From: an uncultured Bacilli bacterium
GTDB lineage: Bacteria; Bacillota_I; Bacilli_A; RF39; UBA660
Direction: 5' to 3'
Length of the DNA: 64,000 bases
Assembly: GCA_910588195.1 (NCBI GenBank)
Contig: CAJUPN010000004.1
Location: forward strand, 88,290 to 152,289
Shown here: piece by piece, positions 1-64,000 of the stretch
Numbering within the stretch: position 1 is the first letter of the stretch
How the letters are laid out: every line of letters begins with the position of its first letter
Position numbers and translations under genes: made by a program
Notes under the pieces: generated by a model
Told to the model about the DNA's origin: nothing
The model's database searches: none
What the model saw: only the letters and a program-made list of their open reading frames with translations

Positions 1-956
1 ATCTACCAAAGGATATTTCTTTTTTAATTCGTTTTTGTAATAAAAAGCCCCTTCTTCCGAATAAGTTTCATAATCAATATCGATATAATTTCTAAAATAA
101 TTTACTACATCTCTTTCTTCTTGATAAGAACGTGGCGCTACTACACAACTTGCGGATTCATTTGTCATCATTTCTGAAAGAGGAGTTTCTATAGAATCTA
201 CCAATCTAGATAATGTTGTATCTTCCATCTCACGATAAAATGAAAAGAACAAGTGTGAAACTTCATGATAAAAAGTACTATCAGAATAATTTTTAGTAAC
301 TTGGAACTTATTTAAACCCGATAAATATCGTCCTTTTACCCCTGGGGTGCCATTTATGGAAAAATAATCATTCGCAACTTCCTCAATAATTAAACTTTTT
401 ACATTCTCATAAAAAATCCGCAAATTAACATTTGGAAAAGTGTTTGAATACACTTTTAAAAACCAATGCAATTTAACTTTAAAACGGAAAGGGATATAAA
501 TATTATCATCTATTGCTTCATGAACTTGCAGATCAGTTACTCTTTCTTCATCAAAAAGCTTTTCAACATCAGACATATTATATAAATATATCTCTCCACC
601 ATTTAAACGTTTATTATTTTTATCTAAACCTAAATCTTCCTTTACATTTTTAACATCTAAAAAAATCTCACTGTAATTTTTTTCTGGATAGTTCCTAAGC
701 GACAATAACATCAATCCACCTAAAATAGTCTTTTTAACCCTTCTTTTAAAACGATATTTTTTAGTAACATAAAGTATTTTACTTTCATCTCCATTATAAA
801 TCTCATCCAAGCACAGAAAATCTTCAAGTAAAGGATAATGATATAACCCTTTATCATCTAATTCTAAAAATACACATTTATAGTCATTTGCTATAAAAAT
901 CGTAAAAATCTTATTATGGAAATTTATATTTAAAGACTTGCGATAGAGGTCTATCA
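1..956 (-). CDS. Hypothetical protein with HExxH motif (putative zinc metalloprotease), 5'-partial at window edge
   Basis: Open minus-strand frame running off the window start. Start codon near 954-956 with an AAAGGA RBS. Translation contains ...STFYHEVSHLFFSFYREM..., an HExxH zinc-binding motif. Confidence 0.45.
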
Positions 957-994
957 TAAATATTTTCCTTTCTTTTTCCTATATAAAAAGAGTT

Positions 995-2770
995 TTAATT
1001 CATAACTCTTTTAAACATTCTTTCTAATTCATATTTAGTAAATGTAATTATCGTTGGTCTCCCATGGGGACAATTATAAGGATTATCACATAAAACTAAA
1101 TCGTTAAGCAATGCATCAGCTTGTTCAAGGGTAATTGCTTCATTTCCTTTAACACTCATCTTACAGGCCATAGTTGCTGCAATATGATCTTGAAATTTAA
1201 CACGATCAAATAAATGTTTTCCCTCAATAATAATATCAAATATTCTTCTTGTACTTTCCGTTTCTAAGCCAACTCTTAACCAAACAGGATGTTCTTTAAC
1301 TATAAAGGTATTTAAACCAAATTCTTCAAGTTTAAAACCTAGATTCTCTAAGACACTAATATTTTCTTTGATTTTTAAATACTCAGAAGAAGATAACTCA
1401 ATTGTGATAGGAATCAAAAGTGAAGTTGTATAGACCTTATCAGATGCAAGAGCATGTAAAACTTTTTCATAGTTTATTCTTTCCTGTGCCGCATGCTGAT
1501 CAATTAAATACATTCCATCATCATTTTGAGCAATTATATATGTTCCAAAAACAATACCTGCTGGATAAAACTCTAATTTTTTCACTATTTCATTTTCTTC
1601 TACAGAAACATCACTAGCTTCTTCTACCTCTGATTTCACAACATTAAAATTCCCATTAAAATCTAAAGTATCTTGAACAATTTCTTGATATGGTAGTTCT
1701 TCTTCATGAACTTCAGGCATCGATATTTCATTATAATATGTGTCAGGAACCTTTACTTCAACTTTAGGAATTAACAAAGTTTTCTTTAAAGAAGACATAA
1801 TATTTTCGGTAAGTGATGTTTTTAAAACATCAATTTTCGAAAACTTAATATCCTGTTTTGTAGGATGAATATTAACATCAATTAAAGTTGGATCTGTTTC
1901 AATTTTTAATACTGCCACAGGATACTTAATATCTGGTTTAAAAGTAAAATACCCATCATTAATTGCTTTATTAATTTCATTATTTTTAACACATCTACCA
2001 TTAACAATAGTTGTCATATGATTTCTATTACTCTTTAAAACTACTGGTTTACATATATAACCAAATACATCATAATCATCTGTAATAATATTAATCTCAA
2101 TCATATTAGAGCTAACTGAATAGCCATATATTTCATGAATAGTTTTTAGTAAATCTCCTGACCCACTTGTAAAAACAATTTTTTTATCATTGTTTGTAAG
2201 CAAAAATGAAATATCAGGATGTGAAAGAGCAAGTTTTTCAATAAATGAAGTAACATTGGCAAGTTCTGTAGAATCACTTTTTAAATACTTAAGTCTAGCA
2301 GGTGTATTATAAAATAAATCACTAACTTCCATAATAGTCCCTTGACGAGATGGAGCTGTTTCATCAAGAATCAATTCTCCACCATGGATTATTATATGTG
2401 TCCCTGGTCCACCTTGGCTTGTCTTTAGATCAACTTTAGAAACAGAAGCAATTGAGGGAATAGCTTCTCCTCTAAACCCTAAAGTATTAATAAAAAACAA
2501 ATCATCTTCTCTTGTTAATTTAGACGTAGCATGTCGCAAAAAACACATTGTAGCATCATCATGATCCATTCCAAGCCCGTCATCAGTCACTTTAATCACT
2601 TTAGTACCTGAGTCTACTAAATCGACATTTATACATTTACTTTTAGCATCAATCGAATTCTCAACTAATTCTTTAACAACTGATGAAATTCTTTCAACAA
2701 CTTCACCAGCTGCAATCTTATTAGCTAAGTTATCACTCATAACTTTAATATTACTCATTATATCCCCCAA
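995..2770 (-). CDS. mutL: DNA mismatch repair protein MutL
   Basis: 591 aa. N-terminal GHKL ATPase motifs (KIAAGEVVERISSVVKELVENSIDA, VTDDGLGM) and a C-terminal dimerisation region. Typical MutL length. Confidence 0.93.
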   Translation of the reverse strand: MGDIMSNIKVMSDNLANKIAAGEVVERISSVVKELVENSIDAKSKCINVDLVDSGTKVIKVTDDGLGMDHDDATMCFLRHATSKLTREDDLFFINTLGFRGEAIPSIASVSKVDLKTSQGGPGTHIIIHGGELILDETAPSRQGTIMEVSDLFYNTPARLKYLKSDSTELANVTSFIEKLALSHPDISFLLTNNDKKIVFTSGSGDLLKTIHEIYGYSVSSNMIEINIITDDYDVFGYICKPVVLKSNRNHMTTIVNGRCVKNNEINKAINDGYFTFKPDIKYPVAVLKIETDPTLIDVNIHPTKQDIKFSKIDVLKTSLTENIMSSLKKTLLIPKVEVKVPDTYYNEISMPEVHEEELPYQEIVQDTLDFNGNFNVVKSEVEEASDVSVEENEIVKKLEFYPAGIVFGTYIIAQNDDGMYLIDQHAAQERINYEKVLHALASDKVYTTSLLIPITIELSSSEYLKIKENISVLENLGFKLEEFGLNTFIVKEHPVWLRVGLETESTRRIFDIIIEGKHLFDRVKFQDHIAATMACKMSVKGNEAITLEQADALLNDLVLCDNPYNCPHGRPTIITFTKYELERMFKRVMN

Positions 2771-3737
2771 ATAAACTTGGTCTTACCTCAATAAAAGACG
2801 GATCTATATTGGTTGTAATATTTACCCTTTTCTTCACCGATATAAAACCAATACCATATATAACAACATCAACACAATCGCTTTCTAAAGATATTGTATT
2901 AACTAACCCTGGAGCAGCTTTAAAATATTTTTTTATCGCCTTTTTACTTTCGTGATTTGTATAAAAAGTAATAGGCGTTTCTGAATCAAACTTAAAAAAA
3001 TATTTATTATCTAAAATGCCTACAGTTTCACATTCTTTCATATTTATGGTATATGCAGTTATATTTTTCCCACTTACATCGTGATTTAAAGAATTTTTCA
3101 AAATAACCCCTGGTGAATCTATCAAGGTTAATTGTTCATTAATTTTAACTCTTATAAAATCAAGAGTTGTATTAGCTTTATTATTTACTGTAGTATGCGC
3201 AACTTTTGAACCACAAGTTGTAATCAAATCATTTATTAAAGTACTTTTCCCAGAATTTGATATTCCTAAAATATAAGCTTCTTTAATTGAATTATCTTTT
3301 AAATAATTTAGTATCCCCCTAGCCCCATGGTGTGAACTAAGAGACCCACCTTTTAGCTTTACAGTATCACTAATATCATAATGTTTTTTCAAAAATAAAC
3401 GAACACTTTCATTTTTTATATGTTTAGGAATTAATTCACACTTATTTACAACTAACATTTTCTCTTTTTTTATAGATTTAAATATTCTAATTACTTCATC
3501 ATTTATATTTAAAAAATCAACTAAAAATATAACAAAACGATTATCTTTATTAATTTTATTAATAATTTCTTTTGCTTCCTTAGGTGTATTAGTTTGTTTA
3601 ACTTCACCATAATGCATCATCCTAAAGCATCGCATACAATAATCTGAATTATTTATTTTATTTTCTGGTATATACCCTGGGTTATCTTTACAATTACTTT
3701 GTAATTTTATTCCGCATCCATAACAAATCTTATTCAT
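2751..3737 (-). CDS. yqeH: Ribosome biogenesis GTPase YqeH (circularly permuted GTPase with N-terminal zinc finger)
   Basis: N-terminal CxGCG...C..C zinc ribbon. G-motifs include GISNSGKSTLIN. Adjacent to yqeG as in the Bacillus yqeG-yqeH locus. Confidence 0.8.
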   Translation of the reverse strand: MNKICYGCGIKLQSNCKDNPGYIPENKINNSDYCMRCFRMMHYGEVKQTNTPKEAKEIINKINKDNRFVIFLVDFLNINDEVIRIFKSIKKEKMLVVNKCELIPKHIKNESVRLFLKKHYDISDTVKLKGGSLSSHHGARGILNYLKDNSIKEAYILGISNSGKSTLINDLITTCGSKVAHTTVNNKANTTLDFIRVKINEQLTLIDSPGVILKNSLNHDVSGKNITAYTINMKECETVGILDNKYFFKFDSETPITFYTNHESKKAIKKYFKAAPGLVNTISLESDCVDVVIYGIGFISVKKRVNITTNIDPSFIEVRPSLFGGYNE

Positions 3738-4254
3738 AATATCTTCCCCTTTTAAAATAATCTTTTTGTGTTAGTTTATTAATTACTATATTTTCTATTT
3801 TTCTATTTATTTTAGCTACCGCAAATTCATCAGTACTAATAGGATTAACAAGAATTGAAGTGAATTTCATTCTATTCGCTCCAAAAATATCAAAAAATAA
3901 TTGATCCCCAATAGCTGCCACTTCATGAGCAGAGAACTGAAATATACTAAGTACTTTCTTATACTTGCGTTTTAAAGGTTTAAAAGTTAAATAACTTGAA
4001 TCAACACATAAAAGTTCTTTAAAAGGAATTACATACTTTTTAAAACCATTACTCATAAGAATTATTTTAAAATCCATCTCTTTTAAATCTTCAAATAAAT
4101 CTTTAACTTTTCTTGATGGTGACACTGTAGTTTCCGACTCCAGTGTATTAGATATATCAAAAATCAAACACTTAATACCACTTTCCTTTAAAGACTTATA
4201 ATTTATATCATATATACTCTTAAAATATTTATCTGGAACTAAGTTTTCTAACAT
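3730..4254 (-). CDS. yqeG: HAD-superfamily phosphatase, YqeG family
   Basis: 174 aa. HAD motif I (LIFDISNTL) and a conserved GD motif. Immediately upstream of yqeH, giving the conserved gene pair. Confidence 0.75.
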   Translation of the reverse strand: MLENLVPDKYFKSIYDINYKSLKESGIKCLIFDISNTLESETTVSPSRKVKDLFEDLKEMDFKIILMSNGFKKYVIPFKELLCVDSSYLTFKPLKRKYKKVLSIFQFSAHEVAAIGDQLFFDIFGANRMKFTSILVNPISTDEFAVAKINRKIENIVINKLTQKDYFKRGRYYE

Positions 4255-4332
4255 CTAAATCACCATCCATTGTTATCTAATTATATCAAAAAACCAAAAA
4301 AAATAATAGTTTTATTCAACTATTATTGGCAA

Positions 4333-4704
4333 TTATTCTGTTACTTCTGGTGCTGTCAAATCACAAGTTCCATTAACACCCCAAACATCGGCAATTTGCA
4401 TCACTTGATCAACCAATATTGGCAAGAAAAATAAAAGTACCGTATAAATCATTCTCTTACCAAATTTCTGAGCCACCTTTTTCATCTCAGCTTCCGCATC
4501 TCCCTTAGAAACTGTTCTAACAACATCTAAAGTCGAAAACGCTACACATAAAACAGGAGCAGCTATTTGAAATATTTTAAGAACTCCATATAAATCCTTA
4601 GTAACATCAGCTCCTAAAGGACAACTTGCTGAAACATCCGAAATAAATAAAACAGAAAAAACAGCAATTGTCGCGATATAATATATAAAGTTATTTTTTT
4701 TCAT
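4333..4704 (-). CDS. Small secreted or membrane protein with two hydrophobic segments and Cys residues (paralog of 54653..55258)
   Basis: Signal-peptide-like N-terminus ending ...SAS, two hydrophobic helices separated by a charged loop (STLDVVRTVSKGD...KFGKRMIYTVLLFFLPIL). Clear similarity to the 201-aa protein at 54653..55258. Confidence 0.5.
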   Translation of the reverse strand: MKKNNFIYYIATIAVFSVLFISDVSASCPLGADVTKDLYGVLKIFQIAAPVLCVAFSTLDVVRTVSKGDAEAEMKKVAQKFGKRMIYTVLLFFLPILVDQVMQIADVWGVNGTCDLTAPEVTE

Positions 4705-4904
4705 AAAATTTCACCTACCAAAATTATATAGTATAAATTTCGTTTGTTCAAGCACGTTTACATTTGTTTTTTATAGATATGTAAAATTTTTGATCTTTTT
4801 TTCACAAAAATATCTTTACAGACATTTTTTTCTTATGCTACAATGTGTATATACTTAATATCGAACGCGTACTATTAAGTAAGTAGAAAGAAGGATATTA
4901 CCCC

Positions 4905-6221
4905 ATGGGAAAAAAATATAAAATTGTAGTTTTTGCTTTAATATTATTTATTGGATTATTTATGCTAACACCTTTTGCTAAAGCTCTAGAAAATCAAGCA
5001 AAATCAATAAGAGATATTAGATTTTATACAGGAGCAAACAGTGAATCACCTTTCACAAAAATTGTTCTTACTTTAAATGATGATATAGTTGTAGATAAAT
5101 CTTATATTTTAATAAGTGATGAATCTACATCATTTATGATTTATACTTCAGATTTTAAAATTGTTGAAAATACAAATCCTGAAACAATTGAAGAATATAA
5201 TGCAGGAAAAAGTATAACTAACGAACAAATTTTAACTAAAGGTACTACCCTTTATTACTATAACAACAATGAAAATTTACTTAAGTCAGAAAAAGTAAAA
5301 ATAATTGTCGATTGGCGAAACAATAACAAGCAATACTTCTATGAAGAAATTGCCTATACTGTTAAAAGTGATGGATCTCAAGGAATAGAAAATATTAATC
5401 TAGAAGAAACTACAGAAAAAAGATTATTAAGAGATGAATTTTATGAAGCTGCTTTAAAAAAATATCCTTTTATAGTTTCCATCCAAAGCGATGAAACAGA
5501 AGTTACTTATGGCTACGAAATTAATAGTGCCCCTAATACAAAATATGCAATAATTGGAACATTCAGTTTTAAAGAAAAAACATTAGAACAATTATTAAAT
5601 GAACTAGATACATTAATAAATCAAGGAAAAGCTACTATAAATAATGATGATACTATTTTAAAAAATAATGAATTAGTTCAAATAAAAAACAACAAAGTAT
5701 TGACAACCTATGAAAAAATAGAAAATAATAACCTTCTTTATTCTTGGTCATTTGATGGAAATAAAATGACTGCCGATGATATAAAGCTTAATATTGATTT
5801 AAATTTAATACTTGGATTAACACCAAATAAAGACAAAATCGATGCCTTAATCCCAAGTAGTATTGCATCATTAAAACTAGATTTTCAACACAAAGGCAAT
5901 TTACCTCTTGGTACATCTTTAAAAGTTAATATTGGTTCCTCATTTAAAAATGATGATATATTAGATTTATACTATTATAATCCTGAAGCAAATAAACTTG
6001 AAAAAGTTGCTGAAAACATAATGGTTATTGATGGATTTGCTTCATTCCCAATTTCTCACTGTAGTGAATATGTATTAGTTTTAAATAAAGAAGCAAACAA
6101 AAATGCCGATAACAATGTACAAACATCATCTATGAATGTCATTTTATATACAATCATAACAATAGTTTGTGCTGGTGCCCTAGGTTATATTATAAAAAAC
6201 AAAAATAAGGAAATAGCCTAA
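4905..6221 (+). CDS. Cell-surface protein, probable sortase B substrate (C-terminal NVQTS-like signal, hydrophobic helix, basic tail)
   Basis: N-terminal signal peptide. C-terminus is ...NNVQTSSMNVILYTIITIVCAGALGYIIKNKNKEIA, which has the layout of a cell-wall sorting signal. Directly followed by a sortase gene. Confidence 0.6.
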   Translation: MGKKYKIVVFALILFIGLFMLTPFAKALENQAKSIRDIRFYTGANSESPFTKIVLTLNDDIVVDKSYILISDESTSFMIYTSDFKIVENTNPETIEEYNAGKSITNEQILTKGTTLYYYNNNENLLKSEKVKIIVDWRNNNKQYFYEEIAYTVKSDGSQGIENINLEETTEKRLLRDEFYEAALKKYPFIVSIQSDETEVTYGYEINSAPNTKYAIIGTFSFKEKTLEQLLNELDTLINQGKATINNDDTILKNNELVQIKNNKVLTTYEKIENNNLLYSWSFDGNKMTADDIKLNIDLNLILGLTPNKDKIDALIPSSIASLKLDFQHKGNLPLGTSLKVNIGSSFKNDDILDLYYYNPEANKLEKVAENIMVIDGFASFPISHCSEYVLVLNKEANKNADNNVQTSSMNVILYTIITIVCAGALGYIIKNKNKEIA

Positions 6222-6247
6222 AGCTATTTTCTTTAATTTAAGGAATT

Positions 6248-7006
6248 ATGTTAAAAAAAATTAAGAAAAAATTAACAATAAGAAATTTGCTTATCTTTTT
6301 ACTTTTAATAATATTTCTTTTTGCCATAACAAAAATATCACTTTTCTTCTATGACCTTCATATGAATGGAATAAAAACAAGAGCTTTAATTGATGATGTC
6401 TATGCTTCTTTCATCAATAAAGAGACAAATGAAGAAATAATAAAGATTGATTTTCCTAAACTATTATCAATAAATCGTGATACTGTTGGTTGGATAAAAG
6501 CAAATAATGGAAAAGTAAATTATCCAATTGTTCAAACAACAACTAATACATATTATTTAAACAAATCTTTTGATAAGACGTATAATCAAGCGGGTTCTAT
6601 TTTTATGGACTACCGTAATAGATCATCATTTCAAGATCGAAATGTTGTCTTATTTGGACACTCTATGCTTGATAAAACAATGTTTGGTTCTCTAAATGAT
6701 GTTTGGAAAAAAGACTTTTTCAATACTAAAGAAAATGGAATAATAAAAATAATTGATGCTAATAACAATCCTAGCACTTATGAAATATTTAGTTATTATA
6801 CTATTGATAAAGAAGAATATTATATAAAAACTAGTTTTTTATCAGATTCTGAATTTATCGAATTTTTAAACATTATAAAAAAAAGAAGTTTAAAAGACTT
6901 CAATATAAACTTAACTGAAAAAGATAAAATATTAACTTTATCCACTTGTGCTGGTACAGGTGGTACAAATAAACGAAAAGTAATTCATGCTAGAAAAATA
7001 AACTAA
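6248..7006 (+). CDS. srtB: Class B sortase
   Basis: 252 aa with an N-terminal membrane anchor. Catalytic TLSTC motif (LTLSTCAGTGG). Conserved His region (FGHSM). Confidence 0.8.
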   Translation: MLKKIKKKLTIRNLLIFLLLIIFLFAITKISLFFYDLHMNGIKTRALIDDVYASFINKETNEEIIKIDFPKLLSINRDTVGWIKANNGKVNYPIVQTTTNTYYLNKSFDKTYNQAGSIFMDYRNRSSFQDRNVVLFGHSMLDKTMFGSLNDVWKKDFFNTKENGIIKIIDANNNPSTYEIFSYYTIDKEEYYIKTSFLSDSEFIEFLNIIKKRSLKDFNINLTEKDKILTLSTCAGTGGTNKRKVIHARKIN

Positions 7007-7074
7007 AGACTTGCTAAAGTCTTTTTTTGTGGTATATTGTTTTATTTTGTCTATATAATTTATTAGGTGATTTA

Positions 7075-7399
7075 ATGTTATTTTTTATACATATTGTTAA
7101 TCTGCTTTCAATATTTATGGGATCTTATTCAATTAATGTCTTCCCAAATCCCTTATCAAAAGAAGAAGAAGCAGATCTTCTAAAAAAAATGCAAGATGGT
7201 GATAAACTAGCTCGTTCGAAACTTATTGAACACAATTTAAGACTTGTTGCTCACATTGTAAAAAAATTTGATTGTATTGAAAAAATGAATGATGATTTAA
7301 TAAGTATTGGTACAATCGGCTTAATCAAAGGAATAGATTCATTCAAAATAAATAAAAATAATAAACTTACAACCTATGTTGCCAGATGTATTGAAAATG
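7075..7399 (+). CDS. sigK: sigK 5' segment (spoIVCB-like): pro-sigma-K N-terminal half, interrupted by an intervening element
   Basis: AGGTGA RBS then ATG at 7075. Encodes a pro-sequence plus sigma region 2 (LIEHNLRLVAHIVKKF...LISIGTIGLIKGIDSF...TYVARCIEN), near-identical to B. subtilis SigK. The frame then reads through into unrelated sequence. Confidence 0.85.
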
Positions 7400-7614
7400 C
7401 AACATTCACCTGTTGGAAAGAATGCTTTTCATTTCTTTTATTAAAATATCTAAATCATTAGTATCTAATTCATAATTTTCAAGATATTTAGTTATTAATT
7501 CTAAATGTAAAAGAAGCAAATTATTTTGAAAATCAATATCATTTTTTGGCATTGATGTAATAACTTTCACACTATCACCTATAAAAATATATATTAAAAA
7601 AAAGAATTTTATAA

Positions 7615-9417
7615 CTATAAAACTCTTTTTTTCACTTTTGACTCTTCTTTATTATCTTCTTTTAAATCTTCGTCAGTTCTATCAACTTCTTGTGCTAGAT
7701 TATGGAATTTATTACCATTTTCAGCAATTTGTACCTTAAGCTCACCAGTTATACTATAATCGCTAGTCCAAGGAGCTTTAAATTCAACATAATCATTATT
7801 TCTAATTCCTCTATTTAAAACATCGTTAATAGCATTATAAATTGGTTCTTTCATTTCAAAATCATCACCATATTTAGAAATAACTCTTAAAACATCTTCC
7901 CAAACAACAAATTGACCTTCAGCAGATAAAACATCTATAACATTATCAGGGTATCTTGGATCTTCAAGTCTATTCGCTACAAGAGATGTAATACTTACAG
8001 CATCTTGATAAGAACCATTATACTCATGTTCAACAACATAATAAAGGGCTTTTAGTTCAAAATTAGTTAAAGTATATGTCGTATTATTAAAAGTTAAATG
8101 AAGTCCTCTAACAAGTTCTTCATTATCTTTACCCATAGAAATTTCTTCTGCCTTCATCTCTGTGTTCTCTTCTAATACCAAAGACCTATTTCCTTCTAAA
8201 ATACTTTGCGAATCAGCCATTAAGGCAACTGTTTTATTTTCAAAAGTCTGAACATTTACTGTAGCTAATGTTTCAGCTTCTAAATTATCATCACTTTTTA
8301 ATGTATCAACTTTTACTATTTCATAAGCATTTTCTGGAAAATTTTCACCAAAAGATTCATCTTCATATTCACTTGTTATAGAGTCTCCTATAATTGGTAA
8401 CTCATCACTAGATGACTTTCTTAATAAAAGTTTTCCTCCTTGTGCTACATTTAAAGATAATATATCAATATCACCTTGAGCTTTAAAAATTTTTAATTTC
8501 TCAACATCTGGTATACTTGTAATTGGCATACAAGCAATTGGAGAAACAAAATTACTTATTAAATTCTCCTGTGAAGAAACTGAAACAGCTACTACTCCTA
8601 AAGATAAAGACGCAATTGCTAAACTCTTCTTAAGAGCTAAGAAATCTTTATTTTCTACATTCTTTCCAAATTTAGAATATACCAAATTCTTAAATCTAGA
8701 AAACACACCTTTAGCTTTCAAATTAAATTTAGATAATCGATTTTCTTTTAACATATTTTTAGAAGCTTGACGATATCCTCTATAACACTTTATTAAAGTA
8801 TCAACATCCTTTTCATTAACGACATGATTTTTACTTAAAAATACTTCTTTTGGATTACAAAGTTCTTCACACATAATTAAAGAAGCTAATGTTGAATAAT
8901 ATGATATTAATTCTTCATTTGATAGATTTTTTAAATCTTCCTCGTTAATTTTATAACTAACTTCAACTTTCTCATTTAATACAGCTTTAATATATTCAAT
9001 TAACTTTTCTATTTCTCTACAAGAATTATAAAGCGATAAATACTTTTTATAATATTTTTCTGAGACACTTACACGATAATTTCCTTTAACAAAACTACGC
9101 TTTTTACCACTTTTTCTTTCCAAAAAAGACATATTTTCTTGATATAGTCGTTTTGTCTCATTTAAATAATCTACAATGTTTAATAAATCTTCATTTGAAT
9201 GAGCAATTTCTTCATCTATTGCAGTTGGATTATTAAGTTTTTCTTTCAGTTTTGCTATTGATTCATTAGTTGAATAAGATAACATTGAAAATAAATCACT
9301 TAAATTTTCATCTTGAGCTATCGCTATTTTTTCTTGTTGCTTAAGTATCAATTGTTCACTTCTTTTAGCAAGTATTTGTTGAATTTTTGTCTTTGTATTA
9401 TCTAACTCTTTAGTCAT
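7615..9417 (-). CDS. Membrane-anchored coiled-coil protein with a C-terminal SleB/CwlJ-type (Hydrolase_2) cell-wall hydrolase domain
   Basis: 600 aa. Central TM helix (LAIASLSLGVVAVSV). C-terminal ...YYVVEHEYNGSYQDAVSITSLVANRLEDPRYPDNVIDVLSAEGQFVVWED matches the cortex-lytic enzyme catalytic domain pattern. Confidence 0.6.
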   Translation of the reverse strand: MTKELDNTKTKIQQILAKRSEQLILKQQEKIAIAQDENLSDLFSMLSYSTNESIAKLKEKLNNPTAIDEEIAHSNEDLLNIVDYLNETKRLYQENMSFLERKSGKKRSFVKGNYRVSVSEKYYKKYLSLYNSCREIEKLIEYIKAVLNEKVEVSYKINEEDLKNLSNEELISYYSTLASLIMCEELCNPKEVFLSKNHVVNEKDVDTLIKCYRGYRQASKNMLKENRLSKFNLKAKGVFSRFKNLVYSKFGKNVENKDFLALKKSLAIASLSLGVVAVSVSSQENLISNFVSPIACMPITSIPDVEKLKIFKAQGDIDILSLNVAQGGKLLLRKSSSDELPIIGDSITSEYEDESFGENFPENAYEIVKVDTLKSDDNLEAETLATVNVQTFENKTVALMADSQSILEGNRSLVLEENTEMKAEEISMGKDNEELVRGLHLTFNNTTYTLTNFELKALYYVVEHEYNGSYQDAVSITSLVANRLEDPRYPDNVIDVLSAEGQFVVWEDVLRVISKYGDDFEMKEPIYNAINDVLNRGIRNNDYVEFKAPWTSDYSITGELKVQIAENGNKFHNLAQEVDRTDEDLKEDNKEESKVKKRVL

Positions 9418-9584
9418 TATTAAACACTCCCCTTCAATTTTTATTTCTGAGTATAAAATTACTCAGAACACACCTAATCAAAATACCATAAATTATAGTT
9501 TGTGTCAACCATTTTTGCGTCATTTTTCGGCACTTTTCCGCATATTTTCATTAGTTCCCTAGTATATAATAAAGAGGTGAAAAA

Positions 9585-11156
9585 GTGAACGATAAAAAGT
9601 ATGCTATATATTCTCGTAAATCGAAATATACAGGGAAAGGAGAAAGCACAACTAATCAAATAGAACTATGTCTAACAACCCTAAAAAACAAATTTCCAGA
9701 CATAAAAAAAGATGAAATATTAATCTATGAAGATGAAGGATTTTCAGGTTATAGCACCAATCGTCCTGCTTTTAAAAAGCTTTTAAAAGACATTGAAAAT
9801 AATAAAATAAAAATTCTCCTTTTTTATAAACTTGATCGAATAAGCAGAAACGTTAATGACTTCGCAAGATTAATGTCTCTCCTAGAAGCTCACGATGTTT
9901 CATTTCTATCAGCTACAGAAAATATTGAAACACTAACACCTAGTGGCAAAGCACTAACTTATATGATATCTGTTTTTGCTGAACTAGAAAGAAATACCAT
10001 AGCAGAAAGAATAAAAGATAATATGCTTGAACTTGCTAAATCAGGTGTTTGGCTTGGTGGAAATACTCCCACTGGTTATAGCTCAGTTGAAGAAATAAAA
10101 TTAATTAATAATAAAAAGAAAAAAACTTATTGTCTAAAAGAAAATGAGGATATCGAAAAAGTAGAACTAATCTTTAAAAACTATCTAAGACTTAAATCTT
10201 TAACAAAATTAGAGACATTCCTTTTAAATAAAAATATATTATCTATTAATTTAAAACCATACACTCGTTTTTCTTTAAAAAATATATTAACTAACCCTGT
10301 TTATGTAAAAAGTGATAAAGATATCTACAATTACTATGAGAATAAAGGAATAAATTTATATGGGGGTTCTTGGAATGGAATTAATGGCTTAATGGTTTAT
10401 AATAAAACAACTAATTTAAATCATAAAATATTAAAAAGAAAGAAAACAGAAGAATGGATTATAAGTGTCGGTAAACATAAAGGAATAATTGATGGGAAGA
10501 CATTTATAAATGTTGCAAATTTAATTGAAGCTAATAACAACATGCGATATCGTAAAACAAATTCTTTAAGAAGTCCCCTGTCAGGACTCGTAAAATGTGC
10601 TAATTGTAAATCTAACATGCGACCTAAAATAAGAAAGAATAAAGACAATGAAATCATCACTGACTATTTATGTGAATTAAAAGAAAAAAGCAAGAAGAAT
10701 TTATGTGATGCCAAAAACATAAATGGTTCAATCATTGAAGATACAATAATAAGTAATATAATGAACTTTGAAATAAATATGACTATTTTATTCAACAAAT
10801 TAAAAAAGACTCTCAAAACTGATAAAAATAGTGAAATAAAAGAAATTTCCTATAGAATAAAGAAAAATAATGAAACAATAAAAAATTTAATTGATAAAAT
10901 AAAATATATTGATATATCAATAATAGATGACATAAATAAAGAAATAAAAGAATTAAAAGAAGAAAATGCTATGTTAAACTCTAGATTAAATAAATTAAAT
11001 GCTAATTCTATAGATTTAAAAGACCTAGCCAATAAAACTATAAAGAATTATAAAAATATTAACAATTTAGATAATAAAACAAAGAAAAAATACTTACATT
11101 TATTAATAAAAGAAATCATAGCTTCAAATAATAAACTTATTATTAATTATAAATAA
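9585..11156 (+). CDS. Large serine recombinase (SpoIVCA-like) predicted to excise the sigK intervening element
   Basis: 523 aa. Resolvase catalytic domain (YSRKS...LDRISRN), recombinase domain, a Cys zinc ribbon (CANCKSN...C...C) and a C-terminal coiled coil. Sits inside the sigK-splitting element and ends 24 bp before the 3' sigK core. Confidence 0.9.
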   Translation: MNDKKYAIYSRKSKYTGKGESTTNQIELCLTTLKNKFPDIKKDEILIYEDEGFSGYSTNRPAFKKLLKDIENNKIKILLFYKLDRISRNVNDFARLMSLLEAHDVSFLSATENIETLTPSGKALTYMISVFAELERNTIAERIKDNMLELAKSGVWLGGNTPTGYSSVEEIKLINNKKKKTYCLKENEDIEKVELIFKNYLRLKSLTKLETFLLNKNILSINLKPYTRFSLKNILTNPVYVKSDKDIYNYYENKGINLYGGSWNGINGLMVYNKTTNLNHKILKRKKTEEWIISVGKHKGIIDGKTFINVANLIEANNNMRYRKTNSLRSPLSGLVKCANCKSNMRPKIRKNKDNEIITDYLCELKEKSKKNLCDAKNINGSIIEDTIISNIMNFEINMTILFNKLKKTLKTDKNSEIKEISYRIKKNNETIKNLIDKIKYIDISIIDDINKEIKELKEENAMLNSRLNKLNANSIDLKDLANKTIKNYKNINNLDNKTKKKYLHLLIKEIIASNNKLIINYK

Positions 11157-11179
11157 ACTTTCCAACAAGTTAGTATAGC

Positions 11180-11552
11180 AAATGAAATATTGATGTACTT
11201 TAGAAGTAATAAGAAAAACAACAATAATGTTTCTTTAAATGATTCAATTGGTTATGATAAAGATGGCAATGAAATAAATCTTATTGATGTCATCAAATCC
11301 AATAATACTGAATTAACAGAATTTCTTCACAATAAAGATAATTTAGACAAATTAAATAAATATTTAAGTGTTCTAAACGAAAGAGAAAAAGAAATAATTA
11401 TAAAAAGATACGGTCTTTTTGATAATGATGAATTTACTCAAAAAGAAATATCAGAATATTTAAATATTTCAAGATCCTATGTTTCAAGAATTGAAAAAAG
11501 AGCTATAACTAAGCTCTTCCGAGAATTTAAACGTGACGGTGGAGAATTTTAA
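11180..11552 (+). CDS. sigK: sigK 3' segment (spoIIIC-like): regions 3-4 of sigma-K
   Basis: Encodes ...ILMYFRSNKK...VSLNDSIGYDKDGNEINLIDVIKS...ISRSYVSRIEKRAITKLFREF, which matches the B. subtilis SigK C-terminal half. The frame is open back to the AAATG core. Confidence 0.85.
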
Positions 11553-11788
11553 TCATCCAAAGGAGCAAAAAATTCTCTTATATCACATTTTAATACTTTA
11601 GCAAATCTCCATAAAGTTCCTATAGAAAAAGTTTGAGTATATTTACTACTTTCAATATTCATTATAAATCCAACTGAATATGTAGATTCCTCTACAAGTT
11701 TGTCTTGTGTAAAACCTTTACTCTTTCTAATTCTTTTAAGGTTTTGGCCAATTAAATAATAAACATATATCTCATCTTCTTTATTCAA
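11549..11788 (-). CDS. XRE-family helix-turn-helix transcriptional regulator
   Basis: 79 aa. Cro/C1-type HTH (LKRIRKSKGFTQDKLVEES...). Confidence 0.55.
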   Translation of the reverse strand: MNKEDEIYVYYLIGQNLKRIRKSKGFTQDKLVEESTYSVGFIMNIESSKYTQTFSIGTLWRFAKVLKCDIREFFAPLDD

Positions 11789-11936
11789 TTTACCACCACC
11801 AATACTACATAAGTTAATTATTCCATAAATTATAGAAAATATACCTCAGTCATTCAGTGAAAAATGATAAATTTAGAGATTAAAAAACCAGTTGAATATA
11901 AATTCAATTGGTTTTTAGTTATATTAAATTTAAATT

Positions 11937-12365
11937 TTAAGACTTAATAACTTCATACTCAACAGTTTTAACTTTTGACAAATCAGCATCTGTTAAAGCC
12001 TCAATATGCTTTTTTTCGCCACTTTTTAAAGTAGAACCAACATACCCAAGCAATTTAACTATTTCATTATTTTGATCATCTTTAAAAATAATATTAATAT
12101 ACGAAATATTTATATCATCTTTTGCATTTATTTCTGCTTCATACTTCATTAAACTATCTTCTTCTTTAATATTTATTGATGAAATAATAACATTATCAAT
12201 TTCTACATTCTTTAGTTCATAGCCATAAAAAACATTTAAAGTATTTGTAGAAAATGTTACTTTAAAAAGTATTGTTGACAAAGAGACTAATACAAAAGCA
12301 AATACTCCTATACCAATAGCTTTTTGTTTAAAATTTAATTCTTTAATTCTATTTAGTAAATTCAT
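11937..12365 (-). CDS. Small membrane-anchored protein, co-oriented with and abutting the giant surface protein gene
   Basis: 142 aa. N-terminal TM helix followed by a predicted beta-rich domain. Start lies 3 bp after the upstream gene's stop. Confidence 0.4.
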   Translation of the reverse strand: MNLLNRIKELNFKQKAIGIGVFAFVLVSLSTILFKVTFSTNTLNVFYGYELKNVEIDNVIISSINIKEEDSLMKYEAEINAKDDINISYINIIFKDDQNNEIVKLLGYVGSTLKSGEKKHIEALTDADLSKVKTVEYEVIKS

Positions 12366-12367
12366 AG

Positions 12368-15300
12368 TTAATCTACCTCCATTGAAGTTATTTCTTCTTT
12401 TTTCTTTATAATAATTTGTTTACTTTCAGATCCACAAACTAATTTATATGAACCAGTCTCTAAATCCTTTATATTTTTATAATATCTATCATCTATTAAG
12501 CATTCAGTCGGTATTAAATAGTCATCACCTTGGTAAAATTCTAAAATACTAGACTCTTTTTCTGAAATAATTTTAGTAACTGTTAAACTTGCTACTGATA
12601 ATATATTATCTGAAGATCTAGTTCTAGCAATTATAGTTAAATTTTTGTCTATTTTAATAGGTTCTTTATAAAGTATCCAAGTTTGTCCTAAATCTAAACT
12701 ATATTCATTAATAAATCCTGATGGATAATCAATGGTTATCTCTTTAGTTGAAGATAATTCAAAAGAATCCATATGGAACTTTGGTGCTTGAACAGTGTTT
12801 ACATCAATAAGTTCACTGTAACCCATACTGGTTGGTTGAAGTGCAATTTGAGTAACTGTGACTGTTCCATTTCCAGCTGAACAATCACCATAAACACAAG
12901 CATTCTCATATTCAGATCCACCTTTTACACTTATAACACCAAGTTGATCTATTCCAGTATTTTGGTTAGTAAATATATTAATACTTCCTCCACCAGAACC
13001 TCCACCTCCTGATGTTCCATATCCACCTCTTGCTCCATTAGCTGTTAGCTTTCCATTGTTTTTGTATTCATTTGCATATAAAACTAGAAGTCCTCCCGTT
13101 CCATTACTTCCATATCTTATCTTATCTTGACCAGGTGTTCCTCCTCCAGGATTTCCGGCTCCTCCACCCCATCCTTGATATCCTCCGCCACCTTGGCCTC
13201 CAATATCTGATGCTGGTGGATTTGCCTTGTATGAACCTCCTGATCCTCCAGAATATGATGTTCCTTTTCCTCCTTGACTGGTATTTAGACTTGCTGTTCC
13301 TCCAGCTCCGCCTCCTCCAGTCTGTCGTCCAATTCCATCCATTCCTTTTGTTTTTGATGTTGTTTCTGATGAACCTCCTTCAGCTCCTAATGCTGGTACA
13401 TATTCATATGTTCCATCTGCATTCTTCCACAAGTATACATCTTGTCCTTCAGCTTTGGCTCCATGGGAATTATCTATTGTTCCATTATTCTCTAACTTCC
13501 CAGTTACATACATTGTAAATCCTTTTGGTCCTCCATATAATTCATCATAATATGGTCTTACTGTTACTCCTTCTTCTATTGTTACATTTCCCTTGACCTT
13601 TACCACTACCATGTTTCGTGCATTATCATTCTTTGTTGCTACATCTCCTGCATCTCCAAATATTTGATCACTACTCCATCTTTGGTCTCCTTCTATTACA
13701 TACATATGCACTGGGTATTCTTCATTATTTACTTTGAAGAACCAATACCCACTTCTTATATCTTCATTAATAATTGATAAAATACTATCTCCTGTTTTAG
13801 TTACAGAATTTTTGTATGCTTCTTTGTCCTGTTCAATTATCTCTTTTAAATCATAATAAGTTCCGTTTCGAACCTCTCCAATATTTATTGTTCCATCTCC
13901 TGCGGAACAATCACCATATGGGCACATATTATCATACTCTGGACCACCAATAGTTTTTGAAATACCTAGAATTTCATTATACCTAGTATTAGTTATAACA
14001 CCAAGTTGATCTATTCCAGTATTTTGGTTAGTAAATATATTAATACTTCCTCCACCAGAACCTCCACCTCCTGATGTTCCATATCCACCTCTTGCTCCAT
14101 TAGCTGTTAGCTTTCCATTGTTTTTGTATTCATTTGCATATAAAACTAGAAGTCCTCCCGTTCCATTACTTCCATATCTTATCTTATCTTGACCAGGTGT
14201 TCCTCCTCCAGGATTTCCGGCTCCTCCACCCCATCCTTGATATCCTCCGCCACCTTGGCCTCCAATATCTGATGCTGGTGGATTTGCCTTGTATGAACCT
14301 CCTGATCCTCCAGAATATGATGTTCCTTTTCCTCCTTGACTGGTATTTAGACTTGCTGTTCCTCCAGCTCCGCCTCCTCCAGTCTGTCGTCCAATTCCAT
14401 CCATTCCTTTTGTTTTTGATGTTGTTTCTGATGAACCTCCTTCAGCTCCTAATGCTGGTACATATTCATATGTTCCATCTGCATTCTTCCACAAGTATAC
14501 ATCTTGTCCTTCAGCTTTGGCTCCATGGGAATTATCTATTGTTCCATTATTCTCTAACTTCCCAGTTACATACATTGTAAATCCTTTTGGTCCTCCATAT
14601 AATTCATCATAATATGGTCTTACTGTTACTCCTTCTTCTATTGTTACATTTCCCTTGACCTTTACCACTACCATGTTTCGTGCATTATCATTCTTTGTTG
14701 CTACATCTCCTGCATCTCCAAATATTTGATCACTACTCCATCTTTGATCTCCTTCTATTACATACATATGCACTGGGTAAATAACGCTGGTGCCCAACAC
14801 TTCAAAATCATAATAACCTGATTTTAAATCTTTTGTTTCTATTATGTCTAATATACTATTACCTTTTACTGTTATATTTGTTACTTTAATATCCTTACTT
14901 ACCTGTGCAGTTAGCCCAGCACCTGTTGTTATTTCACAAGTCAAAGTATATTCTCCTACTGGTAAACTACTTGAATTTGTATACTCTACATCACTATTAG
15001 GAACTTTGCAGACCCTATTTGATCCACTTATTCCATCAGTATAACTAGTTGGTATTACATATTCTAGATCTTTAGAAAAAATACTAGGTAAACCATCTAA
15101 ACTAATAGTTGGAATTGTTTTATCAATTTTTGAAACCGTAAACGAAGCAGCAACCTTTATGTTATCACCGTCAACAACTCTTGCAACAACAATTGTATTA
15201 TTTTCAGTTATCTTTAATGGTTGTTCATATAATTCCCAAGACTCGCCTAAATCTAAACTATATTGATAACTATAGCCATTATAAACATCTCTTGGATAAC

Positions 15301-18300
15301 TAATAGTTAATTCTTTTTCCGTTGCCCATCCTTCATTATCTAATATATATGAAATATCTCCGATATCAGTTGTAGTAACACTTAACTGATAAGCATCTGA
15401 TATGTTGCCAGCTTTATCGGTTACTTTTATATAAACTTGATATTCTTTATTATTTTTTAATTTATTAAAAGTATATACATTATTTTTAGAAGTTATATAT
15501 TCTTCCCCATCTAAAGAATACATATAAGTATCTACTTTACTACTTTGATCTTCTGCTAAAACTTCTATAGTAAAATTACTCGACCCTTTTTCTAAAATAT
15601 TTACATCTATTATTTCTGGTTTTATCACATCAATATTAGTAATTCTTTTACTAGCTATTTCACTTTGAATTTCTACATCATTAATAGATTTAGCATATAT
15701 CGTAGCATCTTCTTTAGAAATCTTAATTGGATTTTTATAATCTAGCCAATCAGTTTCTTCTCCATCACTGTAAATAATTTTATAAAGTTTTTCTACACTT
15801 ACCTTATCATAATTAATTGCAACAGTAACTTCTTTTGTCCATTCCTCTGTTGATAAAATAAATGTTGGTGTATTAGGTTTTGCTAAATCCCATCTCATAA
15901 ATATATTTTCAGATAATTCTGATAAAGGCACATCTAAAACATAATAATCATCTTTTATAATTATTTCTTTGCCATTTTCATCTTTTATTTTTACTCCATC
16001 AGATCCAATAACTTTATCTTTGTATTCTGGTCTAATTAAGACAATCCCATGGGGGTTATATTTTTTCCATTCACCATCTTTTTTCCATTTATACTCACGA
16101 TCACTTGGATTAGACATAGTCGGATAATTTAGTTTTATTAAATAATACATTCCATTATCTAAAATCGTTAAATTATCTTTTGGTATTATATTATCTACTA
16201 ATATCTCACTTTCTCCATAATGTCCTAACGAATCTTCATTATAGGCACTTATTCTTGTATTATTAGTAATTAACTCAATTGGACCAAAATAATCAAGCCA
16301 CTCACCATCATCAAGTTTATATTTTTTTATACTTGCAGTATTAGCATATTCAATTTCAACTCTAACCCATGGGGATGGTGTTGTTGGATTTATTCTAATT
16401 AAAGGATTAGAGATACCAGTTGTTAAATAATTAACTTGCTTACTAGTTTCACCTAAACCTTTTGTATTTAAAGCATAAGCATAAACGGTTGTATTCTCAT
16501 TTATTTCAAATGGTCCATTATATTCTCTTAAGTCTCCATTCCCAATTCTATAGTATCTTCCTGTTGCTCTTTCATCATATAAAATACTAACCTCTAACTT
16601 ATCAATTAGACCTTGAACTTCATTTTCTTCTGGCGATAAAGTAATTGCTACATCTAATTTTTCTAAAGGAATTGGAGCAATTGAAGTTGTAATATTTAAT
16701 TTTTCAATTGTTATCCCATTTTTATTAGTACCCTTTGCATAAATACTTTTACTTTGATTTATTTGGATTGGTCGTTCATATCTAAAATACTCTATTCCAT
16801 TAAAAGAATATTCTAAAGTATCATAGTCACTTCCACTTATAGTAACTATTACAGAATCAATATCTTCATTCAAATAAATACTTGGACTAGCATCTATTTT
16901 TACATAAGGTTTATTGGGTTGTTTAATATTTTGAACATAATAATAAGTTACTTCTGATTTCTTATCATTCTTATTTATATAGTAAGATCTTATAATTGAG
17001 TTTTTTAAAACTTCAAAGGTATTAACATATTCCTGATAAGATCCACCATCTACACTGTAGTAAATATTTTTTGCTTCTTCCTTTGTTTTAATATCTACTG
17101 TTACCTTCTCAGTTAGAGTAGTTGGCGAAACAGATATTACTGGTCCTTCTAATCTATCAGATAAAGATACTGCTTCTATATATTTTACATCATAAGCATA
17201 TTTTCCTTTATATTCTGCTTTAGCATATATGAATGTGTTAGCACTAACTTCAAACGAATTTGTATACAAAGTATAATTTTTATTGTCTAAACTATAATAT
17301 ATTTTTGAATTAGCTTCATTACTTACTATACTTATAGTCGCTTTTTGCCCTTTTAAAAGTCGATTATGAGATGAATTAATATTTACATGCAAGTAATTTT
17401 CATCTGGATTATCTCCTCCTTCTGGATTGCCTTCACCACTTTTAAAAATTGTCTTTTGTGATCTACCAACAGCCTTTCCTGTTCTTTTTACTCCATTATC
17501 TAAATCAATTGTTCTCTCACTTTCAGCATAAGCATATACAGTTGAGTTAGCACTCACTACAAATGAACCGGTATAATCAAGCCATGCAGAATCATCAACT
17601 TTATACATTCTAACTATAGCATCATCTTCATAATCAATGCTTACATTAGTTTTTTCATTTAAATATTCTTTATCTGGATTAATATCTATCCTAACACTAC
17701 CAAAATTAAGTGAACTTTCACCCTTTTCACTTATGTAAAGAGCATCTTCACCAACTAATGTTTTTTGCATTATAACATTTCCTTCAGCATCATAAACATT
17801 TTCTTCTTTAGTTGCCCTAGCTTCAATTAAAGTATCAGCACCAACACTAAATTCTTTTTCGTACTGAATCCAATTTCCACCATTTATACGATATTCCTTA
17901 GTTTTAGCATTTTTATCATAAGTTATTTTTACATTAGTTATTTCTTCACCACTTAAAGTCATCTTGTCAGCTGATATATCAACTAAGACTTTGCCATTAG
18001 GAACATCTATTACTTTTTCTCCATCAAGATCATAACGTATATAAATATTACCTATATCACTAACCTTAACTAAAATTGGTCCAGTATAACTTTCCCAATC
18101 ATCATCTTCGCCACGGATTTCACCTTCTCTATGTAATCTCCACTCACGATTAGTTGAACCAACTGGATAATAAATATTTAATCTTATCCATCCATCCCAT
18201 TCTTCATCTTCACCATTTGGAACAATAACTTTTATATCCTTACTTACCTCAGCATAAGTTCCTGTATTAGATATAGCCTTACAACTAACCGTATATTCTC

Positions 18301-19567
18301 CTACAGCAAAATCCTCAGTTGATGAAACATTTTTACTCCAATCATGATCTAAAGCACATGAATAATTACCACCTGATGGACCAAATTCAACATGACTTGG
18401 AAGTTGATATTTTTCACCATATTCAAAAACTGCTGGTAAATCTATTAAATCAATTTTTGGTATTTCTAATTCTGGTTTAATAGGTTTTGTTGTATTAGTT
18501 GGTTTAACTGTTATTGTCTGCTCAGTAGAACTAACTGGCTTTGTTGTTGTAGACTTATCACCAGAGGAAGTTGTTGTCGTTTTAATAGGTTTTGTTGTAT
18601 TATTCTCTTCATCTAAATTTCCTGTTGGCTTAGTTTTATCTGGATTTGAATCTGGATAAACAGTCGTCCCATTGTTATAATTCGGATTATCTATCTCACT
18701 CTTATTAGTTGTATTTTCCGTATTTGAATTATCATTATTATCTTCAGAATTTGATACCCCATTATTAAAATTAGAAGTTCTTTCTGTAAATGTAACTTCA
18801 TAACTATTTAAAGCATTATCAAAAACCTTTATTGTTATCGTATATTCTGTATTTTCTTCTAAATTCTTTATAACAAAATTATTCTTTACTTCAACATACT
18901 CTTTATTGCCTATTTTATAATAATAATTTTTTATTCCCGAATCTTTGTCCCTTGCTTTAACATTTATATTAAAAGAATTAGCTGTAACACTTTTAGTAAT
19001 TGAATCAATAATTGGTGAAATATTATCAATAAGTACTTCTTCTTTGTTCGAAATAAATGAATATTTTCCATTTTTATATTTACCCTTAAAGAAAACATTC
19101 CATTTGCCTGTTTCCGCTATTTCTATACTCTTTTCTTGAGTTTCTTTCCAATCACATTTCTTACTAGATTTATTCTCAGTTACACAGTACATATAACTTT
19201 CTAACTCACTTACATCCACATCTTTTTTTACATATACTATATTACTCTTTACCCATCCATCTTCTTTACTTTCAATCAATGGACGATTATTTGTTATTAT
19301 TGATGATATACCAATATTTATAAACATCAAAAGAATCAACACTATAAAAAACAAAAGGAAAGGAAATAACCATAATTTAGAAACATAAACAGTTACTTCA
19401 TCACTGTTTTTTATCTCGCTTCCCTCTTCTGGTTCAGTTCTAATAACTCTTCCTCTTCTAATAAATAAACTAAATTCTTTTTCTTCTTTATAGTTTATCT
19501 TCTCTTTATCTAAAATCTCTTTTGCATCTTCAAATTTTTCTTTTTTTAAAACAGGTACTATTTTCAT
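12368..19567 (-). CDS. Giant (2399 aa) membrane-anchored surface protein with N-terminal PASTA-like domain, TM helix, FN3-like and chitobiase/hexosaminidase C-terminal-like repeats, and duplicated Gly-rich beta-helix-like modules
   Basis: Single uninterrupted frame with an AGGAG RBS. One TM helix at about residues 65-90. Many ...IYYSxDG...Y-type repeat domains. Two glycine-rich modules (GGGGAGGTASLNTSQGGKGTSYSGGSGG...). Confidence 0.8.
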   Translation of the reverse strand: MKIVPVLKKEKFEDAKEILDKEKINYKEEKEFSLFIRRGRVIRTEPEEGSEIKNSDEVTVYVSKLWLFPFLLFFIVLILLMFINIGISSIITNNRPLIESKEDGWVKSNIVYVKKDVDVSELESYMYCVTENKSSKKCDWKETQEKSIEIAETGKWNVFFKGKYKNGKYSFISNKEEVLIDNISPIIDSITKSVTANSFNINVKARDKDSGIKNYYYKIGNKEYVEVKNNFVIKNLEENTEYTITIKVFDNALNSYEVTFTERTSNFNNGVSNSEDNNDNSNTENTTNKSEIDNPNYNNGTTVYPDSNPDKTKPTGNLDEENNTTKPIKTTTTSSGDKSTTTKPVSSTEQTITVKPTNTTKPIKPELEIPKIDLIDLPAVFEYGEKYQLPSHVEFGPSGGNYSCALDHDWSKNVSSTEDFAVGEYTVSCKAISNTGTYAEVSKDIKVIVPNGEDEEWDGWIRLNIYYPVGSTNREWRLHREGEIRGEDDDWESYTGPILVKVSDIGNIYIRYDLDGEKVIDVPNGKVLVDISADKMTLSGEEITNVKITYDKNAKTKEYRINGGNWIQYEKEFSVGADTLIEARATKEENVYDAEGNVIMQKTLVGEDALYISEKGESSLNFGSVRIDINPDKEYLNEKTNVSIDYEDDAIVRMYKVDDSAWLDYTGSFVVSANSTVYAYAESERTIDLDNGVKRTGKAVGRSQKTIFKSGEGNPEGGDNPDENYLHVNINSSHNRLLKGQKATISIVSNEANSKIYYSLDNKNYTLYTNSFEVSANTFIYAKAEYKGKYAYDVKYIEAVSLSDRLEGPVISVSPTTLTEKVTVDIKTKEEAKNIYYSVDGGSYQEYVNTFEVLKNSIIRSYYINKNDKKSEVTYYYVQNIKQPNKPYVKIDASPSIYLNEDIDSVIVTISGSDYDTLEYSFNGIEYFRYERPIQINQSKSIYAKGTNKNGITIEKLNITTSIAPIPLEKLDVAITLSPEENEVQGLIDKLEVSILYDERATGRYYRIGNGDLREYNGPFEINENTTVYAYALNTKGLGETSKQVNYLTTGISNPLIRINPTTPSPWVRVEIEYANTASIKKYKLDDGEWLDYFGPIELITNNTRISAYNEDSLGHYGESEILVDNIIPKDNLTILDNGMYYLIKLNYPTMSNPSDREYKWKKDGEWKKYNPHGIVLIRPEYKDKVIGSDGVKIKDENGKEIIIKDDYYVLDVPLSELSENIFMRWDLAKPNTPTFILSTEEWTKEVTVAINYDKVSVEKLYKIIYSDGEETDWLDYKNPIKISKEDATIYAKSINDVEIQSEIASKRITNIDVIKPEIIDVNILEKGSSNFTIEVLAEDQSSKVDTYMYSLDGEEYITSKNNVYTFNKLKNNKEYQVYIKVTDKAGNISDAYQLSVTTTDIGDISYILDNEGWATEKELTISYPRDVYNGYSYQYSLDLGESWELYEQPLKITENNTIVVARVVDGDNIKVAASFTVSKIDKTIPTISLDGLPSIFSKDLEYVIPTSYTDGISGSNRVCKVPNSDVEYTNSSSLPVGEYTLTCEITTGAGLTAQVSKDIKVTNITVKGNSILDIIETKDLKSGYYDFEVLGTSVIYPVHMYVIEGDQRWSSDQIFGDAGDVATKNDNARNMVVVKVKGNVTIEEGVTVRPYYDELYGGPKGFTMYVTGKLENNGTIDNSHGAKAEGQDVYLWKNADGTYEYVPALGAEGGSSETTSKTKGMDGIGRQTGGGGAGGTASLNTSQGGKGTSYSGGSGGSYKANPPASDIGGQGGGGYQGWGGGAGNPGGGTPGQDKIRYGSNGTGGLLVLYANEYKNNGKLTANGARGGYGTSGGGGSGGGSINIFTNQNTGIDQLGVITNTRYNEILGISKTIGGPEYDNMCPYGDCSAGDGTINIGEVRNGTYYDLKEIIEQDKEAYKNSVTKTGDSILSIINEDIRSGYWFFKVNNEEYPVHMYVIEGDQRWSSDQIFGDAGDVATKNDNARNMVVVKVKGNVTIEEGVTVRPYYDELYGGPKGFTMYVTGKLENNGTIDNSHGAKAEGQDVYLWKNADGTYEYVPALGAEGGSSETTSKTKGMDGIGRQTGGGGAGGTASLNTSQGGKGTSYSGGSGGSYKANPPASDIGGQGGGGYQGWGGGAGNPGGGTPGQDKIRYGSNGTGGLLVLYANEYKNNGKLTANGARGGYGTSGGGGSGGGSINIFTNQNTGIDQLGVISVKGGSEYENACVYGDCSAGNGTVTVTQIALQPTSMGYSELIDVNTVQAPKFHMDSFELSSTKEITIDYPSGFINEYSLDLGQTWILYKEPIKIDKNLTIIARTRSSDNILSVASLTVTKIISEKESSILEFYQGDDYLIPTECLIDDRYYKNIKDLETGSYKLVCGSESKQIIIKKKEEITSMEVD
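12931..13717. repeat. 787-bp direct repeat, copy 1, inside the giant surface protein gene (encodes the C-proximal Gly-rich module)
   Basis: Essentially identical to 13993..14779 (offset 1062 bp, one mismatch seen). Produces identical antisense ORFs at 13072..13518 and 14134..14580. Confidence 0.9.
13993..14779. repeat. 787-bp direct repeat, copy 2, inside the giant surface protein gene
   Basis: Same as above. Separated from copy 1 by about 275 bp of unique sequence. Confidence 0.9.
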
Positions 19568-19986
19568 CTTTAATCTACTCCTACTATCCTATTTATTATC
19601 TTTTACATTTCTGATTTTATTATTACATGATGGCAAATAAAGTAAATTAAAAAATTTTTACATCTTAAAATATTCAATAAAAGCTCTTATCATTAAATAC
19701 AATATAACTTATGTTAGCATTTTTTTCAAGATATATACTAAAGATATTAACTTTTTTTCTAATTTTTTTAATTTAGAAAAATATTTATTCTAAAAAAAAT
19801 CATCTCTGTGGCATTAATGAGATCTAAAAAGCAATAACAATAAACTTGTAAAAAAGCCCTTTTTATGTTATTATGAATGTGTCAAGGAAACTTGCATAAA
19901 ATAAAAAAGGGAACATTCAGTTTTTGCTTAGTTGAATGTCTACCCAATTATTTGTGAAGACATTTAATTCAATGATGAATTAAGTG

Positions 19987-20079
19987 TCATTTTTTTATTA
20001 CTACTATCATAATGATAAAGAGAAATAAAATGATAGCAATGAGCTTAAGAACTTTAATTATAAAAGTCTTAGTTTTCAT
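19987..20079 (-). CDS. Putative 30-aa hydrophobic peptide (MKTKTFIIKVLKLIAIILFLFIIMIVVIKK)
   Basis: Near-perfect RBS GAGAGGAGG 9 nt upstream of the ATG. Single TM helix with a basic C-terminus. Confidence 0.3.
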   Translation of the reverse strand: MKTKTFIIKVLKLIAIILFLFIIMIVVIKK

Positions 20080-20222
20080 TTTTATCAAACCTCCTCTCTT
20101 CTAGAGATTCGGTAGACACTCAACAACTGATATTCCCACAAACATTATATCGAACATTAGTTCATTATGCAATATTATAATTTCATTTTTAACGATTATT
20201 ATTGTATATCAATTTCAAATAA

Positions 20223-20828
20223 CTAAAACTTATTATTTTTATTAATAAATTTCAATTTTCTTAGATAAAATATTTCAAACAATATTATCGAGATAGCTAA
20301 GTAATACTGACTAAATGTAATTTTAATATTGTTTAAAATCTCATTATCTATATCTAAAAAAACTTTTAATATTCCATAAAATACGATACAAAAAATAAAG
20401 TTAATAAAAATAATTTTAAATAAATCATGTTTATTCTTTGTCTTATTAAAAACTATACCTGTTATGATAATCAAAGAAATTGTTATAATATAAATAAATT
20501 CTATTATTAAAGTTATATCTACTTTAGAAAAATAATTATCAAATTTTATTATGCTATTATACTGAGAATTCGCTTCATCATTTAAATTTTTAACATTAAA
20601 ATTCTCATTTCTATAATGGCTTTTTACATATTTTTTCAAATCTTTATTAATCTGTTCTTCATCTACATTTAAATATTCTAATCTTTTATTTATTTTTTCA
20701 TAATAACCAACCTTATTAAATACCATATAGATAAAATTCTTATTTAAAACAGTAAGAGAAAATACGGCAAAAAGAAAAGTTATTGAAAAAAGCAATCCTA
20801 AAAAAATATTAATTATGTTTTTTTTCAT
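20223..20828 (-). CDS. Multi-pass membrane protein of unknown function
   Basis: Hydrophobic helices throughout. The likely start is the internal Met (MKKNIINIF...). Confidence 0.4.
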   Translation of the reverse strand: MKKNIINIFLGLLFSITFLFAVFSLTVLNKNFIYMVFNKVGYYEKINKRLEYLNVDEEQINKDLKKYVKSHYRNENFNVKNLNDEANSQYNSIIKFDNYFSKVDITLIIEFIYIITISLIIITGIVFNKTKNKHDLFKIIFINFIFCIVFYGILKVFLDIDNEILNNIKITFSQYYLAISIILFEIFYLRKLKFINKNNKF

Positions 20829-21276
20829 ACATTCCCCTAAATAAATAAAAACGAACGACAAGATAAGAAGCTATTAAAGAAGCTGAAGAATCTAATAAAA
20901 CATCTACTAAATTCCCATTTCTTGAGTCTACAAAAGTTTGATGAATTTCATCAAAAAGAGCTGCTACTATACAAAAAATAGATGAATAAATCAAAATTCT
21001 TTTATTAATATTAAAACTAACAAAAAAGTTAACTACAATAATTCCTAAAATAAAATATTCAACAAAATGAGCAGATTTTCGTACAACAAATGAATAATGT
21101 TTTACTATTTTCTGCATACTTTCAGAATCCTTATCTATATTAGAAAAAGTAGAAACAACATTTTTAATTAACTTTTCACTCATTCCACCAGATGTTTCTC
21201 CACTAGCATTAGAAAAACTAAAAATCACACCTAACCATAAAACAAGTAAAAATATTGCAGCAAATTTTCTAATCAT
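20809..21276 (-). CDS. VanZ-like family membrane protein
   Basis: 155 aa with four TM segments. Conserved RKSAHFVEYFILG motif typical of VanZ-like proteins. Confidence 0.55.
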   Translation of the reverse strand: MIRKFAAIFLLVLWLGVIFSFSNASGETSGGMSEKLIKNVVSTFSNIDKDSESMQKIVKHYSFVVRKSAHFVEYFILGIIVVNFFVSFNINKRILIYSSIFCIVAALFDEIHQTFVDSRNGNLVDVLLDSSASLIASYLVVRFYLFRGMYEKKHN

Positions 21277-21893
21277 TAAAAATCAGTCCTACTTTCAATA
21301 TAGTCGTTAGCTGTTTTAATAAATTCTTTTATATACTTCATTTCAAAATTAATATTTTCTTGAACTGGAGTATTAAAATCATATTGAATTAATAAATCTT
21401 TAAAATCAACAGCATTCGTAATAAATCTTTCCCAACAATTAATTGAACCAAATTTATTATTAAAACTACGATACCAACTTAAATTAAAATCTTCAATATC
21501 TTCTAGTTCATCAACACATAAGAAACGGTCTTTAACTTTATCCACATAATTAGATGGCATAAATATACTTGAAATATAACCCATACGATAAAAATAGCAT
21601 TTAGCCTCTTCAAATAAGTCAACTATATCAAATATTATTTCTTCTATTTTTTTAAAATAAACATGATTAATAACAAAATTAAGTGAAACTCTACTTATTT
21701 GCATTTGAAAATCAGGATTAGTATTAAATAAAATTAATGGTGATCTTGTTTTCCCATTATCTGGTAATATTATTGGGTCCCCTAATTCAGGATATCTAAC
21801 TAATATTTCCTTTGAAATATCCACTAAACTAAAACTAGTATTCTCTTTAAAAAATAAAACTATTTCCTTTGTATCTTTCATAAAACCCTCCAT
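21276..21893 (-). CDS. Hypothetical cytoplasmic protein, translationally coupled to the upstream LtaS-family gene
   Basis: 205 aa, with its start overlapping the upstream stop. No recognisable motif. Confidence 0.45.
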   Translation of the reverse strand: MEGFMKDTKEIVLFFKENTSFSLVDISKEILVRYPELGDPIILPDNGKTRSPLILFNTNPDFQMQISRVSLNFVINHVYFKKIEEIIFDIVDLFEEAKCYFYRMGYISSIFMPSNYVDKVKDRFLCVDELEDIEDFNLSWYRSFNNKFGSINCWERFITNAVDFKDLLIQYDFNTPVQENINFEMKYIKEFIKTANDYIESRTDF

Positions 21894-23755
21894 TAAATTC
21901 CATAGTAATTAGTAAGTAAAATTGATTTATTCTTTGATATATTATAATTAACCTTTGTAAGTATTGCTTCCTTTGTTAAAGAACAAGTTTTTGACGAAAT
22001 ATAAGCCCCATCAGAAAACCAAACAAAGTCATCATGTGTACTAGAAAATACATCATCACCCAAATACGCATTAGGATTATACTTTATATCCAACATATTT
22101 AAAAGCGTTGGCAAAACATCTGCTGTATCAAGAATTGTATCAATATCTTTATGTGACATATCATTTGACCAAATTACTAATGGTGTATTTTGTAAAGCCT
22201 TACGATCATTTATTACATCTTTTTTTAATGCAACATAGTCAGTATCTGAATAACCATATACATAGTGATCACTTGCAAGAACTATTACAACATCATCTAT
22301 CAATTTTCTTTCTTCTATTTTTTGTAAAAGTATTCTTATAAATCGATCAGTATCATTTGCCAGGGTTCTATAAATATACTCTTCATAATTATACTTTGTA
22401 TGATCTAAATAATGTGGTACTCTTTTAAAAACTTTATTATCATTAGTATACTCTAAATGAGCAGAATAAGTTGTAATAAAACTTAAAAACTTTTTATCAT
22501 TTAATATTAAATCCACTAACTTTTCATCACTTATAAATTCTGAATCAGAATAATAATTTTTATTGTGATCTAAAATTCCTGCATTTTGCATATCTAAAGC
22601 TGAATAGTGCTTATCATAGCCTAAATCATTATGAAATTTTCCTCTATTATAAAATGAAGATGCATTAGCATGAAAAGAATTTGTCACATAACCATTTTTC
22701 TTCAAAATATTTGCTAAACTATATTTATATTCAACGTCATTAATATCATAAATAGCCTTTTTATTATTTATTGCATACATCCCTGTATTAAGTGCAAACT
22801 CAGTATTGATAGTTTGTCCACCATTAAAGAAAGGTGAATAACGATTCGTAAAATTCAATCCTGTATCCATTAAATACTTCAAAGTAGGCATCGTTTGATT
22901 ATCAACAATCCAAGAATCAATACTTTCCATCATAATAAATATTACACTTTTATCTTTAAAAACTCCTGTATACTCATTATTTGATAAAGTTTTTCCATAA
23001 ATAGCGTTATATTCATCAACATTAGACTTTAAAAGAGCCTTATCTTCCGTTAATAAATTATAAAAATATTTATAAATAATTCTTACATTATACTCATAAA
23101 AACCACTTACAAACATTGAAGAGTTCGGATTAGTAAAATTATTATATATATTTTTGGTATTATAATTTTCTTGCCAATTATTATTATCAACATCATGCCC
23201 CAACATAACAAAGGAAATACATCTTGAAAGAATAATTGAAATAACAAATGCCCCTATAACATACTTATTAAATACCTTTTTATTATTTCCTTTTACCTTA
23301 AACTTTATATCAATATAATTAAGTAAGGCAATTAAACCCAAATTTATAAATATAGTTAAAATCATCCCTATATTTAAATTCAAAAATATACTAAAAAAAT
23401 ATTGAAATCCCTCACCTGCTAAAAATAAATCAGATACCATTATAAATTTTCCCATTTGTTGAGCAAAACAAATATGAGCAAAAAATAAAACATTTAAAGC
23501 AACAGCCACTACACTAAAAATTTTAATTCTCTTTTTATCAGAAATAAAATACATTATAAATAATATTATTAAAATCCATGATATCGTGAATCCAAGCCAT
23601 ATTGTACGACTTCTTAAGTTATTAAAATTAAATATTGTTATATCAAAAATACGTCTAGTATAGATATCCATATAAAAACTTATAATGAATAAAACTAAAA
23701 ACATTATTAAAAAACTTAGTCTTTTTTTATTAAATATTTTCTTCATATTAATCAC
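21893..23755 (-). CDS. LtaS-family polyglycerolphosphate transferase / sulfatase-domain membrane protein
   Basis: 620 aa. Five N-terminal TM helices plus an extracellular alkaline-phosphatase-superfamily domain (MESIDSW, HANASSFYNRG). Confidence 0.75.
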   Translation of the reverse strand: MINMKKIFNKKRLSFLIMFLVLFIISFYMDIYTRRIFDITIFNFNNLRSRTIWLGFTISWILIILFIMYFISDKKRIKIFSVVAVALNVLFFAHICFAQQMGKFIMVSDLFLAGEGFQYFFSIFLNLNIGMILTIFINLGLIALLNYIDIKFKVKGNNKKVFNKYVIGAFVISIILSRCISFVMLGHDVDNNNWQENYNTKNIYNNFTNPNSSMFVSGFYEYNVRIIYKYFYNLLTEDKALLKSNVDEYNAIYGKTLSNNEYTGVFKDKSVIFIMMESIDSWIVDNQTMPTLKYLMDTGLNFTNRYSPFFNGGQTINTEFALNTGMYAINNKKAIYDINDVEYKYSLANILKKNGYVTNSFHANASSFYNRGKFHNDLGYDKHYSALDMQNAGILDHNKNYYSDSEFISDEKLVDLILNDKKFLSFITTYSAHLEYTNDNKVFKRVPHYLDHTKYNYEEYIYRTLANDTDRFIRILLQKIEERKLIDDVVIVLASDHYVYGYSDTDYVALKKDVINDRKALQNTPLVIWSNDMSHKDIDTILDTADVLPTLLNMLDIKYNPNAYLGDDVFSSTHDDFVWFSDGAYISSKTCSLTKEAILTKVNYNISKNKSILLTNYYGI

Positions 23756-23804
23756 ACCTTAATTATAACATAAAAAAGAAAAAACATAACAATTATATGT
23801 TATG

Positions 23805-24428
23805 TTAATCAATCACTTTAATAGATTCAATTACTGGTTGATTAGCACTTGAAACAAAACCATCATCATCTATTGGTTTGGCATCTTCAGCAATCTTATC
23901 AACTACTTCCATTCCATCAGTTACATGACCAAATGCAGCATAATCACCATCTAAAAATTTAGAGTCCTTATGAACAATAAAGAATTGACTGCTTGCTGAA
24001 TCATTATCCCTACCACGAGCCATTGAAATAACACCTCTAACATGACTAATTGAATTTTCAACTCCATTAGAAGCAAATTCTCCTTTTATCTTTGTTTGAC
24101 TTCCACCAGTTCCATCCCCTGATGGATCCCCTCCTTGGATCATAAAATCTTTTATTATACGATGAAAAGTCAACCCATCATAAAAGTTTTTATTTACTAA
24201 ATAAATAAAATTAGTAACAGTAATTGGAGCAATATCAGCATCTAATTCTAATGCTATTTCTCCATAATTTTTAATATTAATTACAACATTATGTTTTCCA
24301 CTCATAAGTTCCACCTCATCTATACTATCTTTTTTCTTTTGTTTGTTAGATAAAAAACAAGAAAAAATAATTACTAAGACTATAATTCCTGCTATTATCC
24401 ACCCAATATTATTTTTCATATCATTCAC
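23805..24428 (-). CDS. ppiB: Cyclophilin-type peptidyl-prolyl cis-trans isomerase, membrane-anchored
   Basis: FHRIIKDFMIQGGDP...GTGG motifs. N-terminal TM helix. Confidence 0.85.
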   Translation of the reverse strand: MNDMKNNIGWIIAGIIVLVIIFSCFLSNKQKKKDSIDEVELMSGKHNVVINIKNYGEIALELDADIAPITVTNFIYLVNKNFYDGLTFHRIIKDFMIQGGDPSGDGTGGSQTKIKGEFASNGVENSISHVRGVISMARGRDNDSASSQFFIVHKDSKFLDGDYAAFGHVTDGMEVVDKIAEDAKPIDDDGFVSSANQPVIESIKVID

Positions 24429-24461
24429 CTTAAAACATTATAGATAAAAATATGTTTATTG

Positions 24462-25853
24462 TCAAATAGAAATATCATCTATTATTTTTAATGCGGCCTT
24501 TTTCCCTGCTTCATAAGCAAGAATAACTGTTGCAGCTCCTGTCACCGCATCCCCCCCAGCATATACTCTATCTATGTTCGTTTTTGTATCATCTACTAAA
24601 ATTAATCCATAAGTGTCAGTTTTAATATTAGAATCATTAAGTATTAGAGAATTAGGCATTGTTCCTAAAGCCATAACAACCATATCACAGTCTATTTTTT
24701 TTATTGCATTTTGTATTTCTTTTACACTTCTTCTTTCTGTACCATCATCAATTAATTCCATTAAGGAAACTTCCATACCAACTACTTCATTATTTTCGAC
24801 AATTATTTCTTTCGGATTTGTTAAATAAAGAAACTCTATACCTTCTTCTTTAGCATGTTTTATTTCTTCTTTTCTTGCAGGTGCTTCTAACTCGCTTCGT
24901 CTATAAACTATACTAACAGAAGCTCCCATTCGTCTAAGCGATCTAGCAGCATCAATAGCTACATTTCCACAACCTACAACCACGACTCTCTTAGCCTCAT
25001 ATACAGGTGTTTTTGACTCCCTATTATAAGCACCCATTAAATTAATTCGTGTTAATACTTCATTTGCTGAAAAGACACCATTAGCACACTCGTTTTTTAT
25101 GCCCATAAATCTTGGTAATCCTGCACCTGTAGCTAAATAAACAGCATCATATTTACTCTTCAACTCAGTTATACTAAAAGAAAGCCCAATTGGAGCATTA
25201 AATACAAATTTTACACCTAAATCCACTAACGCTTCTATTTCTTTATCAACAATTTTTTTCGGAAGTCTAAACTCTGGTATTCCATAAGTTAATACACCAC
25301 CTGCTTTATGAAGTGACTCATAAATAGTTACACTAAACCCCTCACTTTGAAGAATAGAAGCACAAGCAAGACCAGATGGACCAGAACCAACTATAGCAAC
25401 TGTTTTGCCATTAGATTTCTTTTTATTATCTATTTTAATATTATTTTTAATAGCTTCATCTGAAACATATCTTTCTAATGATCCTATCGAAATAGCGTCT
25501 CCTTTAAATCCTTTAATACACATACTTTCACATTGCTTTTCTTGAGGACAAACACGACCACATATTCCAGGAAATAAATTATCCTCCCTAATAATTTCAT
25601 AAGCAAGATTAATATCATCATTTTTTATTGCTTCAATAAACTTCGGAATTTTAATACCTATCGGACACCCTTTTACACACCTTGGATTTTGACAATTTAA
25701 ACATCTATTAGCTTCTTTTTGAGCTTCTTCTTTATTATATCCTAAATTGACTTCTGAAAAATTATTTACTCGAGTTTCTTTATCCCTACTTCTCATTTGA
25801 ACTTTATTCATGATTACACTCTCCACATCCTCCATGATGGGTATTACCTTCAA
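24462..25853 (-). CDS. nfnB: NADPH-dependent glutamate-synthase-small-subunit-like oxidoreductase (NfnB/SudA-like; FAD, NAD(P)H, 2x[4Fe-4S])
   Basis: Cys clusters (CLNCQNPRCVKGCP). Two Rossmann GxGxxG motifs (VAIVGSGPSGL, VVVVGCGNVAID). Paired with a PyrK-like subunit gene. Confidence 0.65.
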   Translation of the reverse strand: MKVIPIMEDVESVIMNKVQMRSRDKETRVNNFSEVNLGYNKEEAQKEANRCLNCQNPRCVKGCPIGIKIPKFIEAIKNDDINLAYEIIREDNLFPGICGRVCPQEKQCESMCIKGFKGDAISIGSLERYVSDEAIKNNIKIDNKKKSNGKTVAIVGSGPSGLACASILQSEGFSVTIYESLHKAGGVLTYGIPEFRLPKKIVDKEIEALVDLGVKFVFNAPIGLSFSITELKSKYDAVYLATGAGLPRFMGIKNECANGVFSANEVLTRINLMGAYNRESKTPVYEAKRVVVVGCGNVAIDAARSLRRMGASVSIVYRRSELEAPARKEEIKHAKEEGIEFLYLTNPKEIIVENNEVVGMEVSLMELIDDGTERRSVKEIQNAIKKIDCDMVVMALGTMPNSLILNDSNIKTDTYGLILVDDTKTNIDRVYAGGDAVTGAATVILAYEAGKKAALKIIDDISI

Positions 25854-26679
25854 TAGCTTCTAAATATTTACGTCCTTCAAAAGTTTTATAAATATTCATG
25901 CGTTCCATTGCTAAATCAAAATCCACCTTATGTCCATCAAATTCTGGACCATCAACACAAGCAAATAAAACCTTCCCATCAACAACCAAACGACAAGCTC
26001 CACACATACCAGTACCATCAACCATTATAGGATTCATACTGACAATTGTCTTTAAACCGATTTCCTTAGTTTTTAAAGAAACATATTTCATCATAATAAC
26101 TGGTCCAACAGTTAAGCAAACATCATAATCTTCAAGTCTCTCCATAGCATCCACTACATTACCTTTTATTCCCTTTGTACCATCATCTGTAACAATTTTA
26201 TAATTATTAACACTTTTCTTTATTTTATCTTCTAATATAAGTAAATCACTACTTTTAGCACCATATATTAAATCACAAAGTACTCCCCTAGAAGACATAT
26301 AATTTAATGTTGCCATAACAGGAGCTATTCCAACACCACCTGCCACAAAAAGGACTTTTTTATCTTTATACTCATCAATATTTGAAACAAGTATACTAGG
26401 TTTCCCAAGTGGCCCAACTATCGAATATAAATCATTTTCTACAGTTGTTAATTCCAAAGTAGAAGCCCCAACAACCTGATAAACTAAACTTACAACATTA
26501 TTTTTTTTATCACATTCATAAATAGTAAGAGGTATTCTTTCAGAAGAAGAAGATGCCATAACAATAACAAATTGACCAGGGAGTGCTTTTGTAACAATTA
26601 AAGGAGCTTCAACTTCTAACAAGTAAATATTTTTAGCTAACATCTTATTAGTCCTAACTTTATACATAGTTATCACCAA
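25804..26679 (-). CDS. nfnA: PyrK-like FAD/[2Fe-2S] electron-transfer subunit (NfnA/SudB-like)
   Basis: 291 aa ferredoxin-NADP reductase-like fold with a C-terminal Cys cluster (CGACRL...C...GGCGEC). Overlaps the downstream GltD-like gene. Confidence 0.65.
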   Translation of the reverse strand: MVITMYKVRTNKMLAKNIYLLEVEAPLIVTKALPGQFVIVMASSSSERIPLTIYECDKKNNVVSLVYQVVGASTLELTTVENDLYSIVGPLGKPSILVSNIDEYKDKKVLFVAGGVGIAPVMATLNYMSSRGVLCDLIYGAKSSDLLILEDKIKKSVNNYKIVTDDGTKGIKGNVVDAMERLEDYDVCLTVGPVIMMKYVSLKTKEIGLKTIVSMNPIMVDGTGMCGACRLVVDGKVLFACVDGPEFDGHKVDFDLAMERMNIYKTFEGRKYLEAIEGNTHHGGCGECNHE

Positions 26680-26841
26680 TTTAATTATACCATTTAATAT
26701 ATTTAGAAAAAAGAATATTTCTTTTTATTGCAAGCTAATAGTACACCATTTATGGTTTATAACAGCCATGAATTACATCAATTGTGGTGTAAAATCAATA
26801 AACATACGACAATATATGACAAAATATTTATGGGTGAAGGT

Positions 26842-27096
26842 ATGAATATCAATAGATTAAGAGAAATTAGAGAAGATAGAGATTATTCCCAAAGAGACAT
26901 AGCAAGAGTTTTACATGTCCCTCAACAAAACTATAGTCGATATGAACTTGGGATTGTTAGAATGCCCATTGAAAAGTATGTCATCCTTGCTAAATTTTAT
27001 AGAGTAAGTGTTGATTATTTAATTGGCTTAACAGACGAAATAAAACCATATCCAAAAAGTATTATTGAAAAAGAAAAAGCAGCTATTAGTGAATAG
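26842..27096 (+). CDS. XRE-family HTH transcriptional regulator
   Basis: MNINRLREIREDRDYSQRDIARVL... is a Cro/C1-type HTH. The longer ORF from 26728 is probably N-terminal over-extension. Confidence 0.6.
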   Translation: MNINRLREIREDRDYSQRDIARVLHVPQQNYSRYELGIVRMPIEKYVILAKFYRVSVDYLIGLTDEIKPYPKSIIEKEKAAISE

Positions 27097-30000
27097 TTGC
27101 TTTTTTACTATCTTTTTTTATAATAATTTTATCAAAAATAGCTAATATTGGCGGTAAAATAAAAATAATTAAAAGTGCTGCACAAAGTGAACCTTTAGAT
27201 AAAGTCATACATATTTTAGCGGCTATTTGTGAAGCAAAATTACCAACTATAAGAGTTACAATAACTAAAATTGAAGAAGAACAAAGAATAGTATGAATAG
27301 ACTTATTATAAGCTTCAATTATTGACTTCTTTATATCAAAACTTTTACGCATCTCAATATAATATGTTGTATAAACAATAGCATAATCTATAGTAGCTCC
27401 CATTAAAATACTTTGAACTATTAAAAGGGATATAAAATAACAGTTAGTTCCAGTTAATGATAAAATACTCATAGTTATATAAACTGCACACTGAATAATA
27501 AATACTAAAATTAAAGGTATTATAAAAGATTTAAATGTAATAGCTACTACAATAAATATCGCAATCATAGTTAAAATAGTAATTAGATTAAGCTCTTCAT
27601 TAAAACTTTTACTTATCTCATAAGCCATAGGAGAATCTCCAATAATATAAATATCATCAAATTTTAAACTATTTTTTAAATTCGCAATAAAATTAAAAGT
27701 TTCTTCTCCCTCAAAATAATATTTTGTATTTAAAATAATTCTTGAATACTCATTATTAGTTAAAATCTTTTTAGCATCATTTATTTTTTCATTAGCATTT
27801 ATTATAATATCTTTTTTATCTTTATCTAAAAATTCATTAAAACTAGAATCTAATAAAATATCATTATTTAAATAAGTTATTAATTCTTCTAAAGATAATT
27901 CATAGTCATCTTTAAATTCTTTTATAGAGCCATTATAAAGATAGACCATATCAACTAAATTATCATTTAACGATTTATTTAAAGTTGAAAGCATCATATA
28001 TGTTTTTCCAGCAGTTAATTTTTCTTTCTTTAAAGAAGAATTAATAACTTTTCTTATAGACTCTAATTGTTTTTTTGTATCACTATTAAAGTATTTTTTA
28101 TATTCTGGTCTTTTTACAACATCATTTATAATAAAATCAGTAAATTCATTTAAACTCATTAATATATTTTTACTATCAGCAAAAGAATATATTAATTTAA
28201 CTTTATTTTCTTCTATTCCTAAAATATTAGATATTTCCTTTGCAGAAAATTTCTTACCAAGATTAGTATAATTCATAATTTCTTTAACTAATTTAAGCAA
28301 ATTTATCTTACTAATATCTAACTTATTAATAAGATTCTCATCAGATAAAATAATATTTACAAATTGATTAGGACTTAATTTAAATTCATAATTATTATTT
28401 AAACCTATTAAAGTATATAATATAAAAATATTTTCATCTTTTAAATTAAATAATTTAGCTAATTCAGATGCTTTATACGAAGTTTTATTATTTGTAGATT
28501 CCATAATAAGTTTTATTAACTTTAAATTATTTAAGCTATTATTATCTAAAACAGATTCAAAATTTAAAATTACAAATTCAATAAATTCAGATGGACTAAA
28601 TTTATAATCATCATTAAAATTAAAATAAGAATATACCAGATTAACTAAATTATTATTTATATTACTAAATACTATTTCTAGTTGTTGTTTATTTAATTTA
28701 GTATTATTAAAATCATTCTTATTATATATAAACTCTTCTAAAACAAGAATCTTTTCTAAATCTACATCATCTAAATAATCGCTATTGGAACTAATAAATT
28801 TAATACCTTCTAAAAATTCTATCAAACTTAACTCCATATCACTTTCATATTTAGTATAATATAAAGACATTACACCTTTTACATCACTCTTTGACATAAA
28901 AAACATGTTTGATAAAAATTCATCATTTACTTCTTTATTAATTATTTTTTTATCAGTAAATGGCACAATTTTTTGGATATTTTCTCTATCTTCATTTTTA
29001 ATCATATTACTATACTTCTTATTAGGAATTATATTTTGATTAATAAAATTTAAAAATTCCCCCATTTGCATATTATTATCTACAGACAAAGAATTATATA
29101 AAATAAATATATCTTTAACTAAATCTTCGTCAACTTCTAAAATATTTGCTATATCCTTTGCAGTTCTTTTTTTATTTATTTTCTTTTGATCAGTAAAATT
29201 TGTTAACTTAGACAAATTAGTTTTGGTACTTTGATCAATATTTTTAGACAAATCTTTATTATTCAAAATATCTTTATTAACGAATTCAACAAATTCATTT
29301 ATCGTCATCTTATTTTGATTATCTTTATTATAGTAATTATAATAAACTAACTTAAGAATATATTCATCAACATTAACGTCTAAACCAAGAGAGTTTATTT
29401 TTTCATTTACTTCATTATATTTTAATTTCTCTCCTATAGTAGTACTATAAGACAATATTTCTGAAATTTTATCATCATCTAAATTCTCAAAAACATCAGT
29501 TACTTCTTTTTCTAAAGATGAATTATAAATAATTGCAATTTGATTGTTTTCACTAAATACAGAAGCTATCTTATCATTTTCAGAACCTGTGTATAAAATG
29601 TTTACTCCATCCTTTAAAACAAATGATACACCAAACAATATTATAAAAATAATTAGTGCTGGATATCTAAAGCTATAGACAAAATTCCCAATAAAATTCA
29701 TTTTAAAGTTTAAACTCTTTTTCTTGGTCTTCAATATACTTTTATCAAAAAGTAAAATTAAAGCTGGTAAAACCAAAAATATACTAATTAAACTTAGTAA
29801 TACACCTTTAGCTAAAACAAATCCTAAATCTGCTCCTATTGTAAAACTCATAAAAACTAAAGCAAGAAGCCCAACTATTGTCGTAACTGAACTACTTGTA
29901 ATTTGAGAAGTAGCATAGAACAGAGCTTTTTTCATTGCAACTTGTTTATCCTTTTCTTTCTCTCGTTCTTGACTATATCTATTCATTAACATAATTGAAT

Positions 30001-30703
30001 AATCCATCGATAAAGCTAATTGAAGTATAGCTGCAATTGAATTGGTAATGTTAGAAACACTCGAAAATATTATGTTAGTTCCCATATTAACAAAAACTGC
30101 TAATCCAATGGCATAAAGAAATAAAAATGGTTCAATATAAGATTCACACATTATAATTAATATAATAATAGCAGAAACTATAGCAAATACAATAATCCAT
30201 AAATGAAGAACTGGTTTATTCCACTCAGAAATATTTCCACTTGTATAAATTTCATAGTTTGAATAATTATCAATTATTTCATTATAAAGATTACTAGCTA
30301 ACTCACTATCCTCTTTATCAGCAAGAGTTATAATATAAAGAGTATAATCATCCTTATTATAATTATCTGTTTCATCATATAAAACTTTACTAACACCATC
30401 TATTCTACTTAACTCTTCTTGAATTATATTTTTCTTATCATTTTCTAAACCTTCAAACATTAAATTTAGTGTACTTGTATTTGTCCCACTAAAATTTTTA
30501 TCCATTATATTCTTTCCTATTTTAGTTTCAGAATTCGTAGGCAAATATTTTGATATATCATAATTAATATTAACTTTAGTGCTTAAAAAAAGCGAGAATA
30601 AAGATAATATAGTAAATAATACCAATATGTAGTAACGTTTGTCTACAATAAAATTTATAATTTTATCTTTTATTATTTTCATGATTTTCTTCCTTTCAAT
30701 CAC
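27086..30703 (-). CDS. MMPL/RND-superfamily membrane transporter (YdfJ-like putative exporter)
   Basis: 1205 aa. Two 5-6 TM bundles (about aa 160-360 and 1040-1190) separated by a large extracytoplasmic domain. Divergent TetR regulator next door. Confidence 0.75.
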   Translation of the reverse strand: MIERKKIMKIIKDKIINFIVDKRYYILVLFTILSLFSLFLSTKVNINYDISKYLPTNSETKIGKNIMDKNFSGTNTSTLNLMFEGLENDKKNIIQEELSRIDGVSKVLYDETDNYNKDDYTLYIITLADKEDSELASNLYNEIIDNYSNYEIYTSGNISEWNKPVLHLWIIVFAIVSAIIILIIMCESYIEPFLFLYAIGLAVFVNMGTNIIFSSVSNITNSIAAILQLALSMDYSIMLMNRYSQEREKEKDKQVAMKKALFYATSQITSSSVTTIVGLLALVFMSFTIGADLGFVLAKGVLLSLISIFLVLPALILLFDKSILKTKKKSLNFKMNFIGNFVYSFRYPALIIFIILFGVSFVLKDGVNILYTGSENDKIASVFSENNQIAIIYNSSLEKEVTDVFENLDDDKISEILSYSTTIGEKLKYNEVNEKINSLGLDVNVDEYILKLVYYNYYNKDNQNKMTINEFVEFVNKDILNNKDLSKNIDQSTKTNLSKLTNFTDQKKINKKRTAKDIANILEVDEDLVKDIFILYNSLSVDNNMQMGEFLNFINQNIIPNKKYSNMIKNEDRENIQKIVPFTDKKIINKEVNDEFLSNMFFMSKSDVKGVMSLYYTKYESDMELSLIEFLEGIKFISSNSDYLDDVDLEKILVLEEFIYNKNDFNNTKLNKQQLEIVFSNINNNLVNLVYSYFNFNDDYKFSPSEFIEFVILNFESVLDNNSLNNLKLIKLIMESTNNKTSYKASELAKLFNLKDENIFILYTLIGLNNNYEFKLSPNQFVNIILSDENLINKLDISKINLLKLVKEIMNYTNLGKKFSAKEISNILGIEENKVKLIYSFADSKNILMSLNEFTDFIINDVVKRPEYKKYFNSDTKKQLESIRKVINSSLKKEKLTAGKTYMMLSTLNKSLNDNLVDMVYLYNGSIKEFKDDYELSLEELITYLNNDILLDSSFNEFLDKDKKDIIINANEKINDAKKILTNNEYSRIILNTKYYFEGEETFNFIANLKNSLKFDDIYIIGDSPMAYEISKSFNEELNLITILTMIAIFIVVAITFKSFIIPLILVFIIQCAVYITMSILSLTGTNCYFISLLIVQSILMGATIDYAIVYTTYYIEMRKSFDIKKSIIEAYNKSIHTILCSSSILVIVTLIVGNFASQIAAKICMTLSKGSLCAALLIIFILPPILAIFDKIIIKKDSKKATIH

Positions 30704-30755
30704 ATGAAATTATATGCAAGAAAGAAAGTAAAAAACAGTACACTTTATATTAATG

Positions 30756-30771
30756 TGTCTAAATTTAGACA
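30756..30771. promoter_or_regulatory. Perfect 16-bp palindrome TGTCTAAATTTAGACA (candidate TetR operator) in the divergent MMPL/tetR intergenic region
   Basis: Palindrome read directly from the sequence. A second TGTCTAA half-site lies about 40 bp downstream. Positioned between divergent promoters. Confidence 0.45.
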
Positions 30772-30857
30772 AAGTATAAATAAATGTATATTTTTACACT
30801 GTCTAATATTGTACATTATCAAAAAAATGCTATAATATCCAAAAAGAGGTGTCCATA

Positions 30858-31397
30858 ATGAAAGTAAAGAATTTAAATTCTTCTTCAAGAAAAACTAAAA
30901 AAGCTATAAAAGAAGCATTTGCTGAACTCATGCATGAAAAATGTGAACTATCTAATATTACAGTAAAAGAACTTGTAGCTCGAGCTGATATTACAAGATC
31001 ATCATTTTATACACATTATGATAATATCTATGAAGTTGCTGGAGATATCCAAAATGAAACAATGGAAATGCTTCAAAAAAATATTGAAGATTTAAAAAAT
31101 ATCGACGATTTTAATCATTGTATAGATGATATAACAAATTATTTAAAAGAAAACGAATATATTTATACAATGATTTTATCAAGTCCCAATGCTATAATTT
31201 ACGCAGATAGAATAGTTAAATTATTGAGAAAAAAATTAGATATTTCTTTTAATAAAAAAACACCTAATGAATTAGATTTAATATTTTATAGCTATGGTTG
31301 TACCAATCTATTTATAAAACATTTTAGAGGTGAAATAAACTATTCACTTGATGAAATAAATATGTATGTAAAAAGTTTAGTAAAAAAACTTTTTTAA
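30858..31397 (+). CDS. TetR/AcrR-family transcriptional regulator
   Basis: N-terminal HTH (ITVKELVARADITRSSFYTHYDNIYEV). AAGAGGTG RBS before the ATG at 30858. Confidence 0.8.
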   Translation: MKVKNLNSSSRKTKKAIKEAFAELMHEKCELSNITVKELVARADITRSSFYTHYDNIYEVAGDIQNETMEMLQKNIEDLKNIDDFNHCIDDITNYLKENEYIYTMILSSPNAIIYADRIVKLLRKKLDISFNKKTPNELDLIFYSYGCTNLFIKHFRGEINYSLDEINMYVKSLVKKLF

Positions 31398-31417
31398 AAG
31401 AGAAATTACTTTCTCTT

Positions 31418-31690
31418 TTATTTTTTGTTTTCAGGATATTCTTTATCTTTCCAATACCACCACTTAAGTTTTTCAGGATCACGAACTTCATTTTCTGCAT
31501 AATAAACTATCATTCGAAATAAATATAGCTGACATCTATCTACTTGCATACCTTTTTTTAAACAATCTTTTTTATATAATTCCTCAGGAGAAGCCCCAAT
31601 AAGATCTTCTACACAAGTTATTCCAATATTCATTAAACTTATCATTGTTCTCCTCCCAACGTTTGGAATTGTCATCAAATTGGTTTTCAT
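31418..31690 (-). CDS. Small helix-hairpin-helix DNA-binding protein
   Basis: 90 aa. HhH-like segment (IPNVGRRTMISLMNIGITCVEDLIGASPEELYK). Confidence 0.4.
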   Translation of the reverse strand: MKTNLMTIPNVGRRTMISLMNIGITCVEDLIGASPEELYKKDCLKKGMQVDRCQLYLFRMIVYYAENEVRDPEKLKWWYWKDKEYPENKK

Positions 31691-31728
31691 ATTACCTCCT
31701 TAAAAACAAAAAATAACAAGCTTACCTG

Positions 31729-32160
31729 TTATTCCATATCTATTTTATCTAAATCATCAATTATTTCTGATTGTTGATCAATTAGGTTTTTTATTCTTCT
31801 TTTATATGCAATGATATTTCTACGTAATCTAGCAGCATCATTTTCATACTGTTCAGCCTTCATTAATGCATCATTAATAATTCTATTAGCATTCTTTTTA
31901 GCTTCAGTAACTATAGCATCACTTTCATTAAGAGATGACACTTTATACTTACTAGCAGCCTCTTCAGCTATAACAACAGCACGATTAATCGTAGCATCCA
32001 TCTTTTTATAATGTTCAAGTTCTTTATTTAGTCTATCAATTTCTAAATCTTTTTCTTTCATCTTAGTTATCATATCATCAACTTTATCGACAACATCGTC
32101 AACAAAAGCATTAACTTGAGCTACATTGTAACCATTTAAACTCCTATCAAATTTTCTCAT
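31729..32160 (-). CDS. divIVA: DivIVA-domain cell-division/polarity protein
   Basis: N-terminal FDRSLNGYNVAQVNAFVDDV DivIVA motif followed by a coiled coil. Located downstream of sepF as in Bacillus. Confidence 0.75.
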   Translation of the reverse strand: MRKFDRSLNGYNVAQVNAFVDDVVDKVDDMITKMKEKDLEIDRLNKELEHYKKMDATINRAVVIAEEAASKYKVSSLNESDAIVTEAKKNANRIINDALMKAEQYENDAARLRRNIIAYKRRIKNLIDQQSEIIDDLDKIDME

Positions 32161-32184
32161 TACATATCACCTAATTTAAAGTGG

Positions 32185-32613
32185 TTAAAAATCCATTTCG
32201 TCTTCTACTTTTGATTTGGCTTTTCTTTCACTTTCTTCATCACTTATTCTTCCCTCAACATTAACATTCTTAGGAGTGCATAAGTATATACCATTACCTA
32301 ATCTTTGTAATTCTCCACCTATCGCGTATAAAGTTCCACTTAAAAAGTCAATAATTCTTCTTGCTTGATCATTTGTAACTCTTTTTAAATTTACTACAAC
32401 GGAATTTCTTCTTTTTAAATGGTCTGCAATTTGTTGAGATTCAGAATAAGCACGTGGTTCTACTAAAACCATTTTAGCTCCTGTTGAAGACTTAGATCCA
32501 GCTAAATCACTAGTATCATAAGACTCATTTTCAGTATCAATCACATCACCATTATTATCTTTAGGAAATAAAGCATCTTTAAATGCATTAAATGCCATAA
32601 GAAACACCTCCAT
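32185..32613 (-). CDS. sepF: Cell division protein SepF
   Basis: C-terminal SepF domain ([32 protein letters not shown]...AIGG). Confidence 0.85.
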
Positions 32614-32682
32614 ATATTTACTATATCAATATAATAACACATTTACACAAACATAGTAAACATTTTTTCAAAAACTTTAGAA

Positions 32683-33285
32683 CTATCTTCTTAATTTATG
32701 CTCATTATCTCTTTTGTCCGAATCTGAATTAGTAAAAGATTCATTAAATTCATGATATTTACCAACTTCTTCCTCCACATCACGATGAAGTTCTTCCATA
32801 GCCATAACAAATAGAAAATACGCAAATAAATCTACACTTTCTGCATCTACGTTTTTTTCTAAATCTGATAATAAATCTTCAAAAAAGACATCCTCTTTAT
32901 CTACTACATCACCAGTTAAATGCTCTATTTTGGCATTTTCATCTTGCTCAAAACTATCATTTTCCACGCTTTCTTCGCCATCTTCATTTTGAATAGAAAT
33001 TACTTTTGTTACATCATTATCTTCTATTTCGTTGTTCAAACGTCTTTCAAAAGTGTTTTTAAAAGCTATTAAATCAACTATTGACGAATATCGACAAAAC
33101 GGTATTAAAGGTAACAAAACTAAAATCAATTTCCCTAAAACAGGACTTTTCTTTATTGCAAAAAGATACTCTCCCCCAGTATAAGTATTTTTATAATTAT
33201 TTTTTCTTTTAAACCGTTCATAAGATACTTCTAAAATAACTCTTGAAACTAAAGATATTATAGAAATTATTAAATATATAGACAT
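32683..33285 (-). CDS. Membrane protein with acidic C-terminal tail, unknown function
   Basis: 200 aa with two TM helices. YlmG-like position in the sepF neighbourhood, but no clear motif. Confidence 0.4.
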   Translation of the reverse strand: MSIYLIISIISLVSRVILEVSYERFKRKNNYKNTYTGGEYLFAIKKSPVLGKLILVLLPLIPFCRYSSIVDLIAFKNTFERRLNNEIEDNDVTKVISIQNEDGEESVENDSFEQDENAKIEHLTGDVVDKEDVFFEDLLSDLEKNVDAESVDLFAYFLFVMAMEELHRDVEEEVGKYHEFNESFTNSDSDKRDNEHKLRR

Positions 33286-33312
33286 AAAATTCTTCTCCCT
33301 TCTTATAATTAT

Positions 33313-33852
33313 TTATTTTTTAGATTTAGCCTCTTTTTTTATTGCCGTATCAAATCTAATTTGAAGTTGTTTTAACTCTTCCTTTTTTTCATTCAAATCT
33401 GTCTTATCAGGTTCACTAAAATAATTTGTATCTTGATAATCATATAGAAGATTAAGTAATTCTTTTATATATTCTTCATATGAAGCTATTAAACTTTTCC
33501 TAGCACCCTTTATTTTATGAACTAATTCAATTGGATGTAACTCTTCAACATCAGCAAGTTTTATATCTCCCTTAGATAATTCCTCTTTTAAATCTTTTAA
33601 ACTTTGTTGGTTAAAATTAACATTGGAATTAATTGAATCAAAAAAATTAATTAACAACAAGTGATCCCCTAAAAGAAGTGGAACCCCTATAAAAAAATTA
33701 TGTAAAAAAAATTCACAAAATTTATTTCCCTTCAAATTTATATAACCAAGTGACTTTTTAAAATTTTCATATCTTTTATAATAAACTATTTCACTTGTTA
33801 TATTAGCAAAAAATGCAACCACATAAATTATTGTTAATATATATGTTCCCAT
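33313..33852 (-). CDS. Membrane protein, unknown function
   Basis: 179 aa. N-terminal TM helices, then a coiled-coil region. Confidence 0.4.
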   Translation of the reverse strand: MGTYILTIIYVVAFFANITSEIVYYKRYENFKKSLGYINLKGNKFCEFFLHNFFIGVPLLLGDHLLLINFFDSINSNVNFNQQSLKDLKEELSKGDIKLADVEELHPIELVHKIKGARKSLIASYEEYIKELLNLLYDYQDTNYFSEPDKTDLNEKKEELKQLQIRFDTAIKKEAKSKK

Positions 33853-33978
33853 AAAACCTCCCTATGATCTATTATAAAAAAGAAGAATTTTGCAAATATA
33901 GAACTAAGTACCACATAAATATCCTTCTTTTTCTAAAACGACGACTATTATAGCAAAAAAAAGAAGAATAATCAAACT

Positions 33979-35343
33979 TTAAAAGACTATTCTTTCTTGT
34001 ACATAATTTTTTACTTCTTCTACTCGTAAAGTTATTTGTTCCATTGTATCACGATCCCTTAAAGTAACTGTTCCATTATTTATAGTTTCATCATCAACAG
34101 TTAAACACCAAGGAGTACCAATCGCATCAGCTCTTCTATAACGTTTACCAATATTAGCTGTTTCATCATAACTAACCATAAAATATTTACTTAACTCTTC
34201 ATATATTTCTAAGGCTTTTTCTGAGTGATTTTTCTTTATTAAAGGTAAAACATTAACTTTATAAGGTGCTAGTACAGGATTTAATTTTAATACTTCTCTT
34301 GTATCTCCACCCTCTAACTCTTCTACATTATATGCCTCATCTAAAACAGCTAAAACTGTTCTATCAAGACCATAAGTAGATTCGATAATATAAGGAATAA
34401 ATTTTTCATTTGTTTCAGAATCTAAATAATTTTGAGAAACTCCTGAATATTCTTGATGGCGAGTTAAATCATAATTAGTACGATTATGAGTACCATTAAT
34501 TTCTCCCCATCCAAAATTAAACTTATACTCTATATCACAAGCTTCTTTAGCATAAAAAACCAACTTTTCATGATCATGATATCTTAACTTATCTTCAGGT
34601 AATCCTAAATCCATAAAAAACTTTTTACCATATTCTTTAAAATATTGATATAGTTCTGAATCTGTTCCTTCTTTACAGAAAGTCTGATATTCCATTTGTT
34701 CAAATTCAATAGTTCTAAATGTAAAATTTCCTGGAGTTATTTCATTTCTAAAAGCTTTACCAATTTGCCCAATTGAGAAAGGCAACTTTGCACGCATAGT
34801 TCTTTGAACATTTAAGAAGTTAACATATTCTCCTTGTGCATTTTCTGGTCTTAAATAAATAGTATTCTTAGAATCATTTGTAACACCTCTTTGTGTTTGA
34901 AACATCAAATTAAATTGTCTTATATCAGTAAAATTTGACTTACCACATTTAGGACATGGAACCTTATTATCTCTTAAAAACTCCATCATTTCATCTTGAC
35001 TCATCGAATCTCCCTTACTAGAGTTAGTAAAGTCATTTATTAAATTATCTACACGATGTCTTGTCTTACATTCTTTACAGTCAGCAAGTGGATCAGAAAA
35101 TCCTTGAACATGACCAGATGCTTCCCATACTCTAGGATGCATAAGAATGTCTGCATCAACTTCATAAGCATTACGTCGCATCTGAATAAATCTTTTTCTC
35201 CAACAATCTTTAATTGTATTTTTTAATCTTGCACCAAGTGGACCATAATCCCAAGTATTTGCAAGACCTCCATATATTTCACTTCCTTGAAAAATATATC
35301 CATATTGTTTACAAAAATTAACTAATTCTTCCATATTTTTTGC
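33979..35343 (-). CDS. glyQS: Glycine--tRNA ligase (dimeric GlyQS type)
   Basis: MAKNMEELVNFCKQYGYIFQGSEIYGGLANTWDYGPLG... has class II aaRS motifs and a C-terminal anticodon-binding domain. The likely start is the internal Met at 35343. Confidence 0.9.
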   Translation of the reverse strand, partial: AKNMEELVNFCKQYGYIFQGSEIYGGLANTWDYGPLGARLKNTIKDCWRKRFIQMRRNAYEVDADILMHPRVWEASGHVQGFSDPLADCKECKTRHRVDNLINDFTNSSKGDSMSQDEMMEFLRDNKVPCPKCGKSNFTDIRQFNLMFQTQRGVTNDSKNTIYLRPENAQGEYVNFLNVQRTMRAKLPFSIGQIGKAFRNEITPGNFTFRTIEFEQMEYQTFCKEGTDSELYQYFKEYGKKFFMDLGLPEDKLRYHDHEKLVFYAKEACDIEYKFNFGWGEINGTHNRTNYDLTRHQEYSGVSQNYLDSETNEKFIPYIIESTYGLDRTVLAVLDEAYNVEELEGGDTREVLKLNPVLAPYKVNVLPLIKKNHSEKALEIYEELSKYFMVSYDETANIGKRYRRADAIGTPWCLTVDDETINNGTVTLRDRDTMEQITLRVEEVKNYVQERIVF

Positions 35344-35350
35344 CATAATA

Positions 35351-35911
35351 TCATATCCTCTCTTCTTCATTATCTTTTATTCTCAAGTATCTTTCTAAAC
35401 TTTTTATATCATTCACTATACTAAATAATTTTATGTCCTCTTTACTCAAAAATTCATGGGAGTGAACACTCTCTAAAAACTTAAGTAAAGGAGTATAATA
35501 ATTATCATAATTGAATAATATAATTGGTTTCTTATCATTCCTTTTCTTAGTTTCTTCAATTAAACTAAAGAATATATTTATTGAATCTATCCCACCAGGA
35601 AGAATAAGAATCATATCAGAAGCTTGATAAATAAGTTTATTTCTTTCAAAAGTAGATGGTAAAACTTCATAGGCATCAACCTCAATATTTTCCAAAACTT
35701 TAGAATCATGAACATCTAAAATTGCTTTTATCTTTCCTGATTCATACCTATAAGTCATATAGCATTTCAAAGAACAACCTGTATCATAGCCACCAAAAAT
35801 TAACTTATGGTTAAGTCTAACCAAAGATGTTGCAACATCACTTGCTAAATTTCGATATTTTATTTCAACATTTTCTTCCCCTGAACATGCAACAAATACT
35901 TTCAAAAGCAT
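35351..35911 (-). CDS. LOG-family (TIGR00730/YvdD-like) Rossmann-fold nucleotide-binding protein
   Basis: MLLKVFVACSGEE...PGGIDSINIFFSLIEE pattern. Overlaps the glyQS start, suggesting an operon. Confidence 0.6.
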   Translation of the reverse strand: MLLKVFVACSGEENVEIKYRNLASDVATSLVRLNHKLIFGGYDTGCSLKCYMTYRYESGKIKAILDVHDSKVLENIEVDAYEVLPSTFERNKLIYQASDMILILPGGIDSINIFFSLIEETKKRNDKKPIILFNYDNYYTPLLKFLESVHSHEFLSKEDIKLFSIVNDIKSLERYLRIKDNEEERI

Positions 35912-36074
35912 TCTCCTTTCAAAGAACAAAAAAGAACAAAGCGTATGGGTGCAAATACCTGCACTGTCCCACCATACTTTGTTCTCTGATTTTCAAATTA
36001 TATAGCTCGAGGTTTCCAAGCCCGTCATCACTTTTATAGATATATTATAATACTTTTTTTATTATTTGTCGAGA

Positions 36075-38033
36075 CTATAATTTAGATGTAGGAAATAATT
36101 TAAGTTCATAACCATCCATTGATCTATTTTCACTATTGGCTCTATTAAATTCATCTTCCATTGAAGGAACATATATACTAATTCCTATACTTAATTGCTC
36201 CAAGAAAGATTTATAAGTTATTTCAGTTATAAGTCCATCTTCAACATCTTTTTTCAAACACATATTTATTTCTTGTAATAATGGAATTGCATCTTCTCCA
36301 TATGAAATAAGTCCATATAAATAAACAGCTTTTGAATGATCTATACTGTTACCACTCATATATTTCATTAAATCAAACATATCATAAGTGGCTAACTGAC
36401 TGTTAGTTCCATTAATAATAAAATCTACAATATCATCAGTACCAAAATTATTTGAATCATTTAAAGCATTAGCATAAAAATATAATAATTCTCTATCTCT
36501 AACATTTGAATAATCTAAATTACCTTCTCTACTAGCAAAATAATTATTTAATATTTCACGATAAACTTGCTTTGATACATCTTTATAACTATCTTTTTCT
36601 TGACTAAAGTATAAATAACATTCTGTTCTATTCTCATATATTCTTACATATGGAGAAAACATATTAGAAGATAATTCACAGTCAGAAGTTATATTTCCAA
36701 AAATAGCCTCTTTAATTTGCTCTGCACAATCAAATGTCTCTTTTCCATCACCTGTAATTACCTCAGGATTATCCAAATTTATATTATCATAAATCCCAAA
36801 ACCAGCAGCTAAAATAGCATTTAAATCTTTTCCTTCAAGAATATTTATAACTGCACTTTCATTGAACGATAAAATATTAGAAAGTAAACATATTTTAGGA
36901 TTATCTGAAACTATATTATTTTTAAAATTAAATAATTCAGAAGCTATTAAAGGAGCATTTTTATTTCCTTTTAATAAACTTTCAATATCTTTAATTTCAA
37001 GAGTATTTAATTTAGAAAAATCCATATCTTTAATATTATTCATAATAAGTTCATATGTTCTATTAGATAAATCATAAGAATATAACTTTCCAAAATAAAT
37101 TGCTAATTCTTCTTTTACTGCCGAATTTATTGTAGTATTAGCATTAACAGTATTCCAAAATACATTCATTGCATCTTGATCTTGTTCAATGTGAATTTCA
37201 TTACTTAAATGATTATCATAATAGTTTTTTCCGAAAGACATAATGATTGATAAACCTACTATAGCAATGGTAACTGCTACTGCCTTTTTATTTACATTAA
37301 ATCTTATTCCCTTTTTCATACTTCTTGAAGATTTAACTTTATGCATTTTAGGTTTACGAACTTTTTCTTTTTTTACTTTTTTCGCTTGCTTTTCTTTCTT
37401 TATCTTTGCTTTAGACTTACGAGACTTGAATATTTTATGAAATAATCCTCTTTTTCTGCATCCATAATCTAATGGCGTGAACTTTGTATTAATTGTGACT
37501 AATCCTTTTGTCGTTATTTCATCTTCAGTAGCTGGTGTTACCTCATCATCAAGAGACATAAATTCTAGCTCTTCTGACTCATCTTCTGGACTATTTCCAA
37601 TAAAATGATAATCATCTTCAGCTTGTTCAACTATTTCCTCTTTTAAAGAAGGCTCAACACTTGCCTGTTTTGAAGCTAAAGAATTATTAATAATTTCCTC
37701 TAGTTCTCTTAAAACTCTCTCATCATCTGACACTTCATATTTTGAAGCCCTAGCTCTTACAGCCTTGACAATTTTTTCTTCTTCACGCCCCAAAGTATCT
37801 GTTTTAGATTTTTTACTAATATCTTTTCTTCCTAAAATAGATTTTTTAGTTTGTCCCTTCTTATCTACAATAGAATCATTTACTTTAGAGGCTATAGAAT
37901 ATAAATTATATTCAGCTTCATCAATAAAGACTTCTTCTCCTGTTTCTAAATTTTTCTTAATAAAAAAACCATCTCTTAAAAATACTTCATAGCGTACGCC
38001 ATATTCTACAAGAATACAAACACCTTTTTTCAT
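36075..38033 (-). CDS. Hypothetical membrane protein (small N-terminal cytoplasmic domain, Lys-rich linker, single TM, large extracytoplasmic domain)
   Basis: 652 aa. Lys-rich stretch (KSKAKIKKEKQAKKVKKEKVRKPK) precedes the TM helix AVAVTIAIVGLSIIM. Confidence 0.5.
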   Translation of the reverse strand: MKKGVCILVEYGVRYEVFLRDGFFIKKNLETGEEVFIDEAEYNLYSIASKVNDSIVDKKGQTKKSILGRKDISKKSKTDTLGREEEKIVKAVRARASKYEVSDDERVLRELEEIINNSLASKQASVEPSLKEEIVEQAEDDYHFIGNSPEDESEELEFMSLDDEVTPATEDEITTKGLVTINTKFTPLDYGCRKRGLFHKIFKSRKSKAKIKKEKQAKKVKKEKVRKPKMHKVKSSRSMKKGIRFNVNKKAVAVTIAIVGLSIIMSFGKNYYDNHLSNEIHIEQDQDAMNVFWNTVNANTTINSAVKEELAIYFGKLYSYDLSNRTYELIMNNIKDMDFSKLNTLEIKDIESLLKGNKNAPLIASELFNFKNNIVSDNPKICLLSNILSFNESAVINILEGKDLNAILAAGFGIYDNINLDNPEVITGDGKETFDCAEQIKEAIFGNITSDCELSSNMFSPYVRIYENRTECYLYFSQEKDSYKDVSKQVYREILNNYFASREGNLDYSNVRDRELLYFYANALNDSNNFGTDDIVDFIINGTNSQLATYDMFDLMKYMSGNSIDHSKAVYLYGLISYGEDAIPLLQEINMCLKKDVEDGLITEITYKSFLEQLSIGISIYVPSMEDEFNRANSENRSMDGYELKLFPTSKL

Positions 38034-38096
38034 AATAATATCCCCTTTAAGTGAAGCATATTATACTAAATTTTTTTTAATAATGCAAATTTATAC

Positions 38097-40292
38097 CTAT
38101 ATTCGAAGTGGATTTATATCAATATCAACAGAAATATCACGATTCATAGCGTATTCTTTATCAATAAAATCGATAGCTGGTTTGATATTTTCATCAAATT
38201 TATACTTAATTATAATTTGAAATCGAAAAACATTATTTACTTTAAAAGGAGAAGCAGTGGTTGGTCCAAGAACTTTACTAGACTCATTTAAACTTCTTCT
38301 CAAATATTGAACAACCTTATTAGCTTCAGTACTTAAAATATCATAATCTTTACTACTTACTCTTATTAAAACTAAATAACAATACGGTGGGTAACTAAGC
38401 ATATGTCTTACCCCCATCTCATAAGTATAATTTCCCATATAATCCGCATTTTTAACAAAATTTAATGTCTTATTTTCAGGATTAAAGGTTTGAATAATTA
38501 CCTTTCCTTTCAAATTACCTCTACCCGCTCTTCCAGATACTTGGGTAAGCAAATTAAAAGTATTTTCTCCACTTCTAAAATCAGGTAAATTTAAAGATTC
38601 ATCAGCATTAACTACCCCAACTAAAGTTACATTAGGAAAATCAAGCCCCTTAGCAATCATCTGTGTTCCAATTATAATATCATATTTATGTGCTTCTATA
38701 TCCTTAATAATTCTTTCATGGCTTCCCTTCTTAGATGTTGTATCTGTATCCATCCTAACGACTGAATAAGAAGGATATAATGTTTTTACAAACTCCTCTA
38801 CTTTTTCAGTACCTAAGCCATAATCATCAATTGATTTTTCCTGACAATTAGGACAAATATCACTTTTTATAACTGTATAGCCACAGTAATGACATCTAAG
38901 ATGATTTTTGGTCTTATGATATGTTAAAGAAATATCACAATGGGGACATTTGTAAGTATAGCCACAACTAAGACAAGTTATAATATTTGAATACCCTCTT
39001 CTATTAATAAGGAGCATCACTTGTTCATGAGCCTCTAAACATTGCATTATGGAAATCTTTAATTCATCACTTAAAATCATATTTCTTTTTCTAACTTCTT
39101 TAGACATGTCAACAATAGAAATATCTGGTAATGAAGATGAACCTATTCGTCTATTTAAAGGTATAAACTTATACACATTTTTTTTAGCTCGTGCCATTGT
39201 TTCAAAAGATGGAGTTGCACTACCTAAAACTAATGGACAATTATTATATTTACAACGCCATTTAGCAATATCTAGAGCATGATATCGTGGGTTATTATCT
39301 TGTTTATAAGTTTGAGAGTGCTCTTCATCAATTATTATTATTCCTAAATTTTTAACAGGAGTAAATATAGCAGAACGTGTTCCAACAACAACATGAACCT
39401 CGCCATTCATAATCTTTTTATACTCATCATACTTTTCTCCATCGGATAAACTAGAATGAAATATAGCAACATCAGAACCAAAACGACGATAAAATCTTTC
39501 TACAATTTGTGTTGTTAAAGAAATCTCTGGAACTAACATGATTGCACATTTATCATCTTTTATAACTTCATTTATCAAATGCATATACACCTCAGTCTTC
39601 CCACTACCTGTAATACCATGGAGAAGTGCTATATATTCTTCATCTTTATGGGAGATAATCTCTTTATAAGCATTTTCTTGTTCTTCATTTAAAGAATATG
39701 CACTATCTATTTCTGAATTATAATTAATTCTATAGACCTGATTTCTTACTTCTCTAACTAATCCAAGTTCAATTAACTTCTTGAGACTTGACCCATTAAC
39801 ATCTTTTTTTAAAACAGGATTTTCTCTTATTAATTCAAGTAATTCAACTTGTTTTTTTGCCTTCTTTAGATTATTAAAAATAAATTCATTTATTTCATCA
39901 TCAGAACAAGCAATTTCAACCATTACCTCATACTTATTATAATCTTCTTTTGCATTAGAAACTTTCATACTAGTTGGAAGCATCGTTTGATATGCACTTA
40001 TCAAACTACATAAGGTTAATTCTTTAATATGCTTACCCAAATCTAACATCTCTTCATTTAATTTAAGTTCTTTTGTTACTACATCTTTTATATCTTTAAC
40101 CTCAGTTAAAGGAACTTCATTACTTATGCTAAGTACAAATCCATTAATATTTTGTTTTCCAAAAGGAACATTAACTTTTACACCAACAGAAACTATTCCA
40201 ATTAAATTATCTGGAATACGATAAGTAAATGTATGATCTAAAGACTTAACTCCATATTGTACTAACACATTTGCATACATAAGTATCACCAA
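38097..40292 (-). CDS. priA: Primosomal protein N' (replication restart helicase PriA)
   Basis: Walker A LHGITGSGKTEVY, DEEH box, and a Cys-rich zinc-binding insert (CLSCGYTYKCPHC...CHYCGY). Confidence 0.9.
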   Translation of the reverse strand: MVILMYANVLVQYGVKSLDHTFTYRIPDNLIGIVSVGVKVNVPFGKQNINGFVLSISNEVPLTEVKDIKDVVTKELKLNEEMLDLGKHIKELTLCSLISAYQTMLPTSMKVSNAKEDYNKYEVMVEIACSDDEINEFIFNNLKKAKKQVELLELIRENPVLKKDVNGSSLKKLIELGLVREVRNQVYRINYNSEIDSAYSLNEEQENAYKEIISHKDEEYIALLHGITGSGKTEVYMHLINEVIKDDKCAIMLVPEISLTTQIVERFYRRFGSDVAIFHSSLSDGEKYDEYKKIMNGEVHVVVGTRSAIFTPVKNLGIIIIDEEHSQTYKQDNNPRYHALDIAKWRCKYNNCPLVLGSATPSFETMARAKKNVYKFIPLNRRIGSSSLPDISIVDMSKEVRKRNMILSDELKISIMQCLEAHEQVMLLINRRGYSNIITCLSCGYTYKCPHCDISLTYHKTKNHLRCHYCGYTVIKSDICPNCQEKSIDDYGLGTEKVEEFVKTLYPSYSVVRMDTDTTSKKGSHERIIKDIEAHKYDIIIGTQMIAKGLDFPNVTLVGVVNADESLNLPDFRSGENTFNLLTQVSGRAGRGNLKGKVIIQTFNPENKTLNFVKNADYMGNYTYEMGVRHMLSYPPYCYLVLIRVSSKDYDILSTEANKVVQYLRRSLNESSKVLGPTTASPFKVNNVFRFQIIIKYKFDENIKPAIDFIDKEYAMNRDISVDIDINPLRI

Positions 40293-40347
40293 TTTAATTG
40301 TATCATAAAAATATTATTTTACATAAAAAAAGAAGAATTTCTTCTTC

Positions 40348-42324
40348 TTATAAACATAAACTTGGATCAATAGTACAATCAACTGCACCATTTCCATCAA
40401 TTCCTGAATCAGGTAAAACATCATCAACAACTGGTGGAGTAATAGATATACCATCATTTAAATAAATACTTATTATTGTTGGAAGATATAATCCTATTTT
40501 ACCAGCAGATTGACTAGCCATTAAAATATTTTGTTTATCCTCTTCAGTTAAATATTTTTTATTTATACTATTCTTAACATTAACTTTCGCTTCTTTTGGA
40601 TTAACATCTTGAATATCACTCATTGAAAAATTAACATTATAAGCTTGCCCTTCGTTATAGATAACAGCACCTATTTTAAAAGTTTTCTCACGTGTTGTAC
40701 TAGTATTTTTCTTTGTAGATTCGTAAGTTATATCAAAAATATTTTGTGAACCTTCTTTATAAGATACTCCATAACCATTAGCAGTTGGATAAAATTCCAT
40801 TAAATCACTTTCAGAACTAATTCTAATTCCAATTAATTCTTCTCCAAACATTGCAGTACAAATTTCAATATTAACATCTTTCATTCCTGCAGCCGTCTTT
40901 TCATAATCAACATCTTCTAAACTTTTTTTAAATTCTTCTTCAGACATATCAGCAAACTTAGAGGCTTCGCTTATAAACTTCTTATTATTAGCTAAACTTT
41001 GGAACATCCTTTTAAAGAAAATTTTACGATTATTTTCATTAAATCTTATTTTAATAATATTAGCTTTTTTACTACCACTATTATGTATATTTACATTTCC
41101 TACAGTTTGAGTATTATTCATACCCTTAAGCCCACTAGCAAAAGCTGTTTTTAAAGCATTGATCATAGAAACATAATCAACATTATTTTGTTCATTAGTA
41201 TCAAATAATGTTCTCAATCCTTCTATTTCATCATAAATATAGTTTTCATAATAATTTTGAAATAAAACATACATTCTAGATTCATTCAAATAAATTTCTA
41301 AATTAACAGGATTATCAATTAATTCTTCTCCTAAATTTAAACTAGATAGATTAATTGTATAATCTATTGCTTTACCACTTAAATCAACAGCATAAGTTCC
41401 ATTAACTTTAGCAGCTAAATTTTGATCTGCAGAACTGATTGAAAAATCAACATCATATGTTCCACTAGTTTTTTCTATTTTATCATTTGTTATAGACTTA
41501 GTCCCCATCGTAAGTGCTGATACAATCGCATTAATTCTCCTATCTGATGATTTATATTGACTACTATAGTAAAAATAAGCAACACCACCAATAATAGCTA
41601 ATACTAATACTACAGCAATTATTATAATTAAATTTCTCTTATTCTTCTTTTTAACATCTTCATTAGATAAAGTATTACCTAGTTTAACAGATTCCCCACT
41701 TGGTGCAATAAATTCTGGATTTATAGCATTTGAAACTTGTTGATTTTGTAAAACATTCTCTGTGTTCTGACTTGGAAGATTCTCCACTTGAGAAGTTTCC
41801 ATTACACTAGAATTATTTTCTGGTATATTATTTTGTGAAACAGGAGTTTCTTGATTTTGTACTTGCATCAGTTGTTCTGGAGCACTGTATCCAACACCCT
41901 CACTTTGAAGCGTACTTTGATTATAAAAAACAGGTTGACCAACATTCTGTTGATTAAAATTATCAGAAAGAGTAACCTCGTTAGGAGTTACAGGCTGACT
42001 CACAACATTAGGTACAGCAGCTACTTGATTAACTTGCCCTTGAGTTTCAACACCTAAAGTATTAACTGTTGAATTATTACTTTCTAAAACACTTGGATTA
42101 TTATTAGAAGTCTCTGATACATTTTCATTAACTCCCATATTTTGGTTAACCACATTACTAGTATCCATATTTTGATCTTGTGGTAAAACTGGATTTTCTG
42201 GTACTGTTGGTAAAACTGAAGTATCTGTCGGCACAGTCCCGCTATTTGGATTAGCATTGCTATTGCATATTGGACATACAACTGAACCATCAGGTATTTC
42301 ATTATTACAATTTATACATCTCAT
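40348..42324 (-). CDS. Zinc-ribbon-domain membrane protein (N-terminal CxxC...CPxC, low-complexity linker, TM, extracytoplasmic domain)
   Basis: MRCINCNNEIPDGSVVCPICNS..., then a Q/N/S/V-rich region, then TM helix LIIIIAVVLVLAIIGGVAYFYY. Confidence 0.5.
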   Translation of the reverse strand: MRCINCNNEIPDGSVVCPICNSNANPNSGTVPTDTSVLPTVPENPVLPQDQNMDTSNVVNQNMGVNENVSETSNNNPSVLESNNSTVNTLGVETQGQVNQVAAVPNVVSQPVTPNEVTLSDNFNQQNVGQPVFYNQSTLQSEGVGYSAPEQLMQVQNQETPVSQNNIPENNSSVMETSQVENLPSQNTENVLQNQQVSNAINPEFIAPSGESVKLGNTLSNEDVKKKNKRNLIIIIAVVLVLAIIGGVAYFYYSSQYKSSDRRINAIVSALTMGTKSITNDKIEKTSGTYDVDFSISSADQNLAAKVNGTYAVDLSGKAIDYTINLSSLNLGEELIDNPVNLEIYLNESRMYVLFQNYYENYIYDEIEGLRTLFDTNEQNNVDYVSMINALKTAFASGLKGMNNTQTVGNVNIHNSGSKKANIIKIRFNENNRKIFFKRMFQSLANNKKFISEASKFADMSEEEFKKSLEDVDYEKTAAGMKDVNIEICTAMFGEELIGIRISSESDLMEFYPTANGYGVSYKEGSQNIFDITYESTKKNTSTTREKTFKIGAVIYNEGQAYNVNFSMSDIQDVNPKEAKVNVKNSINKKYLTEEDKQNILMASQSAGKIGLYLPTIISIYLNDGISITPPVVDDVLPDSGIDGNGAVDCTIDPSLCL

Positions 42325-42388
42325 ATTTTTTCCCTCTTTACTATTCTATCTATTAATATAATAATATATTTACATCTTTATATCAAGG

Positions 42389-43867
42389 TTATTCTGCACT
42401 TTCTGGAGCTTTTACCAAATTTGCAGGACAAGATATAATACGATCATTATAAGTACAACTACAATTTTCTTCTGAATCATTACAAACACAATTTAAATCT
42501 GGAGTACATTTTTCTTTATAATAATCACGAATTTTATCAATAAAAGTTATGTCTTTCAAATAATAAGATGTATTACTTTTAACTTTTATATAATCTTCTT
42601 CCGTAAAATCTTTTATATTTTTAAATGTTTCAATATCTTGTTTTTTAACCTTAGTTTGCTTATCTTCTTCTAAATAAATATTTAAATCAGTTACATAATC
42701 ATCTGTATCAATTGTAATATCATAATTTTTCTCTGTTAAATTTTCAAGTTCTTTTATTTTAGAAGCAAAAGTAAGTGAATAAACATTTTTCTCTCCTTCA
42801 AAATAATCTAAATAATATTTAGTTTCTCCAATATCAAAAACATATTTTAAAGGAAGCTCATCTTCTTCAACTAATACTTCAATACGATAAACTTTTGAAT
42901 TAGTAAAATAAATTGAAACTGTAGTTTTATTAGTTGAGTTACTACTATATTTATATTCACTAGTAGTTATATAATTCTCAATAGTTTTTATAATATCTGT
43001 ATCTTTTTTATCTTTAATTCTTGCCATTTCATTAACAAAATTAACATCTTCTTTTAATTCAGTTAAAAAACTTTTAATAAAATTTAATTTCCCTTGATTA
43101 TCTAATATTAAAGAACGTTTAGTGACATTTTTTTCTTTCCCCAAATATGTAATACTTGCACTTTCGGTTTTATAATTCATTTGCTTCAAAGCAACATCCA
43201 TTGCATCTGTAGTACCTATTACTAAAGAATATAAATCATAATTTTTTGTTTTTAATAAACCACTTGTATCTTCTATTGGAAAATATAAATATTCATCCCC
43301 ATAAATTTGATTACTTTGAAAATAGATATTATTATCTTTCATATAAGCATTAAAAACTAAATCTTTAGTATCAATTAAAACTTCACCTGTTTGTTCTTTT
43401 GGATCTCTCATACTCCCAGTTAAGTTAACAATCTTATTTTTTACATCATAACCATAATTTCCATCAAAAGCTACACTATCATTATTAACTTTTAAAGTAA
43501 GTCTATATTTTCCTGATGAAGAATATTTAGAACCTATATAATTTTCTTCCAAATATTCACTTATTCCAGCTACAACCCTAGTAAATACTTTATAGTCTGG
43601 TTCACTACTCTTAAAAAACATTGATGCTACTAAAGAAATAAAAATAATTATAACTAGTACAATTAAAGCTAAAGCCCCAAAAACAACTTTTCTATTTTTA
43701 GGTTCTTTTATATAAACTTTTATATCAAATTTACCACTATTATAACTAGTATTATCAATATTACCAAAATCAATCACATTTTCTTTATTTGAATCAACTG
43801 AATTATTACAATATGGACAAACCTCTGAAACATCTGGTATAAATTTATTACAATTAAAGCATTTCAT
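42389..43867 (-). CDS. Zinc-ribbon-domain membrane protein, paralogous architecture to 40348..42324
   Basis: MKCFNCNKFIPDVSEVCPYCNN..., then TM helix ALALIVLVIIIFISLVASMFF, then an extracytoplasmic domain with a Cys-rich C-terminus. Confidence 0.5.
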   Translation of the reverse strand: MKCFNCNKFIPDVSEVCPYCNNSVDSNKENVIDFGNIDNTSYNSGKFDIKVYIKEPKNRKVVFGALALIVLVIIIFISLVASMFFKSSEPDYKVFTRVVAGISEYLEENYIGSKYSSSGKYRLTLKVNNDSVAFDGNYGYDVKNKIVNLTGSMRDPKEQTGEVLIDTKDLVFNAYMKDNNIYFQSNQIYGDEYLYFPIEDTSGLLKTKNYDLYSLVIGTTDAMDVALKQMNYKTESASITYLGKEKNVTKRSLILDNQGKLNFIKSFLTELKEDVNFVNEMARIKDKKDTDIIKTIENYITTSEYKYSSNSTNKTTVSIYFTNSKVYRIEVLVEEDELPLKYVFDIGETKYYLDYFEGEKNVYSLTFASKIKELENLTEKNYDITIDTDDYVTDLNIYLEEDKQTKVKKQDIETFKNIKDFTEEDYIKVKSNTSYYLKDITFIDKIRDYYKEKCTPDLNCVCNDSEENCSCTYNDRIISCPANLVKAPESAE

Positions 43868-43998
43868 GCCATTCCCACTTTCCTATTACTCTTATAATAA
43901 GTATAAAATAAAATATTTGAAAGTTCAATTAAATTTTATCTTGACCGCATCGAACAAATGTATTATATTAAACTTGAGAGAAATCTTTAATTACAAAA

Positions 43999-45276
43999 TT
44001 GGAGATGGTTATAATGGAAGATCTATACATTAAAAGAAATATTTTATGTATTGATTTAAAAAGTTTTTTTGCTTCTGTTGAATGTGTTGAAAGAAAACTC
44101 AATCCCTACACTACACCACTAGTTGTCTGTGATCCTACAAGAAATGGAGCAATAACGCTTGCTGTAACACCTTACTTAAAAAATTTTGGTATAAAAGGAA
44201 GAACTAGAGTTTATGAACTACCAAAGAATTTAAAAATCATAAAAGTTCCTCCAAGAATGCGTCTATATCAAAAAAAAAGTAAAGAAGTAATCAAAGTTTA
44301 CCTAGAATATGTAGCACCAGAAGATTTACATATTTATTCAATTGATGAATGTTTTTTAGATGTTACAAATTATTTAAAATTATATAAAAAAACAGACTAT
44401 GAATTAGCAGCTGAAATTTTAAAGAAAATAGAAGAAAAAACTGGACTTACAGCAACTGCTGGTATTGGACCAAACCTTTTACTTGCAAAAGTTAGTATGG
44501 ATATTGAAGCCAAACACACAAAAGATAACATAGCTTATTGGAAATATGAAGATATTGAACAAAAACTTTGGCCTATTAAACCATTATCAAAAATGTGGGG
44601 AATTGGCAGTCATCTTGAAAAAAAACTTAATGACATGAACATCAACTGTGTTGGTGATATCGCTAAATATGATAAAAATATATTAAAAGAAAAATTTGGT
44701 GTTATGGGAGAAGAACTATGGCTTCATGCTAATGGCATTGACACTTCTAAAATAAATGATTTAAACACTACCTTTGTAAAAGAACAAAGCTATTCTCACT
44801 CACAAGTATTATTTAAAGACTACTATGACTATAACATTAATATAATAATATTTGAAATGTTAGACGTAATGTGTCGAAGACTTAGAAAAAATAATAAACT
44901 TTGTGGTCTTATTGGTTTTGGCATATCTTACTCCAAAAATATTGGTGGTGGATTTTATCATTCTAATAAATTAATTATACAAACAGACGAATCTGCCTTT
45001 TTATATCGTGAATGTATGCGAATATTCGATAAATATTATAATAAAGCTCCAATTAGAAAAGTTTCCATCTCTTTCGGAAAACTAACAGATAATAAAAATA
45101 GACAATTGAATTTATTTGAAGATCCTCTAACATCAGAAGCAAATATTCATATAAATAAAGCTATTGATGAAATAAAAGATCGCTTCGGAGCTAATAAGAT
45201 AGTTCCAGCTATTTCATTATTAGAGGATTCAACTTTATTAGAAAGAAATAATAAAATAGGAGGACATAATGCATGA
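43999..45276 (+). CDS. Y-family (UmuC/DinB-like) translesion DNA polymerase
   Basis: ILCIDLKSFFASVE... catalytic N-terminus and palm/finger motifs. Followed by a YolD-like gene as in the Bacillus uvrX/yqjW loci. Confidence 0.85.
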   Translation: MEMVIMEDLYIKRNILCIDLKSFFASVECVERKLNPYTTPLVVCDPTRNGAITLAVTPYLKNFGIKGRTRVYELPKNLKIIKVPPRMRLYQKKSKEVIKVYLEYVAPEDLHIYSIDECFLDVTNYLKLYKKTDYELAAEILKKIEEKTGLTATAGIGPNLLLAKVSMDIEAKHTKDNIAYWKYEDIEQKLWPIKPLSKMWGIGSHLEKKLNDMNINCVGDIAKYDKNILKEKFGVMGEELWLHANGIDTSKINDLNTTFVKEQSYSHSQVLFKDYYDYNINIIIFEMLDVMCRRLRKNNKLCGLIGFGISYSKNIGGGFYHSNKLIIQTDESAFLYRECMRIFDKYYNKAPIRKVSISFGKLTDNKNRQLNLFEDPLTSEANIHINKAIDEIKDRFGANKIVPAISLLEDSTLLERNNKIGGHNA

Positions 45277-45584
45277 GTGATCGTGGAATAATAAAATGGG
45301 CTCCATTTTCATCAGTTATAAATGGAAACATTTTATTAAAAGAAATCCATGAAGAGAAATCACGAATTATCAAACCAACATTATCAGAAGAACAAATTCA
45401 AGAATTAGAAGATAAAATATTAGAAAAATACAATAATAAAACACTTGTAACTATCTTTTTTTACAAAAGTGAACATATTTATATATTAAAAGGCATAATA
45501 TCTAAAATAAACACAGCTACTAAAGAAATTACTGTAAATAATCAAAAAGTAATATTTTTTTCTAATATTATACGAATTATCTAA
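45273..45584 (+). CDS. YolD-like protein (partner of Y-family polymerase)
   Basis: 103 aa (IIKWAPFSSV...). Overlaps the polymerase stop codon. Typical YolD size and position. Confidence 0.65.
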   Translation: MSDRGIIKWAPFSSVINGNILLKEIHEEKSRIIKPTLSEEQIQELEDKILEKYNNKTLVTIFFYKSEHIYILKGIISKINTATKEITVNNQKVIFFSNIIRII

Positions 45585-45636
45585 AAAAATACTTGATTTT
45601 TAATTTTAATTTTGTTATTATTATCTTGTTGCTGAT

Positions 45637-45713
45637 GGGGAATTAGCTCAGCTGGCTAGAGCACCACGCTTGCACCGTGGGGGTCAGGGGTTCGAATCCC
45701 CTATTCTCCACCA
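45637..45713 (+). tRNA. tRNA-Ala (anticodon UGC), encoded CCA
   Basis: GGGGAATTAGCTCAGCTGGCTAGAGC... cloverleaf with anticodon loop CTTGCAC (TGC), T-arm GGTTCGAATCC, and acceptor stem plus ACCA. The 3' 23 nt are part of the prophage att repeat. Confidence 0.9.
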
Positions 45714-45716
45714 TTA
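45691..45716. repeat. attL: 26-bp direct repeat TTCGAATCCCCTATTCTCCACCATTA (tRNA-Ala 3' end)
   Basis: Exact second copy at 53552..53577. The integrase gene lies immediately inside the repeat. Confidence 0.85.
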
Positions 45717-45873
45717 ATATTAGCAACAATACAAGTTAATCTAATAATCATAATTTCTAGTGTGATTAGAAAGGATGATTAAAAATGTCAAATACAGACA
45801 AAACAAAATTGTTTATAAGTGTATGCATTGCAATTACATTTATAATAATAGCTTTAAATTAAAAGCTAAAAGA

Positions 45874-46797
45874 TTAAATTTTTTCCAGAATGTTTAATCT
45901 TAAAGAATTTAGAGTACTAAGTACTCTTTTTTCTTGTTCTAAATTACAATGAACATAGATGTCTAATGTAGTACTAATTTTAGAGTGCCCTAAACGTTTA
46001 GACACATCATTTATAGGTATTCCCTCGTTAACTAATAAAGTCGCGTGAGAATGTCTAAATTGATGTAATGTTATAGTTCTAATATTAGCTTTAGAACAAG
46101 CTTTCAATTTAACTCTATTAATAGTGGTCGGAGCTAAAGGTTTAATTCCACCAAATATATAATAATCAAAACATTCATCACCATATAAATTAATATAGTA
46201 TTCTTTTAAATTACATAATTCATTAACTAAATAGTCATCAATAACAATTTCACGATAACTTGAAATATTTTTAGGAGTATCTAATTCACGACCACCTTTA
46301 GTAGTCAAATTGTGATTAATATAAATATAATTACCAATTAAATCACTAAATTTTAAAGCCATAGCTTCACCGGGTCTAGCACCTGTAAAAAATAAAAATG
46401 TAAAAAACAATTTATACATATAATCATCAACACCACTAATAAATAAATTGAATTCATCTAATGTATAATAATCATATTTCTTTAATTCGTATTTTCTTTT
46501 AAAATTACCTATTTCTTTAAGATAATTACAAGATAAATCTAAATAATCACAACAAAATTGTATAAATTGATTAAAACAAACATACAAATTATTATTAAAG
46601 CTATTAGAATAATTCATACTAATAATAGTATTTTTCCATTTAAGATAATCTAATTTAGTTAACTCAAATATATCAAAACCTTTAAAATAAGGCATAACAT
46701 GTAAATTAAAATTTTTCCAGAATGTTTCTAGTGTTTGTTTTTTTAGGTGACTAGTACCTAATTCTAAATATTTTTTGTATGCATTTTCAAAAAGCAT
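45874..46797 (-). CDS. Tyrosine-type site-specific integrase
   Basis: 307 aa. Catalytic residues in context: ...RPGEAMALKFSDL (Arg), HQFRHSHATLL (HxxR), GHSKISTTLDIYVH (Tyr). Adjacent to tRNA and attL. Confidence 0.9.
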   Translation of the reverse strand: MLFENAYKKYLELGTSHLKKQTLETFWKNFNLHVMPYFKGFDIFELTKLDYLKWKNTIISMNYSNSFNNNLYVCFNQFIQFCCDYLDLSCNYLKEIGNFKRKYELKKYDYYTLDEFNLFISGVDDYMYKLFFTFLFFTGARPGEAMALKFSDLIGNYIYINHNLTTKGGRELDTPKNISSYREIVIDDYLVNELCNLKEYYINLYGDECFDYYIFGGIKPLAPTTINRVKLKACSKANIRTITLHQFRHSHATLLVNEGIPINDVSKRLGHSKISTTLDIYVHCNLEQEKRVLSTLNSLRLNILEKI

Positions 46798-46913
46798 AGT
46801 TTATCCCCTCTTTTCCGAGGGTGTATTTTAAATCTTTTATATAATCTTGTCAAACCACCTCACTTATGAGATAGTATACCATAAATTATTAACATATATC
46901 ATTAATTTTAATA

Positions 46914-47069
46914 TTAATCAAAAAATTCACGAAAAGAACAAGCTATATTAAAAAAAAATAATAAAGCAGCAATTAATAATAAAGGTATTCTTTCTTCAGA
47001 AAAATTACTAATTATAGAAAATATAGAATAAAGATTTATACTTGATAAAATTAAATAAAAAAACGTCAT
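46914..47069 (-). CDS. Small hydrophobic protein (51 aa) immediately downstream of rep
   Basis: AAAGGTGG RBS then ATG. Two hydrophobic stretches. Below the ORF-track size cutoff. Confidence 0.3.
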   Translation of the reverse strand: MTFFYLILSSINLYSIFSIISNFSEERIPLLLIAALLFFFNIACSFREFFD

Positions 47070-47075
47070 AAAATA

Positions 47076-47687
47076 TTACCACCTTTCATTATAATCAAAT
47101 CTACTATTATATTCATCTAAGACAGATTTATAATATGATAAATTTCTTCTAAATACATTCCAAAGTCCAATATTTCTTGCATAAGCTCCTAATTGGCTCA
47201 TTTTTACACGTTGAGTAGAATTCTTTAAAAAATCTTCTATCTTTTCAGTTTGTTCTTCTTCTGATGTATCATCAAAAATAAGTTTACGAAATCTTTTTAT
47301 TAAATTAATGTTTAAGCTTTCAACCTCATCTACTGAGTATTGATATTTATTATCACAACCATAGTGTATTAAATATTTCAAAGCTCCGTTAAAACTTCTT
47401 TTAATAGGTTCTATCATATGTTCATCAATATTACATATCTTAGCTATTGATGAAATTGTTTTTGCATTCTTACACTTTATAACAAAATGATAATGGGGCT
47501 TTTTTTGTTCACCTGCAGAATGTAATAAATTCATATTTTCATCATACAAATCTTCATCAAATAAATCTTTATCATGTCTTATATATATACAATCATAATT
47601 CATCTTCAAAGCAACAAATTGTTCTTGAAATCTTTTATCATCTTCATATATTACACAAGTAAAATTATAAAATCTTTTATTATTCAT
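47076..47687 (-). CDS. Rolling-circle replication initiator (HUH endonuclease superfamily Rep)
   Basis: 203 aa. Motif 1-like FTCVIY, motif 2 KPHYHFVIKC (His-hydrophobic-His), motif 3 tyrosine region ALKYLIHYG. Size and motifs resemble small pC194-type Reps. Confidence 0.55.
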   Translation of the reverse strand: MNNKRFYNFTCVIYEDDKRFQEQFVALKMNYDCIYIRHDKDLFDEDLYDENMNLLHSAGEQKKPHYHFVIKCKNAKTISSIAKICNIDEHMIEPIKRSFNGALKYLIHYGCDNKYQYSVDEVESLNINLIKRFRKLIFDDTSEEEQTEKIEDFLKNSTQRVKMSQLGAYARNIGLWNVFRRNLSYYKSVLDEYNSRFDYNERW

Positions 47688-47862
47688 ATTTAAGCCTTTC
47701 TATATTTTTATAAACATATATATCTAAAACACAACAATCATTTTTTTTACTATCAATAAAGCAAAATAATTCCGAAAGAGTATTAAAATGTTTATACAAT
47801 TCCTTTTTTCCAAAAGCAGTATTAACAATGTAACAAACTATAAAATTAGACATCGATTTCAC
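47680..47862 (-). CDS. Small phage protein (60 aa), GTG start with a TAAGGAG RBS
   Basis: Strong SD 8 nt upstream. Overlaps the rep start. Confidence 0.3.
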   Translation of the reverse strand: MKSMSNFIVCYIVNTAFGKKELYKHFNTLSELFCFIDSKKNDCCVLDIYVYKNIERLKYE

Positions 47863-48154
47863 TCTCCTTAATTTCTATAAATTTACTTTGTTTCTTTAAT
47901 TGTTTTTCTAAACCTTTTTTCAGTTCTTTGTTATAACATTCAATAGTCATTAATAAACTATTATCTTTTTTTACAAATAATTTAAATACGTATCGTTTCA
48001 TCATAAACCACCTCAACAACTCTATATCTTAAAAAATTGTATTTAACATTATTTTTTTTGCAATATTTAATTGCATAATCAAGTATCTTATATTCTTTGA
48101 CATCAACGTAATGTTCAAGAATTCCCAATTGAACAATATATCTTTTCATATAAA

Positions 48155-48343
48155 TCAAAATCTTTCTTCAGTTGAAATTTCAAATAATTCATTATCATAA
48201 ATAGATTTAATATAAACAAATGAATACATTTCTTTATAACGTTTATATAATCTTCTTGCATAATAATAATCATAAGTAATAGCTAACAAACTACAAGAAT
48301 TATAATTAGAATCGATTTTAAATATTAAATATCTTTTTTTCAT
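48155..48343 (-). CDS. Small basic phage protein (62 aa; candidate ssDNA-binding or regulatory protein)
   Basis: Tyr/Arg/Lys-rich 62 aa. Position just after the intergenic hairpins. Confidence 0.3.
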   Translation of the reverse strand: MKKRYLIFKIDSNYNSCSLLAITYDYYYARRLYKRYKEMYSFVYIKSIYDNELFEISTEERF

Positions 48344-48589
48344 TTTTTTAAATAACCTTTCTTATCTAAATATTTTTGTCTATAACAAGACCAATCTTTA
48401 CATTTAGTACAATCGCCTTTATATTTTTTACAATAATGTTTATTAGTTAGATAAAAGAAAATAAAATCAATAAAACAGTAAACAATAGCAAATATAATAA
48501 TTTTAATCATAAAAAACTCTTTTCTATTAATTTCATAATTTACATAAATTACACAAATGTTGCTTATAGTCGTAGTCCATGCAACATTT

Positions 48590-48730
48590 ATGTTTTTTCA
48601 ACATAATTACTTGGTCTACAATTATTACGGCTCTATCGAGCCTATAGCTCGAGTTTTAACGGAAGTTAAAACTTCGAGCTTTATAGAGCTTTGCTCTTAT
48701 CTCTAAGAGTTAGAGTTACGACGTCTCTCA
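48590..48730. promoter_or_regulatory. Hairpin-rich intergenic region of the prophage (candidate replication origin or packaging signal)
   Basis: Adjacent stem-loops include GGCTC-TATC-GAGCC and the near-perfect palindrome CTCGAGTTTTAACGGAAGTTAAAACTTCGAG. Also has direct repeats CGTCTCTCACG and CGTCTTTCACG. It is the only GC-balanced non-coding stretch in the element. Confidence 0.45.
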
Positions 48731-48840
48731 CGTCTTTCACGCAATTTAAGTATAATCTTCGTAGATAGTCTAAGAAGAATATAAATAATAATCATAGAAA
48801 ATAAGAATATCAAAGAAATATTTCTTATAGTTAAAAGCAT
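48703..48840 (-). CDS. 45-aa hydrophobic peptide with Arg-rich C-terminus (candidate virion coat protein)
   Basis: AAGGGGG RBS 7 nt upstream of the ATG. Sequence is MLLTIRNISLIFLFSMIIIYILLRLSTKIILKLRERRERRRNSNS. Confidence 0.4.
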   Translation of the reverse strand: MLLTIRNISLIFLFSMIIIYILLRLSTKIILKLRERRERRRNSNS

Positions 48841-48852
48841 AAAAACACCCCC

Positions 48853-49125
48853 TTACTCACTTGAAATTGGTATTTTTCTTATTATCCAAATCACAAAATT
48901 ATACACATGTTCAAAATTTTCAACTAATATTATCAAAGGTACTAAAGCTTTGATTAATGGTATTGAAACAAAATAACCTAATAATTCTACATTATCAAAA
49001 ATCAAATTAGTAAAGTTTTCTAACGAGTTAATTAAAAAATCTGGAAGTGAAGGCAAATCAGGAATAATAAAAAACAAAGTCTTTAAAATGCCAATAACAC
49101 TTGCAAATAACCATTCTAATATCAT
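48853..49125 (-). CDS. Small multi-TM membrane protein (90 aa; pVI-like candidate minor coat or assembly protein)
   Basis: Three hydrophobic segments. Start overlaps the upstream gene. Confidence 0.35.
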   Translation of the reverse strand: MILEWLFASVIGILKTLFFIIPDLPSLPDFLINSLENFTNLIFDNVELLGYFVSIPLIKALVPLIILVENFEHVYNFVIWIIRKIPISSE

Positions 49126-49316
49126 TTATTATCACTCTCACTTTCTAATACTAATTCATAATCAAAACAGTTTCCGTCAATTTTTACACAGTATTTATCT
49201 TTAAATGAAGATGACAAAGATAAACCAGTAACACCTAAAATTTCATGTTTAGACCAAATAATACAACCATTTGGCAAATCACATATTTTTATCTTATTTT
49301 TCATTTCTTCACCCAC
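49122..49316 (-). CDS. Small soluble Cys-containing protein (64 aa)
   Basis: ORF overlaps the upstream gene's stop and the downstream gene's start (ATGA-type coupling). Confidence 0.3.
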   Translation of the reverse strand: MGEEMKNKIKICDLPNGCIIWSKHEILGVTGLSLSSSFKDKYCVKIDGNCFDYELVLESESDNK

Positions 49317-50701
49317 TCTCGAGTAATCTTACTTTTTTTATAAGATTTAGAATGTCTAAAAGAAGTAGAACTGTGTACAACACCTTTTTCATCGACAGTA
49401 TATCCGTCACTTTCAATTAAAGTCTCCGTAGGCTCGCTTGAACCACCAAAAATACTAGTATACTTTTTAGCACATAACATTAAGAAAGCGATTACAATAG
49501 TTCCATTTATTATAATAAAAGTTACATCGTGAATTCTTTTTAATTCAACTTTCTCTAAAGTAGAAGCTAAATCATATGAAAAACCTTTAATTATAACTGA
49601 ATTAAACAAAGGAACTTTTATGTTAGGAACTTCTATCAAATAATGTCCCGTATCTTTTAAAGACAAAAATCTATTTAAGAAATCTATGGTGAAAGTTATA
49701 GGCTGTCCTAAAAATCCGAGCTTTTTATCAAACCAGTCCATAAAATCAGTAGCCATTCCACTAAAGACTTCTTTATCAGGAATGAACAATTTAGTAAAAA
49801 AATCAAGTAAACCGTCCAACCATTTATTTATAGAAGAATTAATATTTTTTATTGCACAATCGATTACACCATCACATTCAATTGTTTCATCAGGATTGGC
49901 GATATCATCAGGAAGAGTTCCAACATAACATTCACTGTCAAAACCTTGTCTAAAAATATCAAAAACCTCTCTTGATACATTCGTCCACCCCTCAGTTCCT
50001 AATGAAGTAGTAGCCTTAGAGGAACTTTTCAAATTAAAACCTAAAATATAAATATCTTCCGTTAAATTAGTATCACTTGTTATATTTAATACTAAGTGAT
50101 TTTTAGCTTTATCACCTTTTAGCTCAAATCTAAAATGTAATATACTTATTTGCATATTTTCATTCTTATGATAAAAACTATGTTGATTAACATAATCATT
50201 ATAATCACTTGGCATTGTATCATGATAAGAGCCACTTGGTAGAACACCAACAGAAGATGAAATATTATTATAAGTTTTTCTTAAACTAAATTTAGTATCT
50301 TTTAAAGAGCCTAAAAACACATAACCCTCATAATTGCTTTGTAAATTCCAATACTTTCCATTTTCTCCCCATTTATCCAAATTATGAGGGAAAAATTCAA
50401 ACTGTATCGTAGAACCATACGAAGTATCAAAGAATACATCTCTTAGCTTGACAGCTCTATAATTAGAGTTACCTATGACATAAGCATTTCCAGTATAAAG
50501 ATTATTAGTATCCTCAGAGGAAATACTTAAAAACGATGTTCCATTATTGTGACTACCATTATTTTGTACTGCATAAGCTTTATTTGGTATAAACTCACAA
50601 TTATTATAAAACATAGACTCGTCAACAGCCTTAACTTGATATGGAACTATAAAACATAATAATAAAGCAAATGCTATTAATAAATTAACTCTTTTCATCA
50701 T
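49301..50701 (-). CDS. pIII-like adsorption or minor coat protein candidate (signal peptide, C-terminal membrane anchor)
   Basis: 466 aa. N-terminal signal peptide (LLIAFALLLCFIVPYQVKA). C-terminal TM helix (VTFIIINGTIVIAFLMLCA) followed by a basic tail. Confidence 0.45.
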   Translation of the reverse strand: MMKRVNLLIAFALLLCFIVPYQVKAVDESMFYNNCEFIPNKAYAVQNNGSHNNGTSFLSISSEDTNNLYTGNAYVIGNSNYRAVKLRDVFFDTSYGSTIQFEFFPHNLDKWGENGKYWNLQSNYEGYVFLGSLKDTKFSLRKTYNNISSSVGVLPSGSYHDTMPSDYNDYVNQHSFYHKNENMQISILHFRFELKGDKAKNHLVLNITSDTNLTEDIYILGFNLKSSSKATTSLGTEGWTNVSREVFDIFRQGFDSECYVGTLPDDIANPDETIECDGVIDCAIKNINSSINKWLDGLLDFFTKLFIPDKEVFSGMATDFMDWFDKKLGFLGQPITFTIDFLNRFLSLKDTGHYLIEVPNIKVPLFNSVIIKGFSYDLASTLEKVELKRIHDVTFIIINGTIVIAFLMLCAKKYTSIFGGSSEPTETLIESDGYTVDEKGVVHSSTSFRHSKSYKKSKITREWVKK

Positions 50702-51237
50702 TTCACACCCCTATTAAATAAACGTCTTAAAAAACTTACAAGAAGTATCACACACAATATTAAAGCAATTGTATATAAGATATTATTGGTACTAGTCATA
50801 TCTAAACTAGGGATTTCTGTAGAAGATGAAGAATTTTCTTTTAGTAAAGTTTTTAATTCTTCATCTCTTTTTTTCTGATAATAATCAGTTTCTAAAAGTA
50901 AATCTTTTTTTAACTTATTATTTGTAAATTTATGAGAAAATAATACGTTAGAATAACCTTGTGAATTTTGAGAAACAGTTCCATATTTAGCATAAGAACC
51001 CTTATAAACACCATCACAAAAAGTTAAAACACCAGTAGCATTGCCAACATTATCGCCTTGAACATTCAAGTCATCTTTACCAATAAAACAAAGATACTCA
51101 GTTTGTCCAGAAGAACAATTCTTTGTATATGACAAAGTATCACAATAATACTTTGTTTGGTTCCAAGAGGGATATAACTCATTAGGTTGCAAACGATAAT
51201 ATAAATAGCTTTTTAAAGTACTTTCATCAGGTATCAT
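50698..51237 (-). CDS. C-terminally anchored Cys-rich protein (179 aa), translationally coupled to the pIII-like gene
   Basis: No signal peptide. C-terminal TM helix ILYTIALILCVILLVSFL followed by RRLFNRGVK. ATGA overlap with the downstream gene. Confidence 0.4.
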   Translation of the reverse strand: MIPDESTLKSYLYYRLQPNELYPSWNQTKYYCDTLSYTKNCSSGQTEYLCFIGKDDLNVQGDNVGNATGVLTFCDGVYKGSYAKYGTVSQNSQGYSNVLFSHKFTNNKLKKDLLLETDYYQKKRDEELKTLLKENSSSSTEIPSLDMTSTNNILYTIALILCVILLVSFLRRLFNRGVK

Positions 51238-51378
51238 AATTCACACTAAAGTTTCAAATTACGTCCGAAAACAAAATCAAAAAACATGGTAGTAATTTTT
51301 TCGAATAAAGCAATTATTAAAGCTAAGGGGAATGATATAGCTATTAAGTTTGTAAATATATCAATAAATATTTGATAG

Positions 51379-52101
51379 TTAACTTCCATAATCAAAACTT
51401 TCCTTTCTAACACCAACGTTAAGATTTTTATTATCTATAACCGCAAGTGTATCATATCTTTTAAACATATCGGGACTTCTAAAAAAATAAAATTTCTTTA
51501 TAATCTTTGCTTTAAGAACTTGTCCCGATGAGTCATCAGTTTCTAAAGATGATTTATTGATAAGCGAATTTATTTGTAAATATCCTCTTAAATAAGATTT
51601 ACAATAAATTAAGCTATCAAAATGACGTCTTAAAGCAATATTAAGTTGACCAAAATATTGAGTAGTAGCGACAATGTGAATTCGTTGTTTTCTTTGCTGA
51701 CATATTTCTTGAAGTACCGCAGGATCTAAATTGTTATTTCCTTTTTGTGAACCAAAATATAAATGTATTTCATCAATTAAGAAAATAACTCCATTTATCC
51801 CATTTTTATATTTTAATATGTCTTTAGCTACTTTAAATTCAAATACACGTTTTTCATCTATTTCATAATCAGTCAATTTTAAATTAGTAACTATAATAGA
51901 TTTAGGATACATGTAAAGCAAATTATAAACATAATTAACTGCTGACAAACTTTTACCACTACCTTGTGAACCTATAAAGCAAATCAATCCATCTGGCTTA
52001 AAGTATGTGGGATTTTCTTTATAAAAACGTCTATAATATGAACTTGTTTTAAATATATTTTTTATTCCTAAATCTTCCGTTAAAGCTAATCTACTAATCA
52101 T
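51379..52101 (-). CDS. Zot/pI-family filamentous-phage assembly ATPase (P-loop NTPase)
   Basis: Walker A ICFIGSQGSGKS. Walker B VIFLIDEIH. Family motif RKQRIHIVATTQ. Confidence 0.75.
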   Translation of the reverse strand: MISRLALTEDLGIKNIFKTSSYYRRFYKENPTYFKPDGLICFIGSQGSGKSLSAVNYVYNLLYMYPKSIIVTNLKLTDYEIDEKRVFEFKVAKDILKYKNGINGVIFLIDEIHLYFGSQKGNNNLDPAVLQEICQQRKQRIHIVATTQYFGQLNIALRRHFDSLIYCKSYLRGYLQINSLINKSSLETDDSSGQVLKAKIIKKFYFFRSPDMFKRYDTLAVIDNKNLNVGVRKESFDYGS

Positions 52102-52181
52102 AATAATTTATAGGGGAAATATTTTTTAAAAAAATGGAAATGTATTTTATCACACTTCCATTTTTTTATGAGGAAACTACA

Positions 52182-52394
52182 CTACACTTGTATACGTCCA
52201 CCAAATACTGCTGCAGTAAATGCACCAATTGCTTTTCTAACACCGAACCACATTAATACAAATCCCATTCCTACACCAACTATTGAAGCAAGTACGGCGA
52301 TTAATTGTTCTGGTGTGATTGCACTTGTTAAAGCAGTAATTAAAGGTTGAACGTTAACTGTGCTTGTAGAAGTTTCTGTTAAGAAAACCCCCAT
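52182..52394 (-). CDS. 70-aa coat-protein-like peptide (acidic N-terminus, TM helix, basic C-terminus)
   Basis: AAAGGAG RBS. Sequence is MGVFLTETSTSTVNVQPLITALTSAITPEQLIAVLASIVGVGMGFVLMWFGVRKAIGAFTAAVFGGRIQV. Locally GC-richer than its surroundings. Confidence 0.5.
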   Translation of the reverse strand: MGVFLTETSTSTVNVQPLITALTSAITPEQLIAVLASIVGVGMGFVLMWFGVRKAIGAFTAAVFGGRIQV

Positions 52395-53317
52395 ATTTCA
52401 CACTCCTTTTCATTCTTTTTTTTTTTTTTTTATTTCCTTTAAACAAGGAAATAATCTATATTAACTAACTAAAACAGGGTGTTAGTTAATAGCTTAATTT
52501 TTTTTATTTTCCAATGCTGATAATTTCTTATTTTGTTCAATAATCATCTTATCAGCTTCGTCTAAAAACACTTGCTTTGTATATCCTGGTGCTAATTCTA
52601 CTAAAAGTACTGTATAATCATTACCAGTCTTTGCAGATGTTCTCGTCTCAATTTTACAATTCATCAAATAAACCTCTCTTTCTAAAAATATAAAACGGCA
52701 GAAAGAAGAAGAAATATTTTTTTATCAGCTTATTGGGGATAAGAGGTTAACAAGTAGTACATAGAAAATAAAAAACAACTAAAAATTATTTAAATTTCCA
52801 CATTAATTAAAGTCTAGAAAGAACTTTTTTATATACTTTTTTTTCATCTCTTCTCTTTCTAATTACATTATAAATGTGAAAAAATCTATATTGGCTTTTT
52901 TGGAGCATTTTTTTCTTTTTTTTTAAAACTTTTTTTATTCTCACAAAAAAATGCAGTAAAAACTATCGAATAAAAAAAGAATTTTTTGCTTTTTTACGTG
53001 AGCAGACTTACCTTTTGTGTACACTTTTTTTATAACTATTAGATTAAGACTTTTAAGTTATGAGACTTACTTTATTTAGATTTTTTAAAAATTTATTCCA
53101 ATTTCTTTGTTTTAAATAGGTTCCCATATATATTAATTTTTGAAATAGCAAGCAAAACATTTTCATGTTATAGCTTGTAAGCATTGAATTAATATATATG
53201 CCTATTAAAACAAATTTTCTCGGCATAAAAATAAAAAATCATCTTAATTTATAATTTGATTATTCTTAACCAGGGGGGGACTTTGACGCAAAAAATTAAA
53301 GAAAAAAAGATGTATTT

Positions 53318-53521
53318 CTACATCTCTTTTAAAAATCTATATACTTTATAAGTGCGATTATCAATTGTTGCACATATATAAGGAAGTAATCTTCTGTTAT
53401 AAAAATAATTTAAATCTCTCTTTCTTATTCCTGTTAAATCACATAACGATAAATCATCATCACATAAATAACAAGGAAAATCATCTAAATTATATATAAC
53501 ATAAAAATATTGTCTTTTCAA
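53318..53521 (-). CDS. Small Cys-containing hypothetical protein (67 aa) at the attR-proximal end of the prophage
   Basis: ORF only. Candidate phage regulator. Confidence 0.25.
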   Translation of the reverse strand: MKRQYFYVIYNLDDFPCYLCDDDLSLCDLTGIRKRDLNYFYNRRLLPYICATIDNRTYKVYRFLKEM

Positions 53522-53551
53522 AGTTTCCTTTCTAGATTATTTATATACGGC

Positions 53552-53577
53552 TTCGAATCCCCTATTCTCCACCATTA
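53552..53577. repeat. attR: second copy of the 26-bp repeat TTCGAATCCCCTATTCTCCACCATTA
   Basis: Exact match to the tRNA-Ala 3' end at 45691..45716. Confidence 0.85.
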
Positions 53578-53590
53578 GTAAGATATTAAA

Positions 53591-53632
53591 CAATAGAAAC
53601 TAATCTATTGTTTTTTTATTTACATTTAAGTT
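53591..53632 (+). terminator. Rho-independent terminator (likely the original tRNA-Ala terminator displaced by the insertion)
   Basis: AAACAATAG-aaactaat-CTATTGTTT stem-loop followed by TTTTTTATTT, immediately after attR. Confidence 0.5.
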
Positions 53633-53696
53633 TTTAAACAAAATATATTTTTTATTTTCCTTATGATACAATAAATATAAGAAAAGGAGAATTAAA

Positions 53697-54242
53697 ATGA
53701 GAGAATTTGAACCAACACTCCCAAAAGGGAGCATACAGTTGCCTGAAAATACGACAACACTAGTAATTGAAGACGTTCCAAGTGATGTAGCATGGAAATT
53801 CATAACTGGAGGCGGAAAAGATTTAGGTACTGAGGAACAAAAAGAACAACTTATAAGAATGTTTGAAGGAAGTACCAAAGATAACAAGGAACAATTAGAA
53901 GAAAAAGATGAACATTCACTAGATGAGCATCAACATGAAATTTTTACTCTTGAAAGATGTGATCACTGTGATCAAATTACTACAAGAATAACAACTAATT
54001 TTCATGACTTAAAAAGAACTCATCCACACATTCTTTCTTATACTGAACAACACAATTTTGTTTGGGAAAATACTTTAGTTGGAGATACTATAGTTGAAGT
54101 ATCACAATGCTCCGACTGTGGATTAATTAATGGATACAGAGTAAATGATCAAGTTTTTAAAACTGAAGAAGAAATGAAAACTGCTTTTCCTGAAATATTT
54201 GAAGTTCAAGAAGAGACTATAGGTCATAGTCATTCTCTATAA
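53697..54242 (+). CDS. Hypothetical protein with two CxxC pairs (zinc-ribbon-like)
   Basis: 181 aa, acidic. Contains CDHCDQ...CSDCG. AAGGAGAA RBS. Confidence 0.4.
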   Translation: MREFEPTLPKGSIQLPENTTTLVIEDVPSDVAWKFITGGGKDLGTEEQKEQLIRMFEGSTKDNKEQLEEKDEHSLDEHQHEIFTLERCDHCDQITTRITTNFHDLKRTHPHILSYTEQHNFVWENTLVGDTIVEVSQCSDCGLINGYRVNDQVFKTEEEMKTAFPEIFEVQEETIGHSHSL

Positions 54243-54359
54243 AAAAAGAGATTATAAATATAATCTTTTTTTTATGAAAAAGACTATATTTTTTCATATA
54301 AATAGTTTATAATTTTATTAGAAGATAGAAACACTATCTTAGTTAGAGGTTAAGAAATT

Positions 54360-54617
54360 ATGAAATACAACAAAGAATTTACACAAGAAGAAATTATAAA
54401 AGAATTACAAAACAAATATCTTTTTATTGGTTTTATTGTTGGAATTGCTCCCTTTATTCTATTAATAAGCTTAATTGCTTTAAAAGAAGGCGGCATTGAA
54501 TTTATACCAACAATTTTAAGAAATATCCTGTTACTATCAGGAACTTTAACAGCAATTATAAACTCAATTGCCTTAAGACAAATTATTACAAATAAAATAA
54601 AAACTAGTTATTTCTAG
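54360..54617 (+). CDS. Small membrane protein (85 aa, two TM helices)
   Basis: ORF with hydrophobic helices. Followed by an A-rich stem-loop. Confidence 0.35.
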   Translation: MKYNKEFTQEEIIKELQNKYLFIGFIVGIAPFILLISLIALKEGGIEFIPTILRNILLLSGTLTAIINSIALRQIITNKIKTSYF

Positions 54618-54652
54618 TTTTTTTCTTGCAAAAAAAAGGAACTAATAAGTTC

Positions 54653-55258
54653 CTACTCAACAACAACCTCTTCATCTCCACTTTGTTCTTCATCTTCGTT
54701 CTCTTCTTCTACAGGAGTATGATCAAATATATCTTCATCAAATGGATTAATGTCACTTGGCACCCCATCTTCACAAGATGATGGTTTTAATAAACATGTT
54801 TGACAGACATTAGCGTCATCACTTATTGCATTATAATCATTCAGTGTAGATAGTACAATATGAATAATTGAAGGAACTAAGAAAATCGATAATCCAATCA
54901 ATGCTCTTATTCCAAGTTTCTTCCCAGACGTAACCATTGACTTTTCGTCTCCACCAGTTACTGCTTTAAACATATCAAATGTTCCAAGAAAAATAACAAT
55001 AAAAGGTATAAAAATACGAGCTATAAATAGAAAATACCCTGTTACTCTAAGTGCATCCATAACTTCTTTTTGAGTACAAAAGTTTTCCCCTATATGCCCC
55101 TTAACGCAAGAACCATTACTAACCATACAATTACTAGCAGGACAGCTGTCTACTGAATAACTTGAACAATCCTTTGGAGCTGCAAAAACCGAAAATGGTA
55201 AAAATACAGTTACAGCTAATAAAAATATCATTATCTTTTTTATTTTCATACATTTCAC
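54653..55258 (-). CDS. Secreted Cys-rich protein with two hydrophobic helices and an acidic tail (paralog of 4333..4704)
   Basis: Signal peptide (...PFSVFAAP), seven Cys in the N-terminal region, shared core GTFDMFKAVTGGD...GKKLGIRALIGLSIFLVPSII, then a poly-acidic C-terminus. Confidence 0.5.
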   Translation of the reverse strand: MKCMKIKKIMIFLLAVTVFLPFSVFAAPKDCSSYSVDSCPASNCMVSNGSCVKGHIGENFCTQKEVMDALRVTGYFLFIARIFIPFIVIFLGTFDMFKAVTGGDEKSMVTSGKKLGIRALIGLSIFLVPSIIHIVLSTLNDYNAISDDANVCQTCLLKPSSCEDGVPSDINPFDEDIFDHTPVEEENEDEEQSGDEEVVVE

Positions 55259-55359
55259 CTACTAATTTAATTATAACATTAATTAAAAGATAAGTAATAT
55301 ATTATTAAATATATTTACACTATAACATAATAAATAGTACTTATCAAAAGTACTATTTA

Positions 55360-55641
55360 TTATATATAATCAGAAATCTTTTTGCAAGATTCCTCATCTA
55401 AAATACTCAATATTTTATTTTTATTATAGTATAGATTTAGAGATTTCTCATATTCTTCTAGTTTTTCTTTTACTTCAATAAGTGATTTACTAACAGCATT
55501 TTTACTTACACCATTATTTTCTGCAATCTCATCCATCAATAAATTTTCAAAATAATACTCTTCAAAATAATCTCTTTGTTTATTGGTTAATAAATCCTTA
55601 TAATAATCATAAAGTGAAGTTAAATAATTTAATTCATTCAT
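55360..55641 (-). CDS. ylxM: YlxM/UPF0122 family putative HTH protein (SRP-operon associated)
   Basis: Recognisable similarity to B. subtilis YlxM (LTNKQRDYFEEYY...EIAENNGVSKNAVSKSL). Directly downstream of ftsY. Confidence 0.7.
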   Translation of the reverse strand: MNELNYLTSLYDYYKDLLTNKQRDYFEEYYFENLLMDEIAENNGVSKNAVSKSLIEVKEKLEEYEKSLNLYYNKNKILSILDEESCKKISDYI

Positions 55642-56837
55642 TACATCATATCCTTAAACAAACCATATATATAATCTTCAATATCAAAAGCTCTTAAGTC
55701 ATTGATGCCTTCACCCATACCAATGAATTTTACTGGTAAACCAACTGTTTCTTTAATTGCAAGGACTATTCCACCTTTTGCAGTTCCATCTAACTTAGTT
55801 AAAACAATTCCTGTAATATTAGTAATCCCCTTAAAGCTTTCTGCTTGACTTATACCATTTTGTCCAGTTGTCGCATCAATTATTAAAAGTGTTTCATGAG
55901 GGGCATTTATAACATGCTTACCTATTACTTTATTAATCTTATCTAATTCATTCATTAGATTTACTTTATTCTGTAGTCTTCCAGCTGTATCAATTAAAAC
56001 TATATCAACATTTTCTTCTTTAGCTTTTAAAAGTCCATCATAAATTACACCAGCTGGATCTGTATTCTCTTTCCCATAAAATAACGAATCTGTTCTACTT
56101 GCCCATTCTTCAAGTTGAGGAACAGCACCTGCTCTAAAAGTATCACCAGCTATCAGCATTACTTTTTTTCCTTCATTCTTATACTTATTGGCTAGTTTTC
56201 CTATTGTCGTTGTTTTTCCAACACCATTAACACCAACCATTAAAATAACTGTTGGGCCTTCATCAGCCATATTTATTTTATCTGTTAAGTTTTCTCCTTC
56301 AACATATATCATAAATAATTCATCAACAATTACTTCTGTTAAATAAACAGTATCTGTAATATTTTCATGTTTAACACGATTTCTCAATCGATCAATAAAC
56401 TTAAATACTGTATTAACACCAATATCCGCTTTAATTAATAAACTTTCTAGTTCTTCATAATACTCTTCAGTTACTTTAGTAAACTTTTTTCCTAATAAAG
56501 AAAGTTCAGAAACAAATTCTTTTCTCGTTTTTTCAAGACCTTTATCATAAGTAACTAAATCTTTATCTTTTTCTGTTAATTTAACTTTCTTTTTTTGTTT
56601 CTTTTTAGCTTGTTCTTGCTTTTTATCTTCTTGTTTTGGTTCATTATAAGTTAAAACTTCTTCCTTTTCTTCAGAATCATTAGCTATTTCTTCTTCAACC
56701 ACATCATCTTCAAAAAAACTTTCATCTTTTAATGCTTCATCTTCTAGACTTTCCTCAACATCAAGAATTTCTTTTAATTCTTCTTCTCTTTCTTTTTTTG
56801 ACTTAAAAACATCTTTAAATTTTTGAAATAATCCCAT
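55641..56837 (-). CDS. ftsY: Signal recognition particle receptor FtsY
   Basis: Acidic N-terminal domain plus an NG domain (ILMVGVNGVGKTTTIGKLA, DTFRAGA, LIDTAGR). No Ffh M-domain, so this is FtsY not Ffh. Confidence 0.9.
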   Translation of the reverse strand: MGLFQKFKDVFKSKKEREEELKEILDVEESLEDEALKDESFFEDDVVEEEIANDSEEKEEVLTYNEPKQEDKKQEQAKKKQKKKVKLTEKDKDLVTYDKGLEKTRKEFVSELSLLGKKFTKVTEEYYEELESLLIKADIGVNTVFKFIDRLRNRVKHENITDTVYLTEVIVDELFMIYVEGENLTDKINMADEGPTVILMVGVNGVGKTTTIGKLANKYKNEGKKVMLIAGDTFRAGAVPQLEEWASRTDSLFYGKENTDPAGVIYDGLLKAKEENVDIVLIDTAGRLQNKVNLMNELDKINKVIGKHVINAPHETLLIIDATTGQNGISQAESFKGITNITGIVLTKLDGTAKGGIVLAIKETVGLPVKFIGMGEGINDLRAFDIEDYIYGLFKDMM

Positions 56838-58774
56838 TATTTTCCTCCCTCTAATTTTTTATAATAATTTTTTGATATTATTAATTTACTCATCTGAAAT
56901 TTCATATCTACTATTTCATTTATTTCATCAATATATTCATCGCTTACATTATCAACAAATGGCTCAAACTTCTTCTTTAAATAATTATATCTTCCCTTAC
57001 TAGTAATCCACGACTTATTATTAAAAATAACTAAATCATCAGCATCAGAAAAAATATCATTTCCAATCAAAAGTCTTGAATCATACTCTATTCCAAATAA
57101 ATTAAGTATAGTTGGTAAAACATCTAATGATGAAGTATACTTACTAACATGCTTAGTCTTAACTTCACTGTTATATATAATTAAGTTATTTTTATATAAA
57201 TCAAAATTAGAGTCTTTCATAAAGTCAACATAAGAAGATATATCATCGTTAGATAAACCATATGGATAGTGATCTGGAGTTATTACAATAACAGTATCAT
57301 CTAGTATCCCATCATTTTCTAACTTTTCCATTAATAACTCTAGTGATCTATCAAATTCAATTTGAGTAGCAATATAAGCTTTTATTGCATTATTTGCATC
57401 TAGTCCCTCTACTAATTCTTTGTTCTTAGATGCTATAGCATTCCCTCCACTAAAATTATACTCTAAATGACCACTTATACTCATATAATATGTCACAAAT
57501 CTTTCATTTTTAGAATAAATATCATAGCTAGAATTTATTACATCAATATCACTTGTAGGCCAAGAATCTTTAATACCTTTTAAAGCATACTTATATCCTT
57601 TTTTATATCGATCATATCCATAATACGTATAACCTAAATTAGGCATTACTTTATCACGTGAATAATAATTATAAGTCCAACCATGGAAAGCATTTGCTTG
57701 ATAACCATAACTTTTAAATATGTTTCCGACTGAATAAGGAAGGGAAACACCAATAGTTGACTTCATTGAACAAGTAGAAACTCCAGGGAGTATTGATAAT
57801 TGATTAATAAATTCACCATCAGAAGTTGAACAATTATAAATTGGTTGATAATAATTATCAAAGACAAAAGAAGAATTAGTTAATTTATATAAAGTTGGAG
57901 TTAATTTTTCATCAATAGCAATTGGATAAAAACCCTCAGCAACAATAAAAATCAAATTCTTTCCTGCGAACATGCCTGTATATTCATTTTTATTCGTCGG
58001 AGCTTGATTTTCAAAATAATTATGCATATCCTTAATAGTTGAATCTTTTTCCTTATTACGAAGATTTTCAAAATCAATTGATGTTAAATTATATTCAATA
58101 TTAGAATCTTTGGAAAAAGGCTTAAAATTACTTATTTCTATAATTCCATTATAACCAAAAATAAATTTAAAAGCATCTAAACTTACTGCTGGAAAAACAC
58201 CTAAATTATTTGTTGTTTGCATTATATCATTTTTTTTATATACTAAATTATGCATAGATTCATTTTTATTTATATCTAATTCTAAAAAACTAATACAAAA
58301 AACTAAAGAAACAAATAATAAAGCAAGAGAATCTTTTACCCTAACCTTTTGATAAGAATAAACATCTTTAAAAGAAAGAAAAAACATTATCACTAAAGGT
58401 GTAAATAAAATAACAATAATAAAACCATTAGCTTTTACATGAGTTAATATAGCCGATGCGAACTCCATTACTTGACCACCATAAGCTAAAGATGAAATTC
58501 CACAAATTGTCTTATAAAAACTATAATAAATTGTTATCATTGAATAAATTAAGCTAAAAACTAATAAAAAAACTAAATTAATAATTCTATTAATTCTATA
58601 ATTTTTAGATAAACATGTTAAGAAAGTGATTATATTAGCTGTCAAAAAAGCAAAAGCAATAATAAATAGTAGTTCACCACCAATTGTTTTAATAACAAAC
58701 AACTTAAAAACTAACTCCAGTACTAAAATAAAGAAAAAATTAGTAATCAATAATTTACCATAGTTTAACTTCAT
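56837..58774 (-). CDS. LtaS-family sulfatase-domain membrane protein (second paralog)
   Basis: 645 aa. Five N-terminal TM helices plus an extracellular domain with FIVAEGFYP, STSDGEF and HGWTYNYYSRD motifs. Confidence 0.75.
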   Translation of the reverse strand: MKLNYGKLLITNFFFILVLELVFKLFVIKTIGGELLFIIAFAFLTANIITFLTCLSKNYRINRIINLVFLLVFSLIYSMITIYYSFYKTICGISSLAYGGQVMEFASAILTHVKANGFIIVILFTPLVIMFFLSFKDVYSYQKVRVKDSLALLFVSLVFCISFLELDINKNESMHNLVYKKNDIMQTTNNLGVFPAVSLDAFKFIFGYNGIIEISNFKPFSKDSNIEYNLTSIDFENLRNKEKDSTIKDMHNYFENQAPTNKNEYTGMFAGKNLIFIVAEGFYPIAIDEKLTPTLYKLTNSSFVFDNYYQPIYNCSTSDGEFINQLSILPGVSTCSMKSTIGVSLPYSVGNIFKSYGYQANAFHGWTYNYYSRDKVMPNLGYTYYGYDRYKKGYKYALKGIKDSWPTSDIDVINSSYDIYSKNERFVTYYMSISGHLEYNFSGGNAIASKNKELVEGLDANNAIKAYIATQIEFDRSLELLMEKLENDGILDDTVIVITPDHYPYGLSNDDISSYVDFMKDSNFDLYKNNLIIYNSEVKTKHVSKYTSSLDVLPTILNLFGIEYDSRLLIGNDIFSDADDLVIFNNKSWITSKGRYNYLKKKFEPFVDNVSDEYIDEINEIVDMKFQMSKLIISKNYYKKLEGGK

Positions 58775-58838
58775 ATCAATTCCTTCTAACTCATTCTATT
58801 ATAATATAAAGAAAGAAAAAAATAAACGTCTAAATCGT

Positions 58839-59375
58839 TTATTCTCCACATCCTGACTTAAAATTTGAAGTGTAACCTTCTGTCACATAATAACCTTCTT
58901 CGTTTATACTATAATCTATTGAAATATGTATAGTACAATCTGCTGGAACGTGACAATTTTTATCTTTTTTTAGAATCTCTCCACCAAGTTCTTCTCCAGC
59001 ATAGTGACAATTTTTATCATAATATCCTTCTTTTACTAAAAAACGCATGTTTACATCAATACCTCCATGATCTATAACATAAAGCTTTAAATCATATGGA
59101 CTAAATACATCATTTTTTTTATAGGTATGACCATTTATTAATTTTAAAGTTTCATTACCTTGGTATGTATATTCCTTAATTCCCATATCAAGATCAGTCA
59201 TATACATCTCTCCAGCATCTAAAACTCCTTGTTTATCAAACTTTTTAAGCATAGTTTTTCCATTTCTTAAAGCTTCTAACATCGTAGGCATCACTAATAT
59301 TGCAACTACACCAATTATACTCAATACTGCTAATAACTCAACTAAAGTAAAACCTTTATTCTTCATACATTTCAT
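58839..59375 (-). CDS. Type IV pilin / pseudopilin-like protein with prepilin-type N-terminal cleavage and methylation motif
   Basis: MKCMKNKGFTLVELLAVLSIIGVVAILVMP is the canonical G|FTLxE class III signal plus hydrophobic helix. The ORF-track start at 59462 is probably over-extended. Confidence 0.65.
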   Translation of the reverse strand: MKCMKNKGFTLVELLAVLSIIGVVAILVMPTMLEALRNGKTMLKKFDKQGVLDAGEMYMTDLDMGIKEYTYQGNETLKLINGHTYKKNDVFSPYDLKLYVIDHGGIDVNMRFLVKEGYYDKNCHYAGEELGGEILKKDKNCHVPADCTIHISIDYSINEEGYYVTEGYTSNFKSGCGE

Positions 59376-59961
59376 CACATTCCTTACTATATAAACATCC
59401 ACAATAATCTTGACGATATAAATTATATTGCTTAGCAAATTCACAACTTTTTTTATACCCATCTCTCTTTTTAAAATCCGAATATAAATATTTTATTCCT
59501 AAATTACTTCCTATACTACCACCTATTTTATTTATTAACTGACTGTCTTTATGAGGAGAAACTGTCAAAGTTGTTCCAAAATAATCAAATCCAAGCCTTT
59601 TAGCCATATTAGCTGTATATTTTAGTCTAATACCAAAACATACACTACATCTTTTTCCACCTTCTAATTCTTTAGTTAAATATTTTGTAGTATCTACCCA
59701 CAAATCATTATCATAATCACAATCTAAATACTTTATATTCCACTCTTTAAGTAACCTAACTTGTTCATTCTTTCGATGAATATATTCATCGATTGGTTCA
59801 ATATTGGGATTATAATAAACTACAGTAATATCAAAATACTCTTTTAATCGATCAATACATGCCGATGAACATGGTCCACAACAACTATGCAATAATATAC
59901 TCTTTTTTTCTGTTAATGAATTTATAATATTCATCATCATATTATCATAATTTATTTTCAT
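59356..59961 (-). CDS. queH: Epoxyqueuosine reductase QueH (DUF208)
   Basis: LLHSCCGPCS...C..C Cys motifs and the conserved C-terminal CGC. About 200 aa. Confidence 0.8.
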   Translation of the reverse strand: MKINYDNMMMNIINSLTEKKSILLHSCCGPCSSACIDRLKEYFDITVVYYNPNIEPIDEYIHRKNEQVRLLKEWNIKYLDCDYDNDLWVDTTKYLTKELEGGKRCSVCFGIRLKYTANMAKRLGFDYFGTTLTVSPHKDSQLINKIGGSIGSNLGIKYLYSDFKKRDGYKKSCEFAKQYNLYRQDYCGCLYSKECDEMYEE

Positions 59962-59963
59962 AA

Positions 59964-60725
59964 TTACTGCTCACTTTTTTCTGTTGTTGGCTCTTCTGTT
60001 GTTGGCTCATACTTTTTAAAAAAGTAGTTTTCCTCTGTCCCATCTAAATAAAGAGTACCATTAGATGTTATTTTATTAGTAGCTATTATATCTAAATATT
60101 TATTTAAAGACTTTAATCTTTTAGCATTTATATATACCATATTCTTATCGTTCATTGATAGTAAAAAACGATACTCATCAATAACTTGATTTTGACTATT
60201 ATAGGAGGGCTTATATTCAATATCATTTATCATATATAAAATTCCATCATCTAATCCTCCTAGACTCTTAGCTAAAGTTTTCATTATTTCATCAGGTGTC
60301 GTATTTAATAATGTAGGGATTCCAATTAAATTATCATCATAAATATCAATTAATGAACCATCGCTTAATGCAACCTTATCTTCTAATTTTACTAAAAACA
60401 TTGGTCTATTTTCTTCTATTTCAATTTCTAAAACAAAATTCCATTTATAATTTATTTTAGCACTTTTAACGTAAGGATTTTTTTCTAATTCTTTACTTAA
60501 TTTTTTAGGACTTACAGCCGCAAATGATGGGTATTCATTCAGACCTAACTCTCTAATTATTTCAATATCAGAAAGAACTTTATTTCCCTTAATATCAAAA
60601 TGCCTTATAGGTTCTTTATAAATCCTAATTCCTAAACAAACAATTATATAAATTATAAGTACAAAAACTAGAGTTCTAGCTATATTAAACTTCTTTTTAG
60701 TCTTTTTCTTTTCTCTAGTTTCCAT
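59964..60725 (-). CDS. ftsQ: Cell division protein FtsQ/DivIB (POTRA domain)
   Basis: N-terminal basic region, a single TM helix and a POTRA-like region. Located downstream of murG as in dcw clusters. Confidence 0.7.
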   Translation of the reverse strand: METREKKKTKKKFNIARTLVFVLIIYIIVCLGIRIYKEPIRHFDIKGNKVLSDIEIIRELGLNEYPSFAAVSPKKLSKELEKNPYVKSAKINYKWNFVLEIEIEENRPMFLVKLEDKVALSDGSLIDIYDDNLIGIPTLLNTTPDEIMKTLAKSLGGLDDGILYMINDIEYKPSYNSQNQVIDEYRFLLSMNDKNMVYINAKRLKSLNKYLDIIATNKITSNGTLYLDGTEENYFFKKYEPTTEEPTTEKSEQ

Positions 60726-60740
60726 AACTTACCTCCTTAA

Positions 60741-61832
60741 TTACTTTATTATCTTCTTTATTTCATTATATATTATAGTTGCTGAATCATCTATATTTAA
60801 TTTACTTAAATTATTTTTTATTTCCTTCTGTCTACTACTATTATTAATAATACTATCTATTTTTTCTTCAAGAGATTTCTTATTCAATTTATCTTCTTCA
60901 ATCATTTCCCCAGAATTTGATTCTATAATAGATAAAGCATTATAGTACTGGTGATTATTAGCAACATAAGGACTTGGAATAAGTACTGATGGTACACCTA
61001 AAGCTGTAATCTCTGCAATACTTGATGCTCCTGCACGACAAACAATTAAATCAATATCTTTCATAAGACCACTTAAGTTATCTATATATGGCTCTATAAA
61101 AACATTTTTAGGAAATTTATTTTTTTTGAATTCTTCATAATAAGTCTTTCCTGTAACATAAAGTATTTCGTAATTATACTTTGAAGCATTATTCAAATAA
61201 TCAAGTAACTTTTCATTAATTGCCTTACTACCTAATGAACCATTAAATATTAAAACACTCTTTTTATTTGTACTTAATCCATAACTTGTTTTAGAAATCT
61301 TCTTTTTCTTTAAAGCTCCCTCAGAAACTGGATTGCCTGTTAAAACTACATTACTATGTTTAACTTGCTTTATAGAATCTTTAAAACTAACTCCTACACA
61401 ATCAACCATCTTTAAAAGACTTTTATTAGCCTTCCCTACAATACTATTTTGTTCATGAATAAATGATGGCACATGGCACTTTTTAGCTGCTCTAATAACT
61501 GGATAAGTTACATAACCTCCAACTCCTATAACAACATCTGGTTTAAATTCTTTAATAATACTTTCACACTTTTTTATTGCCGAAGCAATCAAAAAAATAT
61601 TTTTTACATTTCTCCCCATTAATTTTGGTGAAGTCGATAAACCATAAATCTCAATAGGGATATATTTAATTCCTCTTTTAGGAACAATATCTTTTTCCAT
61701 TCTATTATGGGTCCCAATATAGATAAATTCTGACTTTGGTTCCATTTCTTTTATTTTATCAACAATTGCTAATGCTGGGTAGATATGTCCGCCCGTTCCT
61801 CCAGCTGTAATAATTACACGCATAATCATCAC
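60741..61832 (-). CDS. murG: Undecaprenyldiphospho-muramoylpentapeptide beta-N-acetylglucosaminyltransferase MurG
   Basis: MRVIITAGGTGGHIYPALAI... N-terminus. GT28 fold throughout. Confidence 0.9.
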   Translation of the reverse strand: MMIMRVIITAGGTGGHIYPALAIVDKIKEMEPKSEFIYIGTHNRMEKDIVPKRGIKYIPIEIYGLSTSPKLMGRNVKNIFLIASAIKKCESIIKEFKPDVVIGVGGYVTYPVIRAAKKCHVPSFIHEQNSIVGKANKSLLKMVDCVGVSFKDSIKQVKHSNVVLTGNPVSEGALKKKKISKTSYGLSTNKKSVLIFNGSLGSKAINEKLLDYLNNASKYNYEILYVTGKTYYEEFKKNKFPKNVFIEPYIDNLSGLMKDIDLIVCRAGASSIAEITALGVPSVLIPSPYVANNHQYYNALSIIESNSGEMIEEDKLNKKSLEEKIDSIINNSSRQKEIKNNLSKLNIDDSATIIYNEIKKIIK

Positions 61833-61930
61833 CTCTAATATAATTATATAATATTTATTCCAAAAAATAATAATAAAGTAAAGTAATTATGTAAAGAAAA
61901 AAGAAAATACTTAAGTATTTTCTTCATTTC

Positions 61931-62827
61931 TTATTTTAAAGTATATTTTGTTCCATTTTCATACTCTAAAAATGCTTCTCTTATCTCTTTCTCATAAGAT
62001 TTTAATGTTTTAATTTCAAATAAGCAAAACATATTAATATATTCTTTTGAAGCATTTTGATATTCACGATATAATTTTAAAACATCCCAATGATTTTTAA
62101 ATTCATTGCCAAAGCTTAAAGAAATTTCTGAACACCCAAGTTCTCCATAATAATCATTTTCAAAATCGACATTTGGTTCGAAACACAAAATATCATCTTC
62201 TTGCGATTCAATTGTATAATAAAGTAAATTCTTATGTCTTAATAACACTGTATTTCTTGCTGGATCTAAAAGAAACACATTTTTATCATTCGATACATAA
62301 ACAACTGTATGATTATCATCTATTGGTTTATCTTCTCCTTTTTTATAAGTCTTTCCTACTACAACTTTAGCATCATATCCCATAGAGGAAAAAACATCTG
62401 CCATATTAAAAGCAATATGTAATGAATTAGCTCTATCAACTGCCACATTTGCACCAAAAATTGGTGGAATCTCTATATTATCATCTAAATCAGAAAAAGA
62501 TTCTAAACTAAAACACCCTTTTTCAAGCATTGTTTCATAAATAGCAAAATCTCTCAAAATATCTCTTTCTTCATTAACACTAATTATTTTATCAGCAATT
62601 TTTCCCACATAATTATAATAACTTGTAGTAAGATTATCCAATTCAGGATCTATACCATCAGCTTCTGTTTCTTTAGAAACTTTATAATCATTTATTAATG
62701 AAGATACCGAGCTACTTGCAATGCCAAAGAATAGAACTCCTGCAAGCAAATATGGAAAAGATCGATGAAACTTATCCATAAAATCCATAAAATCCCCTCG
62801 TTTCGAGTAAATATTATAGCATACCAA
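61931..62827 (-). CDS. Hypothetical membrane-anchored protein
   Basis: 298 aa with an N-terminal TM helix. No recognisable motif. Confidence 0.4.
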   Translation of the reverse strand: MVCYNIYSKRGDFMDFMDKFHRSFPYLLAGVLFFGIASSSVSSLINDYKVSKETEADGIDPELDNLTTSYYNYVGKIADKIISVNEERDILRDFAIYETMLEKGCFSLESFSDLDDNIEIPPIFGANVAVDRANSLHIAFNMADVFSSMGYDAKVVVGKTYKKGEDKPIDDNHTVVYVSNDKNVFLLDPARNTVLLRHKNLLYYTIESQEDDILCFEPNVDFENDYYGELGCSEISLSFGNEFKNHWDVLKLYREYQNASKEYINMFCLFEIKTLKSYEKEIREAFLEYENGTKYTLK

Positions 62828-62874
62828 GTATTAGTGGTCAAATTTCAAAAAAAGAAACTTTATATTAAGTTTCA

Positions 62875-63915
62875 CTAATTAGCTAAATAATAAGCATAAT
62901 ATTCATCATAAGTTATTCCTTCATTATAAACTTTAGTTGCAAGCTCTTCTCCTAAATATCTATAATGCCATGATTCATAATTAAATCCTGTAATCTTTTT
63001 TTTACCATCAGGATACCTTAAAATAAAACCATATTTATGAGCATTATTAATTAACCATTCATAAGCTTTTGAATTTTTAAAAGTTGAAGCTACAGTACTA
63101 TCTTTTGAATAAATATCTAAAGATAAGCCTGTTTGGTGTTCTGAATATCCTGGGCGAGCTGCAATACTATCAGCATAGTTTGTCCCTTTCGATTCTTGAT
63201 AATCATTATAAACTTGTACTTGTGAATCATAATCTCGATAAGCTGACACAATAATCAAATAGATTCCTTCCTCATGAGCAGCACTCCACATTCTTTTAAA
63301 AGCTTCATAAACTTCACTTCTTATCTTCTTTGCTTCCCCATAATAATACTTTATTGAAACATCTACTAAATCATCAGGAACATAATCACTCCCAAGCTCA
63401 TAATATTTATTACATAAAATACTGTAACCTAAAGAAAGATCAGTTTTCTTAGTATCGGTATAATAAGGCTTATCTGTATTTGTATTAACTAAAGCGACAA
63501 TTTCATCATAATCATATCCATCAGTTCCACGGTATTTAAAAAAATCATCTTCTTTTGTTATTACTTGCCCTAAATAACCATCCAAATTTTTAAACATAAA
63601 ATATTTACATTTTAGAAATTCTGGTATAAATTCATTATATTGATAAGTTAAGATAGCTTTTTCTTCTTCATCATTTAATTTATCTAATATTAGTTTTACA
63701 GCATCTTCACCATAACCCAATTGTAAAAAAGCATACTCATTAGTTTTAGTATATAAATACTCCTGATACTTATTCCAAGCAACAGGAATAAATAAAGAAC
63801 AAAAAACAATTATAACAAGAAAAACTTTAACAGCTGGTTTTAATCGATAAACTTTTTTTCTAGTCATATATATCATCCTTAATATAATTATATCCCATAA
63901 TAATCTTTTACTCAA
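62875..63915 (-). CDS. M15B-family D-alanyl-D-alanine carboxypeptidase (VanY-like), membrane-anchored
   Basis: N-terminal TM helix. Zinc-site motifs SAYRDYDSQ, GYSEHQTGLSLDI and ESWHYRY. Confidence 0.75.
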   Translation of the reverse strand: MSKRLLWDIIILRMIYMTRKKVYRLKPAVKVFLVIIVFCSLFIPVAWNKYQEYLYTKTNEYAFLQLGYGEDAVKLILDKLNDEEEKAILTYQYNEFIPEFLKCKYFMFKNLDGYLGQVITKEDDFFKYRGTDGYDYDEIVALVNTNTDKPYYTDTKKTDLSLGYSILCNKYYELGSDYVPDDLVDVSIKYYYGEAKKIRSEVYEAFKRMWSAAHEEGIYLIIVSAYRDYDSQVQVYNDYQESKGTNYADSIAARPGYSEHQTGLSLDIYSKDSTVASTFKNSKAYEWLINNAHKYGFILRYPDGKKKITGFNYESWHYRYLGEELATKVYNEGITYDEYYAYYLAN

Positions 63916-64000
63916 CTAATGGAAAAAGAATGTGTCAAGTATCACAAAACAAAAAAAGGATGATAAACATCCTTTATACTTAAATTAATTAACTGCGTCT

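Follow-up and report, generated by a model that had tools for sequence, protein, structure and literature searches.

The question raised by this locus is whether a sigK gene that is cut in two has been destroyed by the intervening DNA or is reassembled by its removal. The gene lies in the window, i.e. the whole stretch of 64,000 nucleotides that was analyzed, and its halves are separated by 3,785 bp. We propose, with a probability of roughly 0.8, that the insert is a miniature sigK-intervening (skin) element whose excision, presumably in the mother cell, restores sigK. The features of the locus, in coordinates of the window, are as follows.

7075..7399, plus strand: sigK 5' part, 108 codons and base 1 of codon 109, with the ATG at 7075
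7395..7399, unstranded: left AAATG core (attL); the same core is present in L017, L018 and L019, and the L025 empty site breaks exactly here
7400..7420, unstranded: attL element-side arm, whose terminal TGTTGGAAAG (7411-7420) is the inverted counterpart of CTTTCCAACA (11158-11167)
7406..7570, minus strand: orf54, likely start ATG 7552 giving 48 aa with pI 4.6; candidate recombination directionality factor (RDF)
7615..9417, minus strand: orf600, membrane protein of 600 aa whose C-terminal domain is of the SleB/CwlJ type (Hydrolase_2)
9418..9584, unstranded: divergent control region, with both promoter-like blocks invariant or nearly so across four otherwise divergent elements
9585..11156, plus strand: large serine recombinase (LSR) of 523 aa that starts with GTG and contains Resolvase, Recombinase and Zn_ribbon_recom domains
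11157..11184, unstranded: attR, in which 12 nt separate the element-side arm CTTTCCAACA (11158-11167) from the right AAATG core (11180-11184)
11184..11552, plus strand: sigK 3' part, beginning with GAA at 11184 and comprising 122 codons and the stop, in a frame different from that of the 5' part

The insert carries AAATG at each boundary and splits sigK between codons N108 and E109. The 5' piece ends in TYVARCIEN and the 3' piece resumes with EILMYFRSNKK, while in the split state the reading of the 5' ORF continues to 7461. When 7399 is joined to 11185, an in-frame protein of 230 aa is obtained, which gives one uninterrupted match to the NCBIfam SigK model NF004471 (304.7 bits, cut-off 252; residues 4-226 on model positions 9-231 of 235) and scores 295.1 with the TIGR02846 equivalog (cut-off 298.65) versus 222.6 with the SigE model. 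Its N-terminus resembles a pro-sequence (MLFFIHIVNLLSIFMGS/YSINVFPNPL). The first-pass annotation had placed AAATG at both breakpoints (7395-7399 and 11180-11184) and claimed that the junction can be rebuilt exactly, and both statements were confirmed by the sequence and by the SigK alignment.

The rebuilt attP is an imperfect palindrome, CTTTCCAACA-N12-AAATG-N11-TGTTGGAAAG, with its dyad symmetry centred on the AA at 7396-7397, which is likely to be the crossover dinucleotide. The three sister elements (L017, L018 and L019) possess arms of the same type, and a near-identical attR arm, CTTTCCAACAGGTGTAGATAGCAAATG, was found in the larger phage-like element of L036. It should be noted that AAATG alone carries little weight, given its 327 copies on both strands of the window; its significance derives from the in-frame full-length join, the dyad-symmetric rebuilt attP and the precise empty site in a sister species.

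The recombinase at the right edge of the element is SpoIVCA-like and co-oriented with sigK, as had been proposed from the sequence, and its three domains agree with this assignment; its end does adjoin the right core, with the stop codon ending 23 bp before it and not the 24 bp given initially. The N-terminal YSRKS motif holds the putative nucleophile Ser13, and the protein matches the PHROG 95 integrase (6e-95) as well as the catalytic domain of the TP901-1 integrase. It was found in 479 collection blocks, and by its dN/dS values between species (0.14-0.26) it is under purifying selection. Within the divergent control region, the minus strand (9508-9480) carries TTGACA-17-(TG)TATTTT, a sigma-A-like motif that would serve as the promoter of orf600. 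On the plus strand, the recombinase is preceded by GCATATT...TATATAATAAAGAGGTG with a perfect TATAAT -10, which may fit a sigma-E/K-type promoter (ATA-18-tATATAAT; consensus from PMC3789822) and a weak sigma-A promoter alike. A sigma-70 scan of the region yielded 27 promoter-like matches versus 36 expected from shuffles, i.e. no enrichment, so both promoter assignments are drawn from cross-species conservation alone.

All recombinase relatives at 44-63% identity are encoded directly upstream of a sigK 3' half. Among them, the relative in L038 (Oscillospiraceae, 44% identity) is immediately followed by the sigK 3' half, and the relative in L036 (49% identity) belongs to a phage-like element with a holin and an M23 lysin, again followed by the sigK 3' half. 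The holin, lysin and other phage-like genes of L036 suggest a phage ancestry of the present element, in which we found three ORFs only and no phage structural, lysis or replication genes. The best-matching phage integrases, from Terrisporobacter TPELB_ph1 and Clostridium phages HM T and CP51, show 41-45% identity over 65-75% of the protein. TPELB_ph1 was considered as a sigK-linked phage and rejected, as it has a different inverted repeat downstream of its integrase and no sigK-like core. In 80 IMG/VR contigs with 32-43% identical integrases, no sigK pieces were detected in the available flanks. Searches for the exact attP junction in metagenome and viral contig collections, and for a degenerate attP-arm pattern in viral contigs, gave no match.

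Three further species (L017, L018 and L019) have homologous elements of 3,817-3,911 bp that interrupt sigK at the identical codon and share the gene order. A survey of relatives for an intact sigK at this site, suggested in the first-pass annotation, revealed a precise empty site in the L017 species: contigs L025 and L030 are 99.8% identical to the L017 left flank, lack the 3,841-bp element with a break exactly at AAATG, and encode a SigK (P0152) equal to the predicted join of the L017 halves. This species is polymorphic, with intact sigK on the long contigs L025 (116 kb), L026 and L027, and in combination with either allele of a SNP in the flank (the L017 allele in L027 and L028, the other one in L025), which indicates that heritable loss of the element has happened there, possibly more than once. 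Such loss would be expected if the insert were an ordinary mobile element or a reversible switch, with germ-line or vegetative excision and re-integration leading to sporulation-proficient and -deficient subpopulations or to horizontal spread; the perfect TATAAT -10 of the recombinase, reminiscent of the constitutively expressed CD1231 of C. difficile, points the same way. We nevertheless consider this alternative unlikely. The recombinase identities mirror the host-gene identities, forming the groups (window, L017) and (L018, L019), so that recombinase divergence tracks host divergence, which argues for vertical inheritance and against recent horizontal spread. Genes for transfer, replication or packaging are missing from the element, and no empty site for the window's species was seen among more than 1000 contigs; an attB-junction scan of metagenome contigs likewise returned the L017-species site alone (L030, the same as L025) and none for the window's species. 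Moreover, classical skin elements are likewise known to be lost from the germ line on rare occasions, and such loss would agree with a skin element excised during sporulation.

Excision of a skin element by an LSR raises the question of its cofactor. In C. difficile, the LSR acts together with a 72-aa acidic RDF that is under sigma-E/SpoIIID control (PMC5025042). The best candidate here is orf54, which the first-pass annotation had counted as one of two passenger genes; this holds for orf600 as cargo, whereas orf54 is more likely an excision cofactor than cargo, judging by its conservation in all four elements. Its positional homologues lie at the left end of each of the four (48-54 aa, pI 4.1-5.2), making it the sole other small ORF kept in position among sequences that have otherwise diverged to 42-63% identity, and it has an AGGTG ribosome-binding site of its own, while a hairpin and T-run are followed by a -10 of the CATA/TATA type. 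The ORF has no match in Pfam, NCBIfam or PHROGs and no detectable homology to known RDFs; its lack of family similarity gives no link to the 72-aa CD1234, which is likewise reported to lack database relatives. Its dN/dS of 0.44-1.1 was obtained on saturated dS and leaves constraint unproven.

The missing family match and weak measurable constraint would agree with orf54 being unrelated cargo, such as a small regulator or an antitoxin-like peptide, and with excision by the recombinase alone or with a host factor, and so would the position of Skr, the RDF of the B. subtilis skin, which overlaps the 5' end of spoIVCA (PMC6957869) rather than lying at the far end of the element. This possibility appears very unlikely, as recombination of attL with attR by LSRs generally depends on an RDF and no conserved Skr-like ORF overlaps or precedes the recombinase start here, where only unconserved ORFs of 20-28 aa occur; in addition, orf54 has kept its position in four diverged elements, and its product is acidic like CD1234 and SprB.

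The proposed skin element, probably whittled down to 3,785 bp from a prophage, would thus work as follows in the scheme that we infer with respect to the role of orf54, the crossover dinucleotide, the promoter types and the mother-cell timing. The LSR would bind attL and attR, most likely with the orf54 product as the RDF, and strand exchange at the central AA of the common AAATG would release a 3.8-kb circle with the dyad-symmetric attP and leave sigK intact and coding for pro-sigma-K. As in B. subtilis and C. difficile, excision would presumably take place in the terminally differentiated mother cell, and, being confined to that cell, it would leave the element in the germ line, i.e. the spore.

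The condition of the two sigK halves agrees with such a role. At the amino acid level, the 5' part is 97% identical to its L017 counterpart and 92% identical to the intact gene of L005. Among the split species, dN/dS is 0.03-0.05 for the 5' part and 0.05-0.14 for the 3' part, on saturated dS, and these values are the same as those obtained against the intact L005 gene. By this measure both halves are under strong purifying selection, and therefore sigK is not the decayed pseudogene that the first-pass annotation had allowed for, and a second intact sigK elsewhere in the genome is unlikely. The split halves of the window's species each occur on at least 1000 contigs, the 3' half in the form of the exact 119-aa product called by gene finders. 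The rejoined SigK of this species, in three start variants, was absent from a collection of 15 billion proteins by exact look-up. That sigK was inactivated by the insertion, with its halves surviving as pseudogene remnants in a non-sporulating lineage or one using another sigK, would fit the absence of the rejoined gene from protein and contig collections and is most improbable, as both halves are intact ORFs constrained in four species like the intact L005 gene, and neither the att sites nor the recombinase nor the reading-frame relationship has been lost. For annotation, this means that the halves are real gene parts, and neither pseudogenes nor the 'FliA' or 'hypothetical' proteins named in some MAG annotations. 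Ten further ORFs of the window, checked for other sporulation genes, gave housekeeping matches only.

Among known systems, the skin of C. difficile 630 (14.6 kb; CD1231, RDF CD1234) is similar in having a recombinase co-oriented with sigK and located directly before the 3' half, a small acidic protein as cofactor (proposed in our case), and att sites with inverted-repeat half-sites around a short common core; a difference from that system is the pro-sequence-like N-terminus of the present SigK. The skin of B. subtilis 168 (48 kb; SpoIVCA, Skr) shares the split pro-sigma-K gene, the LSR, a 5-bp core and inverted repeats, and differs in being a 67-ORF prophage remnant whose recombinase lies on the side of the 5' half and points the opposite way, and in having Skr, of which no counterpart is present here. 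The split of the B. subtilis gene is presumably in the same CIEN/EIL region, to judge from the ORF lengths in Table S7 of the skin compilation discussed below. The gin element of Bacillus cereus ATCC 10987 (GirC/GirX) differs in its target gene, gerE, its 9-bp core and its three recombinase genes.

The first-pass annotation had described the element as far smaller than known skins, which is correct for the two textbook cases and not overall. Galperin et al. (bioRxiv 10.1101/2022.02.25.481979, Table S7) had already catalogued skin elements of comparable size in Sulfobacillus acidophilus (2.6 kb), Alkaliphilus metalliredigens (3.5 kb), Thermacetogenium phaeum (3.6 kb) and Pelotomaculum thermopropionicum (4.2 kb, with 2 ORFs), whose recombinase lies at the element's edge beside the 3' half, and therefore a size of 3.8 kb is not novel. 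These mini-skins likewise split sigK and belong to the same size class. They are found in Clostridia, with no member reported from Erysipelotrichia, and by their published description the present element is set apart from them; it occurs in four species, is polymorphic in one, and carries a SleB-like hydrolase gene and a conserved small acidic ORF. A published survey of 15 skin-bearing firmicutes contains none from Erysipelotrichia, and the present element is apparently the first skin in Erysipelotrichales. It leaves the skin-element concept unchanged and extends sigK-intervening elements to an abundant uncultured lineage of this order in the mouse gut. As a compact natural system with three genes and a pair of 50-bp att sites, for which four diverged versions as well as a natural empty site exist, it is convenient for finding the minimal set for developmental excision and a new RDF. 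As a tentative suggestion, and one that we find rather doubtful, the mini-skin may represent a developmental switch that was domesticated long ago and passed on vertically, predates the split of the four species and has swapped content with the chromosome, with orf54 representing a new RDF family. If true, it would document a skin element capturing or shedding a host neighbor gene, namely one that encodes a SleB-like hydrolase anchored in the membrane and has a conserved promoter of the sigma-A type.

In sister species with an intact sigK, the orthologue of orf600 lies outside that gene, just upstream of it. Several scenarios involving duplication and re-integration were considered for the move between chromosome and element, and none was simple. 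The orf600 product consists of a helical N-terminal domain, a hydrophobic segment at about residues 262-285, a disordered linker and the C-terminal Hydrolase_2 domain, the latter recognized by Pfam PF07486 (E 1.7e-6, 29 bits, cut-off 27). Its best PHROG match is unconvincing (E 0.019, unknown function), and a search against PDB sequences gave no match. The AF2 model is poor overall (mean pLDDT 53.8), with pLDDT of about 57-77 per ten-residue block, mostly 65-77, at residues 450-540; the top Foldseek matches in the PDB are the SleB catalytic domains 4f55 and 4fet, albeit weak (E 0.13), and these results were used solely as support for the PF07486 match. In the cross-species alignment, the pair H464-E465 is invariant.

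Within the AT-rich window (26.7% G+C), two ORFs located between a sortase gene and a gene for a small HTH protein resemble sigK when combined. The 5' ORF starts with ATG at 7075 and reads ...NKLTTYVARCIEN before passing into unrelated sequence, and the 3' ORF resumes at 11184 with EILMYFRSNKKNNNNVSLNDSIGYDKDGNEINLIDV... The locus contains the following genes.

6248-7006, sortase gene, one flank of the split sigK
7406-7570, minus strand, orf54, small acidic ORF that stops 6 bp away from the left core
7615-9417, minus strand, orf600, with a C-terminal Hydrolase_2 domain (SleB/CwlJ-type; Pfam E-value 1.7e-6)
9585-11156, plus strand, recombinase of 523 aa with Resolvase, Recombinase and Zn_ribbon_recom domains
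11549-11788, small HTH gene, convergent, the other flank of the split sigK

The AAATG core proposed in the first-pass annotation is present at both breakpoints (7395-7399 and 11180-11184), and the two halves are in frame after removal of 3,785 bp, comprising one AAATG copy and all intervening DNA (predicted attB junction ...GCCAGATGTATTGAAAATGAAATATTGATGTACTTTAGAAGTAATAAGAAAAAC). The rejoined product of 230 aa matches the SigK subfamily model NF004471 of NCBIfam with 304.7 bits (cut-off 252) in a single uninterrupted stretch, residues 4-226 on model positions 9-231 of 235; it scores 295.1 with the TIGR02846 equivalog (cut-off 298.65) and only 222.6 with SigE. Related metagenome-assembled genomes (MAGs) encode intact 230-aa proteins, named SigK at NCBI, that are 72-88% identical to it. 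The earlier claims of an exactly rebuildable junction and of a SigK-like reconstructed ORF are thus borne out. Since the pentamer is common (327 occurrences in the window), the evidence is the exact full-length join rather than AAATG itself. In the MAG records of this locus (MCI8793962.1 to MCI8793966.1; MCX4248156.1) the split gene is unrecognised, its halves being labelled 'hypothetical protein', 'sigma-70 family sigma factor' or 'flagellar biosynthesis protein FliA'. The SigK N-terminus, MLFFIHIVNLLSIFMGS followed by YSINVFPNPL, resembles that of B. subtilis SigK, both in the pro-sequence and around the cleavage site; if it is truly pro-sequence-like, the control of sigK would be two-tiered, as in B. 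subtilis.

Further evidence for the element boundaries comes from a sister species represented by contig L017, which carries a homologous split sigK. A 230-aa protein from the SigK cluster (P0152) has exactly the sequence expected from rejoining the two L017 halves, and the contigs encoding it include L025 (116 kb, GCA_948482795.1) and L030. Both match L017 with 99.8% identity along the 10.3-kb left flank and lack its 3,841-bp element, the identity stopping exactly at the shared AAATG from either side. This natural empty site, an intact sigK of the kind that the first-pass annotation had suggested looking for in related genomes, confirms the boundaries to the base and demonstrates that precise loss leaves a normal sigK. 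As judged from six contigs (L025 to L030), the L017 species is polymorphic for the mini-skin. Contigs with an intact sigK reach 116 kb and, between them, carry both alleles of a SNP in the flank (locus position 9665), a hint, from this one site, that the element was lost heritably more than once. Two such contigs measure just 1.0-1.3 kb and could be minor-variant assemblies.

In the window's species, the split sigK is the sole assembled state. The exact recombinase occurs on contigs from 479 blocks of the public assembly collection and each time in an unchanged context, its carriers including the mouse-gut 'Bacilli bacterium' MAGs GCA_948500325.1, GCA_949448425.1 and GCA_022795355.1. The products of the 5' and 3' halves were each found on at least 1000 contigs, and the rejoined SigK, with any of three possible starts, was absent from a collection of 15 billion proteins.

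A single scan, with the rejoined SigK as query against species-representative genomes, revealed an intact sigK in about a dozen relatives, the closest being L005, an Erysipelotrichales MAG (88% identity). Three further species (L017, L018 and L019) have sigK interrupted at the very codon affected in the window; their elements measure 3,841, 3,911 and 3,817 bp, respectively, and have the gene order and AAATG core of the window. Their recombinases are 55-63% and their orf600 homologues 42-46% identical to those of the window, and each has an acidic ORF of 48-54 aa (pI 4.1-5.2) at the left end. Recombinases and host genes rank relatedness alike, pairing the window with L017 and L018 with L019, with L005, L031, L033 and L034 outside this group. 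Such a ranking fits vertical inheritance of the element since before the divergence of the four species. Comparison of these species, among which synonymous sites are saturated (dS about 1 or more), gave the following dN/dS values.

sigK 5' half, 0.03-0.05
sigK 3' half, 0.05-0.14
recombinase, 0.14-0.26
orf600, 0.36-0.63
orf54, 0.44-1.1 (short sequence and saturated dS, uninformative)

The low values indicate that both sigK halves and the recombinase stayed functional through a long divergence while split, and this retained function would be hard to explain without regular reassembly of the gene. A second sigK outside the 64 kb seen here is an unlikely explanation given these selection data. 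Decay of the halves into a pseudogene is countered by their dN/dS of 0.03-0.14, the same among the split species as against the intact L005 gene.

The recombinase, a large serine recombinase (LSR), matches the PHROG 95 integrase family (6e-95) and the TP901-1 integrase catalytic domain. It is co-oriented with sigK and adjoins the 3' core, as first annotated, at a spacing of 23 bp rather than 24 bp. When joined as on the excised circle (predicted attP junction ...AGTTAGTATAGCAAATGCAACATTCACCTGTTGG), the element ends form an imperfect palindrome, CTTTCCAACA-N12-AAATG-N11-TGTTGGAAAG, whose inner symmetry is centred on the AA of the core and is clearest in L018 (TAGCA-AA-TGCTA). Judged by sequence, the reconstructed attP has the layout expected for a serine integrase that crosses over at a central dinucleotide, which would be the AA of the core. 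More distant relatives of the recombinase were found in L036, another Bacilli MAG (49% identity), and in L038 and L039 from Oscillospiraceae (44%), in each case with a sigK 3' half immediately downstream, starting at the same EIL residues. The element-side arm of L036, CTTTCCAACAGGTGTAGATAGCAAATG, is nearly identical to that of the window; its element exceeds 10 kb and encodes a holin, an M23-peptidase lysin and other phage-like genes, and that of L038 is about 7.7 kb. These sigK-linked relatives point to a wider sigK-targeting, phage-derived family, of which the mini-skin is a reduced form. Below about 43% identity the association with sigK was not seen (80 IMG/VR contigs; clostridial phages TPELB_ph1, HM T and CP51), a soft negative because many of these loci stop right after the integrase. 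The 7.7-kb element of L038 and L039 contains two LSR genes (2176-3962 and 10001-11770), the first adjoining the end of the sigK 5' half.

LSRs alone catalyze attP x attB integration, and the attL x attR reaction needs a recombination directionality factor, RDF (PMC5025042, PMC6957869). The C. difficile recombinase, CD1231, is made constitutively, and mother-cell specificity is conferred by CD1234, a 72-aa acidic RDF controlled by sigma-E and SpoIIID (PMC5025042); in B. subtilis, both spoIVCA and skr depend on sigma-E (PMC6957869). We read the conserved orf54 as the RDF, a candidate for a new family. Preceded by a hairpin and T-run, this ORF possesses a separate AGGTG as well as a -10 element of the CATA/TATA type. 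Upstream of the recombinase, all four elements share an invariant GyATATTT-N-TATATAATAAAGAGGTG, which fits the sigma-E/K promoter type ATA-18-tATATAAT (PMC3789822); a weak sigma-A promoter fits equally well. In the proposed scheme orf54 would act as RDF and one of these two genes would be under sporulation control, so that excision would take place in the mother cell, with the element retained in the spore. In the split state, the sigK 5' ORF runs 20 codons into the element (7400-7461) and overlaps the orf54 3' end antisense by 56 nt, so transcripts initiated at the sigK promoter would be antisense to the gene of the candidate RDF. In L017 the overlap is only 7 nt, and it is thus probably not a conserved feature.

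The cargo gene orf600, present once in the window, encodes a protein whose N-terminal domain is confidently helical and is followed by a hydrophobic segment, a disordered linker and the Hydrolase_2 domain, in which H464 and E465 are invariant; its best predicted fold matches, although weak, are SleB catalytic domains. The vegetative-type promoter block TTGACA-17-TGnTATTTT (9465-9511) is conserved and also precedes a 556-aa homologue in L005 (block at 9860-9910), which lies directly upstream of the intact sigK and is divergently transcribed (8153-9823). In L031 and L032, also with intact sigK, a 524-aa homologue is located about 2.7 kb upstream of it (L031 2779-4353). These homologues outside an intact sigK indicate that orf600 moved between chromosome and element. 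Either the element captured a chromosomal sigK neighbour or the loss of an element left the gene in place; the move is not polarised by the phylogeny at hand, and no simple rearrangement was found to explain it.

Skin elements are known from B. subtilis (48 kb), C. difficile (14.6 kb), C. tetani, a C. perfringens phage, B. cereus biovar anthracis and others. Galperin et al. (bioRxiv 10.1101/2022.02.25.481979) described them in 15 firmicutes, with 2.6-48 kb and 2-67 ORFs and with spoIVCA always at the edge, usually just 5' of the sigK 3' half; the present element conforms in every tested respect. It is indeed far smaller than the B. subtilis and C. difficile skins, as first noted, but its size is not a first, since four skins of 2.6-4.2 kb were already catalogued there. 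The novelty is modest: an Erysipelotrichales host, from a class absent from that survey, one mini-skin conserved across four species, for which an empty site also occurs naturally, a candidate RDF that is conserved and would found a new family, and a SleB-like cargo gene.

Beyond the HTH gene, orf142 and a gene for a 2,399-aa surface-type protein (12368-19567, minus strand; PASTA and Fn3-like matches, Gly-rich blocks) are inserted (11937-19567) before a block conserved in relatives (orf~200, VanZ, orf~202, LtaS, PPIase), which directly follows the HTH gene in L017, L025, L005, L031 and L033. The 2,399-aa gene contains a perfectly identical 754-bp direct duplication (12931-13684 and 13993-14746, spaced 1,062 bp), reflecting either a very recent event or assembly collapse/expansion. 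Finally, tRNA-Ala(TGC) at 45637-45713 is followed 160 bp later, on the opposite strand, by a XerA/integron-integrase-like tyrosine recombinase gene (45874-46797; E-value 8e-21), a pair that may mark another element integrated at a tRNA site.

Follow-up and report, generated by a model that had tools for sequence, protein, structure and literature searches.

In the window, the 64,000-nucleotide stretch of DNA analyzed here, sigK is interrupted by an element that has only three genes in 3.8 kb: a large serine recombinase, a small ORF, and a gene for a 600-aa protein with a SleB-fold domain (gene X). Our best explanation, which we hold with somewhat better than even confidence, is that X encodes a membrane-anchored SleB-fold enzyme of the host and that a minimal sigK recombination unit has enclosed this gene. 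Where an element intervenes in a sporulation gene, it is commonly interpreted as a decayed prophage with incidental contents. The element here is a bare 3.8-kb recombination unit, and its one extra gene is apparently a former neighbor of sigK.

The sigK-intervening element

According to the NCBIfam SigK models, sigK is interrupted at model position 113/114. The 5' part (7075..7399, plus strand; model positions 1-113) runs from the pro-sequence to ...CIEN and ends in the AAATG core of attL (7395-7399); its start was placed by alignment to the intact sigK of relatives. The 3' part (11185..11552, plus strand; model positions 114-227) follows the AAATG core of attR (11180-11184). Between them lies the excisable segment (7400..11184, no strand assigned) of 3,785 bp, a length that includes one copy of the shared core. 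The two parts of sigK are co-oriented, and computed precise deletion of the segment joins them in frame into a 230-aa SigK that is 87-92% identical to the intact or reconstituted SigK of relatives. The organism's SigK, a sporulation sigma factor, carries a pro-sequence.

The att sites are about 50 bp long. The rejoined site, attB, reads GTATTGAAAATGAAATATTGATG, and the deduced attP, which contains …GTATAGCAAATGCAACATTCACC…, is an imperfect dyad, CTTTCCAACAAG...CTGTTGGAAAG. The arms TTTCC...GGAAA are kept in most lineages examined, L001 being degenerate on one arm. These terminal inverted repeats were read from the aligned att sites and were not ranked by a generic repeat finder. With a large serine recombinase at one att site, a short common core, imperfect inverted repeats, and flanks that join in frame, the 3.8-kb element is a pared-down form of the known skin type.

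The recombinase (523 aa; 9585..11156, plus strand) has the Pfam domains Resolvase, Recombinase, and Zn_ribbon_recom and matches PHROG 95, integrase, with E=6e-95. This is the only PHROG family match in the element, whose gene content is not prophage-like; Rfam and PADLOC scans gave no match within it. Upstream of the recombinase, a conserved motif with constant spacing to the start codon (9540..9579, plus strand) consists of GCATATT (9540-9546) and GTATATAAT (9562-9570), followed by the Shine-Dalgarno sequence AGAGGTG (9573-9579). We refer to it as a sigma-E-like promoter for its resemblance to the consensus only.

X had been taken for the only non-recombinase gene of the element, but a conserved small acidic ORF ("s"; 7406..7570, minus strand; 54 aa, pI 4.8) is also present. 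Its 3' end overlaps the attL arm, and the recombinase is at the opposite end. The ORF, with its own Shine-Dalgarno sequence, is found in five element-bearing lineages (45-54 aa, pI 4.1-5.2), and gene calling picked it up in L025, another strain of the window's species, as well. A motif resembling the sigma-E consensus lies upstream of it. Pfam, PHROG, and PADLOC scans revealed no sequence similarity to any family. Because its size, its acidity, and its position opposite the integrase resemble those of CD1234, Skr, GirX, and SprB (PMC5025042, PMC6957869, PMC5595907), the small ORF is a good candidate for the recombination directionality factor (RDF).

Contigs with a precisely rejoined sigK were found in two metagenomes (L020 and L021). 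They belong to the sister species, that of L001, and are 99.7-99.9% identical to L001 and L008. These short contigs could be mother-cell DNA or could come from cured strains. An exact search for the window's attP junction in JGI metagenomes gave no match; a rejoined sigK was seen for the sister species only.

The protein encoded by gene X

Gene X (7615..9417, minus strand) was described from its ORF, Pfam matches, AlphaFold models, and a family alignment. The protein comprises a helical N-terminal domain (aa 1-255), a hydrophobic anchor (about aa 260-283), a variable, acidic linker of about 150 residues (about aa 284-435), and a SleB-fold Hydrolase_2 domain (about aa 436-585) with the catalytic Glu at E465. 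A 600-aa SleB/CwlJ-domain protein was at the core of the original prediction, and this part of it was borne out. The PF07486 search that it had proposed gave a match at aa 469-569 that is marginal (E=1.7e-6, 29.0 bits against a gathering cut-off of 27.0). Among nine relatives of the C-terminal domain with a match to this Pfam model, the gathering score of 27 bits is attained by five, and the other four are at 24-26 bits. A domain profile of 42 sequences matches the SleB structures 4F55 (E=1.3e-7) and 4FET (2.1e-7); in a search of the PDB sequences, the thin family profile of 13 sequences fell short of SleB. The domain was re-modelled with a deeper alignment because full-length AlphaFold gave the C-terminal half a pLDDT below 50. 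The AlphaFold pLDDT of aa 430-600 is 91, and the only meaningful Foldseek matches are again 4F55 and 4FET, with probabilities of 1.00 and 0.97 and target-normalized TM of 0.69 and 0.65, at an rmsd of about 4.5 A and with E-values of only 0.04-0.1. Sequence identity between X and SleB is about 18%.

The motif VVEHEYNGSYQDAVSITSLVANRLEDPRYPDNVIDVLSAEGQFVVW is at aa 461-506. The original prediction hinged on a catalytic Glu in the alignment, and this Glu, E465, is present: it is invariant in all 13 family members, and in the set of 42 sequences its conservation is 90% or more. In the 42-sequence profile, the counterpart of E465 is the first Glu in the "YGESRGE" of SleB, which we take to be the catalytic residue. 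That Glu of SleB is essential for lytic transglycosylase activity (PMC12331253). X is under purifying selection, with a dN/dS of 0.24 overall and 0.16 in the N-terminal domain when compared with a same-species strain.

One transmembrane helix had been predicted, and X has one hydrophobic segment, with a 19-residue Kyte-Doolittle mean of 1.5-2.0 in family members and a positively charged N-terminal flank in all of them. The segment is serine-rich, and it is marginal in the orthologues P0020 and P0021 (1.2-1.3). For these reasons, X may instead be a cytoplasmic protein, similar to CwlJ, that enters the spore from the mother cell.

The N-terminal 250 aa were modelled by AlphaFold as long helices and two beta-hairpins (pLDDT about 90). 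This 255-aa domain is without known relatives and is nearly unique to the sigK-linked family. If it is cytoplasmic, such a confidently folded domain might allow X, as a sensor bound to the membrane, to control the recombinase or the RDF, and X would then be a component of the switch. The same N-terminal domain is found, however, in orthologues with an intact sigK and without a recombinase, and known pairs of serine recombinase and RDF suffice for excision (PMC5025042). We regard a role of X in the switch as highly improbable.

A Hydrolase_2 match is not equal to a germination function. X had been called a germination-type hydrolase, and it could be a germination-specific cortex-lytic enzyme, similar to SleB or CwlJ, whose expression the element restricts to the forespore, the germ line, or the time before excision. 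A SleB-fold domain with a catalytic Glu would suit such an enzyme, as would the presence of a sporulation sigma factor with a pro-sequence in the organism and the fact that X is always at or within the sigK locus. However, X scores only 14.9 with the NCBIfam SleB equivalog TIGR02869, which has a cut-off of 236.5, and Pfam finds no PG_binding domain in it. No ypeB or gerQ-like gene is among its neighbors at the locus, which are the recombinase and the small ORF in the window, and sigK and a gene for a 123-aa protein in relatives. X thus departs from SleB proper in its equivalog score and architecture and in having no sigma-G consensus or ypeB neighbor at the locus, and it departs from the small, single-domain CwlJ in being a multi-domain protein of 600 aa without a sigma-E consensus. 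Moreover, the orthologues of X function outside any element. With its promoter and its fate on excision, described below, also against it, a germination-specific X seems unlikely to us.

Promoter, terminator-like hairpin, and expected fate on excision

X has a sigma-A-type promoter (9480..9508, minus strand) with a -35 of TTGACA (9508-9503), a 17-nt spacer, and a TG-extended -10 of TATTTT (9485-9480), after which comes the conserved box TTAGGTGTGTT. The pattern TTGACA-N17/18 with a TG-extended -10 is conserved in eight of eight lineages, including those with X outside sigK. A check for sigma-G, sigma-F, or sigma-E promoters had been suggested with the germination reading; no consensus for any of these, or for sigma-K, was found upstream of X in the eight lineages, all promoter calls being consensus matches in 25%-GC DNA. 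With a sigma-A-type promoter of its own, X is most probably a product of growing or pre-divisional cells, not one made under a sporulation sigma factor.

At the X stop codon, an AT-rich, terminator-like hairpin with a T-run (7596..7626, minus strand), read from the sequence, separates X from the small ORF. It has equivalents in L001, L005, L009, and L010, and it was missed by the consensus scan because its stem is AT-rich. A hairpin in the 5'-UTR of X, conserved in position across lineages, was rejected as a regulatory RNA; shuffles were non-significant (z -1.8 to +0.2), and the hairpin is broken in the same-species strain.

Since the att sites are outside X and its promoter, both move intact onto the excised circle. 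The expectation that X would be lost on excision, with its expression confined to the time before excision or to the forespore, is at odds with this arrangement, and none of the results shows a dependence of X expression on excision. The coupling of X to the sigK switch that the original prediction had proposed therefore stands in part: X is physically linked to it, inside the att-bounded segment, in six diverged lineages, but an expression of X that depends on excision is unsupported.

Alternatively, the position of X might matter in another way. X could be removed from the chromosome of the mother cell, or antisense read-through from sigK could silence X and the small ORF, and either would lower X during cortex making. 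The 5' part of sigK (plus strand) and X (minus strand) are indeed convergent, with the small ORF and about 215 bp in between, and in six lineages X, a gene under purifying selection, has remained enclosed as its sequence and those of the recombinase and SigK diverged. Such retention is explicable without a function, as the host needs X and loss of the segment needs excision in the germ line. The terminator-like hairpin between X and the small ORF, the promoter that X retains on the circle, and the relatives that cope with X outside sigK also speak against an effect of position, which we consider doubtful. Equally doubtful is its fullest version for this clade of gut Bacilli, in which an excision unit would have swallowed a host gene, and the terminal mother cell would cut out a sigma-A-driven wall-hydrolase gene while it assembles sigK. 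Taking X off the chromosome, or antisense sigK read-through before excision, would then safeguard the cortex while it forms or the time at which the mother cell lyses, and the enclosure would have been kept for this protection. If true, regulation here would work through the programmed elimination of a host gene, beyond the clearing of an interrupting parasite.

Ancestry of X

X had been described as a passenger of the element, but its full-length orthologues in three related lineages are beside an intact sigK. P0019, a full-length orthologue with 32% identity end to end, adjoins an intact sigK (L013, L014), as does P0021, whose locus is collinear with the window (L017-L019), and P0020 is near an intact sigK (L022-L024). 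A further outgroup, L029, is without X. The window also contains a gene for a secreted or membrane protein of 123 aa (4333..4704, minus strand); in L017, the gene that lies downstream of X is 73% identical to it in amino acid sequence over its N-terminal part. The pair of X and a downstream small-protein gene is also present in L013, L016, and L022. Because it is directly downstream of X in the relatives with an intact sigK, the 123-aa gene is considered the ancestral neighbor of X.

A neighbor-joining host tree was made from four flanking host proteins (1,163 columns, one outgroup). In this tree the element-bearing lineages are a nested clade (100% bootstrap) and an intact-sigK lineage is basal (99.5%), which makes X beside an intact sigK the likely ancestral arrangement. 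The identity matrices of SigK, the recombinase, and X group alike, and thus the element has been inherited vertically in the six lineages. X was probably a resident host gene that was once beside sigK and is now enclosed in the excised segment. Horizontal cargo is a poor description of X, whose orthologues are in syntenic chromosome and which co-diverges with the host.

Adjacency of X to sigK is kept in four arrangements and could reflect a functional tie.

Known skin elements are defective prophages (PMC4191935), and the species with P0019 has a larger phage-like element at the same sigK site. X, perhaps a lysis or transfer hydrolase, might therefore be what remains of a prophage or conjugative element that formerly occupied the sigK insertion and has since decayed, and its C-terminal domain does have about 235 distant relatives with varied N-termini. 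However, tblastn against 50,697 phage and 72,556 plasmid records found no homologue of the X domain at E<=1e-3, PHROG matches to X were none beyond chance, and no viral structural match was obtained. In the species with P0019, X is outside the phage-like element. The chromosomal position, which the phylogeny makes ancestral, and the dN/dS of 0.24 also argue against a phage remnant, and we think this origin very unlikely.

As for the route, inversion, deletion, or aberrant excision in one recombinase-mediated step was considered for the capture of X, and none of these reproduced the observed gene orientations. No simple recombination pathway accounts for the move of X into the element.

Proposed mechanism and significance

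We propose that X is a lineage-specific host gene that was ancestrally divergent from the adjacent sigK and upstream of a small secreted-protein gene, and that in the clade of the window it came to sit between the att sites of a minimal recombination unit. The protein would be bitopic, with its helical domain of about 255 residues in the cytoplasm and its weakly hydrophobic anchor crossing the membrane. The linker would tether the SleB-fold lytic-transglycosylase domain, with E465 as the general acid, outside the membrane, where the domain would cut the glycan strands of peptidoglycan. We infer this topology and activity, as well as the substrate, which would be the vegetative wall or the cortex. 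X would be transcribed from its own conserved sigma-A-type promoter. In the mother cell, expression of the recombinase and the small ORF would start from the sigma-E-like promoters, the 3,785-bp segment would leave as a circle that carries X, and sigK would be rejoined; this scheme is proposed by analogy to the known skin systems. Given such a scheme and the ancestral position of X, X would be linked to the sigK switch by position and history.

For the sigK switch, the element is a minimal model provided by nature, made up of an integrase, a candidate RDF, and att sites about 50 bp in length. It also seems to show a developmental excision unit that has captured a host gene. X itself represents a new, apparently membrane-anchored SleB-fold subfamily, with an uncharacterized predicted cytoplasmic domain, in uncultured gut spore-formers.

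Comparison with known systems

MltG-type endolytic transglycosylases are bitopic: their N-terminal region is cytoplasmic, they have a single transmembrane helix, and their glycan-cleaving domain, which works on the vegetative wall, is extracellular. The membrane-anchored layout of X is similar to theirs by functional analogy only, as the catalytic folds are unrelated (YceG in MltG, Hydrolase_2 in X). With SleB and CwlJ, X shares the fold of the catalytic domain and the aligned catalytic Glu. Unlike SleB, X is without a signal peptide plus PG-binding domain, and unlike CwlJ, which is small and has a single domain, it has a 255-aa predicted cytoplasmic domain, an anchor, and a long linker. The promoter of SleB is of the sigma-G type and that of CwlJ of the sigma-E type, while that of X is sigma-A-like, and neither ypeB nor gerQ is near X.

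In Bacillus cereus, the gin element of gerE (GirC/GirX) is, like the element here, a non-prophage element that is excised during sporulation by a serine recombinase, with a 6.5-kDa RDF (PMC5595907). However, gin has 31 genes and three recombinases and was apparently mobile recently, whereas the element here has three genes and is vertically inherited across species-level divergence. In SPbeta and phi3T, the integrase and the RDF are at opposite ends and become adjacent across attP after excision (PMC6957869). Their layout, attL-rdf ... int-attR, is that found here, where the small ORF adjoins attL and the recombinase adjoins attR. The two systems differ in what is between these genes, about 130 kb of phage genome in SPbeta and phi3T but one host-derived gene here, and in the target, which is spsM or kamA there and sigK here.

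The B. subtilis (SpoIVCA/Skr) and C. difficile (CD1231/CD1234) skin elements also interrupt sigK and have a large serine recombinase at one end. Their excision in the mother cell rejoins sigK, and it requires a small RDF: Skr has 64 aa, and CD1234 is an acidic protein of 72 aa that depends on sigma-E and SpoIIID (PMC5025042, PMC6957869). Similarly, the recombinase and the small ORF here have sigma-E-like motifs. The candidate RDF is at the far end, as is sprB in SPbeta, whereas skr adjoins or overlaps the integrase gene. The element here has 3 genes in 3.8 kb, as opposed to the 19 genes of skin-Cd and the large defective prophage of B. subtilis, and except for the integrase it is without phage-related genes. 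In contrast to the phage DNA of the skin elements, the middle gene of this element is probably a former host neighbor of sigK.

Organization of the sigK element

In the window (G+C about 25%), sigK is split into a 5' half (ORF 7027..7461, positions 1-113 of the NCBIfam SigK models) and a 3' half (ORF 11190..11552, model positions 114-227), and the 600-aa Hydrolase_2 gene (7615..9417, minus strand) lies between them. Junction comparison gave attL as ...GTATTGAAAATG|CAACATTCACCTGTTGGAAAG and attR as CTTTCCAACAAGTTAGTATAGCAAATG|AAATATTGATG, with an AAATG core common to both. When 7400..11184 (3,785 bp) is taken out, an in-frame SigK of 230 aa with its pro-sequence is formed. The element encodes a large serine recombinase of 523 aa (9585..11156, plus strand) that has Resolvase, Recombinase, and Zn_ribbon_recom domains and matches the PHROG 95 integrase (E = 6e-95). 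The Hydrolase_2 gene had been taken for the only non-recombinase gene here, which proved incorrect, since a conserved 54-aa ORF (7406..7570, minus strand) lies downstream of it, past a terminator-like hairpin, and overlaps the attL arm with its 3' end. Excision would also not lose the gene, contrary to what had been proposed: it would pass with its promoter intact onto the circle and thus not be destroyed. A sigK element this minimal was not described in the literature searched, coverage of which was incomplete.

Elsewhere in the window, a 2,399-aa ORF (12368-19567, minus strand) has an internal direct repeat whose copies are 100% identical and spaced 1,062 nt apart (starting at 12931 and 13993). 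The repeat is in a Gly-rich stretch with a G+C of 0.44 against a background of 0.25, and the duplication extends to phantom ORFs of 148 aa on the other strand.

The Hydrolase_2 protein

The protein carries the motif beginning EHEYNGSY that was quoted in the original prediction. Residues 469-569 match Pfam Hydrolase_2 at 29.0 bits (cut-off 27.0), a marginal match when taken alone, and a profile of 13 family sequences did not reach SleB. At E ≤ 1e-3, a library-wide HMM search returned 235 proteins, and almost all of them aligned to the C-terminal domain only. The profile of a 42-sequence alignment of this domain matches the SleB catalytic-domain structures 4F55 (E = 1.3e-7) and 4FET (2.1e-7), and it aligns the conserved Glu of the family with the Glu in 'YGESRGE' of SleB. 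Modelled using the same alignment, the domain (pLDDT 91) had 4F55 (probability 1.00, TM 0.69) and 4FET (0.97, 0.65) as its sole meaningful PDB matches. E465 is invariant across the family, and SleB's activity as a lytic transglycosylase requires the catalytic Glu (PMC12331253). Both the predicted Hydrolase_2 domain and its catalytic Glu were therefore confirmed.

The first 250 aa are predicted to form long helices and two beta-hairpins (pLDDT about 90). This N-terminal domain had no match in PDB or viral structure libraries and almost no sequence relatives beyond the family in the library-wide search. Every family member has a single hydrophobic segment (about residues 260-283) with a positively charged N-flank, and hydropathy suggests an N-in, C-out bitopic protein. 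Membership tests placed the protein in neither SleB proper nor CwlJ, and no phage, plasmid, or defence-system relatives were found. Its dN/dS is 0.24 between the window and L025, a second strain of the same species, and therefore it is maintained by selection. The favoured reading is a membrane-anchored host protein with a SleB fold, predicted lytic transglycosylase activity, and a housekeeping-type promoter.

Promoters

The promoter of the Hydrolase_2 gene consists of TTGACA, a 17-18 nt spacer, and a TG-extended -10 (TATGGTATTTT) followed by TTAGGTGTGTT in all eight lineages compared. Regular-expression scans upstream of the gene found a sigma-A pattern in 8/8 lineages and a consensus for sigma-E, K, F, or G in 0/8, so a sporulation promoter was not supported. 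The sigma-A-type promoter is kept both inside the element and beside an intact sigK, and nothing in these sequences ties expression of the gene to sigma-F, G, E, or K. A box, T(T/A)AGGTGTGTT, comes right after the -10 in 8/8 lineages (window 9420-9480, minus strand) and might serve as an operator or stabilise the 5' end. The hairpin past this box varies in sequence by lineage, does not reach significance when compared with shuffles, and is disrupted in L025.

The recombinase gene, the small ORF, and sigK each have sigma-E-like motifs whose position relative to the start codon is fixed (-43 to -45). The best conserved, G(C/T)ATATT-N14/15-CAGTATATAAT-AAAGAGGTG, is upstream of the recombinase gene. 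All these promoter assignments, including that of the Hydrolase_2 gene, are resemblances to consensus in AT-rich DNA.

Relatives carrying the element and evidence for a live system

The relatives compared were uncultured 'Bacilli bacterium' MAGs. The close family of the Hydrolase_2 protein has 17 members, and in six diverged lineages the gene is in the same three-gene segment (3,785-3,917 bp) within sigK, in the same chromosomal neighbourhood. Between these lineages, identity is 89-93% for SigK, 57-73% for the recombinase, and 44-56% for the Hydrolase_2 protein. The three identity matrices group alike, and thus the element has been inherited vertically. Between the window and L025 there are no nucleotide differences over codons 436-585 of the Hydrolase_2 gene and the small ORF (7406-8110) and only three changes, synonymous, in a sortase gene (6248-7006); dS is 0.18 in the N-terminal part of the Hydrolase_2 gene and 0.22 in yqeG. 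It looks as if a recent recombination tract spans the left end of the element.

In the species encoding the orthologue P0019, a phage-like element of larger size interrupts sigK on contig L012 at precisely this nucleotide (L012:6900-7900), with an attL arm (CAGTATTCACCTGTTGGAAAA) nearly identical to that of the window, and L013 and L014 are uninterrupted. Therefore, this recombinase/att family still moves. The L012 element also codes for an HTH_3 protein, DnaB_C, and a small resolvase. All three contigs end at the same base, 633 bp past the P0019 gene, with identical terminal sequence, suggesting a repeat or structural variant just beyond.

Two metagenome contigs from two samples, L020 (1,258 bp) and L021 (1,002 bp), have sigK of the L001 species precisely rejoined at the predicted core and are 99.7-99.9% identical to both element flanks. 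Their source is either excision in mother cells or strains cured of the element. A protein cluster matching this rejoined sigK (P0166) has 30 member sequences. For the window's own species nothing comparable came up, an exact attP search in JGI metagenomes giving no match.

Intact-sigK relatives and history of the gene

The nearest proteins outside the element-bearing group are full-length orthologues, none of them in an element. P0019, 32% identical to the Hydrolase_2 protein end to end, is encoded directly upstream of an uninterrupted sigK (230 aa) and divergent from it (L013, L014). P0021 is placed likewise (L017-L019), and one ABC-transporter gene separates P0020 from intact sigK (L022-L024). 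An orthologue of ORF 4333..4704 follows the gene in 3/3 intact-sigK lineages. L017 is collinear with the window, with flanking proteins 73-87% identical and the Hydrolase_2 protein only about 30-57%. In the more distant L029, the gene is absent and sigK is directly beside a small gene in the 4333..4704 position.

The 4333-4704 family (minus strand; L017:8733-9434) comprises conserved small secreted or membrane proteins of 123-233 aa with no Pfam family, which the 216-aa L029 product resembles in size and position. The L017 member has a TATATAAT-N-AGGTGA motif upstream, similar to the motifs that precede sigK and the recombinase gene. A sortase gene and a gene for a 438-aa protein with a signal peptide and a C-terminal anchor (4905-7006, plus strand) are directly upstream of sigK in the element-bearing clade only, at the place that the Hydrolase_2 gene has in intact-sigK relatives.

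For four host proteins from the flanks (1,163 columns), a small neighbour-joining tree with L029 as root gave (L013,((L017,L022),(L001,(L028,L005)))); the element-bearing clade had 100% bootstrap support, and the placement of L013 as the first branch had 99.5%. By parsimony, the position beside intact sigK would be the older state and enclosure derived. Formally, [small ORF-attL-sigK5'-PsigK] and [Hydrolase_2 gene] exchanged order without inversion, and the enclosed arrangement also gained the sortase and surface-protein island. No single recombinase reaction that we considered reproduces this rearrangement.

The original prediction saw an unusual coupling of a germination-type hydrolase to the sigK switch. 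The physical linkage stands and is conserved. On a functional reading, the cell would benefit from removing the gene, or from silencing it by antisense in the mother cell. This is improbable, given that the gene would leave intact with its promoter and that relatives have it outside sigK. The evidence instead favours a historical accident, with separate selection on the gene and on the switch. The gene is best read as a former sigK neighbour now carried in a minimal segment defined by integrase and candidate recombination directionality factor (RDF).

Comparison of the small ORF with known RDFs

The small ORF is kept in five lineages with its own Shine-Dalgarno sequence (45-54 aa, pI 4.1-5.2), and the sigma-E-like motif upstream reads ATATT-N13-CATAwwTT in three lineages. 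We infer that it is a candidate RDF gene. Its product is similar to known RDFs in how small and acidic it is, and the ORF, like theirs, lies opposite the integrase. The CD1234 RDF has 72 aa and a pI of 5.5, depends on sigma-E/SpoIIID, and has a transcription start 14 nt before the start codon (PMC5025042); the Skr RDF has 64 aa (PMC6957869), and the GirX RDF is 6.5 kDa (PMC5595907). With the small ORF as candidate rdf, the element has the attL-rdf...int-attR layout of SPbeta (PMC6957869).

Follow-up and report, generated by a model that had tools for sequence, protein, structure and literature searches.

How did a single gene come to carry two copies of a 787-nt segment that differ at one base, and what does the module that they encode do? 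The gene lies within the 64-kb stretch of DNA analysed here (the window), whose source would be an uncultured, spore-forming, low-GC gut 'Bacilli' bacterium. A sequence-only reading had placed a giant ORF of 2399 aa at 12368-19567. This ORF was recovered as described; it starts with ATG and lies on the minus strand, which had been left unstated. One member of the protein's cluster is named 'PASTA domain-containing protein [Bacilli bacterium]' by NCBI. The locus probably encodes a fibrillar surface protein with an old module pair, whose core was recently converted and whose unequal recombination gives one-module alleles.

Domain layout of the giant protein

The features are listed from the N-terminus of the giant protein onwards, followed by the neighbouring ORF.

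12368..19567 (-), giant ORF, 2399 aa (ORF list and translation; exact protein on at least 23 independently assembled contigs, with both copies)
19376..19561 (-), N-terminal PASTA domain, aa 3-64, preceding the membrane anchor (Pfam PF03793)
19292..19375 (-), sole transmembrane helix, aa ~65-92, signal-anchor (hydropathy scan)
18785..19060 (-), first Fn3/OmpL47-type barrel domain, aa 170-261, paralog of aa 1302-1398 (Pfam/NCBIfam scans and self-comparison)
18458..18784 (-), low-complexity N/T/S/K/P-rich linker, aa ~262-370 (sequence composition)
16235..17995 (-), stalk of diverged CHB_HEX_C/Fn3_assoc-like Ig repeats, aa ~525-1111 (Pfam and self-comparison)
15374..15664 (-), second OmpL47-type barrel domain, aa 1302-1398 (NCBIfam NF047446, E 5e-31)
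13793..14878 (-), Gly-rich module 1, long form, aa 1564-1925 (AlphaFold model, homologs, conservation map)
13993..14779 (-), identical core, copy 1, aa 1597-1858 (DNA self-comparison)
13718..13992 (-), unique 275-nt connector, formed by the module 1 cap and the module 2 lead, aa 1859-1950 (kept in distant two-module orthologs)
12845..13807 (-), Gly-rich module 2, short terminal form, aa 1921-2241 (self-comparison and homologs)
12931..13717 (-), identical core, copy 2, aa 1951-2212 (DNA self-comparison)
12434..12778 (-), C-terminal CHB_HEX_C-like domain and Cys-pair domain, aa 2264-2378 (self-comparison)
11937..12365 (-), 142-aa membrane-anchored ORF that starts 2 nt past the stop of the giant gene (hydropathy and locus comparison)

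Domain and hydropathy scans support a membrane-anchored surface protein with Fn3/OmpL47-barrel and CHB_HEX_C-type Ig-like repeats. The earlier description as a surface protein is thus upheld by the transmembrane (TM) helix, by these repeats and by six spaced Cys pairs, all of which are found downstream of the helix. The hydropathy scan of the 2399-aa protein revealed no hydrophobic segment besides aa ~65-92, and the protein contains no LPXTG motif. The N-terminal prepilin motif (G-F-T-L-I-E) is absent as well, and the protein starts with the PASTA domain (PF03793, 36.7 bits vs a gathering cutoff of 23.2) and the TM helix instead. The position of the PASTA domain ahead of the TM helix is atypical.

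From the N-terminus onwards, the protein would thus comprise a PASTA domain, a single membrane anchor, a linker inferred to span the cell wall, a long stalk of diverged Ig-like domains and, close to the distal end, the two tandem modules. The Ig repeats of the stalk share 24-42% identity with one another. The segment that follows module 2 (aa 2264-2378) has its paralog in aa 1407-1544, on the N-terminal side of module 1. Module 1 itself opens with a lead and a strand-rich N half, continues with a Gly-motif/variable region and ends in a cap and a connector helix.

The neighbours of the giant gene are chromosomal housekeeping genes, and no second paralog of the module gene was found by tblastn within the window. 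The 142-aa ORF, whose GGAGG sits within the end of the giant gene, is kept at all related loci. Two plus-strand ORFs (13072-13518 and 14134-14580) were rejected as genes, being antisense mirror ORFs within the repeats.

Origin of the twin cores

The two cores are each 787 nt long and differ at a single position, window 13685 G vs 14747 A, exactly as the sequence-only reading had reported. On the coding strand this corresponds to GAC (Asp1961) vs GAT (Asp1607), a synonymous difference found 32 nt inside the 5' edge of the repeat (core offset 32). A match of this length with one mismatch in 64 kb cannot be due to chance. The copies are spaced 1062 nt (354 codons) apart, and the peptides quoted in the earlier reading (YPVHMYVIEGDQRW..., GIDQLGVI and GGGGAGGTASLNTSQGGKGTSYSGGSGG) are found in the translation of both. 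DNA identity falls sharply to background at either edge of the core. At the protein level the cores are 100% identical and the whole modules 90%.

The most likely history, judged from sequence comparison, is an old module pair whose core was recently homogenised, most likely by gene conversion. The flanks of the core are homologous between the modules at the protein level and only ~50% identical, as found in the leads (GNSILDIIETKDLKSGYYDF vs GDSILSIINEDIRSGYWFF) and in the caps. Moreover, the 275-nt connector (...YYDLKEIIEQDKEAYKNS..GDSILSI..SGYWFFKVNNEE) recurs in the orthologs P0126 and P0134, the modules of which are only ~60% identical to the module of the window protein. Because the connector and flanks have diverged, and because distant two-module orthologs share the connector, the pair appears to be old. 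The earlier reading had offered 'very recent duplication or ongoing gene conversion'; of these, gene conversion stands as the better alternative. A very recent one-step tandem duplication, in which the copies would be identical for want of time to diverge, is highly improbable. It would account for the near-perfect identity, for the single module of the close relative L005 and for a whole-unit, near-identical triplication in another species (L009, 98.3% over 1997 nt). However, such an event would make the full period of 1062 nt identical, and it does not fit an identical tract that covers just 787 nt. The other 275 nt of the period show only distant homology to the flanks, and the connector and lead are as old as the orthologs that keep the connector.

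Homogenisation of the same kind would recur throughout the module family. Many of the relatives that carry 2-6 tandem modules have the same identical central block, and a 100%-identical block with diverged leads is found in P0126, P0128, P0132, P0133, P0134, P0137 and P0138. Modules within a protein are 75-100% identical and those of different proteins at most 70%. In other MAGs the DNA identity of tandem modules is continuous from 69 to 98.5% (e.g. L009, L011, L025, L028). Variants in other assemblies fall at an equal offset in both core copies: L001 and L004 each show T>C at core offset 515 in both copies, and K1815Q and K2169Q occur jointly in P0229 and P0233. On the conversion reading, the two-module layout would be old, and homologous recombination between the modules would lately have overwritten one 787-bp core with the other, which would leave both heads of the protein the same. 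Unequal recombination between the identical cores would then drop exactly one 354-codon period and produce one-module alleles.

The sister strain L005 carries one divergent module and, as judged by alignment, a swapped Gly-rich half. Its identity to the window is 97-100% in the flanks and up to core offset ~300, drops to 45-78% in the Gly-rich half until about 100 nt beyond the core, and then returns to 92-98%. A diversity-generating retroelement finds no support as the source of these differences, which include indels and whole-segment replacement; no reverse-transcriptase domain was found among 16 scanned neighbouring proteins. The sharp mosaic vs L005, together with the presence of several paralogous module genes in a genome (e.g. 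6 loci in one MAG), would suit allelic replacement, that is, import of a Gly-half, connector, N-half and Gly-half by homologous recombination from a strain or paralog with already identical cores. Core identity would then have been inherited rather than generated in the window lineage. This explanation is decidedly unlikely. Among 505 homologs, none qualified as a donor by a similar Gly-rich half (best full-length match 50-57%), and the N halves of the two copies do not differ, that of copy 1 being of the resident type. With import, homogenisation would also simply have taken place in the donor.

The sequence-only reading had raised both copy-number variation and collapse by assemblers as concerns, and both proved real: the same gene has been deposited in 2399-aa and 2045-aa versions, so copy number in MAGs needs repeat-aware or long-read checking. 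Copy number in public assemblies is 1 or 2, in apparently short-read data where collapse could mimic one copy. Alleles of 2399/2400 aa were found on ~38 contigs. The 2045-aa proteins P0231 and P0232 equal the window protein minus aa 1597-1950, an exact one-period deletion, and such alleles are found on 7-8 contigs from apparently short-read assemblies, including three Logan contigs that cross the core uninterrupted. The related assemblies are apparently short-read metagenome assemblies, and such assemblers give one consensus per long repeat. The interior identity, the variants 'shared' by the copies and the one-copy alleles could therefore all lack biology. The true copies may differ at a few more sites, the only retained difference lying near the edge, where k-mers can phase. 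Since related MAGs resolve copies that are 1.5-5% apart, true divergence cannot be much above about 1%.

That the pattern is largely an assembly effect is unlikely. On that view, graph collapse or bubble popping would have exaggerated the interior identity of two similar modules, and the 2045-aa alleles would be collapsed assemblies instead of real deletions. The view agrees with a sole retained difference 32 nt from the repeat edge, with every interior variant being seen in both copies, and with either base being found at offset 32 among one-copy contigs. In two of three one-copy haplotypes the copy-2 base (C) at offset 32 stands directly beside the copy-1 flank, so a real crossover must lie within the first 32 of 787 nt. 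This is unexpected under uniform crossing-over, and these haplotypes fit bubble-popping or an unsampled C/C two-copy parent. Conversely, four distinct junctions and a conserved connector in frame are required for the two-copy structure, which was recovered in about 38 contigs, and the resolution of 1.5-5% diverged copies in related MAGs implies that true divergence here is small. The three Logan contigs, of a kind that breaks at graph branches, all begin at window 19902 and nevertheless traverse the core, and the joining of the copy-1 flank to the copy-2 base in L086 would not result from collapse of a T/C genome at k>33.

The Gly-rich module and its possible role

The module of ~350 aa is, by the searches made here, an undescribed domain family. 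Pfam, NCBIfam and PHROG scans of the module returned nothing, even at E<=10, and searches of PDB sequences (single sequence and profile) returned only type IV pilins, only via the N-termini of homologs. A literature search on the features of the module found no description. The AlphaFold model of module 1 (pLDDT 94.1, pTM 0.93) contains short, regularly spaced strands, recurring every ~27-35 residues, around a ~100-residue Gly-rich stretch without DSSP structure. The model makes some solenoid form possible. However, the earlier suggestion of a 'parallel beta-helix or fibre-like' domain is unproven, since this confident prediction yielded no match below E 0.7 in a Foldseek search of the PDB, canonical beta-helices included. 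The best beta-helix-like matches were HpmA (5kkd_B, E 2.5, TMq 0.22) and MinC-C (E 4.8). The model thus gave no fold match to solved right-handed parallel beta-helices of the pectate-lyase-like or autotransporter passenger type. Foldseek matches in BFVD to giant-virus 'collagen-like', Gp38 and 'glycine-rich' proteins (E 1e-7 to 1e-3) were set aside as compositional, with TM ~0.3 and rmsd 9-18 Å.

The family comprises 753 cluster representatives. Every relative in the searched genome collection is an uncultured-bacterium MAG, and where sample names tell, the sources are human, rabbit, deer or mouse gut. Many single-module homologs contain a prepilin motif (PF07963). Membership of a pilus operon was rejected, as the homologs stand alone among housekeeping genes. 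A phage origin was likewise rejected: tblastn against 50,697 phage genomes gave no match, 2.9 M IMG/VR contigs gave 3 weak matches only, and the neighbours are chromosomal housekeeping genes.

The best reading of these sequences makes the module a putative adhesive head, possibly an extracellular ligand-binding one. This reading draws on its C-terminal position in type IV pilin-like, TasA-like (TasA/SipW-like) and giant TM-anchored (PASTA-TM-Ig) proteins. It also draws on the motifs conserved in 162 modules (R.TGGGG.G, GTSYSGG.GGG, GG.GG, GGAGNP.G, GTGGLLIIY and GG.SGGGSINIF), which alternate with high-entropy, indel-rich segments, and on L005, which is near-identical in the flanks and first 300 nt but divergent in the Gly-rich half. 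The scaffold would consist of the conserved strand-rich half together with the conserved Gly motifs, and the specificity surface would be made up of the variable-length segments that separate these motifs. Homogenisation would then yield multivalent display of one strain-specific binding surface. A Foldseek comparison with the solved adhesin folds in the PDB gave no match.

There is a minor chance that the module serves not as an adhesin for a host or ligand but as a homophilic self-recognition surface, for strain-specific aggregation, or as an enzyme. Seven residues (D58, K98, N110, N132, E138, R164 and S189) are invariant across 61 sequences. The region also varies greatly from strain to strain while staying identical within each protein, a pattern expected of kin-recognition surfaces. 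Against an enzyme, no catalytic family or motif was matched in Pfam, NCBIfam or the PDB; as for self-recognition, the observations here do not separate homophilic from heterophilic binding. If the heads do bind host or microbial ligands, the family would represent a major set of adhesins in uncultured gut Firmicutes that has gone unstudied, and a clean natural example of concerted evolution on a specificity surface.

Comparison with known systems

Length and antigen variation by way of identical tandem domains is known from surface proteins, and near-identical repeats are familiar behaviour of bacterial adhesins; the novelty here lies in the domain. In Periscope Proteins (SasG/Aap, Rib and the Sgo_0707 SHIRT arrays), the identical repeats make up the stalk, which is anchored to the wall at its C-terminal end and holds out a ligand-binding domain at the N-terminus (Whelan et al. 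2021, PMC8201768). The giant protein resembles them in its large size, in being a surface protein of Gram-positive type and in its tandem folded domains, whose very high DNA identity permits intragenic recombination. The two module units are near-identical tandem folded domains in the Periscope sense (>~80%). Repeat number may also differ between strains, with 1 or 2 modules here and up to 6 in relatives, as read from apparently short-read assemblies in which collapse could mimic a lower number. In contrast, the anchor of the giant protein is an N-terminal TM helix, and the Ig repeats of its stalk are diverged. The identical units are large (354 aa), Gly-rich and distal, so that a probable binding head rather than the stalk is homogenised, and only in the core of each unit rather than over the whole.

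Fibrillar adhesins combine a stalk, an adhesive domain and an anchor (PMC8286594, PMC9210967). The giant protein shares this plan, with its anchor, long Ig-like/Fn3-like stalk and separate distal module. However, its putative adhesive module falls outside the known adhesive-domain families in Pfam and NCBIfam scans, and it is duplicated and then followed by two more small domains. The glycine-rich domain of ALK/LTK (PF12810) is likewise extracellular and rich in Gly runs, with a confident structure that has no DSSP elements in the Gly region. The module differs in giving no PF12810 match at E<=10 (at E<=1 for the whole protein), and in the homolog P0081 a PF12810 domain is present in addition to, and separate from, the module.

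The gp38 tail-fibre adhesin of T-even phages and S16 combines Gly-rich motifs with hypervariable segments in a polyglycine-II sandwich (PMC12032242, PMC3157838). It was the top, non-significant Foldseek match of the module in the PDB (E 0.71, TM 0.11-0.15), and no sequence or fold similarity to solved gp38 (6f45, 9v85) was found. The module differs in being cellular, about 100 aa larger and tandemly arrayed, and in its absence from the 50,697 phage genomes. The two are alike in having a beta-strand-rich part followed by conserved Gly-rich motifs that alternate with hypervariable segments, in Gly motifs that are plausible recombination sites, and in a variable part that is swapped between close relatives. 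From this analogy it is tentatively proposed, as a possibility on the lower side, that the module is a cellular counterpart of gp38-type heads, in which hypervariable specificity loops would sit on a scaffold of Gly motifs. Uncultured Bacilli and Clostridia of the gut would mount it interchangeably on giant membrane-anchored stalks, on TasA-like fibres and on type IV pilins. Its Gly-rich half would pass as a cassette from one strain or paralog to another, and gene conversion would then copy it to every module of a protein, giving each cell a multivalent, strain-specific binding or self-recognition surface that could be re-tuned in one recombination step.

The repeat pair and its setting

Within the window (G+C 26.7%), a 7,200-nt minus-strand ORF (12368-19567) encodes a giant 2399-aa protein, predicted to be a membrane-anchored surface protein. 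Two 787-nt segments of this gene, 12931-13717 and 13993-14779, were found to differ at one base (13685 G vs 14747 A). This agrees with the sequence-only reading, whose cited peptides were also found in the protein, and the duplication observation is real. On the coding strand the sole mismatch is GAT (Asp1607) vs GAC (Asp1961), which is synonymous and lies 32 nt inside the 5' edge of the repeat. The copies recur at a period of 1062 nt (354 codons), and outside both repeat edges DNA identity drops at once to background. The near-identical segment, or core, has a G+C of 40.5% vs 31% for the whole gene. Two mutually identical 148-aa ORFs on the plus strand within the repeat copies (13072-13518 and 14134-14580) are antisense mirror images and not genes, a by-product of Gly-codon-rich sequence. 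Each core belongs to a Gly-rich module of about 350 aa, the two modules lying near the C-terminus.

Domains of the giant protein
aa 3-64: PASTA domain (Pfam, 36.7 bits; cutoff 23.2)
aa ~65-92: sole strongly hydrophobic segment, a transmembrane (TM) helix (hydropathy scan)
aa 170-261: first barrel, Fn3/OmpL47-type (domain searches)
~100 aa after the first barrel: N/T/S/K/P-rich linker
after the linker: series of CHB_HEX_C/Fn3_assoc-like Ig repeats, mutual identity only 24-42%
aa 1302-1398: second barrel, OmpL47-type (NCBIfam, E 5e-31)
aa 1564-1925: Gly-rich module 1
aa 1921-2241: Gly-rich module 2 (bounds from self-alignment; 5-residue overlap with module 1)
C-terminal end: CHB_HEX_C-like domain and Cys-pair domain

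Because all 12 cysteines (six close pairs) follow the TM helix and the domains there are Ig-like, everything beyond the anchor is probably extracellular. The PASTA domain precedes the only TM helix (window 19292-19561, aa 3-92), so it would be cytoplasmic if the Ig-rich, Cys-pair-containing rest is outside; PASTA domains are normally extracellular. PASTA-like N-termini, as judged by eye, were also seen in the distant orthologs P0128, P0132, P0133, P0134, and P0136, and one MAG-derived cluster member is named 'PASTA domain-containing protein [Bacilli bacterium]' by NCBI.

Neighboring features
4905-7006: 438-aa ORF without a family match, directly followed by a class B sortase (6248-7006; TIGR03064, E 3e-63)
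7027-7461: sigK N-part ORF (SigK profile 6-114 of 235)
7615-9417, minus strand: 600-aa ORF with a weak SleB-like Hydrolase_2 C-terminus
9585-11156: large serine recombinase
11190-11552: sigK C-part (SigK profile 116-231 of 235)
11937-12365, minus strand: 142-aa membrane-anchored ORF, starting 2 nt past the giant gene's stop codon

The giant gene has chromosomal neighbors, namely an LtaS-like sulfatase, VanZ, cyclophilin, and split sigK. The 142-aa ORF, with a TM helix at its N-terminus and a weakly matching FxLYD-like domain (E 0.006), is kept in every related locus, and its product is a possible partner or assembly factor for the giant protein. The 438-aa product may be a sortase substrate. 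sigK (region 7027-11552) is split by a very small skin-like element (~3.8 kb, about 7402-11185) containing only the serine recombinase, whose protein was found on 383 contigs, and the 600-aa ORF; joining the junctions gives back ...ARCIEN joined to EILMYFR. In the MAG GCA_949064485.1 (L001 1-4520), the sequence upstream of the giant gene differs from window position 20048 onward, with mraW-ftsL-PBP with PASTA where the window has LtaS-VanZ. The breakpoint lies within a hydrophobic mini-ORF of 31 aa (19985-20078, minus strand), which is followed by a terminator-like hairpin, and reflects either a rearrangement or a chimeric contig.

An old pair with probably homogenized cores

A one-step tandem duplication produces identity over the whole period. 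In this gene identity covers just 787 of the 1062 nt, and the other 275 nt code for the module 1 cap and the module 2 lead, which are homologous to the module 2 cap and module 1 lead but only ~50% identical. The leads of the two modules read GNSILDIIETKDLKSGYYDF and GDSILSIINEDIRSGYWFF, and their Cys-bearing cap segments GGPEYDNMCPYGDCSAGDGT and GGSEYENACVYGDCSAGNGT. The connector between the cores (...YYDLKEIIEQDKEAYKNS..GDSILSI..SGYWFFKVNNEE) is recognizable in orthologs including P0126 and P0134, whose modules are only ~60% identical to the window module. Across the family, internal modules are of a 'long form' with a cap-helix connector and the last module is of a 'short form'. The two-module layout is therefore old and the core identity secondary. 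The very recent duplication suggested by the sequence-only reading was thus not borne out, as 275 of 1062 nt have diverged and the connector is common to distant orthologs. The alternative that it offered, gene conversion, is well supported, subject to long-read confirmation; it would have acted on a tandem pair that was already old, with one period lost now and then.

The identical 2399-aa protein was found on at least 23 contigs and, together with four near-identical variants, two-module proteins occupy ~38. Concerted evolution of the copies is suggested by paired variants: relative to the window, contigs L001 and L004 have T>C at core offset 515 of each copy, and the proteins P0229 and P0233 carry K1815Q plus K2169Q, the equivalent residue one period apart. 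Modules are 75-100% identical within a protein vs 70% at most to any module of other proteins. In seven independent proteins (P0126, P0128, P0132, P0133, P0134, P0137, and P0138) the central block is 100% identical while the leads have diverged, and this block always includes the Gly-rich region, as in the window. DNA identity of tandem modules in species-representative MAGs forms a continuum.

Tandem-module DNA identity in related loci
L011: 98.5% over 755 nt
L009, three copies: 98.3% over 1997 nt
L025: 98.0% over 738 nt
L028: 97.9% over 756 nt
L012: 96.0% over 753 nt
L010: 94.8% over 807 nt
other loci: down to ~69%

At L009 (6996-10006 of CAKPFM010000006.1, a Hadza gut MAG), three whole modules with connectors, at a ~1005-nt period, share 96.6-98.3% DNA identity. 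Here another species has undergone a true, recent expansion of whole units, in contrast to the core-only identity of the window.

The compared assemblies appear to be short-read, and in such assemblies any repeat exceeding k is built a single time and then traversed twice. Because of this, interior identity and 'shared' variants are expected despite a few real differences, and the only retained mismatch sits where phasing is possible, 32 nt from the edge. Copies at least 1.5% apart do get resolved, given the intermediate identities in related MAGs, so the true divergence of the window cores is small, with the exact 1/787 not proven.

Copy number and block replacement

The 2045-aa protein P0231 equals the window protein minus aa 1597-1950 and is otherwise unchanged; P0232 adds K2169Q. 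Such alleles were found on 7-8 contigs, among them one from an NCBI MAG and three Logan contigs that stem from separate runs, and comprise three haplotypes at the DNA level.

One-copy haplotypes
L086: C at offset 32, C at offset 515
L087: T at offset 32, T at offset 515
L088 and L089: C at offset 32, T at offset 515

In two-copy sequences (the window and L001-L004), offset 32 is T in copy 1 and C in copy 2 (5/5). The three Logan contigs all start at a graph branch, window 19902, yet continue through the core. Given how they are built, unitig-based contigs would not be expected to cross a two-in/two-out repeat node, so these contigs argue for real deletions, as does L086, in which the copy-1 flank is joined to the copy-2 base. 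Against this, a C at offset 32 needs a crossover in the first 4% of the core and was seen in two of three haplotypes. A true polymorphism of one vs two copies is likely but unproven. Relatives contain 2, 3, 4, and 5-6 modules.

A third allele type with one module was found in L005 (Logan, SRR13251493). Its identity to the window is 97-100% in the left flank and first ~300 nt of the core, 45-78% from there to about 100 nt past the core, and 92-98% farther on. The Gly-rich half has therefore been swapped as a block between close relatives. No donor was found among 505 homologs, full-length matches reaching at best 50-57% identity to the window module.

The module family and known systems

Searches of Pfam, NCBIfam and PHROG yielded no match to the module, even at E<=10, and PDB sequences gave none either. 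With 505 homologs at E<=1e-3, 753 cluster representatives, and 212 loci in species-representative genomes, it is nonetheless a genuine family. The 505-homolog set contains no proteins of 600 aa or more and missed the 2399-aa query itself, though present in the collection; long multi-module relatives surfaced only in an exhaustive search of representatives. Every listed record is a MAG or otherwise uncultured-bacterium assembly (labeled Bacilli, 'Tenericutes', Clostridia or similar), with Hadza human gut, rabbit, water-deer gut, and mouse gut as named sources; one MAG has up to six loci. No copy of the module was found in 50,697 phage genomes, and IMG/VR nearly lacks it. In 450-600-aa members it is C-terminal, behind a prepilin-type (PF07963; GFTLIE or KGITLIALV), TasA/SipW-type (PF12389) or plain membrane-anchor N-terminus, and the family profile matches solved type IV pilins through these N-termini only. 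Two such genes examined stand alone among housekeeping genes.

An AlphaFold model from a 61-sequence alignment (pLDDT 94.1, pTM 0.93; position 1 = aa 1564, conservation-map numbering one higher) contains a small N-terminal subdomain, short strands every ~27-35 residues (NMVVVKVKGNVTIEEGVTV, GFTMYVTGKLENNGTID, QDVYLWKN..YEYV, GLLVLYANEYKNNGKLTANG, SINIFTNQ, GTINIGEV), and a long C-terminal helix, which is the connector. A Gly-rich stretch of ~100 residues (positions 141-240) has no DSSP secondary structure at pLDDT 79-98. Across 162 modules the strand-rich N half is strongly conserved and is followed by six conserved Gly motifs (R.TGGGG.G, GTSYSGG.GGG, GG.GG, GGAGNP.G, GTGGLLIIY, and GG.SGGGSINIF), with high-entropy stretches that vary in length between them.

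This alternation is the organization described for gp38 phage adhesins, in which a polyglycine-II sandwich is built from Gly-rich motifs, receptor binding falls to hypervariable loops, and the Gly motifs are proposed recombination hotspots (PMC12032242). The module did not fall in the gp38 or ALK glycine-rich families by sequence or Foldseek. Its distal position on three kinds of extracellular scaffold, block replacement between strains, and homogenization within proteins fit a gp38-like picture. On the most economical reading, the module would be a ligand-binding head with a specificity surface that changes by recombination and is then copied onto every head of a protein. A role in homophilic recognition or as an enzyme is also conceivable.

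The closest known class is the Periscope Proteins, in which tandem domains are near-identical, recombination is intragenic, and length varies from strain to strain (PMC8201768). The giant protein shares the near-identical tandem domains and probably the strain-to-strain copy-number change. It differs in the defining geometry, as in Periscope Proteins the identical repeats make up the stalk, the binding domain is N-terminal, and the wall anchor is C-terminal. It also fits the broad description of a fibrillar adhesin (PMC8286594), except for its undescribed head domain. Homogenization as a phenomenon is familiar, but the domain is undescribed, and it is noteworthy that the module's variable half is homogenized across the family.

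Follow-up and report, generated by a model that had tools for sequence, protein, structure and literature searches.

A most probably temperate inovirus-type prophage in the tRNA-Ala(UGC) gene of an uncultured gut Bacilli bacterium

Inovirus families with monoderm hosts were defined by Roux 2019, where direct repeats located in a tRNA gene or beside an integrase were applied to hundreds of inovirus prophages as canonical att criterion (PMC6813254). Inoviruses of gut Firmicutes have been described by Billaud 2021 (PMC9723715) and Burckhardt 2023 (PMC10061712): circular genomes with a B5-type gpI come from gradient-purified pig faecal viromes in which filaments were also seen (PMC9723715), and the inovirus prophages of Enterocloster are secreted (PMC10061712). 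Firmicute gut inoviruses and inovirus prophages with a tRNA site and an integrase are, in other words, already published. The element described here, in a 64-kb stretch of DNA (the window), is most probably a temperate inovirus-type (Tubulavirales) prophage of 7,861 bp, inserted in the 3' end of tRNA-Ala(UGC) of a monoderm gut 'Bacilli bacterium'. It clearly exemplifies a gut virus type known from surveys, and the type itself is not new; an earlier, sequence-only reading, which had called the combination poorly described, overstated its case in view of these precedents (PMC6813254, PMC9723715, PMC10061712). For this host, an uncultured and very low-GC 'Bacilli bacterium' known as a gut MAG, that reading's description as a sporeformer is not upheld: of 26 host ORFs in the window compared with profile libraries or precomputed Pfam annotation, a single one hints at sporulation, through a weak SleB-type domain. 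Matches to a sortase and, weakly, to an LtaS-like protein (both far below the NCBIfam cut-off) are compatible with a monoderm host.

The ends of the element are marked by the following features.

45637..45713 (+), tRNA-Ala(UGC), the integration target (ARAGORN; Rfam RF00005, 68 bits)
45691..45716, attL core of 26 bp, the tRNA 3' end plus 3 nt (exact repeat)
53552..53577, attR core, likewise 26 bp, second copy (exact repeat)
45874..46797 (-), tyrosine integrase, 307 aa (PF00589, 1.4e-19; PF14659; phrog_1, 9e-55)
53318..53521 (-), ORF67, 67 aa, adjoining attR, a candidate for excision or regulation

The direct repeat TTCGAATCCCCTATTCTCCACCATTA is exact over 26/26 bp, and the start-to-start spacing of its copies gives an insert of 7,861 bp, in agreement with the 7.9-kb insertion between tRNA-Ala-derived repeats, with a tyrosine integrase beside attL, that had been proposed from the letters of the DNA. 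The tRNA is intact after insertion, being regenerated by the 26-bp core. Some 157 nt separate the integrase gene from the tRNA-proximal junction; the gene is preceded by TTGACA-17-TAAAAT (a consensus match only) and encodes a protein that scores above the Pfam cut-off and is 59% identical to the integrase of the circular bajarodino virus 55, a genome in which a tRNA-3'-end-like sequence immediately follows the integrase gene. An ORF visibly similar to ORF67 is found directly 3' of the integrase in the same virus, and a YFxVIYxxxDD motif, recognized by eye, recurs in its CDS 4521-4790; a tblastn search of ORF67 against this genome gave no significant match, and ORF67 is poorly constrained (dN/dS about 1).

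In a conspecific contig the site is empty, the tRNA-Ala with its single core copy running directly into the right flank; the flanking sequences of this contig match the window at 99.7-99.9% identity, and the left and right alignments have exactly one copy of the core in common. Among 23 long contigs compared, 13 have the empty site and 10 are occupied, showing that the insertion is precise and that its presence varies among near-identical strains. An empty tRNA-Ala site in other strains had been anticipated, and since it exists in a near-identical strain the region is not part of the core genome. A chance repeat within a conserved core-genome region, to which only the AT-rich composition shared by the element and its flanks would lend itself, is thus of negligible probability: the exact 26-bp repeat falls on the 3' end of the tRNA, and the precise empty site in conspecifics refutes it.

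All genes of the element are encoded on one strand (-), and its replication module comprises two features.

47076..47687 (-), HUH rolling-circle initiator of pMV158 RepB type, 203 aa (PF01719 Rep_OBD)
48540..48700 (-), probable double-strand origin with four hairpins (DNA fold, motif and relatives)

The Rep protein matches PF01719 Rep_OBD with 3.5e-15 and 56.7 bits (cut-off 24.6), contains RHDKD and HYH motifs and has a dN/dS of 0.05-0.18. The earlier description as a 203-aa HUH Rep therefore stands, and its placement in Phage_CRI or Rep_trans was rejected in favour of the pMV158 RepB family. The probable replication origin is a nick hairpin at 48551-48593(-), whose 17-nt loop (48564-48580) holds GACTACGAC at 48569-48577, a match to the pMV158 nick 9-mer TACTACG/AC, which is placed in a hairpin loop as well (PMC1851628); the predicted nick would separate 48571 from 48570 (minus strand). 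The sequence ACTACGAC occurs once in the 64 kb. Seven divergent relatives keep the nick motif in the loop with co-varying stems of different sequence. The surrounding 190-bp gap (48511-48702) folds at -32.2 kcal/mol, versus -11.5 +/- 2.6 for shuffles (z = -8.07), so that the hairpin-rich intergenic region of the first reading is found here and not in the 650-bp non-coding region, which folds no better than shuffles (52668-53317, z = -1.15).

The genes attributed to particle structure and assembly are listed in their order along the coding strand.

52182..52394 (-), ORF70, major coat protein candidate, 70 aa, one TM segment at 28-53 (family profile)
51379..52101 (-), Zot/pI-type assembly ATPase, 240 aa (PF05707; phrog_197, 7e-9)
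51246..51389 (-), ORF47, 47 aa, single TM segment (KD19 2.36), overlapping the Zot stop codon
50698..51237 (-), ORF179, 179 aa, with a TM anchor at the C-terminus and a basic tail, candidate for a minor virion or assembly protein (hydropathy)
49301..50701 (-), ORF466, 466 aa, pIII-like adsorption-protein candidate (hydropathy, conservation, AF2 model)
48853..49125 (-), ORF90, 90 aa, pVI-like, two TM segments (synteny, relatives)
48703..48840 (-), ORF45, 45 aa, N-terminal TM segment and Arg-rich tail, minor virion or assembly candidate

The Zot protein scores 31.2 bits against PF05707 (cut-off 20.3), its Walker A (GSQGSGKS) and Walker B (LIDE) motifs are invariant, and its profile aligns to pI of phage B5 with 92.7% over 176 columns (hhalign, E 4e-7), which confirms the Zot/pI-family ATPase first recognized from the sequence alone. 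Absence of a significant family match for Zot or Rep had been named beforehand as grounds for abandoning the inovirus reading; both proteins have one. Zot lacks a TM segment (maximum KD19 0.78 versus 1.31 for that of M13 pI), although one published pipeline demands such a segment of pI. The adjoining ORF47 might serve this TM-less ATPase as a membrane partner; its position just 3' of Zot is kept in 11 related loci.

Assignments of the coat, pIII-like and pVI-like proteins are candidates drawn from size, TM pattern, synteny and weak profile matches. ORF70, preceded by the RBS AAGGAG, has a neutral or acidic N-terminus, the TM segment and then RK, and is 60% identical to the coat of bajarodino virus 41; in its family alignment 8/18 members match phrog_2186 'virion structural protein' (best 6e-6). 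Its family has a sole, non-significant PDB match, the Pf3 coat 1IFP (E 0.83), and the coat profile reaches only 18.8% against the B5 coat, at which homology is not demonstrable. In ORF466, hydropathy indicates a signal-like N-terminus (hydrophobic over 1-27) and a TM segment towards the C-terminus (390-414), the C-region (293-420) is conserved in relatives and the N-domain is not, and residues ~40-260 of the AF2 model form a beta-sandwich (pLDDT ~80-90). The predicted signal and anchor are thus present as first described, and Foldseek against PDB returned no match at E <= 0.001; ORF466 is a pIII-like candidate by architecture only. ORF90 follows the 466-aa gene with only ORF64 between, comparable to B5 Orf7 (90 aa) after Orf6, is 42% identical to its counterpart in bajarodino virus 41 and is present in most of 63 related loci. 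The core genes are under purifying selection, with dN/dS of 0.05-0.49 across Rep, Zot (0.09-0.10), the coat candidate, ORF47 (0.19-0.20), ORF90 (~0.2), ORF466 and ORF179 (0.22-0.42). ORF45 is weakly constrained (0.84-1.25) and missing from variant L006.

The remaining features are small ORFs and one long non-coding region.

52668..53317, non-coding region of 650 bp with a perfect inverted repeat
52494..52664 (-), 56 aa, soluble, immediately 5' of the coat gene (position only)
49122..49316 (-), ORF64, soluble, 60-64 aa, with no family match in Pfam and phrog profiles
47680..48510 (-), five small ORFs of 56-62 aa, an accessory or regulatory block 5' of rep
46914..47069 (-), ORF51, 51 aa, two hydrophobic segments (hydropathy, RBS)

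Profile searches gave no family match for ORF51 or the five-ORF block, in whose place variant L006 has other small ORFs, and no significant one for the 56-aa protein; by position the latter could be ssDNA-binding or regulatory, and no ssDNA-binding protein was identified in the element. The inverted repeat of the 650-bp region (53125-53138 / 53187-53200) spans 14 bp, and the region, ~75% conserved in variant L019, presumably contains promoters and possibly a minus-strand origin or packaging signal. As had been expected, the element encodes six hydrophobic peptides of at most 90 aa, of which some also have a basic tail (ORF70, ORF47/56, ORF90, ORF45, ORF56b and ORF51), good RBSs precede small peptides (besides that of ORF70, AGGGGGTG for ORF45 and AAAGGTGG for ORF51), and no secretin family match was found among the element ORFs scanned.

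The inovirus identity is further borne out by relatives. The coat candidate, Zot, ORF466 C-region and ORF90 are shared, at 32-60% identity, with circular faecal-virome genomes deposited as inoviruses, and the morphogenesis genes also occur in 63 GTDB loci and more than 100 IMG/VR contigs, mostly of 4-8 kb and six with terminal repeats. Related prophages of 6.3-7.9 kb are found in MAGs of gut Bacilli and "Tenericutes" at tRNA-Asn, Ala, Gly and Lys, with 18-28 bp repeats and an adjoining homologous integrase. An integrated rolling-circle plasmid or integrative mobilizable element, in which a pMV158-type replicon and an integrase would accompany an unrelated, non-viral membrane ATPase operon, might be argued from the plasmid family of Rep and nick site, the closeness of the Zot score (31 bits) to a generic AAA score (30 bits) and the lack of annotation for the majority of ORFs. 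It is nevertheless very unlikely, considering that the ATPase alignment to B5 pI extends past the P-loop, that this ATPase co-travels with coat-, pIII- and pVI-like genes in circular virome genomes deposited as inoviruses and in IMG/VR viral contigs, that relatives pair the same morphogenesis module with other Rep families (REP_ORF2-G2P in bajarodino virus 41, Rep_1 in B5), and that no relaxase, Mob or conjugation family was matched among the element ORFs scanned.

Variants at the shared att site are mosaic (integrase and coat 100% identical, ORF466 80%, ORF90 73%), which implies recent exchange among circulating elements. This exchange, the intact core genes under purifying selection, the identical att cores and the alternation of presence and absence between 99.7-99.9% identical flanks all speak against a cryptic or defective inovirus prophage, inserted by its integrase and persisting as a strain-variable island after loss of excision and particles. 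Such a relic is unlikely, although somewhat less so than a plasmid: searches of IMG/VR and JGI metagenomes yielded neither an attP junction nor a circular form of the element, ORF45 and ORF67 seem to be free of constraint, and the 100% identity of Zot among at least 1000 contigs that carry it at this locus could reflect vertical inheritance.

For a temperate inovirus, the gene content suggests a cycle in which the integrase, possibly with the 67-aa ORF, would recombine attL with attR to release a circle. The RepB-type initiator would then nick the coding strand at GACTACG/AC in the hairpin loop, and rolling-circle synthesis would yield a coding-sense single strand. Once this strand is coated, the Zot/pI ATPase, probably acting together with the neighbouring 47-aa TM protein, would assemble it and export it across the single membrane. 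The filament would consist of the 70-aa coat, with the adsorption protein (466 aa) and the pVI-like protein (90 aa) as caps; a secretin is proposed to be unnecessary because the host has no outer membrane.

Compared with known systems, the element is closest to the Firmicute gut inoviruses (bajarodino virus 41/55, porcine 'Inovirus sp.' MT1353xx, IMG/VR UViGs; PMC9723715), with which it shares a B5-type gpI, small unidirectional genes, the absence of a secretin and the module order coat, Zot, small TM protein, pIII-like and pVI-like (identity: coat 60%, Zot 37-40%, ORF466 C-region 32%, ORF90 42%). Bajarodino virus 55 additionally has a similar integrase (59%), a RepB-type Rep (37%) and a tRNA-like attP, whereas virus 41 lacks an integrase and has a different Rep family. 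Those genomes are host-less circular contigs of 4-8 kb; the element is integrated, with host flanks, att sites and an empty allele, and carries the additional five-small-ORF block. Propionibacterium phage B5 (Paulinoviridae, Bifilivirus) is likewise a filamentous phage of a monoderm host, with a plasmid-family RCR Rep, no secretin, a pI homologous to Zot and also without a hydrophobic segment on the KD19 scale, a 57-aa signal-less coat and a 485-aa protein (N- and C-terminal TM) followed by a 90-aa TM protein. On the other hand, B5 has no integrase or att site, infects a high-GC actinobacterium, has pI behind pVI and not directly behind the coat gene, and uses Rep_1 (PF01446) instead of Rep_OBD. 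The Enterocloster/Hungatella prophages, compared by description, resemble the element in size (6.5-8.5 kb), pI, direct repeats and Gram-positive gut hosts; they have been shown to be secreted, their hosts are Clostridia (Lachnospiraceae), and the text on them mentions neither integrase nor tRNA (PMC10061712). With the pMV158 replicon the element has in common the Rep_OBD with RHDKD and HYH, and its GACTACGAC, in a hairpin loop upstream of rep, matches the nick motif TACTACG/AC; pMV158 is a plasmid, and counterparts of its direct-repeat bind locus and CopG/RNAII copy control were not identified in the element. Finally, the integrase-encoding inovirus prophages at tRNA genes of Gram-negative bacteria and the Roux 2019 att class (PMC6813254) share the tyrosine recombinase and the tRNA-3'-end repeat, and differ in their diderm hosts, secretin-dependent export and a pI with a C- or N-terminal TM segment.

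The 7,861-bp element at the tRNA-Ala gene is a discrete insertion whose presence varies among closely related strains. The tRNA-Ala(UGC) gene at 45637-45713(+), which is the sole tRNA of the window according to ARAGORN and in agreement with Rfam, is intact beside the inserted DNA, and a repeat finder returned a 32-nt repeat pair with two mismatches (45688-45719 and 53549-53580). An exact core, TTCGAATCCCCTATTCTCCACCATTA (26/26 bp), is located at 45691-45716 and 53552-53577 and duplicates the tRNA 3' end, and these positions set the size of the unit at 7,861 bp. All plausible genes between the two att cores lie on the minus strand, and 157 nt separate the attL core from the end of a gene with a Phage_integrase domain. 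A sequence-only reading had proposed an inovirus-like prophage at 45691-53577, and its coordinates and gene inventory were found to be correct. When the exact YolD-like protein of the left flank (45273-45584) was looked up in public assemblies, 23 long contigs were obtained, ten with the element and 13 in which tRNA-Ala is directly followed by the right-flank 181-aa gene. In the conspecific contig L010 the empty site reads ...GGGGTTCGAATCCCCTATTCTCCACCATTA for the tRNA and then GTAAGATATT..., corresponding to left flank, a single core copy and right flank; its flanks are 99.9% (left) and 99.7% (right) identical to the window, and the left and right alignments share 29 nt, which represent the single core. 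This precise empty site demonstrates that the element is an insertion, polymorphic among near-identical strains. The alternative that the region belongs to the core genome and that other strains show no empty tRNA-Ala site, by which the sequence-only reading was open to refutation, is therefore contradicted by the L010 junction and by the 13 empty contigs out of 23. The number of assembly blocks in which the exact protein is indexed is 1,287 for Zot and 1,665 for YolD.

The attP junction was reconstructed as ...ATACGGC-TTCGAATCCCCTATTCTCCACCATTA-ATATTAGC..., and exact 41-nt and 30-nt patterns of it had no match in IMG/VR and the JGI metagenomes, where the host is rare. With regard to the flanks, a Y-family DNA polymerase and YolD-like pair (43999-45584(+)), directly upstream of tRNA-Ala, is host DNA that is kept at the empty sites. 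L010 also carries, at 3594-4799, an IS110-family transposase insertion adjoining priA which the window lacks, indicating that the strains differ by further mobile elements too.

The integrase, Rep and Zot-like ATPase were all found to exceed their Pfam cut-offs. The integrase (45874-46797) matches PF00589 (1.4e-19), together with a SAM-like N-domain (PF14659), and phrog_1 (9e-55); Rep (47076-47687) matches PF01719 Rep_OBD over residues 2-126 (56.7 bits, cut-off 24.6); and the Zot-like ATPase (51379-52101) matches PF05707 (31.2 bits, cut-off 20.3) and the PHROG family phrog_197 'Zot-like' (7e-9). Rep displays RHDKD and HYH motifs (H38/D41 and H65-Y-H67), which we take to be the counterparts of the RepB metal ligands, and on the basis of its sequence it is assigned to the pMV158 RepB family of HUH initiators.

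A hairpin-rich intergenic region had likewise been described from the sequence; this holds for the 190-bp gap that separates ORF45 from the block of small ORFs, for which the fold energy as single-stranded DNA is -32.2 kcal/mol, shuffled sequences giving -11.5 +/- 2.6 (z = -8.07), and does not hold for the 650-bp non-coding region 52668-53317, which folds no better than its shuffles (z = -1.15) and was dropped in this respect. In the last hairpin of the gap, at 48551-48593(-), a stem of 13 bp closes a loop of 17 nt, ATGGACTACGACTATAA. It is known that pMV158 RepB cuts 5'-TACTACG/AC-3' within the loop of hairpin IR-I (PMC1851628), and GACTACGAC in the hairpin loop of the element agrees with this nick sequence at 8/9 positions. 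The shorter TACTACD pattern is not enriched across the window (31 matches, about 22 expected), and only the longer ACTACGAC within the hairpin, found once in the 64 kb, is informative. Seven divergent relatives with a homologous Rep possess the same motif in a 10-16-nt loop on a 9-15-bp stem, six of them with the exact 9-mer TACTACG/AC; the stems, sought sequence by sequence because of unequal loop lengths, are mutually unrelated, and a constant loop motif on unrelated stems is the pattern expected of a conserved structure. The hairpin at 48551-48593 is thus a predicted origin with a putative nick site that is open to testing. Nicking at the predicted position would cut the coding strand, and the strand that is displaced and packaged would consequently have coding sense. 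Ff phages likewise package the coding-sense strand.

The assembly ATPase requires closer consideration, as it is devoid of a hydrophobic segment: KD19 peaks at 0.78, compared to 1.31 for the TM segment of M13 pI, on which the scan was calibrated (a cut-off of KD >= 1.6 is too strict for that segment). Among 120 Zot homologs only five reach a KD19 of at least 1.3, each time at the Walker A strand, and the pI of Propionibacterium phage B5, an accepted isolate, is likewise without a TM segment on this scale (1.03). In the survey of Roux 2019 genuine pI clusters had to carry 1-2 TM domains (PMC6813254), and the Zot of the element falls outside this pipeline criterion, which is a curation rule and not a taxonomic definition. 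Directly after the ATPase, and overlapping the Zot stop codon, lies ORF47, a 47-aa single-TM ORF kept in 11 relatives and under purifying selection. We infer that the missing TM segment is a trait of the monoderm lineage and that the membrane anchor of Zot is possibly supplied in trans.

As regards the virion, ORF70 (52182-52394) is the coat candidate, with a strong RBS and a single TM segment followed by RK. Its homologs across loci, 53 distinct sequences, form a coat-like family with a basic C-terminus in all and an AxA signal peptide in some, and 8/18 family members match phrog_2186 'virion structural protein'. The family profile had Pf3 major coat protein as its sole PDB match, which is not significant (E 0.83), and matched the B5 coat weakly (18.8%). 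ORF70 is rich in Ala/Gly/Val and the surrounding small ORFs are rich in Asn/Lys/Ile. One TM segment each was counted in ORF70, ORF47 and ORF45, and two in the pVI-like ORF90. The pIII-like candidate ORF466 has a signal-like N-terminal segment and a TM at 390-414, and its AF2 model (13-sequence alignment) is a confident beta-sandwich over residues about 40-260, the remainder being of low confidence. Foldseek returned no PDB match at E <= 0.001 for this model and no g3p match; the top matches, all short of that threshold, are lectin-/CBM-like folds, carbohydrate-binding modules and receptor-binding domains of phage baseplates or toxins. The modelled fold is therefore compatible with an adsorption protein and does not imply homology to g3p. 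A secretin family was not matched by any of the element ORFs scanned, and nine small element ORFs gave nothing significant in Pfam and PHROG scans.

A tblastn search of Zot against phage records retrieved 19 records only, every one annotated as inovirus; they are circular genomes of 4-9 kb, from rodents ('bajarodino viruses') and pigs ('Inovirus sp.'). Bajarodino virus 41 resembles the element in the coat candidate (60%), Zot (40%), the ORF466 C-region (32%) and ORF90 (42%), and bajarodino virus 55 in integrase (59%) and Rep (37%); since different viruses match different modules, the element is a mosaic of morphogenesis and replication/integration modules. Among GTDB species genomes, 63 loci were detected with a Zot profile; with few exceptions these come from gut Bacilli, 'Tenericutes', Clostridia or Oscillospiraceae MAGs, and isolates such as Clostridium sp. 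OF03-18AA and Marasmitruncus are also represented. In IMG/VR a search with the single protein gave no matches and the profile search gave 107 contigs, mostly of 4-8 kb, with terminal repeats on six. The circular genome of bajarodino virus 55 has TGGGGCGAAATATGGGATTTCGA at 4522-4545, directly after the integrase stop codon and the reverse complement of a tRNA 3' end, which judging from this arrangement is a plausible attP. The closest integrated relatives have the same architecture as the element and are bounded as follows.

Closest integrated relatives of the element
tRNA-Asn, 18-bp repeat, 7,853 bp
tRNA-Ala, 28-bp repeat, 7,870 bp
tRNA-Gly, 19-bp repeat, 6,291 bp
tRNA-Lys, 28-bp repeat, 7,815 bp

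Comparison with two variants (Zot 91% and 94% identical) allowed dN/dS to be computed, with values of 0.09-0.10 for Zot, 0.05-0.18 for Rep, 0.28 for the coat candidate, 0.19-0.20 for ORF47, 0.19-0.22 for ORF90, 0.19-0.49 for ORF466 and 0.22-0.42 for ORF179; ORF45 and ORF67 are near 1. The 94% variant (L013, Logan ERR12319662), at the same att site, is a mosaic relative to 48853-52101 (Zot 94%, ORF466 80%, ORF90 73%) and is 100% identical to the element in integrase, coat and ORF57, a pattern which suggests that the assembly and adsorption genes have undergone recombination. The 91% variant, a 6,564-bp contig (L012/L019, GCA_964458035.1) whose start lies no more than about 26 nt from where the att boundary is expected, has been binned into a Muribaculaceae (Bacteroidota) MAG, probably a binning error. 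In another variant (L006, 13593-14285, corresponding to 47846-48840) the small-ORF block between ORF90 and Rep is exchanged for ORFs of 74, 58 and 52 aa and ORF45 is missing; the block round the origin is a swappable accessory cassette. Within the 650-bp non-coding region, a perfect 14-bp AT-only inverted repeat (53125-53138 and 53187-53200, 48-nt spacer) may serve as minus-strand origin or packaging signal, or may have arisen by chance in AT-rich DNA. A promoter scan found fewer sites than in shuffles and is uninformative in such AT-rich DNA.

The host DNA has a GC content of about 26% and encodes a sortase (6248-7006(+)), which supports a Gram-positive wall, together with MurG and FtsQ-type genes; there are also weak LtaS-like matches, both scoring far under the NCBIfam cut-off, and these envelope genes fit a walled monoderm. 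A 600-aa protein at 7615-9417(-) has a weak SleB-type Hydrolase_2 domain (29 bits); beyond this sole spore-related hint, no sporulation gene was found in 20 host ORFs (NCBIfam/Pfam) and six flank genes (precomputed Pfam), and the designation of the host as a sporeformer in the sequence-only reading is not established. A large serine recombinase (523 aa, 9585-11156(+)), with CcrC/XisF-like matches well below cut-off, may mark another mobile or excisable element in the window, and a 2,399-aa ORF (12368-19567(-)) with an N-terminal PASTA domain and Fn3/CHB_HEX_C-type repeats is probably a giant surface protein.

Set beside the inovirus criteria of Roux 2019, the element has a pI/Zot-family ATPase, short (30-90 aa) single-TM proteins including the coat candidate, and, for a size and layout of about 4.5-12 kb on one strand with a rolling-circle initiator, 7,861 bp on the minus strand with a Rep_OBD; it also shows the marks of a temperate element of tRNA genes, namely an integrase at the junction, tRNA-3'-end repeats, an intact tRNA and an empty attB. 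The interpretation as an inovirus prophage is supported and the original observation confirmed. Roux 2019 reported 10,295 inovirus sequences, among them 582 prophages with canonical att sites, i.e. 'direct repeats in a tRNA or outside of an integrase gene', listed tyrosine recombinases among integration gene families and defined monoderm-associated candidate families (PMC6813254). Purified, VLP-derived pig viromes yielded 344 inovirus contigs, 272 of them circular, with B5-type gpI in 52% and predicted hosts mostly Firmicutes, chiefly Clostridium (Billaud 2021, PMC9723715), and Enterocloster inovirus prophages of 6.5-8.5 kb have been shown to be secreted (Burckhardt 2023, PMC10061712). Gram-positive filamentous phages are still barely characterised; a 2026 preprint calls them 'largely unexplored' and regards no more than three, B5, Philemon and CAK1, as characterised (10.64898/2026.07.11.737922). 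The element is a clearly bounded addition to this known, under-studied kind of inovirus. The analysis adds an empty site, a link to a host and a candidate origin, and the current picture of inovirus biology is unchanged.

It is tentatively proposed, with slightly less than even confidence, that the element represents a lineage of inoviruses, so far undescribed, that integrate at tRNA genes and are restricted to uncultured gut Bacilli/'Tenericutes'-like MAGs of reduced genome, with an ATPase that has lost its TM segment and relies on a 47-aa TM partner and with a pMV158 plasmid-type origin. Proof of filament production would make it the first inovirus assigned to this host group, one for which the att sites and the origin are defined and which is naturally polymorphic for presence or absence. 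Most 'Firmicute inovirus' sequences from the gut are host-less circular contigs, and this locus ties one to a specific uncultured host while supplying exact attL, attR and attB, with carriage varying among near-identical strains in many metagenomes. Exact att sequences and a predicted origin make PCR or read-level excision assays and in vitro Rep nicking assays straightforward.

In comparison with known systems, the element is related on the one side to B5, an isolated inovirus of a monoderm host, and on the other to the pMV158 RepB replicon. A 15-sequence Zot-family profile aligns with B5 pI (Orf8) over 176 columns, well past the P-loop (hhalign 92.7%, E 4e-7), so that the two pI proteins are homologous, and both are without a hydrophobic segment; in addition, the ORF466 and ORF90 pair mirrors B5 Orf6 (485 aa) and Orf7 (90 aa). 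With the pMV158 replicon the element has in common the Rep_OBD HUH domain and the nick 9-mer (8/9) in a hairpin loop.
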